Positions 1-57,263 of a stretch of 57,263 nucleotides of DNA are shown piece by piece. The notes below the pieces were generated by a model. It had not been told where the DNA came from. It ran no database searches and was given only the letters and a program-made list of their open reading frames with translations. Every line of letters begins with the position of its first letter. Positions within the stretch are counted from its first letter, which is position 1. The stretch lies in NCBI GenBank assembly GCA_963575745.1, contig CAUYUJ010000039.1:62001-119263 (forward strand), in the 5' to 3' direction. Source of the stretch: Prorocentrum cordatum (taxonomy: Eukaryota). A program made the translations under genes and the position numbers.

Positions 1-960
1 GAAATCTCTGAGAATCGGCGGGTTTGGAGGATGTATTGGGCGCCGCGGCCGCTCCAGAGCGTTCCGGAACGCTCTGAGAGCGCTCCGGAACGCTCTGGAG
101 CGATTTATCCCGATCCTAGCCCTGTTTTAAGTTTACGCAATCCATCCGGCTCGTCTTCATCCTGCTCCCCTCGTGTCCTCCTCCGCCGCCCCCCCCCCTT
201 ATAGCACTCCTCCGCCTCGCTGCCCCCCGCCTTCCCCTCTCCGCCCCTGCTCTCTCAGCAGCTTCCTCCCCCTCTCTCCTCGCGGTGCCATGCCCTCGCT
301 CTCTTCTAATCCCCGCCGCCTCCTCGTATCGGGGCCAGGCAGGGTAAGATCCGTCGTCCTTCATGGCCGTACCTTCCTCGGTTCCTCGGTATCCCCTTCT
401 CCTTAGCTTCCTCCACCCTTCTCCTTCCTCGCTTCTCCTTTTCTCTTTCCTCCTCTGTCTATGTCATCCTTCTCCCCTTTCTGTGTGACGTTGTTCTATA
501 CGACTCAACATATTCCTCCACCTCCTTGTTCGTTCCCCTCCTCTATTCGCATCTTCCCGACTTATGCAGCATCGTATTTGTTCCGTGACGTGAGCCCCCA
601 GACCTCTTGACCCCATCCCCGCGGACCCTTGTCTTGATTGTTGGTAGTTCTCTGATGGCCGTGGGCCCGTCTCAGACTTCTCGACACTGGGAAATGGGCC
701 TCCGAGCTTCTCTTGACGAAGGACGTCCTTGGCTCGTCGGCCGAGGCTGTTGTCCAGAGGCGACACTTGCAAAATGCTCGTGTCGTTTCTGTCTTCACGA
801 AGGGGGTTTTGGTTCGTCCTCGTCCACCTCCTGGTGCTCCTTGGCCGAGGCGGTCTGCCAGAGGGCCAACACCTTGAGATCGGTCGTACCGATGTTCTCG
901 TGACGAAGGGGATCTGGAATCTGGACCTTCCTGCCCCCCCCTCCTTCAAGGACAACGTTA

Positions 961-1129
961 CAGTGCCGTTTTAATACATGCTCCGCGTGCGGATCATGTA
1001 GTAAAAATGCAGGGGGTAGCATTAAACACAACGATGAGTTCATGTAACATGTATAAGTGTGCTCATACATTGATCATGTATTAAAAGTCCCAGATGTTTA
1101 AAATCCTACGTATTAAAAAAACAGCACTG
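961..1129. mobile_element. Tc1/mariner-type MITE (family A), TA-flanked
   Basis: TA|CAGTGCCGTTTTAATAC ... GTATTAAAAAAACAGCACTG|TA, i.e. TIRs with CAGTG ends and TA on both sides. A second copy lies at 51368-51529. Confidence 0.8.
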
Positions 1130-1714
1130 TAGGGGGGACGGGCTCAGGCAGGGGAAGGGATACGCATCAACCCCAGATCGCTCATTGATCGCTGATAGGG
1201 GCCCGATAACCCACTCCGCCCAGGAACGTGCGGAGTCGCTGTCGGGGGCCCATCGCCGATCTATCGGCGATGTGTCGCCGATGCAAGGTCGATGCTTCCT
1301 CCCTTGAGCCGCTCCTCTCTATCTCCTCCCAGACGTCCAACGATTGGTGCTTGCCCCAGACGGCGCGACCCCTTCCCTGGGGGCAGCTTTCGTCCCGGAT
1401 GCGTTCGTCACGGCCCCGTGGCCCCGCGAGAAGGGCCTGAAGGTCGAAATCGAGGGACAACTGCCGGTTCCGTTTCGCTGGAGATCTGGGGTTGGCCCCC
1501 CTCCTGCTCCTCGGCCGACACCGACACCAAGGACGTCCTCTCCCTCCTCCTCCTGATCCTCCTCGTCCTCCTCCTCTCCTCCAAACTTTTTACGTGCCTC
1601 ACTGTGCATGTATTCAGACGAGCCAGGTCCGCGAGGCCACGGCGTCACCCACTTGGCCGGAGCCAGGCCCAGACATTGTCCGCAACGGCGGTTGCCTCGC
1701 ATCGCATCGCCCAG

Positions 1715-1775
1715 GCAGCTCATCAGCTTCGCGCGCAACGTCGTGAGGGGGCCGAAGCTGCTGCTCCTGGACGAG
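1715..1775 (+). CDS. ABC transporter (ABCC/MRP-like) NBD exon: post-signature helix and Walker B
   Basis: Translates (R)QLISFARNVVRGPKLLLLDE. CCCAG acceptor before it and a GC donor after it. Splices in frame to 10097. Confidence 0.75.
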
Positions 1776-2111
1776 GCCCCAGGGCCCTCCCGGCCCCGAC
1801 GCCTCCGGGGTAGGGGGGCGGCTCGGCGGGCGGCGTCTGGCAGCAGCCGCGAGGGGGCGGCTCTCCAGGACACGTAAGTCTGTTAGTAAAGCGCGCGGGC
1901 CCGGTTTCCCCACGACATCGGCGCGATCCGTCGCCAAGCGAGGGGGCACGGGCCTCATGTTTCGGGGGTGCCTTCCCCGATCCGTGGATCCGGCGCGCAC
2001 GTTCCAGATCCACAGCTCAGCTCCCTGATCCATGCTGGCGTGCGCGCGAGGGTCGGGGAGGAGGCGCAGGCTTGAGGGAGGAGGGGTAGCAGGAAGAAGA
2101 GAGGAGGAGCC

Positions 2112-2245
2112 CCCTGGCATCGCTCGGACGTGTGCATTTTTCCTTCGGCGAGGACCATCGAGGAGCATCCTTGAGCATTTGGCGAAAAAGCCACGCACAA
2201 AACCAAAAAAAACACAGGGAATGGACGTCCGAGCGACGGCGAGGC
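2112..2245 (+). repeat. Dispersed ~130-bp repeat, copy 1 of 3
   Basis: GGCATCGCTCGGACGTGTGCATTTT...GGCGAGGACCATCGAGGAGCATCCTTGA recurs at ~48086-48215 and ~55026-55155. Confidence 0.8.
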
Positions 2246-3991
2246 CCCGACTTCCTCCCGTTGGGGTGCAGCCCTCGGGGGACGAGCGCTTGCAGAAGCA
2301 GAGCCTTTCGGAGGTCCGCGCGGATTTCCTGGATCTGCGCTGGACCCCACGGCGGCGCCGCCAGCGCCGCCCATGGCGCGCTGCGCGCGTCAGGGAGGGG
2401 GTCCAGCGCCGATCCAAGAAATCTGTGCGCACCTCCAGACATTTCTGTTTATGCCAGTGCGTGTTCCCCGGAGCTCCCTCCCAAATTAAGAATCGGCGCT
2501 GGTATACCCGTGGACGAAAGCCGGCCCAATCTGATGCAATCCCGCTAAATCCAGCTCAGTCCCGCTTCATTCAATTTCATCCCGTTTAATATGTGACTGC
2601 GCCCAGGCTTTATCCGGCCTGATCCGGCTCAATGGCACCTTAATCGGGCTTAGTCCATTTTCAATTTCCTGACAAAGATCTACCAGGAATTGCCTACTAA
2701 CTCCCGTCGCGAAGAAATGAGAAAATCACAACGGGAGTTGTTTGGGTGGCCCGCATCACCAGGCCCGTGATCTTCAAACACGACTCGGGATGGAAAGCCG
2801 GTCGCCAGGACGAGGTCCAGACCTCCGGGGAGCCGCGTTGTGGCGTCGGATGTTTGGGGAGTAGGAAGGGGAGAGGAGGAAGGAGGGAGGGGGAAGCAGG
2901 AAAGGAGGGAGTGGGGTCGGGAGTCCCGGGGAGAGCTCAAGACGTCCATTAGGGCCCCCTCCCCTGGTCCCTTCCCGCCAGCACGGCAGGGCAGCGGGAG
3001 GGACCCCTCCTAACCGCACTTTTGTGTCTAAGGCCCACAGGCCGTCAACCAAATCTTCCCGCGGTGAAATGCAGACTGCCGCAGGAACAGGGTCGAGAGT
3101 TCAAGACATCAGGGGCCCCCTCCCCCAGTCCCCTCCCCTGCGGCTGACAAGGGAGGGGGGAGGGGGGAGGGGGGAAGGGAATGGTGGGGCGGCGGGAGGG
3201 ATCTTCAATAACCACACGGTGGCAATCGAGGAGCATGCAAGGATAATGCACTTCGCGTGTGTTACGATCGATTTTGTCAATCGGCCAGGCAGCCACAGAG
3301 AGGCACCAAAGAATTAGCAAATGTATTGACGATTTGCACGTGGAAGCCGCCGTGGAGCAGATACACGGGAACGCAAACCCTTGTGCGAAAGTGCCATTCG
3401 GAATTTACAAGGGAGACACGGCCTACAAACACTCATCCCCGAGCGGTTCCACCATCTACTGGGCCTCTCTGGGGATCCTGCATGTAGTTGACCACGATGG
3501 ACAAGTTCGTGTAGTGCTGAATTGGATGTGCTGCTTTTGTAGCGATCGCGGCCTCCGCATTCCCAGGAAATTCACAGACCGTCGCCATCACGACGCGATT
3601 CGTCGGAGAGTTCGCGGGCCAGAAAAGTCTTCTCAACGGTACATGTCCAAACAGCTGTCATGTGATGCGCCATAATCACCAACATCAGACCCTCATGTCG
3701 GTTGAAACGTCTGAGGTCACAGGCAGAGGCAGATGATCAGCACTGAGCCGCTCGCCAGAGGCGTCGGCATTCCGGGGCAGGCATCGCGGCTGATCACAAG
3801 TCCACCGCAGGCGAGGCCGACATCAACCAAGAGCGGGGGACCCCACATCACAGTAATATCGTCAAACGTTGATGGTAGGCCACGGGGAGGGGCGAAGGGG
3901 TTTGCAGATCAGTATGAGCGGCGGTTCTCATTGTACATGCCAGATCGCACCTCGTTCGCGGCGGCACGACCGTAGTGATGACGTATATCTA

Positions 3992-4001
3992 TTGGCTCAA
4001 G
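3992..4001 (+). other. Relic dinoflagellate spliced leader (3' end)
   Basis: TTGGCTCAAG equals the last 10 nt of DinoSL (DCCGTAGCCATTTTGGCTCAAG) and lies 36 nt upstream of the ATG at 4038. Confidence 0.6.
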
Positions 4002-4037
4002 TGAAGGCTTTAGCCAATTCTTCGCGACGAGGGTCCC

Positions 4038-5210
4038 ATGCGCCGCTTGCAGCGCTGCGTGCGCGAAGGGTCTCCTGGGATTTCGGTCGGCGCTGCCTTG
4101 TTGGCTGCTCTGGCTGTCCTTCGCCACGGCGCCGGCTTCTGCGGTCCTGCACGCTCTGCGCCCGCTCGTTGCTGCCCAGTGCCCGCCGCGAGCCAGATGA
4201 GGGACGCGGACCCCGCATGCGACGGTCGCCGTCTGCGAGTCGTTTCCTACAACGTCTGCGGCCTGGGCGCGGGCTTCGGCCCGCCCGACAACGATGCCGT
4301 GACTCGCGCGTACGGCTTGCTGCTGTCCAACCTGAGGCGCTTGAAAGCTGATGTCGTGTGCCTGCAGGAGGCCCGGCGGCTCCCCATCATCGATCCAACG
4401 GGGAGGGAGCGGGAGGACAGTTTGGATGCATTGGCTTCGGACTTGGGCATGCAGCTGAGATTCTCACATGCGACACCGGGCTTCGAGAAGTTCGGCAATG
4501 CCATTCTCGTGGGGCCTGCCCTGGAGCTGCTGGACAGTGGGTCTGTGCACTTGGCTGGCGGCTCTGTCGTGAGAACGCCAGCTGGCGCTGAGAAGAAGAT
4601 TGTCCGCGGCTGCGTCGCCACTAGGCTCGCGCTCCAAGAGGAAAGCGATGATCCTGATCTGGTGTCTCGTGCATCTCAGTTCGCGGTTTTGGCGACACAC
4701 TGGGATCACATCTCAGAGGCGGAGCGGGTCATCCAGGCCGACAGTTTGCTTGCAAGCGTGGCCGACTTGACCGGAGGGCTGCCGCATCTGCTAGTTGGCG
4801 ACCTGAACGCGATGAAGCGGGCCGACTACACGAGCGAAGAGTGGTCGGCCCTGCAGGAGCGGAACGCGCAGAGAGGCTGGGCACCCCTAGAGGACTCGCG
4901 TGCGTTGGCCGCGCTGGAAGCCTCCGGCTACTCCGACCTCCTCTCCGAAACCCTCGCCAGCCCTGCCGGCGCCGCCTCCGCCGCAGCGGCTGCGCCGGCG
5001 GCCCCGTTGGCCGCGGGCCGCTTCACGGCGCCCCGGCAGCCTCCGGTAAGGATCGACTTCGCCTACGCCTCGCGCGACTGGGGGCGCCTGTCTGCCGGCG
5101 GCGAGGGCGGTGGAGCCGGAGCGCGAGGGGCAGCGGCCTCTGCCTGGGTCGACGCCTCGGCGGAGGGGTCGGATCACCTTCCGCTGGTCGTCGACGCGGT
5201 CCTGCGGTGA
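4038..5210 (+). CDS. Endonuclease/exonuclease/phosphatase (EEP) family protein, intronless, 390 aa
   Basis: Ordered EEP motifs LRVVSYNV, ADVVCLQE, GNAIL, THWDH, LVGDLN, RIDFAY, SDHLPLVVD. Hydrophobic N-terminal stretch VGAALLAALAVL. Confidence 0.9.
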   Translation: MRRLQRCVREGSPGISVGAALLAALAVLRHGAGFCGPARSAPARCCPVPAASQMRDADPACDGRRLRVVSYNVCGLGAGFGPPDNDAVTRAYGLLLSNLRRLKADVVCLQEARRLPIIDPTGREREDSLDALASDLGMQLRFSHATPGFEKFGNAILVGPALELLDSGSVHLAGGSVVRTPAGAEKKIVRGCVATRLALQEESDDPDLVSRASQFAVLATHWDHISEAERVIQADSLLASVADLTGGLPHLLVGDLNAMKRADYTSEEWSALQERNAQRGWAPLEDSRALAALEASGYSDLLSETLASPAGAASAAAAAPAAPLAAGRFTAPRQPPVRIDFAYASRDWGRLSAGGEGGGAGARGAAASAWVDASAEGSDHLPLVVDAVLR

Positions 5211-5504
5211 GCGCCGGGCCACCGCCTCGGAAGCTGCGCCGTGAATCAGGAGGGGGAAAAACACACAGACACAATGAATCCTCGACTCCGAAGAGAATAT
5301 GGGAAAATATGGGAAGTGGGGGGGGAGACAAAACCCAAGAAAATATGGGAAACTATGAGGCATCTTTTTATTTGTGTGTATCTATTTGTGTGTCCTTGGG
5401 CCCCTTGAGTGAAGAAGTTCGCTGGAACAGGCTTCTGGTGAGTCTTCGGCCTTCGGGGGGCCCATGCCAGGCCCCAGAGCTGTCAAAGGCGTAGAGGTCA
5501 GCCA

Positions 5505-5662
5505 CGCGCAGAGGGGGGTGGGGGGAGGGGGGAGGGCTTCTTCGAAGCACGCCTGCTTCTTTAGAAGGCGCGGGCCGTATCTATAGATGTGAGGCCGGCG
5601 CTTTTTCAGAAGAATCCTCCTGCTAAGAAGCCCACCCCCCTCCCTCCACCCCCTTGTGCGCG
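5505..5662. mobile_element. Foldback/MITE-like element with ~36-bp imperfect inverted ends
   Basis: CGCGCAGAGGGGGGTGGGGG...AGGGCTTCTT is the inverse of AAGAAGCCCACCCCCC...CCCCTTGTGCGCG. No clear TSD. Confidence 0.45.
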
Positions 5663-5782
5663 CCGCCAAAGAGGAGCACGAAAACACGCCTGCACATGCG
5701 CAAGCCGTTCCCCATGGCGCGCTCCGCGCGCCATGGGTGCTCCGGCGCCGACCCACAAATTTCCGCGCGGAGCTCCGAGAGT

Positions 5783-6003
5783 CTCCTCCTCCCTCCTCCT
5801 CCCCCTCCTCCTCCTCCTCCCTCCTCCTCCTCCTCCTCCCCCTCCTCCTCCTCCTCCCTCCTCCTCCTCCTCCTCCTCCTCCTCCTCCTCCTCCTCCTCC
5901 TCCTCCTCTCCTCCTCCTCCTCCATCCTCCTCCTTCCTCCTCCTCCTCCTCCTCCTCCTCCTCCTCCTCCTCCTCCTCCTCCTCCTCCTCCTCCTCCTCC
6001 CCT
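5783..6003. repeat. (CCT)n microsatellite
   Basis: Direct reading. Similar tracts at ~30105-30330, 43000-43200, 45620-45662 and 47780-47910. Confidence 0.95.
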
Positions 6004-9000
6004 CTATGTTCGGCGGTTTTTTCTTCCTCTGAATCGGGGAGCGTAAGGCTCGAGTAAGCCAGAACTCGGGGTTTGCCGACATTCTTTGACGAGCGAGTAC
6101 TGGATTTTGACGGTTCCGTTTTCATGGGTTGTTTGCAGCGGGAGCCCGCTTCAAATTTCAGGTTTGGTCTCGTCATTTTCATTGATGGCCCCTTCAGGCC
6201 AACCCGAGTCCCTCGAACCCGAGTCTTACGTCTCCCCGACTCAAGCGACTCATGATGAGCAACCATCGGTCGTTGAAAGTAGTTATTTTTGGATTTCCCG
6301 ATTCCAACCTACTCTGAGGGCCTTCCTACTTCCATGATCGATTGGCTTCACCTCTTCCGTCCTCCTTAGGGGGCGGGCACAGGGACAGGGGGGGGTACGA
6401 AATCTGCTGCATGCAGCTGGTTTCGGCCCCACCGAGGGGCCCGTTCCTCGATACATGGCCGCCTCCCGGCGCCGGGAAAATCAGCTGCGTGAGCTGATTC
6501 TCACCCCCCCCTTTGCACCTCCCCTTTCGCCCAGCCAGGGAGTAGCCTGTCGCAGGGCGGGGGGTCGGATTGTGGGGGGGCCACGCCGTGAAGGCGATGC
6601 GGTGTTCTGGAGGTCAATGGCCGTCGCGGTGGTCCGTGCCCCTGCCCTCGCGGGCTGGGGTTCCGTTCGGGCATGGCCTGCTACAGTTGTGGAGGGCGAT
6701 CAGTGGAGGGGCAGCATGCCGCCGAACAATTTCCAGATGTCTAAAACATGTTTCGAACATGTTGTAAATATGTATAAACACATGTTTAGAACATGCTTTA
6801 CACATTCTGAACACATGTTTAATTCAATGCTCGGATTGTTAGGGTGCCCATTGTCATGACATCCACAACTCTACAGAAGGAGTATTCAAGAAGAGTCAAC
6901 AAATAGTCTTGGGACGACTTGTCGTGCTCTTTTGGCGAGATCTGAGTGAGTATTTGTGGCTATTTTCTATGTTTTCTTCGAGAATCCGCCCGTAGGAGGA
7001 CGTGGCCGACCTAATTAAGTCTGGGTGCCCGAGGCGAAGTTCCATGGGCACGTTCCGCGGATAAGGTTGCCCACCGACGGTTCATTCGTTGATCCTCTGA
7101 ACTTTCTCAGCGGACTCGGCTGGTCGCTGTACGTTCACACGCGTACATGTGTTCGTTTGTGGCTGTGTGTTGGGGCTTGAGCGCGCCTGCAAGCATAGTA
7201 TGTGCATTTTGTTTTGTCAGCCACTGTTCATTCACAGCTGAACATGTACTCAGGATGCTTGCATCGAGTTCGCACGCCTTGTCAGCGGGGCACTTTCGTG
7301 CAGCAGGTTTTTGTATAACTGCCGACAAGGCGAGGTCCAGGGGGCGGTACATGTGACATGCTGTTCGGAGGTTCAAAAAGGCCGTATCATGTGACAGATG
7401 TTTTCCCGTTGACCCAAAAGGACCGTGACGTGCACTAGTTTTCCGCTTCCCCAGTGGAGGCAAGGCGTTGACATGTGACATTTGATATCTCTACTGTTAG
7501 TGGATCGTGGGGTGCGAAATGGGCGCGCTTGGCCGTCCAAGAATTTGCTGGGAGGGGTTTTCTGGGGGGAGAGGATGTCTGTTGGCTTTTTGAAAGCAGG
7601 CCACGGGGCAGTCCATCGGGCTTCTGGGGGCCGCTCTGAGCCTGTCCTGGGCCGCCTTGGAGCAGTCGTAGGCTGTCTTGGGCTATGTGTCGTCGTGTGG
7701 CAATGGGGCTGGTTAGGGTGACCCGGGGGCATCGTGGGGAATGTCGCGTCACCTTGGAACAGAACAGGGCGACGCGCAGAATATTTTGTACCAGCTATTT
7801 GTGTTCAAAGTGTAGGCCTCTGCGGGTCTTCCTGAAGGGCCTCTCGGAGGCCTCTTGCTTCTTGGGCGCCGTTTGGGACCTCTGGGGAGCCTCTTGGGGC
7901 CTTCCTGCAGGCTGCCAGGGCTCCTTGTGTGGAGCCAGTGTTGTGCCAGCCTTGGCCTTGGCGGCCTTCTTGGGATGCTTTCGAATTCACCTTCAGCCCC
8001 CGTGCGGCATTGGGCATCACCGTGGAGGCGCCAGGGCTCCCATGGGTGCTCCTCGGCATGGCGGGGCGCGATGAGCGCAGAAGGTGCGACGGAGGAGGGT
8101 GGCCCTCACACAGCACGGATCCCCGACAGCACGGCCTCCTGCAAGGCGTCGAATAACGAAAGAGGGTCATACACGCAATTCCTCGGAGATCCGCGCTGGT
8201 TTCTCGGATCCGCAGTTTCCCCCCCGGCGGCGCCTCCGTCGCCGCCCTGGCGCGCTCCGCGCGCCAAGGAGTGGGGGTCCAGCGCAAATCCAAGAAGTCA
8301 GCGTGGGCCTCCGAGATATTATGCTCAAACACAAAGTTGTTGTTGGCTACTGTAACTTTGACACGCCTCAGTGTGCTGGAGAGCGCGGTGGCGGATGTCA
8401 GTTTGGATGTGCACGCACATTACGTGCGGCCCGTGCGGCTACGCTCCGTCTGTGATTATGTGTCTACCCGCTTCGATGGCACATCCTTTCTTGGACATCT
8501 GTCACGACGAAACCCATCTCTGCCGCACGGGGGTGATCGCATCAGGTGGGCCCATCATGATTAGTCCGCGCATCTCACACTTGGGATTACGTCACGCCCA
8601 TCTCCCCTGGGTACGCCCCCAGTGAATTGTTGTGTCATGCCATTTGCATTTTAAAATTGTTTCCGAGCCCTTTCAAACGAGTATGTCTTCAAATATTTGA
8701 GGGTCTGTCGCCAACATTGAAGCGACACGACACGAGCCTTCACATATGATGAATGTGTAGGTGCTTGCATAAATTTATATTTGCGCACACATAGAGGGAC
8801 GCATGTATCATGATGGAATGCGCCATGCTGGAAACATCTACACCCACTAGTCTGAACCTTCCCCCCCCAACATTGCGGCTGCACGTGACACTTGGCGTAG
8901 TAGGGCGATTGTAACGGTGCACATGCATTTGGGAGCGCACGAATTATGTAGCCTTATGGCCACACATGTGCGTGTGTGTACACCTGCAAGTTTGCCCATA

Positions 9001-10096
9001 TTCATCAAACGTGGATGCGGATGTAACTGCATACGTCGGTATACATCGATGCGCACACGCGTGCGCATGACGTCATATATACATGTGGTCATTCACCAAT
9101 GCAATATTCACATATAGGTGTAAGTGACTGTGGTAATACATGCAGCCGCGTGTGTGCACATGGGTCCGTACGCATATATCAGTATGATGGTTCACCGCGT
9201 ACGTTACGTTCGTTTCCATCGAATGGGCATGACATGCACAGCGGTGTTTGTGTGTATGCGTTCTCGGCCGCCGTACTTGATGTTCTCCGCCTCGTCGCTG
9301 CGCGCGAGGCCACGACCGCTCAATATGTGTGCGTCTGTGTGTGTGGATATGTCTGTGGGTTGGTGCAGCCATATTTATAAACACTGTCACAACTTTCCAG
9401 CGAATGCGATACATATCGAATGGCCTTCGGCACATCGCGCCACCGTGCCTGGGTTGTGGATCCGAGGCGTGTTGTTTGATGTTCGTTGGGATCTCGTCGA
9501 GGCCTCTTGGGAGCCTCCTCGAGGCAGCTTTTAGGCTGGAGGTGTCGTGGGGCTTCTTTCGGGGGCCTCTTGGGGGCCTCTTGGGATCTCAGGTTGCCCA
9601 GCCCCCGCTGGCATGATTCCACCCCCGTCATGGTGTACCAGGGTTCGCCCGCCGAACAGGGCATCTCTCTGGATGTCTCGGAGCTTGGGAAGCTCGAACA
9701 GCAGGTACGGCAACCCAAGCAACAATCTCTCGGGGCCCTCTTGGGAAGGCTCTTGGGGCGTCTCGACTGCTTCCTGGGCAGTCGTTGGGCCATCGTGGGC
9801 GTCTTGGACCGATCGTGCGGCGATTCGGGGCCCCCTTGGCCCATCTGGGCTGCATCTTGGGGCCCTCTTGGCCCGCAAACAGAGATGCGACATTCGGGGG
9901 AGCCCAGGGGGTACGCCAGGAGCCCCGAGAGATTGAGAGCTAGGGACCTGGGCCCTGTAAAAGATCCGCAGGATTGAGGACTGATGCCAACAACTCGTGC
10001 CCTAGGGCACGGTGGCGGATCCCCAGCGTATATGATGCATGCAAAGATCGAAGCCCATGGTCCGTCTTTCTTATAGCTTGTCCATCCCACCCACAG

Positions 10097-10153
10097 GCCA
10101 CCAGTGCTATCGACCCCAAGGCACAGGAGACGTTGCAGGCGACCGTCGAGGAG
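10097..10153 (+). CDS. ABC transporter NBD exon: D-loop
   Basis: ATSAIDPKAQETLQATVEE. CCACAG acceptor and GC donor. Continues LLLLDE|ATSAID. Confidence 0.75.
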
Positions 10154-10541
10154 GCTTGAGGGATGGTGCGGGTCCGCAGGCTGCGAATCGCAACAGCACA
10201 AGAGCACAGTTTTTGTTAGACGGGGCGTGGGAGCAGAGCTCGTTGTGGACGGGTCAGTGCAATGCGGTGGCCTTGTTGTTCGGGGCTTCTCATTGGTCGA
10301 GCCCGCCTTAGAGCTCGGAGATCCTCGACCACGTTGAGCGCCGAAAGCCTCGTACTCCCCACTCCTTCTGCTGCTGCCCCCTCCTATCTTCTGCTGTCCC
10401 TTCGTCCGTCCTCGTCCTCCTCCGTGGCACTCGTGCCGCGCTGACCTCCTCTCTCGCTGCCGACCGCGGCCCATTCTTGCTGCCGCGGTCATGTTGCCGG
10501 CACCCGTCCAGATGCCATGCAGCACCAGGAGTGGGCGGGAG

Positions 10542-10586
10542 GCTTTCAAGGAGTCCACGATCATAGTCATCGCACACCGGCTGGAG
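10542..10586 (+). CDS. ABC transporter NBD exon: H-loop
   Basis: AFKESTIIVIAHRLE after an AG. GAGGCT occurs at both ends of the preceding intron. The 3' boundary is uncertain. Confidence 0.7.
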
Positions 10587-11311
10587 CCCTGCCCTTTCAT
10601 AAGAGGTGGATGGGGAAGAGGAGGAGGCGGATGATTAGCGGAAAGAGGGTCATGCGTGTTGGGAGGCATGGCCGATCGAGGAGGGCCACCTTTCGCGTGA
10701 TGGTCCGAGGGTGCAGTCCAGGGAGGGTGCCCGAATTCGGCAGACGGTTTCGAGTGGAGCCGTCAGGAAGAGGAGAGGGAGGCTGTGGACGTTGACGAGT
10801 ATGGGCTTGTCAGTTGCAGCAGTCTTTCGACCATGTCGACCATGCATTCATTCAACGACGAGGTGTAATCAGTGTTTGCTTGCGTGGTGCACCTTCTAGC
10901 TTGGGGGAGTGGTAGTGGAGAAGACAGGACACTGGCAAGACTCAGCTGCGGCCCGTCAAAGTTATATTTCTGTGAGCCTGCCTCTACTGTTTCGTGTGAA
11001 TCTGCGCAGCCGCTCCCTGATTTCGCCATTTGGGCACTGCACACGAGTTGATTGTTGCACGCTTGCGTTCCAGATGCCACGTTGAGCTGTGCCGCAAGCC
11101 ATCGCGAACTGGGGCTGCTCAAACGCACAGCAAGCCGCGCACATTGTCCCAAGCCTTGCTTCCTTTAACGAGATTCCCATTCCTGTTGTGCTGTATATAT
11201 ATATATATATGCATATAGAAAACATCTGTGTATACAGCATATATGTATAATTATATATATTACAGTGGACGTAATTATGATACCGGAGAAAAGCCTCATC
11301 AGATATTGTTT

Positions 11312-11820
11312 GGGGCTATGGGGCTACAGGACTATAGGGCTATAGGGCTATGGGGCTATAGGGCTATATGGGCTATATGGCTATAGAGGTATAGTGCTAT
11401 TGGGCTATAGGAGCTATAGGAGCTATAGGACTATAGGGCTATAAGACTATAGGGCTATAAGGCTATAGAGCTATAGGGCTGTAGGGCTATAGGGCTCTAG
11501 AGCTATAGGGCTCTCGGGCTCTAGGGCTATAGGGCCATAGAACTATAGGGCTATAGGGCCATCGGGCTATTGGGCTATATGGCTATATGGGCTATATGGG
11601 CTATAGGGATATTGGGCTATTGGGCTATAGAGCTATAAGGCTATAGGGCTACATGGCTATAGGGTACCCGGGCACCCCCGGGGACCTCCGGGCACCCCCG
11701 AGCACCCGGGCACCCGGGCACCCACGGGTACCTGGGCACCCGGCCACCGGCCACCGAAATCCTGGGGTACCGGGCAACCACGGGCACCTGGGCACCCAGC
11801 CACCGGCCACCGAAATCCTG
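11312..11820. repeat. (GGGCTATA)-type minisatellite followed by GGGCACCCG repeats
   Basis: Direct reading: 8-9-bp units to ~11663, then GGGCACCCG-like units. Confidence 0.9.
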
Positions 11821-11920
11821 CCGGACAAATCTTAACCCTTTAGAATCCGCTAGGACCCCTACAGAGGCAAACTCTAATTGTTATATGTGTGTGTGTGAGT
11901 GTGTGTGTGTGTGTGCGTGC

Positions 11921-11961
<41 letters not shown>

Positions 11962-13211
11962 CCGACCGTCGCCGTACTAGTGCAGGGTCCCGAATGGACC
12001 GCTCCTTGTGGTCTCTTGAGCCCGTTCTCAGGCCGTCTTAGGGGCCCCCTGGGCCGTCTTTGGGCCCTCTGGGGCAATCTTGGTCCCTCTGTGCAATATG
12101 TTTGTGGGCGGTCGGGGGGCCCTGTTGGGCTGTGTTGGGGCCCTCTTGGGCCGACAGGAGCCCCTCTGGAGGCCCTCTTGGAGCGTCTTGGGGCTGTCCT
12201 GGGCTCCTGTTGGGACGTCCTGGGCTCGTTTTGGGATGACCCTCGTTGGCGCCGATTTGGCCATCTTGGAGTGATGTCGGTGGCTTTTTCGGCTGTCCCG
12301 AGCGCTCTGGAGACAGAGAGGCCGAGCATGCGAAAATGGCGCCGGAACCCAAGAAACACGGAGAAGTCTTGCCTCCCGGGGGCCTCCTGGGAGTCGCCTT
12401 CGGGGAGCTCGTTGGGCCATCGAGTGGCCATCTTGGGTACCTCTTGGGTCGTCCCAGGCCCCTCGTGGTCGTCTTGAGGCGCTCGTCGGGCCTCCAGGGC
12501 CATCCTGGGGCCGTCCTGGGCCGTCCTTGAGCGCTACAGAACCAGCCTCGCCGACCGCACCCGAAGTTGTCGGGGGCGGCCAAGAGGGGGGTGATGACCA
12601 GGGGGGCTGTGGATCTCATGGCGGGGGCCATAATATTGTAGTGGCCTGCGGCCAGTGCCGCCGATCCGGGGCGCTTTTGATGCTACTGTTGGGAGGGACA
12701 ATGACGACGAGGAGGAGGGAGGAGGAGGAGGAGGAGGAGGGGGAGGAGGAAGAGGAGGCTGATGATGACGATGACGATGACGGTGAAGTTTACGATCATG
12801 TAGTGGCCTTCGGCCAATGCCGCCACCGTGCCTGGGTGGTGTCGGAGGGCTCTTCAGTGTTTGTTGGGATCTCGTGGTAGGTCTCTCGGGTGCCTCATGG
12901 GTACACTCTTGAGGCATCCTTGGGGCCGTTGTGGGGACCATCGGGGCCACTTTCGAGAATCTTGGGGGCCTCTTCTGGGCTTCTTGGGTCCTGCTAGGGA
13001 CCTCTGGGGACACTCTTGGGGGCCTCCTGGGGCCTCCTGGGGGCTGTGGAGGCCGAGGGCTCGAGATTTCCGTCTGGGTTCCCCGTCCGGCTCCCCTCTT
13101 GGAGCCGTCCTGAGAGCCTCTGGGGCCGTATTGTTTCTTTTTGGGGGGCAGTCTTGGGGCTCTCTTGGGCCGTCTTGGGGCCATTTTGGGAGCCTCTTGG
13201 GCCGTGTTGGG

Positions 13212-13432
13212 CCGTACATGGACATTATATTCGAACCCTGTGGCCCAAGATGCCCCCCCGAACCCCCGAATTTAATATTGATGGCGTGGCGACGGGGGGG
13301 GCGTGAGTGGACAGAAATATTCGAACCCCAAAGCACCGCCTTTGCTGAGATCAACATTGATGTCGGGGGCGCGGGGGTGATTCAGAATCTCCCTCGAATG
13401 TGTGAGGGTTCGAATATATTGTCCATCTACTG
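13212..13432 (+). mobile_element. 221-bp TIR element (MITE), left boundary copy
   Basis: 28-bp TIRs with 3 mismatches: CCGTACATGGACATTATATTCGAACCCT versus the reverse complement CAGTAGATGGACAATATATTCGAACCCT. An internal third motif TGGACAGAAATATTCGAACCC. Apparently identical to 27896-28116. Confidence 0.85.
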
Positions 13433-14269
13433 TCCATGGCAAGGTTTGTGTAGTTCTGCACATTGCTCAAAGCGACCCTCATAAATCCAAGATCCCATGA
13501 CTTGGGGGAGAAGGTGGAGGAGGAAGCGAAGGATGAGGAGGATAAGGATCAGGATGAGGAGGAAGAGGAGGATGGGGATGAGGATGAGGATGCGGAGGAC
13601 AGGAACAGTAGTGAGAGACAGGAGGAATGAGAAGGATGAGGATGGGAGGTGGTGGGGAGGAGGATCAAGCGGTGGAGCGTGGAGGATTTCTAAGCAGGTG
13701 CGGGAGGAGTGAATCAGAGGAGGCAGGGACGAAGAGGCGATGGGAGGGGAAGAGAGGGCATGGGGAGGAGGGGAGGGGAGGGGAAGGGAACGGGGAGGGG
13801 AGGGGATCGGAGGGGGCCGAAAGAGGGATGGAAGGAGACGGTCCTGTGAAGGGCTGCCTTGGGCCGTCCTGGAGGCCTCGGAGGCCCCATGGATTACCGG
13901 AGCTGCGGGAAGTTCGATTTTGCCTGCCCAGGGTTACATGTTGCTGTCGTCCCACCGTCCACAACAGACATCGGGTGCATTATCGAAAGCTGGAGACGGT
14001 CCTGTGGAGGGCTGCCTTGAGCCATCCTGAGGCCTCCGAGGCCCCATCGTTCCCCAGGCTGCGAACGGGTCGGTTTATTCCTACCCAGGGTGATATAGTC
14101 AGCGCATACACATGATTGCGATTTTTTCTCTGCACATGCTGTTCCTTCGTTCGCCGTCCTTGGGTCCTGGGTTACCACGCTCCCTTCATCGTCGCCATGG
14201 CAGATGGATAGGCGCTTGCTCGTGATATTGATGGGGGCGTTGTCTGGTAGGCTTTCAGGAAAGCAGCTG

Positions 14270-14740
14270 GCGAGGCAGCCAACAAGGCAGCCAACGAAGC
14301 AGCCTACGAGGCACCCAGCGAGGCGGCCAACGAGGCCTCCGACGAGGCAGCCCGCGGGGCAGCCAAAAAAACAGCCGTCGAGGCAACTGGCGAAGCAGCC
14401 AGCGAGGCGGCCAACGAGGTAGCCCACGAGGCACGAGGCAGCCAACGAGGTAGCCCACGAGGCAGCCAGCCAGGCAGCGAGGCGGTCGACAGGGCAGCCA
14501 GCAAGGCAACCAACGAGGCCACCGAGCACAAGCAACCAACGAGGCAGCCAACGAGACAACCAACGAGGCAGCCAACGAGACAACCAACGAGGCAGCCAAC
14601 GAGACAGCCAACAAAGCAGCCAACGAGGCAGCCATCGAGGCAGCCAGCAAGGCAGCCAACAGGCAGCCGAGCAGGCAGGCCACCAGGAACCAGGCAGCCA
14701 ACGATACAGCCACAGGGCAGCCGACGAAGCAGCAGCGAGG
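14270..14740. repeat. ~12-bp GAGGCAGCCAAC minisatellite (unit 1; shorter array at ~21545-22000 in unit 2)
   Basis: Direct reading. Confidence 0.85.
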
Positions 14741-14983
14741 GGGGATCCCAAAATGGATCCCCCTTGCGCACCTGCGCGCGCATGTCGCGCAGATCTAGAC
14801 CATTTTCACGGACAGAAGCCACCCGAACCTATGGCGCTACTAATGGAAAAAAGGGCATCCGAGATATAGGATGCCCTCGCTCACTGGACTGCATCCATTT
14901 TCAGGATGCCCCCGTTGGAAGGATGACCGCAGCGCTTTCTGGACCGAGCGCATTTGGCCCGTCGTTGTCTCCACAGCCGGAGA

Positions 14984-16203
14984 ATGTCGCCGAAATCCTT
15001 CACTCATGTATCTGCCGACGAGCACGTCGCAATGCGCCGCTTGCATGACAGCGGCATGGGCGTCAAGAGGATCGCCGCGGCCTTGAGCCGCTCCACGGAC
15101 ACCGTCTCGAAGCATTTGTTCAAAAAGAACACGACCAAGAAGTCCAAGGGCCGCCCGAAGCATTCCATCCGCACCCCCAAAGGGTTTCTCGCTGCCCAGC
15201 GCGCTTACAAGAAGCTTCTGAAGTCCTCGGGCGGCACAAAGGAAGTGACGGCAGCCATGCTGAAGTCCGAGATGAAGTTGAAATGCGACATCAAGACAGT
15301 GCGCCGCGCGTTTGCTGAGAATGGCTACCAGTTCCGCCCGCTGTACGAGAAGCCTGACCTTTCTGATAGGGACAAGAAGGAGCGCCTGCAGTGGGCCCGC
15401 GAGCACAAGCACCGGAGCCCCAGCCAGTGGTCACAGTACGTCCACGCGTGCATGGACAACAAGGTGTTCCAGGTGCTGCCCAATGCGAAGTACAGGAAGG
15501 TGGCGGCAAAGCGCAAGGTTCGCGGGGTGTACAGGAAGCGCAAGCGGGACTTCTCCGTGGGCCACGTCAAGCCGAGCAACCCTAAGGTTCTCGGGCTGGC
15601 GCAAATCGGAGACCGCGCCGCGGCCACTCAGCGCCAGGCCAGTGGCCGACGGCGCGCTCTGATTTGGCTCGCCCCCAGGTTCTGAAGCAGAGTTCGGGCA
15701 AGGGCTCCGTGACCATCGCGTGCGCCATCGGCGCGGGCAAGGTGTTGATGTGGCACCAGGTGGTCGGCAGGTGGAACGCCGCAGCCGCGGGGCGAATGTA
15801 CTCGGGGGCGCTCCAGCCCGCTTTGAAGAGGGCCTACCCTTCCGTGCGCGGCAAGTTCCGCGTCATGGAAGACAACGACCCCACGGGCTACAAATCTCGC
15901 TCGGGCATGGCGGCGAAGAAGTCCGCTGGCATCCAGACGTTGGACTTGCCGAAGCGGTCCCCTGATCTGATGCCGCTTGATTTCGCCTTCTGGGCCAATC
16001 TGAACAAGCGCATGAGGGGGCAGGAGAAGGACTGGCCCGCGAGCAAGACGGAGACGCGGGCGCAGTACCTGGCCCGGCTGCGCCGCACGGCGTTGGCGAC
16101 GCCTTCTGAGTACATCCACAGCATCATGGGCAGCCTGCGCAAGCGCTGCGGCTTGTTGGTCGAGGCGAAGGGCGGCCACTTCGCCGAGGGCGGTGGGAAC
16201 TGA
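14984..16203 (+). CDS. IS630/Tc1/mariner transposase, DD35D, 375 aa; exons 14984-15586 and 15679-16203
   Basis: N-terminal HTH (GVKRIAAALSRSTDTVSKHL), KPDLSDRDKKERLQWAREH linker, and catalytic motifs CMDNKVF / MEDNDP / SPDLMPLDFAFW. C-terminal RCGLLVEAKGGH. A 92-nt phase-0 GT-AG intron joins the two ORFs in frame. Confidence 0.9.
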
Positions 16204-16526
16204 GCGCGCGCGCGGTTTCCTCGGGCGGCCGCGGCGCGATTCGCGGCGGGCCAGGGCGGCGGGCGACCGCGGCGCAGACCGCAGCGGGCCGGGGCGGCGG
16301 GCGGCCCGTAGCGGCCCGCGCCTCGGTTGACCCGCGCGAGCGACGTGGGGCGCGGGAAGGGAGCCAGTCGCGGTCCACGATCAAGACCAATCCGTGCGTC
16401 CACCGCCCTTGCGGCTACAGGGCCAGCAGACGTAGTCGAAAGTACATGATCTTGGCATTCTGATTCTGTCCGCCGAGGCCCCCCAGGCGCCAGCGCCCTG
16501 GCGGCCCCAGAGAGCCCCTCGCACGA

Positions 16527-16752
16527 AACATGCAGCAAAAAACATAGTGAACCAACAGTGAACCAACAGTGAACCAACAGTGAACCTTCGTAAAAACCAT
16601 AGTGAACCTCGAATTCTATTTAAAAAAGAGTAGGGAATTTCTTTTTTATAGAAAATTGAGGTTCACTATGTAATTTGCAATGGTTCACTGTTGGTTCACT
16701 GTTGGTTCACTGATGGTTCACTGTAGGTTCAGCGTGGTTTTTATGCATGTTT
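16527..16752. promoter_or_regulatory. Nested palindrome of 11-bp iterons around an AT-rich hairpin; putative replication origin / protein-binding array
   Basis: (AGTGAACCAAC)x3 + AGTGAACC, then CATAGTGAACCTC, an AT-rich stem-loop, GAGGTTCACTATG, and four GGTTCACTG units at 11-bp spacing. Outer AAACATGCA/TGCATGTTT. The structure is certain; the function is inferred. Confidence 0.6.
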
Positions 16753-17083
16753 GCACATGCCCAACAATGCCGCGCGAGTGGCATCCATGGACAGGATCCG
16801 CCGACCCCGCCGAGAGGTGCAGGGGGTGCGCCAGGCGCGCCAAGTGCGCCGCGTGCGACAGGTGCGCGGCACGCGACAGGTGGGCCACACGCGCCAGGTG
16901 AACGGGGCGCGCCCAAGTGCGACAGGTGCGCAGACGACGCCAGGTGCAACGAGCTCCCCAACTGAGCAGCCAGGCGGCGGTTTACGATGCCCCCGAAGAC
17001 CCCGACGGTCCGCATTGCGTTTTTCTCTGTAGCCTGTCGGCTCAGCGGGGCGGGGGCTGGCCCTGGCCGTGTCGCGCCGGGGG

Positions 17084-18618
17084 ATGGCGCTCTCGGTGGA
17101 CAGGCCAGAGAAGCGCCGCAGGCTCGTGGGGAAGCAGAGCCAGCAGACGGCGCTCCTCGAGCACGTCGTCGGCGAGGAGAACAGGAACGCCTCGCGGGAG
17201 GTCTACTTGGTGACTCTGCCGCACACGGACAAGGAGGGTCTCAGAGCGCCAGCGGCTTTCTCGCGGGAGGAGGTCCGCGACGCTTTCCTGGATTGCTGCG
17301 GCGCTCCGGACGCCGACCCCGCGTGGCTCGCAAGCCACCGCGGGCAGGGGGCCGCGCCCGTCGGGGTCAAGAAGCTGGTGGTATTCAAAGAATACCACGC
17401 GCCAGTGGCAGGCGTCCGGCGGGCGCACTACCACGTGGCCTTGCACCTGGGCAAGAAGAGCAAGTTCCTGACCGTGAAGCGGGCCTTGCTCAACAGGTAC
17501 CAACTCGCCTCTCACTGGTCCTGCAGCCACGACGGGTACTGGTCGGCCGTCGGGTACTGCGCGAACGCGACGCCCAAGAAGCCGCGGAGCGCCCTGGACG
17601 TTGACTACATGGCTTGGCCCGCGGACCACCCGCCGCTGTCCGCGGCGAAGAGGGAGCCGACGACCGCCCGCGCTTTGGAGAAGCGCAGGACCGCGCGGGA
17701 GCAGGTCGAGGGCGAGAAGGGGAAGCCAGAGCCTCGCGTCGAGGAAGTGGACCTGTGGCCGATAGTGGTCAGGTCTGGGATCCGGAATACTCCGGACGAC
17801 CCCACGCAGTGCGCAAGTTGATGGCGTACGCTAAGACGTCCTGCTCGCACAAGGTGGTTGCCTGGATGTTCAAGAACGAGCACGTGCTGGAGAAGATCAT
17901 CGACAAGGCCTGGGCGTGGGAGAACGTGGGCAACTTCCTCGAAGACGCGACGAAGCCCGTCATGCAACAGTTCAAGGAGGCCTTGCGGACGCCTTGCGTT
18001 TGCGGCGGCCGCTGGTTGCACCACGTCCGCGAGAGCCTGTCGATGAATCGCACCGACGTCCCCGACCTCTGCAGCAGTACCTTGATGTCCCTGAAGCACG
18101 GTCGGTCCGAGGCGGCCCCGGTGGTCAGCTTGGCTGGGCGCTTCGGCGGAGAGGGGAAGTCTCTTCTCTTCTCGGCGGTGCGGCCGCTGTTCGGCGGTGA
18201 GCACGTGTAGGAGAGGCCAGGCGGGGGGCAGTTTTGCCTCCACGGCTTGGACAAGGCCAAGGCCGCGGTGCTGGACGAGTGGATGTTCATCGATGAGGAC
18301 CTCCCCCTGTCCATCCAGCTCCTGTGGCTGGAGGGCAAGCCCGTGCCCATCACCATGCCCCAGAACCAGCACGTCGGGCACAAGGTGTACATGGGGTCCG
18401 CCCCGATTTTTGTCACCTGCCCCGAGACGGCGCTGGCGGGCCTCTCGTCCGAGTCGTCGCAGCGCCCGCAGGGGCAGGCTGGCATGCTGCTCCGGCGGCT
18501 GAAACTGTATTTATTCACTGTGCCGATTCCCAAGCCGCCGGCCCCGAAGCTAGTGCCGTGCCCGCGCTGTTTCTCGACCCTCGTCACAAGCGAGGCTCTT
18601 AAGTTCAAGCCCAAGTAG
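17084..18618 (+). pseudogene. Rep (HUH + SF3 helicase), disrupted copy
   Basis: Near-identical to 24357-25892, but has a 1-bp deletion in a C-run at ~17800 and CAG>TAG at 18208-18210. Confidence 0.85.
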
Positions 18619-19029
18619 TCCTGCCGCGTGCGATTGGGGTCGCTGCGCGCAGACATCATCACCATCGTCGTCATCATCACTGTCGCCAGTATCGTCGTTG
18701 CCACACCTCGTTGCCCCATCGGGAACTCCACGGAAGGCCCCGATGGCCGAGTCCGCATGCCGCGCCCCGACAATTTCGGCAGACCCCTAGAGCGTTGCAC
18801 GACCGCCACGGGCACGTCGTGCTTCTGGCCCGGCACGACTACGACCATCATCGTCGGCGCTGTCAGTGCTGTCGCCTCTGGGTCCGTCCGTCAGTCCGCG
18901 TGGAGCCTCTTTGGGGGTCGTCTTGGAGCCACCGTGGATCTTCGTAAGGCCCCCCTGGAGGCCCTCTCGGGCGAGGTCTACGCCAGAGGCCCCCTGTTGC
19001 ATTCCATTCGATTCCATTCATTCCCAACT

Positions 19030-20370
19030 CCTTCGCACGCCCCCCACTCCTTCCCAGTCCTCGCCACTCCCCTGCAGTCGTCCGCACCCCACCGCAGTCA
19101 GCCAACAAAAACTCCGAAACCTCTCATTCCTCCACGCCCCTCCGCACTCTTCCCAACTCCTCCACGCCCTTCCGCACTCCACCCGAAACCTCCGCAACCG
19201 CCCCACTCCCCCCCACCCCTCCGCACTCCTCCCGAACCTTCCGCAACCGTCCCATTCCTCCAGACCCCTCCGCAGTCTTCCCAGAACCTCCGCAATCCTG
19301 CCATTCTCTCCGCCCCTCCGCACTCTTCCCGAACATCCGCAACTCTCCCATTCCTCCACACCCCTCCGCATTCTTCCCCAAACCTTCGCAACCCTCCCAT
19401 TCCCCCACATCCCTCCGCACCCCTCCCGAAACCTCTGGAGCCCTTCCAATTCTCTCCGCCCCTCCGCACTCCTCCCGAACATCCGCAATCCGTCCCACTC
19501 CCCCCCACCCTGCGCACTCCTCCCAAACCTTCCGCGACCGTCCCAGTCCTCCACGCCCCCTCCGAACTCCTCCCGAAATCTCCGCAATCCTGCCATGTCT
19601 CTCCACCCCTCCGCACTCCTCCCAAAACCTCTACAACCCTCCCATTCCTCCACATCTCTCCGCACTCCTCCCGACACCTTCGCAACCCTTTGATCCTTCC
19701 ACATCCCTCCGCACTCCTCCCAGACATCCGCACCTCCCCCATTCCTCCAGACCCCTCCGCACTCCTCCCGAAACCTCCACAACCCTCCCGTTCCTCCACA
19801 TCCCTCCGCACTCCTCCCGAAACCTCCGGAGCCCTGCCATGTCTCCCCACTCCCCGCACTCCTCCCGGGACATCCGCACCTCCCACATTCCTCCACGCCC
19901 CTCCGCACTCCTCCCGAAACTTCCGCAACCCTCCCATGCCTCCACATCCCCTCGCACTCCTCCCAAACCTTGTGAAACCGTCCCATTCCTCCCCACTCCT
20001 CCGCACACCTCCCGAAAGAGACCTCCGCAACCCTCCCATTCCTCCACGCCCTTCCGCACTCCTCCCGACACCTTCGCAACCCTTTCATCCTTCCACATCC
20101 CTCCGCACTCCTCCCAAACCTTCTGCAACCGCCCCATTCCTCCCCACCCCTTCCGCACTCCTCCCGAAAGAGATTTCCTCCACCCTCCCATTCCTCCCCA
20201 CCCATCCGCACTCCCCCCGAAACCTCCGCAACCCTCCCAGTCCTCCCCACGCCTCCGCACTCCTTCCTCACCTCCCACAACCGTCCCATTTCCCCTCAAC
20301 CCTCCGCACTCCTCCCAATCCTGTGGGGTTCTCCCATTCCTCCAGACCCTTCCGCACTCCTCCTGAAACG
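19030..20370. repeat. ~49-bp C-rich minisatellite (CCCTCCGCACTCCTCCCGAAACCTCCGCAACCCTCCCATTCCTCCAC...)
   Basis: Direct reading. The counterpart at ~26290-27552 is shorter. Confidence 0.9.
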
Positions 20371-20553
20371 TCTCACCCCTTGCCCCAGCGTCTTACGCCC
20401 AGGAGCGGAACCTCCATCTTCCTCCTATTCCTTCTCCTCGTTCTCCTCCCCCCTCCTCCCTCTTGTTCCTCATTCCTCCTTGAGGGTTGTGGGTGATGAT
20501 GATGCTGCTGCTGATGATGCTGATACTGATGATGGTGATGATGGTGATGATGG

Positions 20554-20588
<35 letters not shown>

Positions 20589-22244
20589 GTGGAGATGATG
20601 CCGCCGATGAGGGCGATTCTGATTGTAATGCTGACGTTTGTGGCATCTGTACAGTCTCCTCCTCTCCCTCCTCCCTACTCCCACCTGCAAAACAAGATGG
20701 GGGACCTCCATGGCAAGGTTTGTGTAGTTCTGCACATTGCTCAAAGCGACCCTCATAAATCCAAGATCCCATGACTTGGGGGAGAAGGTGGAGGAGGAAG
20801 CGAAGGATGAGGAGGATAAGGATCAGGATGAGGAGGAAGAGGAGGATGGGGATGAGGATGAGGATGCGGAGGACCAGGAACAGTAGTGAGAGACAGGAGG
20901 AATGAGAAGGATGAGGATGGGAGGTGGTGGGGAGGAGGATCAAGCGGTGGAGCGTGGAGGATTTCTAAGCAGGTGCGGGAGGAGTGAATCAGAGGAGGCA
21001 GGGACGAAGAGGCGATGGGAGGGGAAGAGAGGGCATGGGGAGGAGGGGAGGGGAGGGGAAGGGACCGGCGAGGGGAGGGGATCGGAGGGGGCCGAAAGAG
21101 GGATGGAAGGAGACGGTCCTGTGAAGGCCTGCCTTGGGCCGTCCTGGAGGCCTCGGAGGCCCCATGGATTACCGGAGCTGCGGGAAGGTCGATTTTGCCT
21201 GCCCAGGGTTACATGTTGCTGTCGTCCCACCGCCCACAACAGACATCGGGTGCATTATCGAAAGCTGGAGACGGTCCTGTGGAGGGCTGCCTTGAGCCAT
21301 CCTGAGGCCTCCGAGGCCCCATCGTTCCCCAGGCTGCGAACGGGTCGGTTTATTCCTACCCAGGGTGATATAGTCAGCGCATACACATGATTGCGATTTT
21401 TTCTCTGCACATGCTGTTCCTTCGTTCGCCGTCCTTGGGTCCTGGGTTACCACGCTCCCTTCATCGTCGCCATGGCAGATGGATAGGCGCTTGCTCGTGA
21501 TATTGATGGGGGCGTTGTCTGGTAGGCTTTCAGGAAAGCAGCTGGCGAGGCAGCCAACAAGGCAGCCAACGAAGCAGCCTACGAGGCACCCAGCGAGGCG
21601 GCCAACGAGGCCTCCGACGAGGCAGCCCGCGGGGCAGCCAAAAAAACAGCCGTCGAGGCAACTGGCGAAGCAGCCAGCGAGGCGGCCAACGAGGTAGCCC
21701 ACGAGGCACGAGGCAGCCAACGAGGTAGCCCACGAGGCAGCCAGCCAGGCAGCGAGGCGGTCGACAGGGCAGCCAGCAAGGCAACCAACGAGGCCACCGA
21801 CACAGCACCCGGCAAGGCAACCAACGAGGCAGCCAACGAGACAACCAACGAGGCAGCCAACGAGACAGCCAACAAAGCAGCCAACGAGGCAGCCATCGAG
21901 GCAGCCAGCAAGGCAGCCAACAGGCAGCCGAGCAGGCAGGCCACCAGGAACCAGGCAGCCAACGATACAGCCACAGGGCAGCCGACGAAGCAGCAGCGAG
22001 GGGGGATCCCAAAATGGATCCCCCTTGCGCACCTGCGCGCGCATGTCGCGCAGATCTAGACCAATTTCACGGACAGAAGCCACCCGAACCTATGGCGCTA
22101 CTAATGGAATAAAGGGCATCCGAGATATAGGATGCCCTCGCTCACTGGACTGCAGCCATTTTCAGGATGCCCCCGTTGGAAGGATGACCGCAGCGCTTTC
22201 TGGACCGAGCGCATTTGGCCCGTCGTTGTCTCCACAGCCGGAGA

Positions 22245-23464
22245 ATGTCGCCGAAATCCTTCACTCATGTATCTGCCGACGAGCACGTCGCAATGCGCCG
22301 CTTGCATGACAGCGGCATGGGCGTCAAGAGGATCGCCGCGGCCTTGAGCCGCTCCACGGACACCGTCTCGAAGCATTTGTTCAAAAAGAACACGACCAAG
22401 AAGTCCAAGGGCCGCCCGAAGCATTCCATCCGCACCCCCAAAGGGTTTCTCGCTGCCCAGCGCGCTTACAAGAAGCTTCTGAAGTCCTCGGGCGGCACAA
22501 AGGAAGTGACGGCAGCCATGCTGAAGTCCGAGATGAAGTTGAAATGCGACATCGAGACAGTGCGCCGCGAGTTTGCTGAGAATGGCTACCAGTTCCGCCC
22601 GCTGTACGAGAAGCCTGACCTTTCTGATGGGGACAAGAAGGAGCGCCTGCAGTGGGCCCGCGAGCACAAGCACCGGAGCCCCAGCCAGTGGTCACAGTAC
22701 GTCCACGCGTGCATGGACAACAAGGTGTTCCAGGTGCTGCCCAATGCGAAGTACAGGAAGGTGGCGGCAAAGCGCAAGGTTCGCGGGGTGTACAGGAAGC
22801 GCAAGCGGGACTTCTCCGTGGGCCACGTCAAGCCGAGCAACCCTAAGGTTCTCGGGCTGGCGCAAATCGGAGACCGCGCCGCGGCCACTCAGCGCCAGGC
22901 CAGTGGCCGACGGCGCGCTCTGATTTGGCTCGCCCCCAGGTTCTGAAGCAGAGTTCGGGCAAGGGCTCCGTGACCATCGCGTGCGCCATCGGCGCGGGCA
23001 AGGTGTTGATGTGGCACCAGGTGGTCGGCAGGTGGAACGCCGCAGCCGCGGGGCGAATGTACTCGGGGGCGCTCCAGCCCGCTTTGAAGAGGGCCTACCC
23101 TTCCGTGCGCGGCAAGTTCCGCGTCATGGAAGACAACGACCCCACGGGCTACAAATCTCGCTCGGGCATGGCGGCGAAGAAGTCCGCTGGCATCCAGACG
23201 TTGGACTTGCCGAAGCGGTCCCCTGATCTGATGCCGCTTGATTTCGCCTTCTGGGCCAATCTGAACAAGCGCATGAGGGGGCAGGAGAAGGACTGGCCCG
23301 CGAGCAAGACGGAGACGCGGGCGCAGTACCTGGCCCGGCTGCGCCGCACGGCGTTGGCGACGCCTTCTGAGTACATCCACAGCATCATGGGCAGCCTGCA
23401 CAAGCGCTGCGGCTTGTTGGTCGAGGCGAAGGGCGGCCACTTCGCCGAGGGCGGTGGGAACTGA
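22245..23464 (+). CDS. IS630/Tc1/mariner transposase, DD35D, copy 2; exons 22245-22847 and 22940-23464
   Basis: Same motifs and intron as copy 1. Differences seen are K>E, A>E, R>G and R>H; the catalytic residues are intact. Confidence 0.9.
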
Positions 23465-23787
23465 GCGCGCGCGCGGTTTCGTCGGGCGGCCGCGGCGCGA
23501 TTCGCGGCGGGCCAGGGCGGCGGGCGACCGCGGCGCAGACCGCAGCGGGCCGGGGCGGCGGGCGGCCCGTAGCGGCCCGCGCCTCGGTTGACCCGCGCGA
23601 GCGACGTGGGGCGCGGGAAGGGAGCCAGTCGCGGTCCACGATCAAGACCAATCCGTGCGTCCACCGCCCTTGCGGCTACAGGGCCAGCAGACGTAGTCGA
23701 AAGTACCTGATCTTGGCATTATGATTCTGTCCGCCGAGGCCCCCCAGGCGCCAGCGCCCTGGCGGCCCCAGAGAGCCCCTCGCACGA

Positions 23788-24025
23788 GACATGCAGCAAA
23801 AAACATAGTGAACCAACAGTGAACCAACAGTGAACCAACAGTGAACCAACAGTGAACCTTCGTAAAAACCATAGTGAACCTCGAATTCTATTAAAAAAAA
23901 GAGTAGGGAACTTCTTTTTTAATATAAATTGAGGTTCACTATGTAATTTGCAATGGTTCACTGTTGGTTCACTGTTGGTTCACTGATGGTTCACTGTAGG
24001 TTCAGTATGGTTTTTATGCATGTTT
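23788..24025. promoter_or_regulatory. Iteron palindrome, copy 2 (one extra left-arm iteron)
   Basis: (AGTGAACCAAC)x4 + AGTGAACC on the left arm, otherwise as 16527-16752. Confidence 0.6.
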
Positions 24026-24356
24026 GCACATGTCCAACAATGCCGCGCGAGCGGCATCCATGGACAGGATCCGCCGACCCCGCCCAGAGGTGCAGGGGGC
24101 GCGCCAGGCGCGCCAAGTGCGCCGCGTGCGACAGGTGCGCGGCACGCGACAGGTGGGCCACACGCGCCAGGTGAACGGGGCGCGCCCAAGTGCGACAGGT
24201 GCGCAGACGACGCCAGGTGCAACGAGCTCCCCAACTGAGCAGCCAGGCGGCGGTTTACGATGCCCCCGAAGACCCCGACGGTCCGCATTGCGTTTTTCTC
24301 TGTAGCCTGTCGGCTCAGCGGGGCGGGGGCTGGCCCTGGCCGGGTCGCGCGGGGGG

Positions 24357-25892
24357 ATGGCGCTCTCGGTGGACAGGCCAGAGAAGCGCCGCAGGCTCGT
24401 GGGGAAGCAGAGCCAGCAGACGGCGCTCCTCGAGCACGTCGTCGGCGAGGAGAACAGGAACGCCTCGCGGGAGGTCTACTTGGTGACTCTGCCGCACACG
24501 GACAAGGAGGGTCTCAGAGCGCCAGCGGCTTTCTCGCGGGAGGAGGTCCGCGACGCTTTCCTGGATTGCTGCGGCGCTCCGGACGCCGACCCCGCGTGGC
24601 TCGCAAGCCACCGCGGGCAGGGGGCCGCGCCCGTCGGGGTCAAGAAGCTGGTGGTATTCAAAGAATACCACGCGCCAGTGGCAGGCGTCCGGCGGGCGCA
24701 CTACCACGTGGCCTTGCACCTGGGCAAGAAGAGCAAGTTCCTGACCGTGAAGCGGGCCTTGCTCAACAGGTACCAACTCGCCTCTCACTGGTCCTGCAGC
24801 CACGACGGGTGCTGGTCGGCCGTCGGGTACTGCGCGAACGCGACGCCCAAGAAGCCGCGGAGCGCCCTGGACGTTGACTACTTGGCTTGGCCCGCGGACC
24901 ACCCGCCGCTGTCCGCGGCGAAGAGGGAGCCGACGACCGCCCGCGCCTTGGAGAAGCGCAGGACCGCGCGGGAGCAGGTCGAGGGCGAGAAGGGGAAGCC
25001 AGAGCCTCGCGTCGAGGAAGTGGACCTGTGGCCGATAGTGGTCAGGTCTGGGATCCGGAATACTCCGGACGACCCCCACGCAGTGCGCAAGTTGATGGCG
25101 TACGCTAAGACGTCCTGCTCGCACAAGGTGGTTGCCTGGATGTTCAAGAACGAGCACGTGCTGGAGAAGATCATCGACAAGGCCTGGGCGTGGGAGAACG
25201 TGGACAGCTTCCTCGAAGACGCGACGAAACCCGTCATGCAACAGTTCAAGGAGGCCTTGCGGACGCCTTGCGTTTGCGGCGGCCGCTGGTTGCACCACGT
25301 CCGCGAAAGCCTGTCGATGAATCGCATCGACGTCCCCGACCTGTGCAGCAGCATCTTGATGTCCCTGAAGCACGGTCGGTCCGAGGCGGCCCCGGTGGTC
25401 ACCTTGGCTGGGCGCTTCGGCGGAGAGGGGAAGTCTCTTCTCTTCTCGGCGGTTCGGCCGCTGTTCGGTGGTGAGCACGTGCAGGAGAGGCCAGGCGGGG
25501 GGCAGTTTTGCTTCCACGGCTTGGACAAGGCCAAGGCCGCGGTGCTGGACGAGTGGATGTTCATCGATGAGGACCTCCCCCTGTCCATCCAGCTCCTGTG
25601 GCTGGAGGGCAAGCCCGTGCCCATCACCATGCCCCAGAACCAGCACGTCGGGCACAAGGTGTACATGGGGTCCGCCCCGATTTTTGTCACCTGCCCCGAG
25701 ACGGCGCTGGCGGGCCTCTCGTCCGAGTCGTCGCAGCGCCCGCAGGGGCAGGCTGGCATGCTGCTCCGGCGGCTGAAACTGTATTTATTCACTGTGCCGA
25801 TTCCCAAGCCGCCGGCCCCGAAGCTAGTGCCGTGCCCGCGCTGTTTCTCGACCCTCGTCACAAGCGAGGCTCTTAAGTTCAAGCCCAAGTAG
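24357..25892 (+). CDS. rep: Rolling-circle replication initiator (Rep): HUH endonuclease + SF3 helicase, 511 aa
   Basis: Motif I VYLVTLP; motif II FKEYH...AHYHVAL; candidate motif III AVGYC; Walker A GRFGGEGKS; Walker B AVLDE; B' LLWLEGKPV; motif C PIFVTC; Arg finger LLRRL. Confidence 0.85.
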   Translation: MALSVDRPEKRRRLVGKQSQQTALLEHVVGEENRNASREVYLVTLPHTDKEGLRAPAAFSREEVRDAFLDCCGAPDADPAWLASHRGQGAAPVGVKKLVVFKEYHAPVAGVRRAHYHVALHLGKKSKFLTVKRALLNRYQLASHWSCSHDGCWSAVGYCANATPKKPRSALDVDYLAWPADHPPLSAAKREPTTARALEKRRTAREQVEGEKGKPEPRVEEVDLWPIVVRSGIRNTPDDPHAVRKLMAYAKTSCSHKVVAWMFKNEHVLEKIIDKAWAWENVDSFLEDATKPVMQQFKEALRTPCVCGGRWLHHVRESLSMNRIDVPDLCSSILMSLKHGRSEAAPVVTLAGRFGGEGKSLLFSAVRPLFGGEHVQERPGGGQFCFHGLDKAKAAVLDEWMFIDEDLPLSIQLLWLEGKPVPITMPQNQHVGHKVYMGSAPIFVTCPETALAGLSSESSQRPQGQAGMLLRRLKLYLFTVPIPKPPAPKLVPCPRCFSTLVTSEALKFKPK

Positions 25893-26289
25893 TCCTGCCG
25901 CGTGCGATTGGGGTCGCTGCGCGCAGACATCATCACCATCATCGCCATCATCACTGTCGCCATTATCGTCGTTGCCACACCTCGTTGCCCCATCGGGAAC
26001 TCCACGGAAGGCCCCGATGGCTGACTCCGCATGCCGCGCCCCGACAATTTCGGCAGACCCCTAGAGCGTTGCGCGACCGCCACGGGCACGTCGTGCTTCT
26101 GGCCCGGCACGACTCCGACCGTCACCGTCGACGATGCCAGTGCTGTCGCCTCTGGGCCCGTCCGTCAGTCCGCGTGGAGCCTCTTTGGGGGTCGTCTTGG
26201 AGCCCCCGTGGATCTTCGTAAGGCCCCCTGGAGGCCCTCTCGGGCGAGGTCTACGACAGAGGCCCCCCGCTGCATTCCGTTAAATTCCA

Positions 26290-27552
26290 TTCACTCCCAA
26301 CTCCTCCGCAGGCCCCCCACTCCTTCCCAGTCCTCGCCACTCCCCTGCAGTCGTCCGCACCCCACCGCACTCCGCCAACAACAAATTCCGAAACCTCTCA
26401 TTCCTCCACGCCCCTCCGCACTATTCCCAACTGCTCCACGCCCTTCCGCACTCCACCCGAAACCTCCGCAACCGCCCCACTCCCCCCCACCCCTCCGCAC
26501 TCCTCCCGAACCTTCCGCAACCGACCCATTCCCCCAGACCCCTCCGCAATCTTCCCAGAAACTCCGCAATCCTGCCATTCTTCTCACCCCTCCGCACTCT
26601 TCCCGAACATCCGCAACTCTCCCATTCCTCCACACCCCGCCGCATTCTTCCCAAAACCTCCGCAAGTCTCCCATTCCCCCACATTCCTCCGCACTCCTCC
26701 CGAAACCTCCGGAGCCCTTCGAATTCGTTCCGCCCCTCCGCACTCCTCCCGGACATCCGCGATCCTTCCCATTCCCCCCCACCCTGCGCACTCCTCCCAA
26801 ACCTTCCGCAACCGTCCCAGTCCTCCACACCCCTCCGAACTCTTCCCGAAACCTCCGCAACCCTTTTATCATTCCACATCCCTCTGCACTCCTCCCAGAC
26901 ACCCGCACCTCCCCCATTCCTCCAGGCCCCTCCGCACTCCTCCCGAAACCTCCACAACCGTCCCATTCCTCCACATCCGTCCGCACTCCCCCCGAAACCT
27001 CCGGAGCCCTTCCATGTCTCCCCACTCCCCCGCACTCCTCCCGGGACATCCGCACATATCCGCACCTCCCCCATTCCTCCACACCCCTCCGCACTCCTCC
27101 CGAAACTTCCGCAACCCTCCCTGCCTCCACATCCCCTCGCACTCCTCCCAAACCTTGTGAAACCGTCCCATTCCTCCCCACTCCTCCGCACACCTCCCGA
27201 AAGAGACCTCCGCAACCCTCCCATTCCTCCACGCCCTTCCGCACTCCTCCCGACACCTTCGCAACCCTTTCATCCTTCCACATCCCTCCGCACTCCTCCC
27301 AAACCTTCTGCAACCGCCCCATTCCTCCCCACCCCTTCCGCACTCCTCCCGAAAGAGATTTCCTCCACCATCCCATTCCTCCATACCCATCCGCACTCCC
27401 CCCGAAACCTCCGCAACCCTCCCAGTCCTCCCCACGCCTCCGCACTCCTTCCTCACCTCCCACAACCGTCCCATTTCCCCTCAACCCTCCGCACTCCTCC
27501 CAATCCTGTGGGGTTCTCCCATTCCTCCAGACCCTTCCGCACTCCTCCTGAA
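26290..27552. repeat. ~49-bp C-rich minisatellite (unit 2)
   Basis: Direct reading. Confidence 0.9.
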
Positions 27553-27738
27553 ACGTCTCACCCCTTGCCCCAGCGTCTTACGCCCAGGAGCGGAACCTCC
27601 ATCTTCCTCCTATTCCTTCTCCTCGTTCTCCTCCCCCCTCCTCCCTCCTGTTCCTCATTCCTCCTTGAGGGTTGTGGGTGAAGATGATGCTGCTGCTGAT
27701 GATGCTGATACTGATGATGGTGATGATGGTGATGATGG

Positions 27739-27779
<41 letters not shown>

Positions 27780-27895
27780 GTGGAGATGATGCCGCCGATG
27801 AGGGCGATTCTGATTGTAATGCTGACGTTTGTGGCATCTGTACAGTCTCCTCCTCTCCCTCCTCCCTACTCCCACCTGCAAAACAAGATGGGGGA

Positions 27896-28116
27896 CCGTA
27901 CATGGACATTATATTCGAACCCTGTGGCCCAAGATGCCCCCCCGAACCCCCGAATTTAATATTGATGGCGTGGCGACGGGGGGGGCGTGAGTGGACAGAA
28001 ATATTCGAACCCCAAAGCACCGCCTTTGCTGAGATCAACATTGATGTCGGGGGCGCGGGGGTGATTCAGAATCTCCCTCGAATGTGTGAGGGTTCGAATA
28101 TATTGTCCATCTACTG
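27896..28116 (+). mobile_element. 221-bp TIR element (MITE), right boundary copy
   Basis: Apparently identical to 13212-13432 and in the same orientation. Confidence 0.85.
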
Positions 28117-28847
28117 GGGCGATCTTGGGGGCCTCTGGGCCCGTCTTGGAGCGTCGGGAAGCCGAAAAGGCGGGAAGACCAGAATCTGTCCAAAACCATA
28201 CTGAAACTAATTGATTTTGGCCTCGAAGGGTCCTCTTCTGAGGGCTCTTGGAGGCTTCTTGGAGCGTCTCGGCGGCCTCTTGGGATGTCTGGAGGTCATC
28301 TTCGGCGTCTTGGAGCGCTCTTTGAGCGTCTGGGCTTCTGGGGCCGTCTTGGGGGGTCTTGGAGCCCTCTTGGCCCGTCTTGGGGCCCTGGTGGGCTCGG
28401 AAAAGCCCCCCACCCCCCGGAATGCGGACCACAACTCGTCCCCCCCCATCCCCCCCTTCCCCCCCTTCCCCGGCAGAGCCCCCCCGGCCCCCCCCCCAAG
28501 CAGAGCTGAAGCTCAGGCTCTAGGCTGTAGGCTGTAGCTGAGACTTCTTCCAAACTCGCACGCCGGATCGGCGGATTTCCTCAAATTTCATGGCGCCTCG
28601 TGGCTGCCCCCGAAGTTTGCTTATGAGTGCGTAAGGGAACCGACTGTATGAATACAGCAGAGAGACGGCGTAGGCGTCCCAGCGGCCAAGGCCAGGTGCC
28701 TGAAGCGTCTACGAGTGGACCCAGCTCCCAGGCGGCCCCGGAGAGCCCCAAGACTGCCCTGGAGCCCGAAACAAAAAGACAACCTTGGAGCCCGCCCAGA
28801 CGGCCCCCCAGATGGCCTCCAGACCGCCTGAGCAAGCTCAAGATCTA

Positions 28848-28999
28848 CCAGCCTGGAACATATCCCTATCCCTATGCTGGGCACCTCCTCATCACGATGC
28901 CAATCTTGGGGATTCCCTTATTTTCTGAGGGCGAATCCCTAAGATTGTCATCGCCGTTGGGCGTGTCAATCTTAGGGATAGGGATGCGTTCGAGGCTGG
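28848..28999 (+). mobile_element. 152-bp MITE (family B), TA-flanked
   Basis: TA|CCAGCCTGGAACATATCCCTATCCCTA ... TAGGGATAGGGATGCGTTCGAGGCTGG|TA. An inverted copy lies at 55348-55499. Confidence 0.85.
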
Positions 29000-30741
29000 T
29001 AAAAGGTGGTCCCAAGACGGCAGCAAGAGGCCCCCAAGAGGCTCCCAAGAGCACGAGAGGCTCGCAAGAGGCCCCATAGGAAGCTAACATCTTGGGAACA
29101 CCTTTGGAAAAACCATGGCTTTCAGGATCTCGCTTCGTGGCTCCCGAGGAGCCCTTGAGGCCTCAAGATGGTCCAGCAACTGCCGTCGAGGAGCCTCAGA
29201 ATCGCCCAAGACGGTCGCCTGGAGCCCCCATCCCCTTCACGACGGCTCCGAGACGTCCCTCGAGACCGCCAAGTCGACTCCAGATGGCTTCACAAAGACC
29301 CAGACTGCTTAAGATGGTACCCATACGGCCAACGAAGAGCTTTCAAGAGGCTCCCAAGCAGCTCTAAAAGGCTTTCAGGGGACGGAGAGATCCTTCAAGC
29401 ACAAAGGAATCATTCGGTTCTCCCCGAAAAGCAAATAGTCCGCGAGGAGCCCCACGGCAGTCCAAGGCAAGGCGGTCGACTGGGCCCCCCAAGACCCTTC
29501 AAGACTGTTCGGAGACGGCCCTCGAGACCGCCGAGACGGTTCTCGGTGGCCTCCACACAGACCCAAGATGGCCTCCAGATTGGTCCCTAAGAGGCTCCTA
29601 ATCAGCTCCAAAGTGCCTTCAGGAGACACAGGCCTTCCGAAAGCGAAGGGAACTATTAGGTTCCCCCGGACCTCCCCTTTTCGCTTCCGAGGGGCCTCTC
29701 GGGCCTCAGGATGGTCCATCGATGGCCCACGAGCAGCCCCAAAGCACCCCAAGACGGTGGACTGGGGCCCCCGAGACCCTTCGGGATGTCTCCGAGACGG
29801 TCCCAGTTCGCCTCCAGATGGCCCCAGACAGTTCAAGATGGACCCAAGACGGCCCCTGGCGGCTTCCACGAGGCTTTCAAGAGGCCCCCAGGAGGCCAAA
29901 GGCCAACATCATTCCGAACCCGAAGAGGAACCATCAGTTTTCAAGGCCTCGCCTCATCGCTCACGAGAGGCCTCTGAGGCCTCAGGATGATCCAGCAGTG
30001 GCCCTGGAGGAGCCACGGAGAGGCCCACGCGACAGCCGGCTGGCCCTCCCCCCCCCTGGCCTGCGCTAGCACCATGGCGTGCGCCTCGCGGTAGAGGGCG
30101 AGGACAAGGAGGAGGAGGAGGAGGAGGAGGAGGAGGAGGAGGAGGGCGAGGGCGAGGGCAAGGAGAACGAGGGGAAGGAGGAGGAGGAGGAGGAGGAGGA
30201 GGAGGAGGAGGAAGAGGACGAGGACGAGGACGAGGGCGAGGACGAGGACGAGGGCAAGAAGGACGAGGGCGAGGACAAGGAGGAGGAAGAGGACGAGGGC
30301 GAGGGCAAGAAGGGCGAGGGGAAGGAGGCCGGAGGCGAGGAGCCAGCACAGCCTCGGGGCCAGCCTGGAGCCTCCTGGACGCTTGTTGGTTTAGCCGTCC
30401 TGAAGGGCCTTTGTGGGCCGCCTCGGCGCCGCGGTGGAGGCCTGCCTGGGCGCCTCTTGGGCTGTGGGCGACGATCAACGGAGAGGGGCCATGTTGCCGA
30501 AGAATTTCCAGAGGTCCGAATGTGGTGAAGAAGCAAAGCAAGACCGGTTTTCAGTATTTCCAGATCAGTTCAGTTCAGTAGCCTTGCGTCCGGACGGCGC
30601 GCGAGCAGGGTGAGACCGTGAGCAGCCAAAAGAAAAACTGCTCATGAGCGGGGCGTGCTGTATTGGCATCGGCCGCGCGTGCTAAACACGCGGAGGGAGG
30701 AGGAGGAGGAGAAGGAGGAAAAGGAGAGATGAGAGCCACAG

Positions 30742-31830
30742 CTACGCACTCAAATGCCATGCATTAACTTGCTGTTTCCACGTGCGCGCTGCTCCGCCAT
30801 CCGGGCGGAAGAAAGCAGCAACGCGCTCGCGTGAGCCCGCAGCAGACACACAATTCTTCATGACCATGTGGCTCCAAGTTTGTCTCGGCCTGCCCCGCTG
30901 CCGCGGCCCGTCCGGTCGCTTCAATTCGATGCCACCAGGGCAGAATATTGAGCAGCGCACTGGGTCAGAGTCTGCCCGCCTGGCAAGATGTCCCATGAAT
31001 TCCATCTGTCGCCTGCAGATGTCTTCGCTCAGCGGCCCCTGTCCGGCCATACTCAAAACGGTTGCGTTAGACACTCTGCTCAGAAATGACGGCGATACTC
31101 GCAAGATTTTTCTGAGGCAACGGGCTTAGAAGGCGTCCAACCTCCTCCTTTCCAATTTGTTCATACACGCGGCGAACAAACAATATTGCAGCTTAGACAC
31201 AATGCACGCATTGAATATTGCTATCTTCCGCCTGCGACTCAGTGATGAATGTGTCCATACCGCATGCAGCGCCTTGAACTCACTGGAAGCAGCCCCTATC
31301 CGCCGGCTGAGCTCCGCTGCGATCCGGCCGTGAGTTGTCAGGCATGTTCCAAGATATATCAACGATTCCTTGCACGTTATTGCCATCCCAGAAGAGTTCT
31401 TGACCACGGCATTAGACCTCACCCGGAGCATTTCCACGTTCTGCCAATTGAGCTTGAGGCCATAATGCTCCCCACACTTCTCGACGCACTGCATAAGAGT
31501 CTCGACGGTCCCGGGGTTGCTGCCGACGAGAGGGGTATCGTCCGCGTAGACAAGCTCGCTGATGACGTGCTCCCGGACGGCCTCCCCGATCTGGTTCTGC
31601 AGGCACTTGCGCGCGTCGCTTAGCAGCGTGGTCATGATTATCGTGAAAAGGAATGGCGATAGCGGGCACCCCTGGCAGATGCCATAAGTCTGGGTGTGCT
31701 CCGCGGATTCGACTGCGAAGTCCGTCACCACGAATTTGCGGTCCTTGTAGATCGAGGAGACCATATCTACAAATTTACTTGGGCACCCAAACCGCTTCAG
31801 GGACACAGACAGAGCTTCAGGCTTCACTAT
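30742..31830 (-). pseudogene. 5'-truncated non-LTR retrotransposon (LINE, RTE-like) reverse transcriptase
   Basis: GICQGCPLSPFLF, LVYADDT, YGLKLN, YLG, ELSRRIGAA and C-terminal RGRPRQTW. An in-frame stop at 31126-31128 splits the two listed ORFs. Confidence 0.9.
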
Positions 31831-33149
31831 TTCCAGAACACGTTTCAAACATTCTGAACCCATGTTTAATTCGATGATCGGATTGTTGGGGTGTCCACTT
31901 TCATGGCATCCACAGCTCTTGGGCCGCCTGGAGGCCACCTTCGAAGCAGATCGACCCCGTCTGGGGCCTTCTGTTGGCCCGTCTGGAGGCCCTGTTCACT
32001 GGATTTGACCGTCTGGTGCCCCTCCCCCCCCCCCCCCCCGGAAGCCGTCTTGGGCTGTGGCCCCTCTCGGGGCCTTCTGGGGGCCCTTCGCACCGTGCTG
32101 GGACGATCTCGGGAGAGCTTCGGTCCGTCTGGACGCCTCGCCGACCGATGAAGCAAGACAGGCAGGGCCCTCCTATACGAGCATCAAGGAACGTCCTCAG
32201 CTTCTTGCGTGCTCGATGTGCAAGAGGCCTCCCAGCTCGTCCCCACCTGGCCCAAGAGGCCCCAAGAGGCTCCCGAGACGGCCCAGAAGTGCGCGAAAGC
32301 GTCCAACGAGAAGCCCAAGATGGCCGAAGAGGCCGCCAGGACAGCCCCAAGAGAGGACCCAGAGGGAACCCCGAAGCGAGGCCACGCACCGCCCCCTAAG
32401 AAGCCCGAAGAGGCTCCCAAGAAGCCCCTAGGAATCCCCAAGAGGTCCCCAACAGACCACCTCGTCAACCACGAGAGCCTTTCAGCAGCCTCCCTTCAAC
32501 AGCCTCCCTTCGGCCCACTCATCCCCACAGCACCCAAAAAACAGTCGACTGGGGCCCTCCCAAGCCCTTCGGGATGTCTCGAGACGGCGGAAGATGGCTT
32601 CGAGACGGCCCTCGAAACCGCCAAGACGGTCCCAGTTAGCCTCCAGACGGCCCCAGACAGCTCAAGCTGGCCCCAAGACGGCCCCTGGAGGCTTCCAAGA
32701 GGCCATCAGGAGGCCAACATCATTCAAAACACAAAGGGGAACCATAGGTTTTTCAAGGCCTGCCAGTTTCGTTCCCGAGAGTCCTCTCAGGCCTCAGGAT
32801 GCTCCAACAGCGGCCCTAGAGGAGCCACAGAGAGGCCCACACGACGGTGGACGGGGGCCCCCCAGATCCTTCAAGAGTCAAGAGGGCTCCGAGCCGGCCG
32901 AAGATGGCTTCGAGACGGCCCTCGAGCCCGCCATGATGGCTCCACATGGTCTCCAGGTGGCTTCAGGACTGCCCCGCCACGCTCCCAAGAGGCTCCCAAT
33001 AGGCTTCCACGAGGCCCACAGGAGGCCAAAATCCTTCACCCTTCGGAGCGCCCACCCCCACGCAGCTGCCCTGATGTTCCGGAGGCCTCTCGGGGAACAG
33101 GCCGACGGCACTGCGACCAAGATGCTGAGTACGTATAGCATGGCGATGT

Positions 33150-33196
33150 CATTATGATGATGATGGTGATGATGATGCTGATGGTGATGGTGATGC

Positions 33197-33243
<47 letters not shown>

Positions 33244-33574
33244 GGGAGGTTGATGATGATGATGATGATGATGGTGATGGTGATGGTGATGGTGATGGTG
33301 ATGGTGATGATGAGGATGATGATGACGATGATGATGAGGATGAGGATGAGGATGATGAGGATGAGAAAAGGGATGATGATGGTGAGGATGAGGATTAGGA
33401 TGACGATGACTGTGATGATGATGGTGATGCTGACGATGGTGATGATGATGGTAATCATCATCAAAATCATCATCCTGATCATGATCATGATCATAAGTTC
33501 GATGATGATATTGTTGATGATGATGGTGGTGATGATGATGCTGATGATGATGACGATGATGATGGTGATGATGC

Positions 33575-33616
<42 letters not shown>

Positions 33617-34061
33617 CGATGACGCATGACATCATGACAATGATGATGACGACGATGACGCTGTCGATGCTGCTGATTCTGATGGTCATTACGGCACTCC
33701 TTGAAACGCCCCGAAGCGGGGCACCAAGAGACCTCAAGCGATTTGCACAGGCGCACAGGGAGCCGCCCGAAGGCCCGGTCCAACCCCCCCCCCACACACA
33801 TCGACAGTGCTCCCCGAGGCGCGGATCCGACCTGTGTCTGGATTCCTTCGCCCCCGACGGGACATCCAAGGCCCTCACACGCAACAGGCCTGATGTTCCC
33901 AGGGGCCTCTCTGGACATATCTGGTCGGCGGCCTGACGAGGATGCCAGGTGTGATGTTCATGACGACGACCCTCATGCTCATGACTTCAATGATACGGAG
34001 GATGAAGAACGATGCAGATACAGACGATGATTGTGATCATGATCATGATCATGACGATGAC

Positions 34062-34120
<59 letters not shown>

Positions 34121-34169
34121 CGATGATGATGATGATGATGATGACTACGATGATGACGGTGATTTTGAC

Positions 34170-34206
<37 letters not shown>

Positions 34207-34430
34207 TTGCTGCCTGTGGTGATGATGCTGATGATGATGGAGATGATGGAAATTATGATGAGGACGATGCTGCTGATGAGTATGAGGATGCTGATGATGA
34301 TGATGATGCTGACGATGGTGATGCAGATGATGATGGTGGTGGAGATGATAGGGATGGGGATGGGGATGGGGATGGGGATGATGGTAAGGTTGATGATGCT
34401 GATGATTATCAATTGGATGATGATACTGTC
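33150..34430. repeat. (GAT)n-derived microsatellite blocks
   Basis: Direct reading, interrupted at ~33690-33950. Confidence 0.95.
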
Positions 34431-34496
34431 CCCGCCGCAATCAGTTGAAGATCCCGTTCAGACGGCCCCAAAAGGCTTCCGAGAGGCTCCCAAGAG

Positions 34497-34945
34497 GCAT
34501 GGCTTCGGGGACGCGAATCCGCGAATCTGAATCGTTTACTAGGGTTTATGGCCTCGGGGGCGCAAATACCGCATAATCTACGAGGGTTTATGGCCTCGGG
34601 GGCGCAACTATCGAGTAATTTATGATGGTTGATGGCCTCGGGGACGCAACAATTGTGTAATTTGCGAGGGTTAGTTGCCTCGGAAACGCAAGTATGGTGT
34701 AATTTACAAATGTTTCTGGCCCTGGGGACGGGAATATTTTATACTTTTCGGAGGTGTATGGCTCCGGGGGCGCAAATATTCAGTAAGTTATAGGGGGTAT
34801 TTTTTCGGGGGCGCGAACATTGCATGATTTACAAAGGTTTAGGGCTTCGGGGGCGCGTATATGGCATAATTTACAAAGGATTATGGCTTCGTCGACGCGA
34901 CTCTCGCGTAATTGACGAGGGTTTATGGCCTCGGGGGCGCGACAA
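34497..34945. repeat. Degenerate ~42-bp tandem repeat (GGGTTTATGGCCTCGGGGGCGC core)
   Basis: The core recurs at about 42-bp spacing, roughly 11 times. Confidence 0.75.
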
Positions 34946-35144
34946 TCATGTATTTTCACTTGTCCGGCGTGGTAAAACAGCTGGTTTGGGGCTCCCCCCC
35001 GCGTGCGTTCATCAACAACTAACACTAAGGAAGCAGAAAGCAGGACTGTAACAGAGTGGAAGCTGGAAACTGCGACTGGAACAGGTTGCTGCAATCCTCA
35101 CCCTCGCAGCCTGGTGGCCCCGCAAGGGGGCCGGCGGATTTTTA

Positions 35145-36557
<1,413 letters not shown>

Positions 36558-37128
36558 TGACACTGCTGATGTTTCTGACTCATCCTCAATCATGCGGACT
36601 CCCCTGAGGCTTCTGGGGAACCCCTAGGATTGCCCGAGAGATCCCCTGAGGCTTCTGGGGAACCCCTAGGATTGCCCGAGAGATCCCCACGCGGAGCCCC
36701 AGAGGCCACTCCGACGGCTTCAAGGGTCGCCAAGAGCCTCTCATGACGACCCAATTCAGACGGGCCACGAGCGCCCTCAGACAGCCCCCTCGAGGCTCCA
36801 AGGCAGCACCAAAAGACCCCCAAGAGGCCTCCAATTTCCCCCAGGCTCCCAAGAGTCCAACAGGACGTCTACACCGCTCAATATCCACGGGGGAACCACA
36901 GGTTCTTCAGAACTTGCCTTTTCGCTCTCGATTGGCCCGTCTTTAAGGCCTTCCTGAAACGACAGACGAGAGGCCCGAGAGAACCCTCAATACATTCCAG
37001 GAGCTCGCCCCCCCATCCTCCCAAACGCCTCCAAGAGGCGTTTCAGGCGCGCAGTCTGCTGGATGTTTCTGGAGGCCTCTCCAGGAACATCGGGTCGCCG
37101 ACGATGACAATGATGATTTTGGTGTTTA

Positions 37129-38095
37129 ACCCCATGCCCACGATAACAATGTACCCCCCCCCCTTAAGTCGTTAGAGTTTTTTCATCGTCGACCAATAAG
37201 AGTTTGGTCGGGGGCGCGGGGGCGCGGAGGCCGAACTTCATTATCAGTGGGAAAGTTCGCCATCGAGGTTACTTCCGTCTCATGTTGAGATAACAACATC
37301 AAGCGAAGCGAACACGTTTTTTTCAGGATGTCGAAGGCGAAACCAATAATTTCGGGATGCAGGCTCAAACGAAATGATCAATGTTTCTTTCTCTTCCTCC
37401 CCGTGGCCCCTGAATTTGTTTACCGCTGTGCTTTATTATCCAAGGAAACCGGGGCAGATGAGCTACCCTAGACGATCAGATGAATCTTTGAATGTTCATT
37501 AAGCGCGTATAAATTAAATCTAATAAGTTTGGAACTTTGGATTTTTGTTATCTCCTTCTCCTCTCCTCCTCTTGCTGTTTCTCCTCTTCCTCCTCCTCTT
37601 CCTCCTCTACCTCCCCTTCTCTTTCTATATTTCTATGTATATCTCTATCTTTCTTCTCCTCCCCCTGCCCCCTGAACTTGTTTATCGCTGGAGTTCACTA
37701 TCCATGGAACTCGTTAATGGGGCCGACGCAAGCGTCAATTCATTTCTATAACAAATAATAATACACTCATAGAGATCTATAAGGAATCCATAGGAATCTG
37801 AAGAAACCCAAAGGAATCTATCTACATCTATAAGTATTCATATAGAAACCTGTAGGGATGTAGAAAACCCATAAGAATGTCGTGGAGGATGTCTCAACCG
37901 AGACAAATCATTGTTGAGGATGTCTCATAGAGGACCAAAGACCAAGGCTTCTCAAGATATCTTTGGCTTTTTGATATCTTTGGCTTTTTCCTCTTGATAT
38001 CTCTTTATGCTGGCTCTGGCGGGCAACTTTTATTATCCCCCCCGAAAACCCCGAACTTTATTATCCCTTAGGGTTTATTATCGGGGGCATGGGGT
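37129..38095. mobile_element. 967-bp non-autonomous TIR element, TA-flanked
   Basis: TA|ACCCCATGCCCACGATAA ... TTATCGGGGGCATGGGGT|TA (18-bp TIR, 1 mismatch). The interior is AT-rich, with a repeated TTTATTATC motif. Confidence 0.75.
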
Positions 38096-38192
38096 TAGTT
38101 TGGTGATGACGTGGATGATGATGGTGATGATGATGATCTGCTGATGATGATGATGATGCTGATGATACTGATACTGATACTGATGATGATGT

Positions 38193-38223
<31 letters not shown>

Positions 38224-40400
38224 GATGAGGATGATGCTTATGATGCGTATGCTGGTGATGCTGACGATGATGATTATGATGATGATGATGATGACGCTGA
38301 TGCTGATGATGACAAAGGTGATTGATGGTGATGGTGATGGTCACGATGCTGATGGGACAAGACGATGGCAGTGACAACGTTGACGATCAGTGTAGCTGTG
38401 GTGGGAAAAATGGCGATGGGAGCGTGATTAAAAATGTTAATCCAGTTTATGACGAGGTAAGGATGATGATGAGGAGGCGGAGTAGAGGGATGATGATGAG
38501 GAGGAGGAGGAGGAGGAGGATACGCGAGTTTGACGTGACGGCATTGCCAGCAGCATTGGGCCAAATCTGTGTCCCATGATGTTGCTGTTGATGATCATAT
38601 GGATGGCCATGGTGATTAGTAGGATTGCCATGAATAGGATGCTATGTCAGGAGTGTGTTAATAGAAAAGAGGATGAGGGTGAGAATGCGTACGAGTGCGG
38701 CACGCGCTTGTGCATGACAGTGCTGTCCAGGCTCTTCAAGCGACTCTTCCTGCCTGCGCTAGAATCTGAGCGCGCATATGCAGATGTATACACTCTACTC
38801 TAGCCTTTCCTCTTGTCCATTAAGACCACCCGAACCTGTTGAGGTTTGCGGCACAGCGCTGAGCTGCACACGGGGCGTTGGGCAGAGCCACGAGTGGGGG
38901 AGAGACCTTGGATGAGGTGCAGTCCTGCGAACCAGACTTCGGAACGTCAGCCCGGGCACGGTGACAGCCGGGGCCGAGCAGGCAGGAGCGACAGAAGCAG
39001 TGTACGGGTTAGTGGGCCACAGCTGTCGGTGGTTCAAAGATGGTGTCCTGAGGGATGGCCTGAGGGCAAGGTGCCTCAGACACTGTATCTCCACCCTTGG
39101 ATCCCTTCCTATCATTGAGTCCCATCGTTGGATTCATCTTTGAATCACGCAGAGCGGGGTCGTGAAGGAACTGGAAGGAGATCGGGGCAGGGAAAGGTTG
39201 GAATCGGAGGGCAGAGGGCGTTGGAGTCAGCTGGGGGTCTGAGGTGGCCCAGCACTGGTTCCGGCCAGAATGGGAGCGGGGCAGGTTCCCTGACCTTCCA
39301 GGGTGCTGGAAACCTATGACCTGGAAACCTATCTCGACTGCTTAAACCTCGACTGGAGTTTTGACGCCGATGTCCTGATGCTATTTTTCAGCCCTCCTTC
39401 ACGGTCAGGGTTAGAGGTTCGTGTTCGTTGTTGCCTTTATGGGTCGCCAGGGGCCGTGCTCGGGCACCCGAGTAACTGAACACGGTTCTGTAGTGAACAG
39501 TGCACTGGTGCACTAGATGGACCCGAGGGAGGGGTCTGGGAATTGGTTCGGAGGGGATTTGGCTTCCCCCCTTTCTTGACATGTTGTCTCGGGGCACGTC
39601 CAGCTCAGACCCCCCTGCGGCCACCTCCAGAAGGATGTCGGGGCCGGCGCAGCGGGGGGGTCCGAGTGCAGAGGGCGCCTTGCTCTCCGCATCAGGAGAC
39701 CATTCTCAACTTCGACCTGGCGGGCTCCTCAGTGTTTCGATGCAGCGGCTTCCATCTGTGAGCGCACACGTACAGTCGGGGCCCTGAAGAAGGAACCCTT
39801 TTCGTTGGGGAGGGGCTCGGTGTTCCTTGATTGGGCTGCAGTTTGCCTTCTGTTTTCCTGAGGTTTTCCATGGGAAATCGAAGTTCAACTTATGGGAGAG
39901 AGGGGCCCCGTTCCTTGTGTAGGGTTCCTTAGGTCAAGGCCCCGACTGTATGCGGGAATCTGGGCGGGGCCCAATCTGGGAGGCCACGGCAGGCCGTGCA
40001 AGTGAGCCGGTGGGGCGCAGGGGACCTTGGCCCTCTTTGCACCCTCGATGTTTGTTCACGGGAGCCTTGGGCGTGGCGGCGTTGGAGTCAGCTCGTCGTG
40101 CATTTGGACCGCGCTTGGACCTCATGTGGCCCTTCCTCCTGCTCCTCCTCGCCCCTCTTGCTCCTTTCTCCCTCGCTCTCCTCGTCTCCCCTCTGACAAG
40201 GTGAATCTGGAGTTGCACTGTCCTGCATTTGGGCCGCGTTTGGACCGCATTTGGCCCTTCCTCCTGCTCCTCCTCGCACTTCTTGAGCCTTTCTCTCTCG
40301 CTCTCCTCGTCTCCCCTTTGACAAGGTTCAGGAGGGACAAATATCCTGGCGAAGGACCCAACCATAAGCAATTGTTCGTAACGCGTTGTGGGTGCCGCTG

Positions 40401-41282
40401 TCGGTGGGGCTCCCTATGGGGCCACGAAGCGCTGCCCTGGGTGGGGGGAACGCATGCGAGAGCAGCCACTGGGGCCTTCGGTGGGGCTCCCTGTGGGGCC
40501 ACGAAGCGCTGTCCAGGGTGGGGGAAACGCTGGCGTGAGCAACCACTGGGGCCTTCGGTGGGGCTCCCTGTGGGGCCACGAAGCGCTGTCCAGGGCGGGG
40601 GAAATGCATGCGAGAGCAACCGCTGGGGCCTTCGGTGGAGCTCCCTATGGGGCCACGAAACGCTGCCCAGGGTAGGGGGAAATGCATGCGAGAGCAACCA
40701 CTGGGGCCTTCGGTGGAGCTCCCTATGGGGCCACGAAACGCTGCCCAGGGTGGGGGAAACGCATGCGAGAGCAACCACTGAGGCCTTCGGTGGAGCTCCC
40801 TATGGGGCCACGAAACGCTGCCCAGGGTGGGGGAAACGCATGCGAGAGCAACCACTGGGGCCTTCGGTGGAGCTCCCTATGGGGCCACGAAACGCTGCAC
40901 AGGGTGGGGGAAACGCATGCGAGAGCAACCACTGGGGCCTTCGGTGGAGCTCCCTATGGGGCTACGAAACGCTGCCCAGGGTAGGGGGAAACGCATGCGA
41001 GAGCAACCTCTGGGGCCTTCGGTGGAGCTCCCTATGGGGCCACGGAGCGCTGCACAGGGTGGGGGAAACGCATGCGAGAGCAACCACTGGGGCCTTCGGT
41101 GGAGCTCCCTATGGGGCTACGAAGCGTTGCCCATGGTGGGGGAAACGCATGCGAGAGCAACCACTGGGGCCTTCGGTGGAGCTCCCTATGGGGCCACGAA
41201 CCGCTGTCCTGGGTGGGGGAAACGCATGCGAGAGCAACCACTGGGGCATTCGGTGGAGCTCCCTATGGGGCTACGAAACGTG
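40401..41282. repeat. 77-bp tandem repeat, ~11.5 copies
   Basis: Unit GGGGGAAACGCATGCGAGAGCAACCACTGGGGCCTTCGGTGGAGCTCCCTATGGGGCCACGAAACGCTGCCCAGGGT. GCATGC recurs at 40761, 40838, 40915 and so on. Confidence 0.95.
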
Positions 41283-41649
41283 TGAGAGGTGGGCCGAGTG
41301 CAGAGGCAAGGAGGGGGAGGAGGGAGGGGGAGGAGGAGGAAGGAAGGAATGAGGTGGGACGCGGGGCGCTGTCTCTTCAAAACGAGGATCCAACACCACA
41401 GGATGGTTGGGAAAACACACACAGCCACAATTAATCGTCGACCCCCACGAAAATACGGGAAAATATGGGGAGTGGGGGGGAAGACAAACATCCAGACCAT
41501 ATTGACTTATCCCGGCAAGGCAACCTAACAGCGATGTGTAGGAGCATATATGGAAGCATTCCCCTTAAGATTCAGATGAGAATCCAGTTGTAGAATTCTG
41601 TTGTTCTCGCAGTCGTAGTCGCATTCGCGATGACAGTCGCAGTGGCAAC

Positions 41650-42300
41650 AGCCTGCCGCAGCATCAGCCTGCCTCAGCCTCAGCCTCAGCCTGCCTCAGC
41701 CTCAGCCTCAGCCTCAGCCTCAGCCTCAGCCTGCCTCAGCCTCAGCCTGCCTCACCTCAGCCTCAGCTTCCTCTGCCTTCAGCCTCAGCTGCATCAGCCT
41801 CAGCCTCAGCCTCAGCCTCAGCCTCCTCATCATCACCTGCCTCAGCCTCAGCATCAGCCTGCTCAGCCTCACCTCCAGCCTGCCTTTCAGCTCAGCCTCA
41901 GTTCTGCCTTCAGCTCGGCTCAGGCCTCAGCCTGCCTAAGCCTCAGCTGCATCAGCCTCAGCCTCAGCCATCAGCCTGCTCAGCTCAGCCTGCCCTCAGC
42001 CTCAGCCTCAGCCTCAACCTGCCTCAGCCTCAGCCTCAGCCTGCTTCAGCCTCAGCTTCAGTCTGCCTGCAGCCTCGGCCTCAGCATCAGCCTGCCTCAG
42101 CCTCAGCCTGCCTCAGCCTCAGCCTCAGCCTCAGCCTCAGCCTCAGCCTCAGCCTGCCTCAGCCTCAGCTTGCCTCAGCCTCAGCCTCAGCCTGCCTCAG
42201 CCTCAGCCTCAGCCTGCCTCAGCCTCAGCCTCAGTCTGCCTTCGGCCTCGGCCTCAGCCTCAGCCTGCCGCAGCCTCAGCCTGCATCAGCCTCAGCCTCA
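41650..42300. repeat. (CAGCCT)n hexamer microsatellite
   Basis: Direct reading. Confidence 0.95.
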
Positions 42301-42315
42301 AGCGTCACCGCTCAG

Positions 42316-42675
42316 CATTCAAATGTGGCCCGGTAATGGAGTTCTGGTGAACTCGAATGACACGAAAAAAAAAAAAAAAAGTGGCCTACAGTTGGGTCCG
42401 GGCATTCAAAATCATGCCCAGGAATGGAGTTCTGGGAACTCGAAGACCACGAAGTGGCCTACAGTTGGCTCCGTGCATTCAAAATCATGCCCAGGAATGG
42501 AGTTCTGGGAACTCGAAGAACACGAAGTGGCCTACAGTTAGCTCTGGGCATTCAAAATCATGCCCAGGAATGGAGTTCTGGGAACTCGAAGAACACGAAG
42601 TGGCCTACAGTTAGCTCTGGGCATTCAAAATCATGCCCAGGAATGGATTTCTGGGAACTCGAAGACCACGAAGTG
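42316..42675. repeat. 73-bp tandem repeat, ~5 copies
   Basis: CATTCAAAATCATGCCCAGGAATGG at 42403, 42476, 42549 and 42622, plus a diverged first copy. Confidence 0.9.
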
Positions 42676-45600
42676 CGTTCTGTTGGCTAAAAAAGGAGTC
42701 TCCGGATTCCCGCGGCACCCGTCCGGCATCTGCCCAGACCCCCCTGGGGAGTCATGATGCTCTCTTTTGAGCCCACTAGAACCCTATCAGTCTTCGCTGT
42801 TAGGTAAAAATGTGGGGGATCATTTTATTTGTGTGAATTTGTTTGTGTGTCCTTGGGACCCTTCAAAGGTGAATCTGGTCCCAATCCCGTCCGGATCTCG
42901 TCCCGCATCTGGCCCCAACCGGACAGCGCCGGGGGCCACGTGGGCTCCCAGGGAACAGACACCAGATGCACCCATCCTCGCCCTCGCGTTTCTGCAGGCC
43001 TCCCTCCTCCTCCTCCTCCTCCTCCTCCTCCTCCTCCTCCTCCTCCTCCTCCTCCCTCGTCCTCCTTCTCCTTGCTCCTTCCTCCTCCTCCTCCTCCTCC
43101 CTCCTCCCACTCCTCTCCTCCTGCCTCCTCCACCTCTCCCTCCTCCGCCCCCTCCTCCTCCTCCTCCTCCTCCTCCCCCTCCTCCTCCTCCTCCTCCTCG
43201 TGCTTCGTCTCTCCTGTTTCGCGGCTGAGCCCCAGGGAGGGATGGGATTGGCAGGAACGCCTGGGATGGGCAGAGACTGTTCGGGGTCCCGGAGCGCGTT
43301 TGCAGAGTTCCCCACGGCGCTCTCCGGAGCGGGGCAGGCGCCCGATGTGTCCTCCACCTCCACACCAGCCGTGTCTCAGAGACCCCTGGTGCATCCCAAC
43401 TCGATTTGGTCTTCGTCATGGTTTCCCGAGAGGGGGGGCTCGGCAGAGAACGTGTGGGGAGCCACAGCCCTGGCATCCTCACGCCGTGAAAGACTCACGA
43501 CGTGCGTCTGTTTGGCAGTCCATCCAGCAACTGGTCTCAGGGAGCTGTCTTAACGAGGAGCGAGGGGAATTCTAGACGCTTCGCGTATCCCCACCAGCCC
43601 GTCCAGAAACGACGCCCAGGCGAGTAGAGGGTCGTCCTGAGGAGCTTTTCGGCGTCTTGGGTGCCTCGGGGGGGCCTCTGTGGGCCGTTCGGGATCCTCT
43701 TGGGGGCATCCTGGGGGCCTCTTGGGGCCTCTTGGGGCCATCTTGGGGCCTTTGGGGGCCTCCTGGGCGCTTCTTGGGGCCATCTTTGCCCCCTCAGGAG
43801 GCCAAAATGGGGCCAAAATCTCAGTAAAATCAATGATTTTGGCTTCCTCGCCGAGGCCGTTTTGGACGCTCTGACCGCTCGCGGCCCCCCCCGTCCAGGT
43901 CCACGGGGAGGGGGTAGGGGGAGGGGTAAACACCTCCCCGAAGGGAAAGAGGGAGGGGTGGAAGAGGAAACGCCTTAAACCACCGACGCCCAGTGGGCTG
44001 GTGGGATTGCCTCGATCAGGGAAGTGGACAGCACACAGAGGAAGCCAGTATGAGACATCTTGGGATTTCTTGAGCCATCTTGGAGGTCATTTTGGGCTCT
44101 CCGAGGCGCTCTTGGAGTCAACTTAATCAGTGCCCCCCCCAAGAGGCCAACATGTGGCTAAAACCTTAGTGCAAACAATGGTTTGACATTATCGCCGAGG
44201 CCTCTGGGAGCACCTTGGGTGCCTCGGGGGGGTCTCTTGTGGTTGGGGGGGTGTGGGTGGGGGGGGGGGGGTGGTGGGTGGGGGGGTGGGGGGCTTGGGG
44301 GGGGGTTGGGGTTCTTGGTGGGGGGGGGGGGGGGGGGTTGGTGGGGTGGTGGGTTGGTGGGTGTGGTGGTGGGGGGGGGGGGAGGGGGGGGGGTGGGGGG
44401 GGTGGGGGGGTGGGGGGTGGGTTGGGGGGCTGGGGGTGGGGGGTGGTGGGTGGGGGGGGCGGGTGGTTGGTGGGGGGGGGGGGGGGGGGGTGGCCGGTGG
44501 ATGGGGGGAGTTGGGGGGTGGGGGGGGGGGGGAGTGTGGGGGGATGGGGGGGTTGGACTCTCTGCGGGGGTGGGGGGGGTCTCTTGGGGGCCTCCTGGGG
44601 GCCTCTTGGAGGGCCTCTTGGGGCCATCTTGGGGCCATCATGCGGCCTCTTGGGGCATCCTGGGGGCCTCTTGCGGCCATCGTGGAGGAAATCGATCAAA
44701 GAAGAGGGGAGCTTTAATTAGCACTGCCCCCTCAGAAGGCCAACATGGGGCCCAAACCATAGTAAAATCAATGATTTTGGCTTCCTCGCCGAGGCCGTTT
44801 TGGACGCTCTGACCGCTCCCCGCCCCTCCTGTCCAGGTCAGTGGGGAGGGGGTAGGGTAGGGGGAGGGGTAAACCCCTCCCCGAAGGGGAAGAGGGAGGG
44901 GTGGAAGAGGAAACGCCCCAAACCACCGACGCCCAGAGGGCTGGTGGGATTTCTCCCGCACTCCTCTGTACCATCTTCTTCGGTGAGGTCATCGTCCTCG
45001 CCCTCGGCGTAGTGCGCGCCTATTCCACACGAAGCGTGAGAAAGAACACGGTTTTCAAGTGCAACCGTTTTCTCGCTTGTGCCGTGCCTCCCCGGCCTCG
45101 CCACGATGGCTTCAAATCAGCCTTCGGTGTGCAGCGGCATCCGCGTTTTGGCACCAGCCGTGGAGGCATTCAGTCGGTTCCCACCTTCTCCTCAATACAT
45201 ATATCTATATGTATGTATATAGATATATACAGTTACATATATATATATATGCATACATGTATACGTATGTAAAGGTTATTGTGAATGTGTGTGTGTGTGT
45301 GTGTGACTGTATGTGCCGTTGGGCTGGCAGGCGCCCCGTCGGTGCTTTGCGAATGCCTTTGTGGTCCACTTCAGAGTTCCTCGCGACAGGAGGAGAGGCG
45401 CCAGAAGGGTCTGTGGGAAGCAGGGGACGTGTGGGTGCAAGCCACGGTCTCGCCGCTGACGAAAGAGCTCATACCGCACAGCCTCGATGCCATCCCGGAC
45501 TGATGGCCTGGCACGTCGCCTTCGAAACAGCACTCTCGTGGCAGAGTGTCCCAGAGCAACTGTTACGATGGGGGCCACGATGGGGGGACACGATGGTGTC

Positions 45601-46636
45601 AGGAAAACGATAATGAAGGGGAGGAGGAGGAGGAGGAGGAGGAGGAGGAGGAGGAGGAGGAGGCCTTCGTGGACCTTTCCTTGCGAGAGCCTCCTGGTGG
45701 ACTCTTGGATGCATCCTGGGGTCCTCTTGGGGTCCCCTTGGGACCTCTCTGGGCCCGCATGGGCCCCATAGTATCTCTATATATATATATAGAGAGAGAG
45801 ATATGCATAAGTTCTTGGGAGGCGTCTTGGGGCCCCGTTGGAGCGATCTTGGTTCGATCTTAGGCCCCGTTGCTCAGGCTGGGGGGGCGACCCTTATCCT
45901 TCATTCGCCCACTCGTCCCCGCCCCACATTCCTCGTAGGCTGAACAGTTGGCTCCGTGGGCCCTCTTCGAGCGCTCCTGGGGTGCTCTTGCGGCCGTCTT
46001 GTAGCCCTCTTGGGCCCGTCTTTGGGCCCTGTTGGTCCTTTTGGAGCCATCATGGGGTCTCACGGGCTCGTCGGAAGCGAAAAGGCGAGAGGGCAACAAT
46101 CATTCTTGTTTTCAGTTGGCGTGGAAACGGCTCGGGACTCTTGGGGGGTTCATTGGGAGGCTTCGTTGCCACTTGGAGCCGCCTTGCGGCCTCCTTAGGA
46201 CATGTCGGAGGCATTCGGAAGCTACAGCCAAGACGCTGTAATAAGGAACGCCTCGGGTGCGGAAGGGGCTCGCTGTTCCTTGAGCTCTTCCATGGCTCCT
46301 CCTTCATCACTCCTCGTGCACCTAGGCGCTTCTGGGGCCAAGAAGGGGCTTCGTTCCTTGTACCTCGACTGTATCACGAACCACCTCGATCTTGAGCCAT
46401 CGTGGAGGCCATCTTGGCGCAGCGGGGGCCACCCGGGGCCGTCTTGAAGCCAATGAGGACCGCGTGACGCCGCGGGCCCCCCCCTCCCGCCCAGACCCAG
46501 GGGGGAGGGGGCAGTGCGCGGGGTCGAGCTGCCCAGGAACCGCAAGCCGTCTTCATGTTGCGACCTGCTTCTCCCGACCGATGGGCACGTGGCATCCGAG
46601 TCTCACCACGTCTGGTGGCCTCCGGCCCATCCCGCC

Positions 46637-46859
46637 CTTAGTGGGCCCTGGAAACGACAGGGCCGTTTTTTTTACCGCTTCCGTTTTGCCGTTTTTTTGC
46701 CGGTTCCAGCGCCGTTTGTTTACCGGTTCCGTCGCCGTTTTTTGGCCGGTTCCGGCTCCGGTTCCAATCCTGGAGCCGTTTTTGTGCCGTTTCCATTTTC
46801 AAGAGACATTTTTTGGAAGCGGTAAAAAAACGGCCCTGCCGTTTCCGGAGCCCACAAAG
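46637..46859. mobile_element. MITE-like element with ~45-bp TIRs
   Basis: GTGGGCCCTGGAAACGACAGGGCCGTTTTTTTACCGCTTCC is the inverse of GGAAGCGGTAAAAAAACGGCCCTGCCGTTTCCGGAGCCCAC. The interior is made of CCG(G)TT repeats. No clear TSD. Confidence 0.7.
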
Positions 46860-49800
46860 ATCCGGCCCCCGTGCCTGGGTTGTGGATTGGAGGCCTCTTG
46901 GATGCTCGTTTGGATATCGAGGGAGGCCTTTCGGGGGCCTCTTGGATGCGATTTTGAGGCCATTTGGAGGCGGCTTTGGGGCTCTTGGGAGTCCTGTTGG
47001 GCCGGGCCTCGTGGAGTCTTGTGGGACCTCTAGGAGGCCTCTTGGGCTCTCTTGGGGGCCTCTTGGGGCCTTTGGGGGGCTTCTTGGGGCGGAATGCTCG
47101 AATTGTCGGTTCCGTCTTGGAGCGGACTTGGGGATTTCTGGGGCCATTTTGGGGCGTCGGATGCCCGAAAACACGAGAACGCGAAATCATCGAACAGCAC
47201 AAGGATCATCAAGGATTGTTACCTCTTTGGGCCCTCTTGGGGGTCATCTTGGACGGCTCTTGGGGCTTCTTCGGGGCTTATTGGGCCGTTTGGGGGCAAT
47301 CTTGGGCGTCTTGGAGCGCTTTTGGGCCGTCTTGGAGGAGGCCTCTTGGAGCCTCCAGGGCGCTTTCTGGGGCCCCCTTGGCCCGCTCTGGGACCCCCTG
47401 GCCCTTGGGAAAAAGCCACCCGAGGCAGCCCTGGGAGCGCGCGGGAGCGCCCAGAACATCCGAGAGTCCTGGGCCCCAGCCCCTGCGATACTAGCATCCC
47501 CCAGTCCTGAGCACAGAGCGAGGGACATGCCCGACGTAGGCCTACGCGCGTCCGAGCTGCGCTCCGCGCCGGTGCCGCCGCCTCGACGCGGGAGGGCGCC
47601 GCCGTGTGCCTGCCCGTCCGTCGAGGCAGAGGGCACATGAGAGCTCGGAGGCAGCTCCGCGTCGTGCCTCGAGGCACGAAGCGGCAGCTGCGGCGTTCGC
47701 ACTTACGGGGGCAGGCACCGGGTGCGAACGCAGACGCCAAGTGCGCGACGTTGGCGAGGCGCGCCACGCGTACTGAGCGCGGAGGAGGAGGGAGGAGAAG
47801 GAGAGAAATGAGGAGGAGGAAGAGGAGGCGAAGGAGGAGGAGGAGGAGGAAGAGGAGGAGGGACAGAGGGGGAAGCGGAGGAGCAGGAGGAGGAGGAGGA
47901 GGAGGAGACTCATCGCGGATTTTGTTGGACGACATCTGGCGCGCCCGGGCCCCAGGGGGCCAAGCGTGCCCAGGCGCGCTCAGTGCGCTGGATGCGCCGC
48001 GTGCTTCGCGTGCGCCAGGTGTGCCACGTGCGGCAGCCGCGCTCAGAGTGCGCGGTGCGCTCAGAGTGTGCTATGGCAGTTGCTTGGCATCGCTCGGACG
48101 TGTGCATTTTTCTCTCGGCGAGGACCATCGAGGAGCATCCTTGATCATCTGGCGAAAAAGCCACGCACGAAACCGACAAAAAACACGGAGAATGGACGTC
48201 CGAGTGATGGCCAGGTTGCGCCAGCGCACGTGACAGCACACATCAGGAAACACGTCTACCCTCCCGGAGCAGCCGTTCAGTGCGGCGGGCTATCGCAGCG
48301 GTGCGTCATGTTTTGCGCGCGCGGTCTCATCCGGGCGTGCGGGCCACCGCTGTGCGCTGGGCCTCCAGCCCGTCCCGCCTCCGCCCGCGGTTTCTGCCCG
48401 CGGAGGTGCGATTGTCCCCGCAGCGGTGCACTGGCAGCGTTCTGACCCGCGTCCTTGCAGGGCCTTCGCGAACGACGGAGCACGGTCGGGTTTCGGTGAA
48501 AGCGATCCGCGCATCGACGTCGGCGCGAGCCTCACAGTTGGCACGAGTGCGCCGAAAAACATTATCACTGGAGGGGTAACCACCCCACATGATCTTCATC
48601 TCTGAGCTTTCCATTGCCGGGGCCTCTGTATGAGTACTGAATGAGGTCTTGGTTTCTCTGCGAAGGGACTCATGCTTTTCATGCAAGGTCCCTCTCGTGG
48701 CCATGGTTCGAGTGAGCGACAGAAGACAACAGGGTCCATTGCGCCGACATCCGCGCGTAAGTTCGCGCGTGAGATCCTCGCCTCCACTGTGGCGTGCCGC
48801 GCCGGCGGCCCGCGTGAGCCGCCAGTCACTGCGTCATCTCGTGTACGACCAATTCCTTTGTCGTCGCCCACTTGTACATTCACCAACAGAGCTCTCATTC
48901 TACCCTCATGAGGACGCGTGGATTCGACATGTCTTGGGCAAAGCGGCTCAAACAGCATTGTTTTGGATTGTTTTCCTTGTCTTCCTAGTTTTAACCAGCA
49001 TGATGTGCTGCCAGTGTTTCGACACTCTTAGGGCAGATACCAACAACAACATGCTGCCCTCAGGCGGTTGTGATGGACCGCGGGCGCATCGCCGAGAAGG
49101 GCTCCGTGCGGGAGTTGGCGCAGGCCGCGCCGGGGCAGCGCGCGGGCAGGGCGGAGAGCGGAGTCGCGAGATGGGCAGTCTTGGGCCAGCGCACAGTCAA
49201 CCCGCACAGCAAGGATGGGCAGCCTTCCAAAGGGTAGCCTTGCATTCTTTCTTCCTGGGTCCATCCTTGGCTACTTTCGTTTGCCGTGCCTCGCTCGAAA
49301 AGGTTCAACGTGGGCGGCTTCCAAGGCCCTGGCATCCTCATCGCGCATCTTTCTGGTACGGGCCGACTGTACTGTGGGATGACGGTCCAGAAGAGCCCGC
49401 GGGGCCTTCGGTAGCAAGCTATGGGATCCTTGTGTACCGTCTTCGTTCCGCCTTTAGCGTCGATTAGTGTCGAGTAGCGTCTGGTAATCAACGAGATAGC
49501 GTCGGCTAGCGTCGATCAGCGCCGATCAGCGCCGATCACCCGCGAACAGCATCGATCAGCGCCGATCACCGTCGGCCGACAAGATGGCCGGGGAGGCTCC
49601 CACGAGTTGCCACCGAGAGCGCTCGGGGCGAAGATGGGCACACACTGGCTTCCAGTCCCGCTCGTGGGCCGAGGGATGGCGGCCTCGGGAGAGCGAGCCT
49701 CCCGCTTGCAGGCGGGAGGCGTGGTGGCCTCAGGAGCGCGCCTGCACTGCTCAGGCAGTGGCGAAGCGTCCTAGCTCGCCTATAGCCCCACCAAAGAATC

Positions 49801-51367
49801 TTCTAAGAACCTCTCGTGGCTTGCGCGAAATGTTCTCAGACCATTTCTGGCTGGGGCTGTTTTGCTTTAACACGTCGGGTTTATGTTCTAGGAACGTTGT
49901 TTTTGTTCTTAGAACATTTTTGCGTTCTAAGAACATTTCGTGGTAGGACTACAGAAATTCTGGGACGGTCGGTCCCTGCTCAAACTGCAGCTTTCGAGGA
50001 TTCGCGGGTTCGGGAGGGGCGCCCCCCTGGCTGTTCCTCGAGGGTTCGCCAAAGAGCCGACCTCTCAGGAAACGACGGGGGAAGCGGGAGGGTGGCGCGA
50101 AACGGCGCCCCCCGAAGATTCACGGCATCCTCGTCCAGACAATTGCGTTCGAATTGTTCATGTTCTGCTCTGGGAAGGAGGTTGGCGCTTTGGGGCTGCC
50201 TCCGTGGGGTGCCTTCGCGGCTTCGGCGCAGGAGCGGCAAGGTGAGTCGAGGGAGGAAAAAAGAACACCTCGACCACCGCAGTTGGCATGTATTGAAGTG
50301 TGTCATGGGCGTTTACGAGACAGCCCTGCCCTGTTCGATCTTTTCCTGTGGTGCGTTTGCAAAGCGGTTTCTCTTACTGGGGTTTTGCTTGTGAGGGTGT
50401 TTGATCTGCCCGCTACCGTGGTGATAGATCCGACCCCGAACCCAACCTCCGGGTTGGTTTTGGAGGTCGCCGCGGGGATCGTGGCGGCCACAATCGGGAC
50501 GAGTTCTTTGTCAAGGAATTGCAGCCCCACCCCCGCTCTGCCATGTAGACGCGTCCTGTGCCGACAATGTAGCGACAGAGAGCTGGTGCCGTCCTTCTCG
50601 TTTGCGCCACACGGGCTCTGTACTGTAGCTGTGGTCATGGCTTACACGGGGTCGTTCAGCCCCGTTGCGTCACGGGGGCAACAGGGAGTCCCACCGGCCC
50701 CGCTGGGCTACCGGGGGCTCTCCCAGAGGGTTCCCGAGAGGCGTCTCCCACCGCCGTTCCCGCTAACACTGGTGTGTGACTGCCGGCATGTGGCAACGCC
50801 GCAAAGTGGACGCGGCCAGCTGTCAATTGACGTCCCACATGGGCAGCCGTGTGTTTTGATCAGGGTTCGCCTGTAGTCGGGCCAGGGTATGAGATCGAGG
50901 TCGGCTCGGGGAGGGCAACCTCGTGTTCTTCGTGTCAGTTGGATGCTCCTGTGCATCCTGGGGAGGGTACCTTTGGATGTGCTGTGTGCTTTGGCCGGCG
51001 GAGAGTCTCATGCTCCTGTTCGGGTGCAACTCCTGGGAGGTCAAATTCTGATTTTGCCCTGGTCCGAAATCCGGCTGCATCCGGCTGATAATCCCGCTGA
51101 CTCCCGCTTAATCCGACGTAATCCCGCTTAATACGGCTTCATCCCGCTGAATCCGAGGCCCACTCCGGCGTAATAGCTCCCAAATGGGGCCTAATCACCC
51201 TTGATCTTGCCGACGAACACCTCCCAGGAGTGGCCTCCTACTTTTGCAGGAGGCTTCTTCAGGCCCTGGTCCGACGGTGCCACGCAGGCTTCTCCCGCGA
51301 GCCGGCACGGAGCGGGGAGGCCCTCGGCCCCCCCATCCTTGATTTTTCCGACGAAGACCTCCCAGTA

Positions 51368-51529
51368 CAGTGCCGTTTTTTTATACATGCTCCGCGTGCG
51401 GATCATGTATCAAACATGCAGGGATTTAGCATTAACAACTACGATGAGTTCATGCATGAGTTGTTTCTTAAATGAATCAGTATTGAAAATCCTATATCAA
51501 AATTATCCTATGTATTAAAAACTGCCCTG
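51368..51529. mobile_element. Tc1/mariner-type MITE (family A), copy 2
   Basis: CCTCCCAG-TA[element]TA-GTTGCCTCC. The empty site CCTCCCAGTAGTTGCCTCC is present in the adjacent duplicate at ~51663-51681. Confidence 0.9.
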
Positions 51530-52332
51530 TAGTTGCCTCCGAGCTCTTGCAGGGCGTTTTGCCGGGCCCAGGCCCGACGGTGCCGCGCAGACGCTCCCAC
51601 GAGCCGGCACGGAGCGGGGAGGCCCTCGGCCCCCCCCATCCTAAAAATTTTGCCGACGAAGACCTCCCAGTAGTTGCCTCCTATAGCGGATTTCTCGGAT
51701 CGGCGCTGGACCCCCCTCCCTGGCGCGCGGAGCGCGCCAGGGGCGGCGCCGGAGGCGCCGCTGGGGGCCAAGTGGCGTCGCTCGGTTACGCGGGGGCCCG
51801 TGACCAGCGCCCGAGTCCAACGGTCACCCGCTTTGGGGAGCAGGCAATGGCATAGACATGATCTTTCGGAACTCCGCGCGGATTTCTGGGGTCGGCGCTG
51901 GGCCCTCCTGGCGGCGCCTCCGGCGCCCCCCCTGGTGCGCCTGCGGGTGCCAATCAAAGGTGGGATTGTGACATTGGTTCCAGTTGATGTGCCTCTCAGT
52001 GGCCACGACTACGAGTTACGATAATCATTCCACCACGAGCTGCGGAAGGTTATTCGGTTTACAACTGTACATAGCACAACAAGGGACAAGGCGTTGGGGA
52101 AGAGATGATTGCTGGGGGCATGTTTTTGGTACCGATCCGCAGAAGTCGTATTGCGATCCCGACGCACAGCATATTGTTTAATCTATATATTTGCACATGT
52201 ATATATACATCACATGGATGGCACAGACGTCAAATCGCCAACTGCGTTGGGAGACTTGTGTGGCGTACGATTAGGTAACTGCGAACACTTCCCATTACCA
52301 TCCCGATTCAATGAAATTCTAGACGCATCGCG

Positions 52333-53321
52333 TATCCCCACTAGCGGCTATCGGCTGCGCCTCCCCCCCTCCTCCTCCACGCTCACTGATGTGGTGTACC
52401 ACGCCACTCGGCTTCCCCCCATCGTGGCAACGTTCACGTGCATGCTCCGAGGTGGTCACTCCTATCCCGCGGCGGGGTGCGACCACCCGCTGGCTCCGGT
52501 GGGTGGGCCTGGGGAGGCCGGATTCCTGTTCAAGTGGTCCATCCTTTGGCAGGACTGAGCCTTCACATGGCAGGCCCGTCCCTCCGGCCCCCCGCTTCGC
52601 TTGTGGCATCGCCCCCTTCCTCTGGACGGACATGTTGCTCGCGTACGCCAACGACGCCAACGACCGTTTCCACGGTGCACGGCGCACGTGGCCCACGACA
52701 GCCCAGCGGTTCTCCCACGGGCAGGTCCGCAGGCCTCCCGCTGGGTGGTGCAGCCGTGGTACCACGCAGCGTGCCCCCCATCCACTGTGGCAAAGAAGTT
52801 GCAGGTTGGGTCTCTCGCGACTAGGCTGCCGACGCCTGTCATGGTTCGGCGCACCGTCTTCGAGCACTTTAGGTGCTCTGTGAGTGAGGCTTCCGTCCTT
52901 TCCCCTCCCCTCGTCGCCTCCTGCGCCTGTCCCCCCTTCTGTCCTCCTCGCCGCGTTTGGCGGTGCCTTTCCTCGGGCTCTGTGCCGCCCGCACAGCGTT
53001 CCCGCCTTCTCGCAGGCTTGGTCTGTGGGGGCTGGCGCCACAGTGCGACCCTCCGCCGGCTTTTCCAGTCTGCTGCCGTCTTCCGCTCCCGGGTCGGCTC
53101 TAATGAGGTTCATTTTGTCCCTCGCACGTGCATTGCGGCGTTGGCCTATGTGCCGTCGTTGCCAATCGTCTCGCGTTGCGCCCCTGTCGAGATTGACCCG
53201 CTCTCTGGAGCCGTCCTCGGAGCCGCAGATCAAAAAGGTATCCCCACTAGCTCCCGGACACGCTTGTTTCCGCCAGACCGTAGTCGCGCGACCGCCGACC
53301 AAAAAACATATCCCCACTAGC
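52333..53321 (+). mobile_element. Two stacked insertions bounded by the 13-bp duplication TATCCCCACTAGC (retroposon-like)
   Basis: The 13-mer occurs at 52333, 53239 and 53309; the last two follow short A tracts. An uninterrupted homologous site lies at 43568-43626. Confidence 0.6.
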
Positions 53322-55170
53322 CCATTCAGAAACGATGCGCAGGCGAGTTGAGGCGATCACGAAAGCGCGGGAGCAAAGAGGGGGACGGCCGAGCCGCGCG
53401 AAGGAGGGATGAGGAGAAATCAGAGGCTGAATGGATGGATGAGAGAGTGGAGAGAAGGAAGACGAATATAGTGATGAGGAGGAGGAGGAGGAGGAGGAGG
53501 AGGAGGAGAAGGAGGAGGAAGAGGAGGAAGGGAAGTAGCAGGAGGAGGAAGGAGGAGCAGGAGGAGGAGGGCAAGCAAAATGGCCATAGGGCTCTTGGAT
53601 GCCTCTCAGAGCATCTTTGGATATCACTTGGGCGCTTCTTAAAAACCTCTTGGGACGTTTTGGGGGTCTCTTGACGGTCCTGGGGGGGGCTCTTGGGCGT
53701 CTTGGGTGCCTGGGGGGGGCTTTTTGGGGGCCTCTTGGGGGCCTCTTGGGGTCCTCTTGGAGGCCTCTTGGGCGCCTCTTGGGGCCGTATGGGCGCCTCT
53801 TGGGGCCCTCTTGGGGCGCGCTTGGGAGCCTTGGACACGCTCTTGGGGCCATCTTGGAGGACGTCGATCAAAAAAGGAGGGTTCCTCGATTAGCACTGCC
53901 CTTCGGGAGCCCCAATACTCGCCTCTTGGGGTGCTCTTGGAGCGTTCTTGGAGCGCTCTTGGGCGCTCTTGGGCGCTCTTGAGACTCTCTTGGGCCCCTC
54001 CTGGGGCCCCAGCGGAAGCGCGAACAGGCGAGAAAACACAATTCATTGGTCTTCGCTAGGTGTTCGAAGGATTTTGGCCTCTTTGGAGGCCTCCTTGGAT
54101 GTCTCGGATACCTCTTGGAGCCGTTTTGGAACCTTTTTGGATCCACGTGGAGCATCTCGAACGCTATTTTGAGGCATCTCGGGCTATTTTGAGCCATCTT
54201 GGAGGTCATCTTGGGCTTTCAGAGGCCCTCCTAGAGCAGTCTTGGGCCATCGTGGACGCTCTGACCGCTCGCGACCGCCCCCGTCCAGGTCCAGAGGAGG
54301 GGGTGAGGGGAAGGGGTAAACCCTTCCCCGAAAGGGGTTGGAAGAGGAAACAATCTAGACCACCTACTCCCTGAAGGGCTGGTGGGAATCACGTGCTGAC
54401 ATCAACCCAACCGACGGTAATCTCGACTCCACAGTTTGCTCAAAGGGATCATGTGCTACGTCACCAAAGCATACTCGGCACGAAATCTGATAGTTGGAAC
54501 AGCCGCGCAGACGCGCTCAACTGCAGACATGTTACTCTTGTCGTTAAGCTCGGAGCATCGAGATCGGAACGCTGCAAGCACAGCACGTAATGACATGTTA
54601 TGTTGACAACATACAGTGGGCATACAGAGAAGGCTCTGGGTCATGGGTTATGGGTTAGAGGCTTCTTGTATGTGTATCGGGATGTCGCGGCACGCCTTTC
54701 GGGGGCGTTTGGGATGCAGTTTTGAAGCCATTTGGGGGGCCGTTTCGGAGCTTTGGGGGGCTTCTGGGGGGCGTCTTGGGTGTTCCTTGGGGCGTCTTGG
54801 GGGCCCCAGAGACACGACCAAATCAGCATGCGCACCTGGGCGGCACACTGGTTGTCAACGCCGGCGCGTTCACGGTGGCCCTCCCCGGGGCGCGCCCCGC
54901 GGAGGCCGGCACGGAGAGAGTTTCTTAGTCGTTGCGAGCGTGTTTGTCACACACTCGCACACACACAAACAAACAAGCACACACACACACATTTTATCCA
55001 TCCTTTCTCGAGGCGGCCCCACAGTCCCTGGCATCGCTCGGACGTGTGCATTTTTCCTCCGGCGAGGACCATCGAGGAGCATCCTTGATCACTCGGCGGA
55101 AAACCACGCACGAAACCGAAACAAGCACAGGGAGTGGACGTCCGAGCGACGGCGAGAGTCGCGATCAAGT

Positions 55171-55673
55171 TAACTGAGGCGGGCAGCGCCAGAGTGAATT
55201 GCCAGCCCGCGTTGAGAGCAGTGCTCGAGTAAGTGACGAGGCGAGGCGTGCATGACACAGAGGGCGGGAAGCGCGCGCAGGGCGCCGTGCAGAGGGAGCA
55301 AAGCAGATCTGCAATCGATCGAGGCCCACCGTGCAAGACAAAAGGTACCAGCCTCGAACGTATCCCTATCCCTGAGATCGACACGCCAAAAGGCGATGTC
55401 AATCTCAGGGATCCGCCCTCAAAAAATAGGGGAATCCCTAAGATTGGTATCGTGATGAGGAGTTGCCCAGCATAGGGGTAGGGATATGTTCCAGGCTGGT
55501 AATAACTGAGGCGGGCAGCGCTAGAGTGAATTGCCAGCCCGCGTTGAGAGCAGTGCTCGAGTAAGTGACGAGGCGAGGCGTGCAGGACACAGAGGGCGGG
55601 AAGCGCGCGCAGGGCGCCGTGCAGAGGGAGCAAAGCAGATCTGCAATCGATCGAGGCTCAACGTGCAAGACAA
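55171..55673 (+). repeat. ~171-bp direct duplication (55171-55341, 55503-55673) around a MITE
   Basis: TAACTGAGGCGGGCAGCG...GTGCAAGACAA occurs twice. Confidence 0.9.
55348..55499 (-). mobile_element. 152-bp MITE (family B), copy 2
   Basis: Reverse-complement homologue of 28848-28999, with TA on both sides. Confidence 0.85.
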
Positions 55674-57263
55674 TAGATGCGAGGGCTCTAGAAAGCCTCC
55701 CATAGGGTCCGTTCGAAGAATTACGCGGTCGAAAACGCGAGAGACGCAGATGCTTGGGTGTGTCGGCCACAGGACTGGACACACGCACACACAGACGCAC
55801 ACTCGCGCGCGCACGTACTCTTTGCTTCTCCAGTGATGTGACCCACAGTCGCGTCTGAAACGAACGGGCAGAGTACGCCAAATTGTATTCGAACTCATGT
55901 CGAGCGCGCTCCTGGCGGCGCTGCGGTATCCTGGGTTTGGGGGCAGGTTGATTCGAGCAACACGAAAACAAATACACACTCATTCCTCCCTCTCACGCGC
56001 TGCCGGGAAGACACGGTGGGTCGTGGTTGACCGATCCACGCGGTGTCAGATACCATCGTCGACCTCATTTCGATGAGAACACGGCGGGTTCTCGTTTCGG
56101 CCAGCAAGATTTCAGTGTGAGAGGGTGTAGCAAGAAAGAGTTTGTTTGATTTGAGGCGCGTTTGCCACTTTTTGTGGTTGTTGTCGCCGCTCTACCTTCT
56201 GCCTCCTGTGTTTCTTCTCGTTCGAAGCATTGAGTCGTATCCACGGGAAGTGGTGCAAAGCGTATCAGACGCCGATTTATGGCTTGTATGTGGTCTGTTT
56301 GTTTGTCAGCTTGCCTGTCTTCTCGTTTGATCGCTGGCGTTCGTTAGTATTAGTTCGACTCCACAGGGTACAGCAACCTTGTTCTAGCATCCTCGCTCTG
56401 ACTTTCCAGTATCTGCTGCGCAGTTCTCCTCGCTGCCCTGAAGGTGAAGGGTGGACGGTTCGCCAAGATGTTGGCGGCCAAGGGGCTTTCGGTGCCCGAT
56501 CCAGTATTGCCCGCTCCAGCTGTATGAGGCCACTTGCCTGCGGCGAAGTGACAGTGTCAGTTTTGAGAGGAAGAGGGGGGGGGAGGGCAGCATCAGTGGT
56601 AAGGAAGGGGAAGCAACCAGTGAAAGAAAAGCCTTGTAGAAGCTAGGGCGACCGAAAGGATGGGGGAGGGGAGGCAGCAATCCAATCGAGCATATTGTCA
56701 TGCTCGTATTGGGTATCGCTATCATGGCCCCTGCTTGCGACGTTGACGACGGGCTGGCTGTTGCTGGTCTCACAACAGCATGCTCATGAGTTGCAGATGT
56801 GCCAACTGATGAGATCTCCTGCGCTTTGGCGAACTTCCTTAGGCAGTCGTGCGATACGGAAAGCTCATTCCCGAGCGTCCCGTAGCAATACAAATATTCT
56901 TGGGCAGTCTTGAACGGCAGCGGTGCCAGATACATTATTTGTGCTCGTTTGTTCTTAGACATCTCTGAGCTGACCGTACCAGATTTCTTCGTAGATAGCC
57001 TTCGCATGAGAGGACTGCGATGGGAATCCAATGGTGCTCCACACTCAGACCCTGAGTCCGTCGATCCAGGTCTTTGGGTTTCGGGGCCAGGAGTTTGCAG
57101 AGCCCGGGTATCGTGTCAGAGCGGTTTGGGTCACGCCTTCGTCTTGCGTGCGATCGAACGGGGCTGGCGGTGTGAAGAGGGGGATCGGAGAGGAAAGGGA
57201 GAAAAGAGGAGAGAGGACCAGGGACGGCGGAGGGAGGCGCAGGCAAGGAAGGCAGAGGGAGGA

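What the first reader, a model, noticed from the sequence alone, without database searches (positions are those of the whole stretch)
14984..25892. Candidate new mobile element class: CRESS-like HUH-SF3 Rep + Tc1/mariner transposase + iteron origin, no capsid
Seen: each unit has, co-oriented within ~3.6 kb, an intact DDD transposase, an iteron palindrome and a Rep with HUH and SF3 motifs. There is no capsid-like ORF and no TIRs around the transposase, and the units are head-to-tail. Known: Helitrons use HUH + SF1 (PIF1) helicase; Replitrons have HUH without helicase; CRESS viruses have HUH + SF3 plus a capsid; Tc1/mariners normally carry only a TIR-flanked transposase. Inference: a self-replicating plasmid- or satellite-like element that amplifies by rolling circle and may use the DDD enzyme as an integrase. 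I know of no described family with this gene pair.
Basis: partly seen in the sequence, partly recalled or inferred. Interest (0 to 1): 0.92.

Follow-up and report, generated by a model that had tools for sequence, protein, structure and literature searches.

The report
Dinoflagellate Rep-plus-transposase mobile element family
A dinoflagellate genome carries tandem copies of a small element pairing a virus-like DNA-replication initiator with a mariner-type transposase and a repeat-studded palindrome, and the same trio recurs in many marine sequences, so it looks like an undescribed kind of mobile DNA.

Summary
The window matches Prorocentrum cordatum (a 100%-identical protein record). It has two head-to-tail 7.2-7.3 kb units. 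Each carries a Tc1/mariner-type DD35D transposase split by a 92-bp GT..AG insert, a ~245-bp palindrome with 5-6 iterons per arm at 11-bp spacing, and a 511-aa Rep. Rep is intact only in unit 2.

A pLDDT-91 model shows a geminivirus-like HUH nuclease domain (Z~10) joined to an SF3 helicase (Z 15-17). The whole protein is nearest AAV Rep68 and parvovirus NS1. Neither Pfam nor PDB sequence searches detect it.

Of 80 metagenome loci with Rep relatives (33-83% identity), 22 also carry the transposase, always co-oriented. That includes 11 of 14 loci with at least 1.9 kb downstream. The palindrome sits in the same place with lineage-specific iterons. Rep and transposase distances co-vary (Mantel 0.76, p=2e-4). 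No third conserved ORF or capsid was found.

Other P. cordatum contigs carry further copies, one an array of at least four units. Relatives occur in Symbiodiniaceae.

Replication from the palindrome and transposase-mediated integration remain inferred. Eight literature searches found no description.

The parts
13209..13432 (+). S copy 1: 224-bp MITE-like element with 22-bp terminal inverted repeats, flanked by TA. It abuts the left border of the array.
   Evidence: It is 99.6% identical to 27893-28116. The TIR pattern occurs 4 times in the window against 0 expected.
13433..20706 (+). Unit U1 (7274 bp)
14984..15586 (+). Transposase copy 1, exon 1 (HTH domains and first catalytic D)
15587..15678 (+). 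92-bp GT..AG insert (putative intron), copy 1
   Evidence: identical to the copy-2 insert
15679..16203 (+). Transposase copy 1, exon 2 (second and third catalytic D), stop included
16521..16754 (.). Iteron palindrome, copy 1 (5+5 exact AGTGAACC iterons, AT-rich centre). Limits are approximate.
17084..18618 (+). Rep copy 1, pseudogene (1-bp deletion near 17799/17800; stop at 18208-18210)
18757..20496 (+). Proline-rich tandem-repeat stretch (open frame, low complexity). It is the most divergent part between the units.
20707..27892 (+). Unit U2 (7186 bp)
22245..22847 (+). Transposase copy 2, exon 1: HTH_38 and HTH_Tnp_Tc3_2 domains, first catalytic D (MDNK)
   Evidence: PF01498, 36.2 bits, cut-off 31.5
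22848..22939 (+). 92-bp GT..AG insert. Relatives are continuous across it. One public gene model (P0245) splices exactly here.
22940..23464 (+). Transposase copy 2, exon 2: EDNDP and SPDLMPLDF motifs (DD35D), stop included
23782..24027 (.). Iteron palindrome, copy 2: 6+5 exact AGTGAACC iterons at 11-bp spacing around an AT-rich centre with a small apical hairpin
24357..25892 (+). Rep copy 2, intact, 511 aa. HUH nuclease domain about residues 32-192 (E103, H115-x-H117, Y158). SF3 helicase about 193-511 (Walker A GGEGKS 355-360).
26031..27551 (+). Proline-rich tandem-repeat stretch, copy 2
27893..28116 (+). S copy 2: MITE-like element abutting the right border of the array

Best explanation
This is a member of a large, apparently undescribed family of nuclear mobile elements of dinoflagellates. 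One unit consists of three parts. The first is an origin-like palindrome with two inverted arrays of 5-6 lineage-specific iterons at 11-bp spacing around an AT-rich centre. The second is a Rep protein with an HUH-Y1 nuclease domain fused to an SF3 helicase. The third is a co-oriented DD35D Tc1/mariner-type transposase. There is no capsid gene.

Shown: the anatomy; the folds; the conserved linkage, order and co-divergence of the two genes; purifying selection on Rep; dispersal to several P. cordatum contigs; and recurrent head-to-tail arrays.

Inferred: Rep oligomers bind the iteron arrays, melt the AT-rich centre and nick with Tyr158. This starts rolling-circle or rolling-hairpin copying that yields circles or head-to-tail concatemers. 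The transposase, or recombination through shared repeats such as the S MITE, puts the copies into chromosomes. The window holds a two-unit array, with one Rep already dead, circularly permuted relative to the palindrome.
For: Rep fold:
- The AlphaFold model from 44 sequences has pLDDT 91 and pTM 0.77.
- Foldseek against PDB gives AAV2 Rep68 at E 1.6e-8 over the full length, then papillomavirus E1, SV40 LT and B19 NS1.
- VIA alignment places residues 32-192 on the wheat dwarf virus Rep nuclease (Z 10.2, rmsd 2.7, 112 of 119 residues) and on TYLCV Rep (Z 9.7, 108 of 108). Residues 193-511 match AAV Rep40 and E1 at Z 15-17.
- E103, H115, Y158, K166 and the Walker A loop are invariant in 44 sequences; H117 is at least 90% conserved.

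Transposase:
- Pfam HTH_Tnp_Tc3_2 scores above its cut-off.
- DD35D spacing holds in 15 of 15 sequences.
- A relative's model (pLDDT 88.5) matches the full-length Mos1 transposase at E 3.6e-12.

Linkage:
- 22 of 80 metagenome loci with Rep also carry the transposase, with 0 on the opposite strand.
- 11 of 14 loci with at least 1900 bp downstream of Rep have it.
- An array follows the transposase end in 11 of 11 loci where both are seen: 63-531 bp in ten and 1279 bp in L025. It lies 84-871 bp before Rep in the 18 loci with a both-arm palindrome.
- Mantel correlation of Rep and Tnp distances is 0.76, p=2e-4, over 14 loci. The two trees share 6 of 11 splits, including three major clades with support 0.94-1.0.

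Selection:
- 29 of 41 full-length Rep matches are uninterrupted ORFs.
- dN/dS is 0.19 between the window Rep and L001.

Only two shared genes:
- All-against-all clustering of 1761 ORFs found only Rep and Tnp frames shared between loci.
- 51 other ORFs gave no Pfam family apart from one pentapeptide match.

Tandem or circular forms:
- L033 reads Rep-Tnp-Rep.
- L020, L024 and L032 read palindrome-Rep-Tnp-palindrome.
- L041 and L052 have terminal overlaps of 123 and 27 bp.
- A public P. cordatum gene model of 3516 aa strings together at least four Tnp-Rep units.
- The window array borders are not at the palindromes, and the outer borders equal the inner U1/U2 junction. A contig in run X3 reads U-end, S, U-start.

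Hosts: P. cordatum, Symbiodinium pilosum and Cladocopium goreaui by source names. DNA-encoded spliced-leader relics lie 5' of Rep and of Tnp in L024 and 5' of Rep in L010.
Against: - No direct evidence exists for extrachromosomal circles, nicking, iteron binding by Rep, or transposase activity.
- Tandem gene arrays are ordinary in dinoflagellate genomes, and contigs with terminal overlaps can come from arrays rather than circles.
- No sequence motif in the palindrome centres is enriched beyond shuffles (best 7-mer in 6 of 20 centres; shuffle maximum 7). No conserved nick site is therefore identified.
- In the 26 iteron consensus units, about 17 by my reading contain CAGT. From recall, that is the terminal motif of Tc1-type transposon ends, which fits transposase recognition as well as Rep binding.
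- Three of 16 loci with informative flanks have Rep without the transposase: L047, L059 and L068.
- Some Rep relatives are fused to SAM or DEK_C domains, which hints at domesticated branches.
- Two tree conflicts have high support on the Rep side: the placement of L041 and the L024/L025 pair.
Confidence: 0.6

Rival explanations
1. It is a Tc1/mariner-superfamily cut-and-paste transposon. Its long, multi-site terminal inverted repeats are the iteron arms. The 'palindromes' are abutted ends of neighbouring copies or of excised circles. Rep is an accessory or passenger gene, for example one that boosts copy number.
For: - The iteron arms are inverted repeats that bracket Rep+Tnp in L007 and L042.
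- About 17 of 26 iteron consensus units contain CAGT. From recall, that is the terminal motif of Tc1-type ends.
- The transposase is under conserved DD35D constraint in 15 of 15 sequences.
- The iteron 8-mer of L012, L013 and L057 equals the terminal 8 nt of the S MITE inverted repeat in the window.
Against: - The window array does not begin or end at an iteron arm. Its borders lie 1.5 kb upstream of Tnp and 2 kb downstream of Rep, and coincide with the inner unit junction.
- Each unit has exactly one complete palindrome, with 96-137 bp between the innermost iterons in the 20 palindromes measured. The AT-rich centres have GC 0.32-0.48 across those lineages, against 0.46-0.64 for whole loci. 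That argues for one functional unit, not arbitrary DNA between two ends.
- Five to six sites per arm at 11-bp spacing is, from recall, unlike any described Tc1/mariner end, which has one or two sites per end.
- No half-palindrome next to unrelated DNA was seen away from a contig end.
Confidence: 0.22
2. It is a pair of domesticated host genes kept, like many dinoflagellate genes, in tandem arrays. It is not mobile at present.
For: - Tandem arrays are normal for dinoflagellate genes (review PMC11453091, passages read).
- A spliceosomal-type insert lies in the transposase.
- Spliced-leader relics occur in L010, L024 and L074.
- Rep is under purifying selection.
- Some relatives are fused to SAM or DEK_C domains.
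Against: - Copies lie on at least 9 P. cordatum contigs, and one copy here is a fresh pseudogene.
- Many deeply divergent lineages were recovered, 80 loci at 33-83% identity to the window Rep, each with its own iteron sequence. That is the pattern of competing selfish replicons.
- Deletion derivatives keep the palindrome next to a 5'-truncated Rep: L057, L058, L066 and L075.
- 2466 clusters at 50% identity is very large for a host gene restricted to one group.
Confidence: 0.1
3. It is an endogenised fragment of a capsid-bearing ssDNA virus (parvovirus-like or CRESS-like). The capsid gene was lost or lies elsewhere, and the transposase is unrelated cargo.
For: Nearest folds and language-model neighbours are parvovirus NS1, AAV Rep68 and CRESS Reps. 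The unit size of 4.2-5.4 kb in metagenome loci is, from recall, parvovirus-like.
Against: - No capsid or any third conserved ORF appears in 80 loci.
- Neither Rep nor Tnp has a relative in IMG/VR viral contigs.
- The transposase co-diverges with Rep.
Confidence: 0.05
4. Chance nesting of an unrelated Rep insertion and a mariner copy, followed by a local 7.3-kb duplication.
For: Only two units are seen in this window, and they are 98.2% alike at aligned bases.
Against: The same co-oriented trio recurs in 22 metagenome loci at 30-52% transposase identity to the window copy, as well as on other P. cordatum contigs. The two genes have congruent trees.
Confidence: 0.02

Closest known systems
Parvovirus NS1 / AAV Rep68 replicons
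   Same: - HUH-Y1 nuclease plus SF3 helicase in one roughly 500-aa protein. This is the best whole-protein fold match and the nearest named language-model clusters.
- A long palindrome carrying tandem repeats.
- From recall: the AAV palindrome repeats are Rep-binding sites, genome size is 4-6 kb, and integrated or episomal AAV forms head-to-tail concatemers with one palindrome per junction.
   Different: - No capsid gene; a Tc1/mariner transposase is present instead.
- No Pfam Parvo_NS1 hit.
- Iterons are 11-bp units, not tetranucleotides.
- The host is a dinoflagellate nucleus.
- There is no evidence of linear hairpin-ended genomes.
CRESS-DNA viruses and geminivirus Rep
   Same: The nuclease domain superposes on WDV and TYLCV Rep (Z about 10). 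There is an SF3 helicase, and lineage-specific iterons lie near the origin.
   Different: - Rep is about 200 aa longer, with no sequence-level match to Viral_Rep models.
- No capsid.
- No conserved nonanucleotide found.
- Not present in IMG/VR.
Tc1/mariner (ITm) transposons, including IR/DR types such as Sleeping Beauty
   Same: The transposase has paired HTH domains and an RNase-H-like DDD catalytic core, with a fold match to Mos1, SB and SETMAR.
   Different: - It carries a second, larger gene (Rep).
- The spacing is DD35D.
- There are no simple TA-flanked terminal inverted repeats at the borders of the integrated array.
- The inverted repeats have 5-6 sites per arm.
Helitrons and Replitrons
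   Same: They are eukaryotic mobile elements built on an HUH Rep.
   Different: Helitrons use a Y2 Rep fused to an SF1B Pif1 helicase. Replitrons have a Rep without any helicase (PMC10288648, passages read). Here there is a Y1-type Rep with an SF3 helicase plus a separate DDD transposase.
Replicon-plus-integrase hybrids (Polintons/Mavericks; Teratorn; Spiroplasma plectroviruses with IS-type transposases), all recalled
   Same: The concept is the same: a self-replicating module combined with a DDE/DDD enzyme for chromosomal integration.
   Different: The replication modules differ (protein-primed PolB, herpesvirus, phage Rep with capsid). None pairs an HUH-SF3 Rep with a Tc1/mariner transposase in a eukaryote.

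Membership tests
Tc1/mariner (ITm) transposase | N-terminal paired HTH DNA-binding region | tested here: met
   PF01498 HTH_Tnp_Tc3_2 at 36.2 bits (cut-off 31.5) and PF13936 at 28.8 bits (cut-off 27) on window 22245-22946. PF01498 matches 12 of 16 sequences in alignment A2.
Tc1/mariner (ITm) transposase | RNase-H-like catalytic domain with a DDE/DDD triad at fixed spacing | tested here: met
   DD35D in 15 of 15 sequences; L074 has A at the third position. The model of relative L008 matches full-length Mos1 at E 3.6e-12 and the SB catalytic domain at E 2.4e-9. Pfam DDE_3 alone stays under its cut-off (best 26.3 against 28.6 bits).
Tc1/mariner transposon (the element, not the enzyme) | Element bounded by terminal inverted repeats with a TA target duplication | tested here: inconclusive
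   The array borders (13433 and 27892) equal the inner unit junction and abut TA-flanked S MITEs. By eye there is no convincing inverted repeat at the U ends. The iteron arms are inverted repeats but are internal to the array.
HUH-SF3 Rep (parvovirus NS1 / CRESS Rep architecture) | HUH nuclease fold with metal-binding HUH and a catalytic Tyr on the adjacent helix | tested here: met
   Residues 32-192 superpose on WDV Rep (Z 10.2, rmsd 2.7, 112 of 119) and TYLCV Rep (Z 9.7). H115 and Y158 are invariant and H117 is at least 90% conserved; Y158 lies in helix 152-160. Catalysis itself was not tested.
HUH-SF3 Rep (parvovirus NS1 / CRESS Rep architecture) | C-terminal SF3 helicase with a Walker A loop | tested here: met
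   AAV Rep40 Z 16-17 and E1 Z 15.5 over residues 193-511. GGEGKS is invariant. I read Walker B (VLDEW) and motif C (PQN) off the alignment by eye. Relative P0097 carries PF00519.
CRESS-DNA virus or parvovirus (as a virus) | Capsid gene | tested here: not met
   No third ORF family is shared among 80 loci plus the window unit. 51 inter-gene ORFs gave no capsid-type Pfam family. The window's repeat ORFs had no Pfam hit.
CRESS-DNA virus | Small circular genome with a stem-loop origin bearing a conserved nonanucleotide | tested here: inconclusive
   2 of 80 contigs have terminal overlaps, which fit a circle or a tandem array. A long hairpin-forming palindrome is present, but no motif is enriched in its centre.
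Helitron | Y2 Rep fused to an SF1B (Pif1) helicase | tested here: not met
   The helicase part matches SF3 enzymes only. Definition from PMC10288648, passages read.
Replitron | Rep transposase without a helicase domain | tested here: not met
   An SF3 helicase is present. Definition from PMC10288648, passages read.

The most novel reading that the evidence does not exclude
A new class of eukaryotic mobile DNA: a capsid-less, parvovirus/CRESS-like episome of dinoflagellate nuclei. It replicates from its iteron palindrome by Rep-initiated rolling-circle or rolling-hairpin synthesis, and it uses a dedicated Tc1/mariner DD35D transposase as its integrase. It would be still active, present as free circles as well as chromosomal concatemers, and diversified into many incompatibility-like lineages with private iterons.
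Probability: 0.35. Interest if true: 0.95.

Novelty: categorically new. Interest (0 to 1): 0.87.

Why it matters
It would add a new architecture to the short list of eukaryotic mobile-element classes: an HUH-SF3 replication initiator coupled to a DDD transposase, with a plasmid-like origin and no capsid. Three consequences follow.

- It would link the Rep-encoding ssDNA virus and plasmid world to Tc1/mariner transposons, a bridge of the Polinton kind that bears on how small DNA viruses and transposons exchange modules.
- The family is large, with 2466 clusters at 50% identity. By the source names available it sits in dinoflagellates, which include bloom-forming and coral-symbiotic lineages with huge, repeat-rich genomes whose expansion is poorly understood.
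- A compact origin, initiator and integrase set that works in dinoflagellate nuclei could become a vector for organisms that are very hard to transform.

Tried and rejected
- Sequence-level family assignment of Rep: no Pfam family, whole or in halves. No PDB sequence match with the single protein or the 44-sequence profile. Only structure comparison worked.
- IMG/VR viral contigs: no relative of Rep or of the transposase.
- Earlier findings of this scan: nothing by sequence or by place.
- Conserved nick-site motif in palindrome centres: 7-mer enrichment no better than shuffles. GTAAAA/TTTTAC next to the inner iterons in 8 of 20 is only a hint.
- Expression: no RNA holder listed among the 24 runs. 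The four runs laid were all contigs. No joint skipping the 92-bp insert was listed, and 11 joints were not shown.
- Copy number from run depth: rejected, because the 'million letters' refer to contigs and the summed depths are not copy numbers.
- Spliced-leader relics in the window: none at up to 4 mismatches.
- Further Rep or Tnp fragments elsewhere in the window: none.
- Terminal inverted repeats at the ends of U: only a weak 6-9-bp resemblance by eye, not pursued.
- Other ORFs in the units: the Gly/Glu-rich ORF (20902-21390), the repeat ORF on the minus strand (21169-22044) and the Pro-rich ORF gave no credible family.
- Supplements of the papers were not opened. The TE tables of the P. cordatum genome paper (PMC10666404, seen only as a search listing) might list this repeat.

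Full report
**What is in the window**

A self-comparison shows that 13433-20268 repeats at 20707-27549 with 95.4% identity over 6881 columns, gaps included. A 224-bp piece, 13209-13432, recurs at 27893-28116 with 99.6% identity.

Junction reading gives the layout: host | S | U1 (13433-20706) | U2 (20707-27892) | S | host. The two units differ by 128 substitutions in 7154 aligned bases, which is 98.2% identity. Most 300-bp bins are 99-100% alike. Divergence and indels sit mainly in a proline-rich tandem repeat (18819-20006).

The organism is Prorocentrum cordatum, judged from a 100%-identical protein record. No whole genome is held for this window.

**The transposase**

In each unit two ORFs together make one Tc1/mariner-type enzyme: 22245-22946 and 23009-23464 in U2.

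- The first ORF carries HTH_38 and HTH_Tnp_Tc3_2, the latter at 36.2 bits against a cut-off of 31.5.
- Reading 22940-23461 gives the EDNDP and SPDLMPLDF motifs.
- In an alignment with 14 intact relatives from metagenome loci, the window pieces 22245-22847 and 22940-23461 abut exactly where the relatives are continuous.
- The 92 bases 22848-22939 therefore behave as an insert. It begins GT, ends AG, is followed by G, and is identical in both units.
- One public gene model (P0245) splices exactly there. Two others (P0243, P0244) use a shorter intron. No RNA data could be examined.
- The triad spacing is DD35D in 15 of 15 sequences; L074 has Ala at the third position.
- A model of the relative in L008 (34-sequence alignment, pLDDT 88.5) matches the full-length Mos1 mariner transposase (E 3.6e-12), the Sleeping Beauty catalytic domain (E 2.4e-9) and SETMAR.

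**The Rep**

The 511-aa ORF 24357-25892 is intact. The unit-1 copy has a 1-bp deletion near 17799/17800 and a C>T stop at 18208.

Sequence methods see nothing. There is no Pfam family. There is no PDB sequence match with the protein or with a 44-sequence profile.

The family is nevertheless large.
- A word-indexed search returned 256 hits with E<=1e-3 among 8000 scored candidates. The 120 listed hits all have E<=8.8e-98.
- An exhaustive profile search returned 2466 cluster representatives at E<=1e-3, 1403 at E<=1e-10 and 530 at E<=1e-30.

The AlphaFold model (pLDDT 91, pTM 0.77) resolves the question.
- Foldseek puts AAV2 Rep68 first over the whole length (E 1.6e-8). Papillomavirus E1, SV40 LT, B19 NS1 and a redondovirus Rep follow.
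- Among predicted viral structures, parvovirus NS1 leads (E 5.8e-13).
- In the VIA second look, residues 193-511 match AAV Rep40 and E1 at Z 15-17.
- Residues 32-192 match the wheat dwarf virus Rep nuclease (Z 10.2, rmsd 2.7, 112 of 119 residues) and TYLCV Rep (Z 9.7, 108 of 108).
- Invariant residues fit an active Y1 HUH enzyme. E103 and H115 (with H117 at >=90%) sit on adjacent strands, and Y158 sits on helix 152-160. The GGEGKS P-loop is invariant.
- Language-model neighbours are two unnamed or 'replication-associated' eukaryotic clusters and then Parvo_NS1 clusters.

The Rep is real. It is a very divergent branch, nearer in overall build to parvoviral NS1/Rep68 than to typical CRESS Reps.

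**The palindrome**

AGTGAACC occurs 21 times in the window, all in the two palindromes, against 1.3 expected. The copies are spaced 11 bp apart: 5+5 exact copies in unit 1 and 6+5 in unit 2. They surround an AT-rich centre with a small apical hairpin. As single-stranded DNA, 23780-24030 folds into one long hairpin (dG -94.4 kcal/mol, z -20.8).

**Is the trio a chance neighbourhood?**

A scan of metagenome contigs with the Rep alignment returned 80 loci at 33-83% identity.

- tblastn with the window's transposase pieces found relatives (26-53% identity) in 21 of these loci. A profile search found 22. Every hit lies on the Rep strand.
- Most contigs are too short to hold both genes. Among the 14 with at least 1900 bp downstream of Rep, 11 have the transposase there. 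L019 has it upstream. L059 and L068 lack it, as does L047 with 7.5 kb upstream.
- Iteron arrays with 11-bp spacing (12 bp in some loci) in inverted arrangement recur, but with a different sequence in nearly every lineage.
- Where the end of the transposase and an array are both on the contig, the array follows it in 11 of 11 loci: by 63-531 bp in ten, and by 1279 bp in L025.
- In the 18 loci with a both-arm palindrome and a Rep start, the palindrome ends 84-871 bp before Rep.
- Centres are AT-rich, GC 0.32-0.48, against 0.46-0.64 for whole loci.

The order is cyclic: palindrome, Rep, transposase, palindrome.
- L020, L024 and L032 show the next palindrome after the transposase.
- L033 shows Rep-Tnp-Rep.
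- L041 and L052 have terminal overlaps of 123 and 27 bp.
- Unit lengths are 4.2-5.4 kb, against about 7.3 kb here, where tandem repeats fill the Rep-to-Tnp gap.

**Co-divergence and selection**

For 14 loci with both genes, Rep and transposase p-distances correlate (Mantel Spearman 0.76, permutation p=2e-4).

FastTree trees share 6 of 11 splits. These include three major clades supported at 0.94-1.0 in both trees: {L007, L019, L020}, {L008, L021, L046} and {L018, L037, L042, L052}. The placement of L041 and of the L024/L025 pair conflicts. L033 was left out as a near-duplicate of L032. L062 and L074 were dropped for low coverage.

Kinship of hosts could contribute to this correlation. Physical adjacency is the primary evidence.

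Of 41 loci with a full-length Rep match, 29 have an uninterrupted ORF. dN/dS between the window's Rep and L001 (83% identity) is 0.19.

**No third gene**

All-against-all BLASTP was run on 1761 stop-to-stop ORFs from the 80 loci and one window unit. It gave shared clusters only over the Rep and transposase spans, counting other frames and antisense.

Fifty-one ORFs from inter-gene and flanking regions of 16 loci had no Pfam family at E<=1e-3, apart from one pentapeptide-repeat match. The window's proline-rich and other repeat ORFs have none either.

**Spread and hosts**

Protein records place close copies on at least nine P. cordatum contigs. One 3516-aa gene model reads Tnp-Rep-Tnp-Rep through at least four units, so it marks a second and longer array.

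A Rep relative is named from Symbiodinium pilosum and a transposase relative from Cladocopium goreaui.

DNA-encoded spliced-leader relics lie 5' of both genes in L024, 5' of Rep in L010, and in tandem in L074. This marks those contigs as dinoflagellate nuclear DNA. From recall of how such relics arise, it also implies that the mRNAs are trans-spliced.

Near-identical DNA is held by 20 public runs of 15 studies, mostly marine metagenomes.

**Array borders**

S is a 224-bp element with 22-bp inverted ends, found 4 times against 0 expected. Each copy is flanked by TA, and both copies sit in the same CCG-TA-CTG context.

The outer borders of the array are the same positions as the inner U1/U2 junction, so U is a discrete unit. 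The array is circularly permuted relative to the palindrome.

In three runs contigs join the end of S to the start of U. In run X3 one 617-bp contig reads U-end, S, U-start (table 8, record 16). Units separated by S therefore exist elsewhere, and the S-less U1/U2 junction here looks derived.

Three routes could produce this layout: unequal crossing-over between S copies followed by excision of the middle S; recombination of a U+S circle with a chromosomal S; or a long target duplication. I could not separate them.

**How it most likely works**

By analogy with HUH-SF3 initiators, I propose the following. All of this is inference.

- Rep binds the two inverted iteron arrays, opens the AT-rich centre and nicks with Tyr158.
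- Five to six sites per arm would suit a hexameric helicase on each arm.
- The resulting circles or head-to-tail concatemers enter chromosomes through the transposase or through recombination.

The permuted array borders, the single complete palindrome per unit and the AT-rich centres across lineages favour an origin over abutted transposon ends.

Against this, about 17 of 26 iteron consensus units by my reading contain CAGT. From recall, that is the terminal motif of Tc1-type ends. No conserved nick motif was found either. The iterons may therefore serve the transposase, or both proteins. Which protein reads the iterons is the key open question.

**Comparison with what is known**

It is not a Helitron, which has a Y2 Rep with an SF1B helicase. 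It is not a Replitron, which has no helicase (PMC10288648, passages read).

It lacks the capsid that defines CRESS viruses and parvoviruses, and it is absent from IMG/VR.

The enzyme is a Tc1/mariner transposase, but the element does not have that family's simple TA-flanked TIR structure at its integrated borders.

Eight full-text searches found no description of an HUH-SF3 Rep linked to a Tc1/mariner transposase. Keyword passages of a 2024 review of dinoflagellate genomics found none either (PMC11453091). Subscription journals and supplements were not covered.

**Verdict**

The finding is real. The anatomy and the conserved module are well supported. The mechanism is a reasoned proposal.

Noticed in passing
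window 13209-13432 and 27893-28116: S is a 224-bp MITE-like element with 22-bp inverted ends. Each copy is flanked by TA in the same CCG-TA-CTG context, and together they bracket the two-unit array. In laid runs its depth is 20-45 times that of the unit, so it is a high-copy family. Its terminal 8 nt equal the iteron 8-mer of loci L012, L013 and L057.
   Followed up: partly
L024 762 and 4358; L010 1244; L074 1440: DNA-encoded dinoflagellate spliced-leader relics lie 5' of Rep and of the transposase, in tandem in L074. They suggest that mRNA-derived copies were recycled into these elements.
   Followed up: partly
proteins P0303, P0312, P0316, P0319, P0418, P0441: A branch of the Rep family is fused to C-terminal SAM domains and/or an N-terminal DEK_C domain. 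These may be domesticated or chromatin-tethered forms.
   Followed up: no
protein P0247 (3516 aa) and P0243/P0244: Public P. cordatum gene models string several Tnp-Rep units, plus the upstream Asn/Glu/Ala-rich repeat, into single giant 'genes'. This is an annotation artefact, but it reveals another array of at least four units.
   Followed up: partly
L057, L058, L066, L075, L078: These short contigs have the palindrome directly next to a 5'-truncated Rep, or to a Rep 3' end with no transposase. They look like deletion derivatives that keep the palindrome.
   Followed up: no
window 4014-5207 (+) and 31129-31995 (-): An Exo_endo_phos ORF (E 7.4e-10) and a reverse-transcriptase fragment (RVT_1, E 1.8e-15) lie here. 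They are retroelement remnants, so the array sits in repeat-rich DNA.
   Followed up: no
window 38190-38354 (-) vs L014 1773-1939: A stretch downstream of Rep in L014 shows 71% nucleotide similarity to a window region far from the array. This is unexplained.
   Followed up: no
iteron units of 26 loci: About 17 of 26 iteron consensus units share a CAGT core followed by a variable 5-6 nt, for example ACAGTGAACC here. From recall this resembles the terminal CAGT of Tc1-type transposon ends.
   Followed up: partly
window 20500-20700 and 27690-27790: A (CAT/ATG)n-type microsatellite giving long His or Met runs lies at the 3' end of each unit. This bin had by far the highest depth in all four laid runs.
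   Followed up: no
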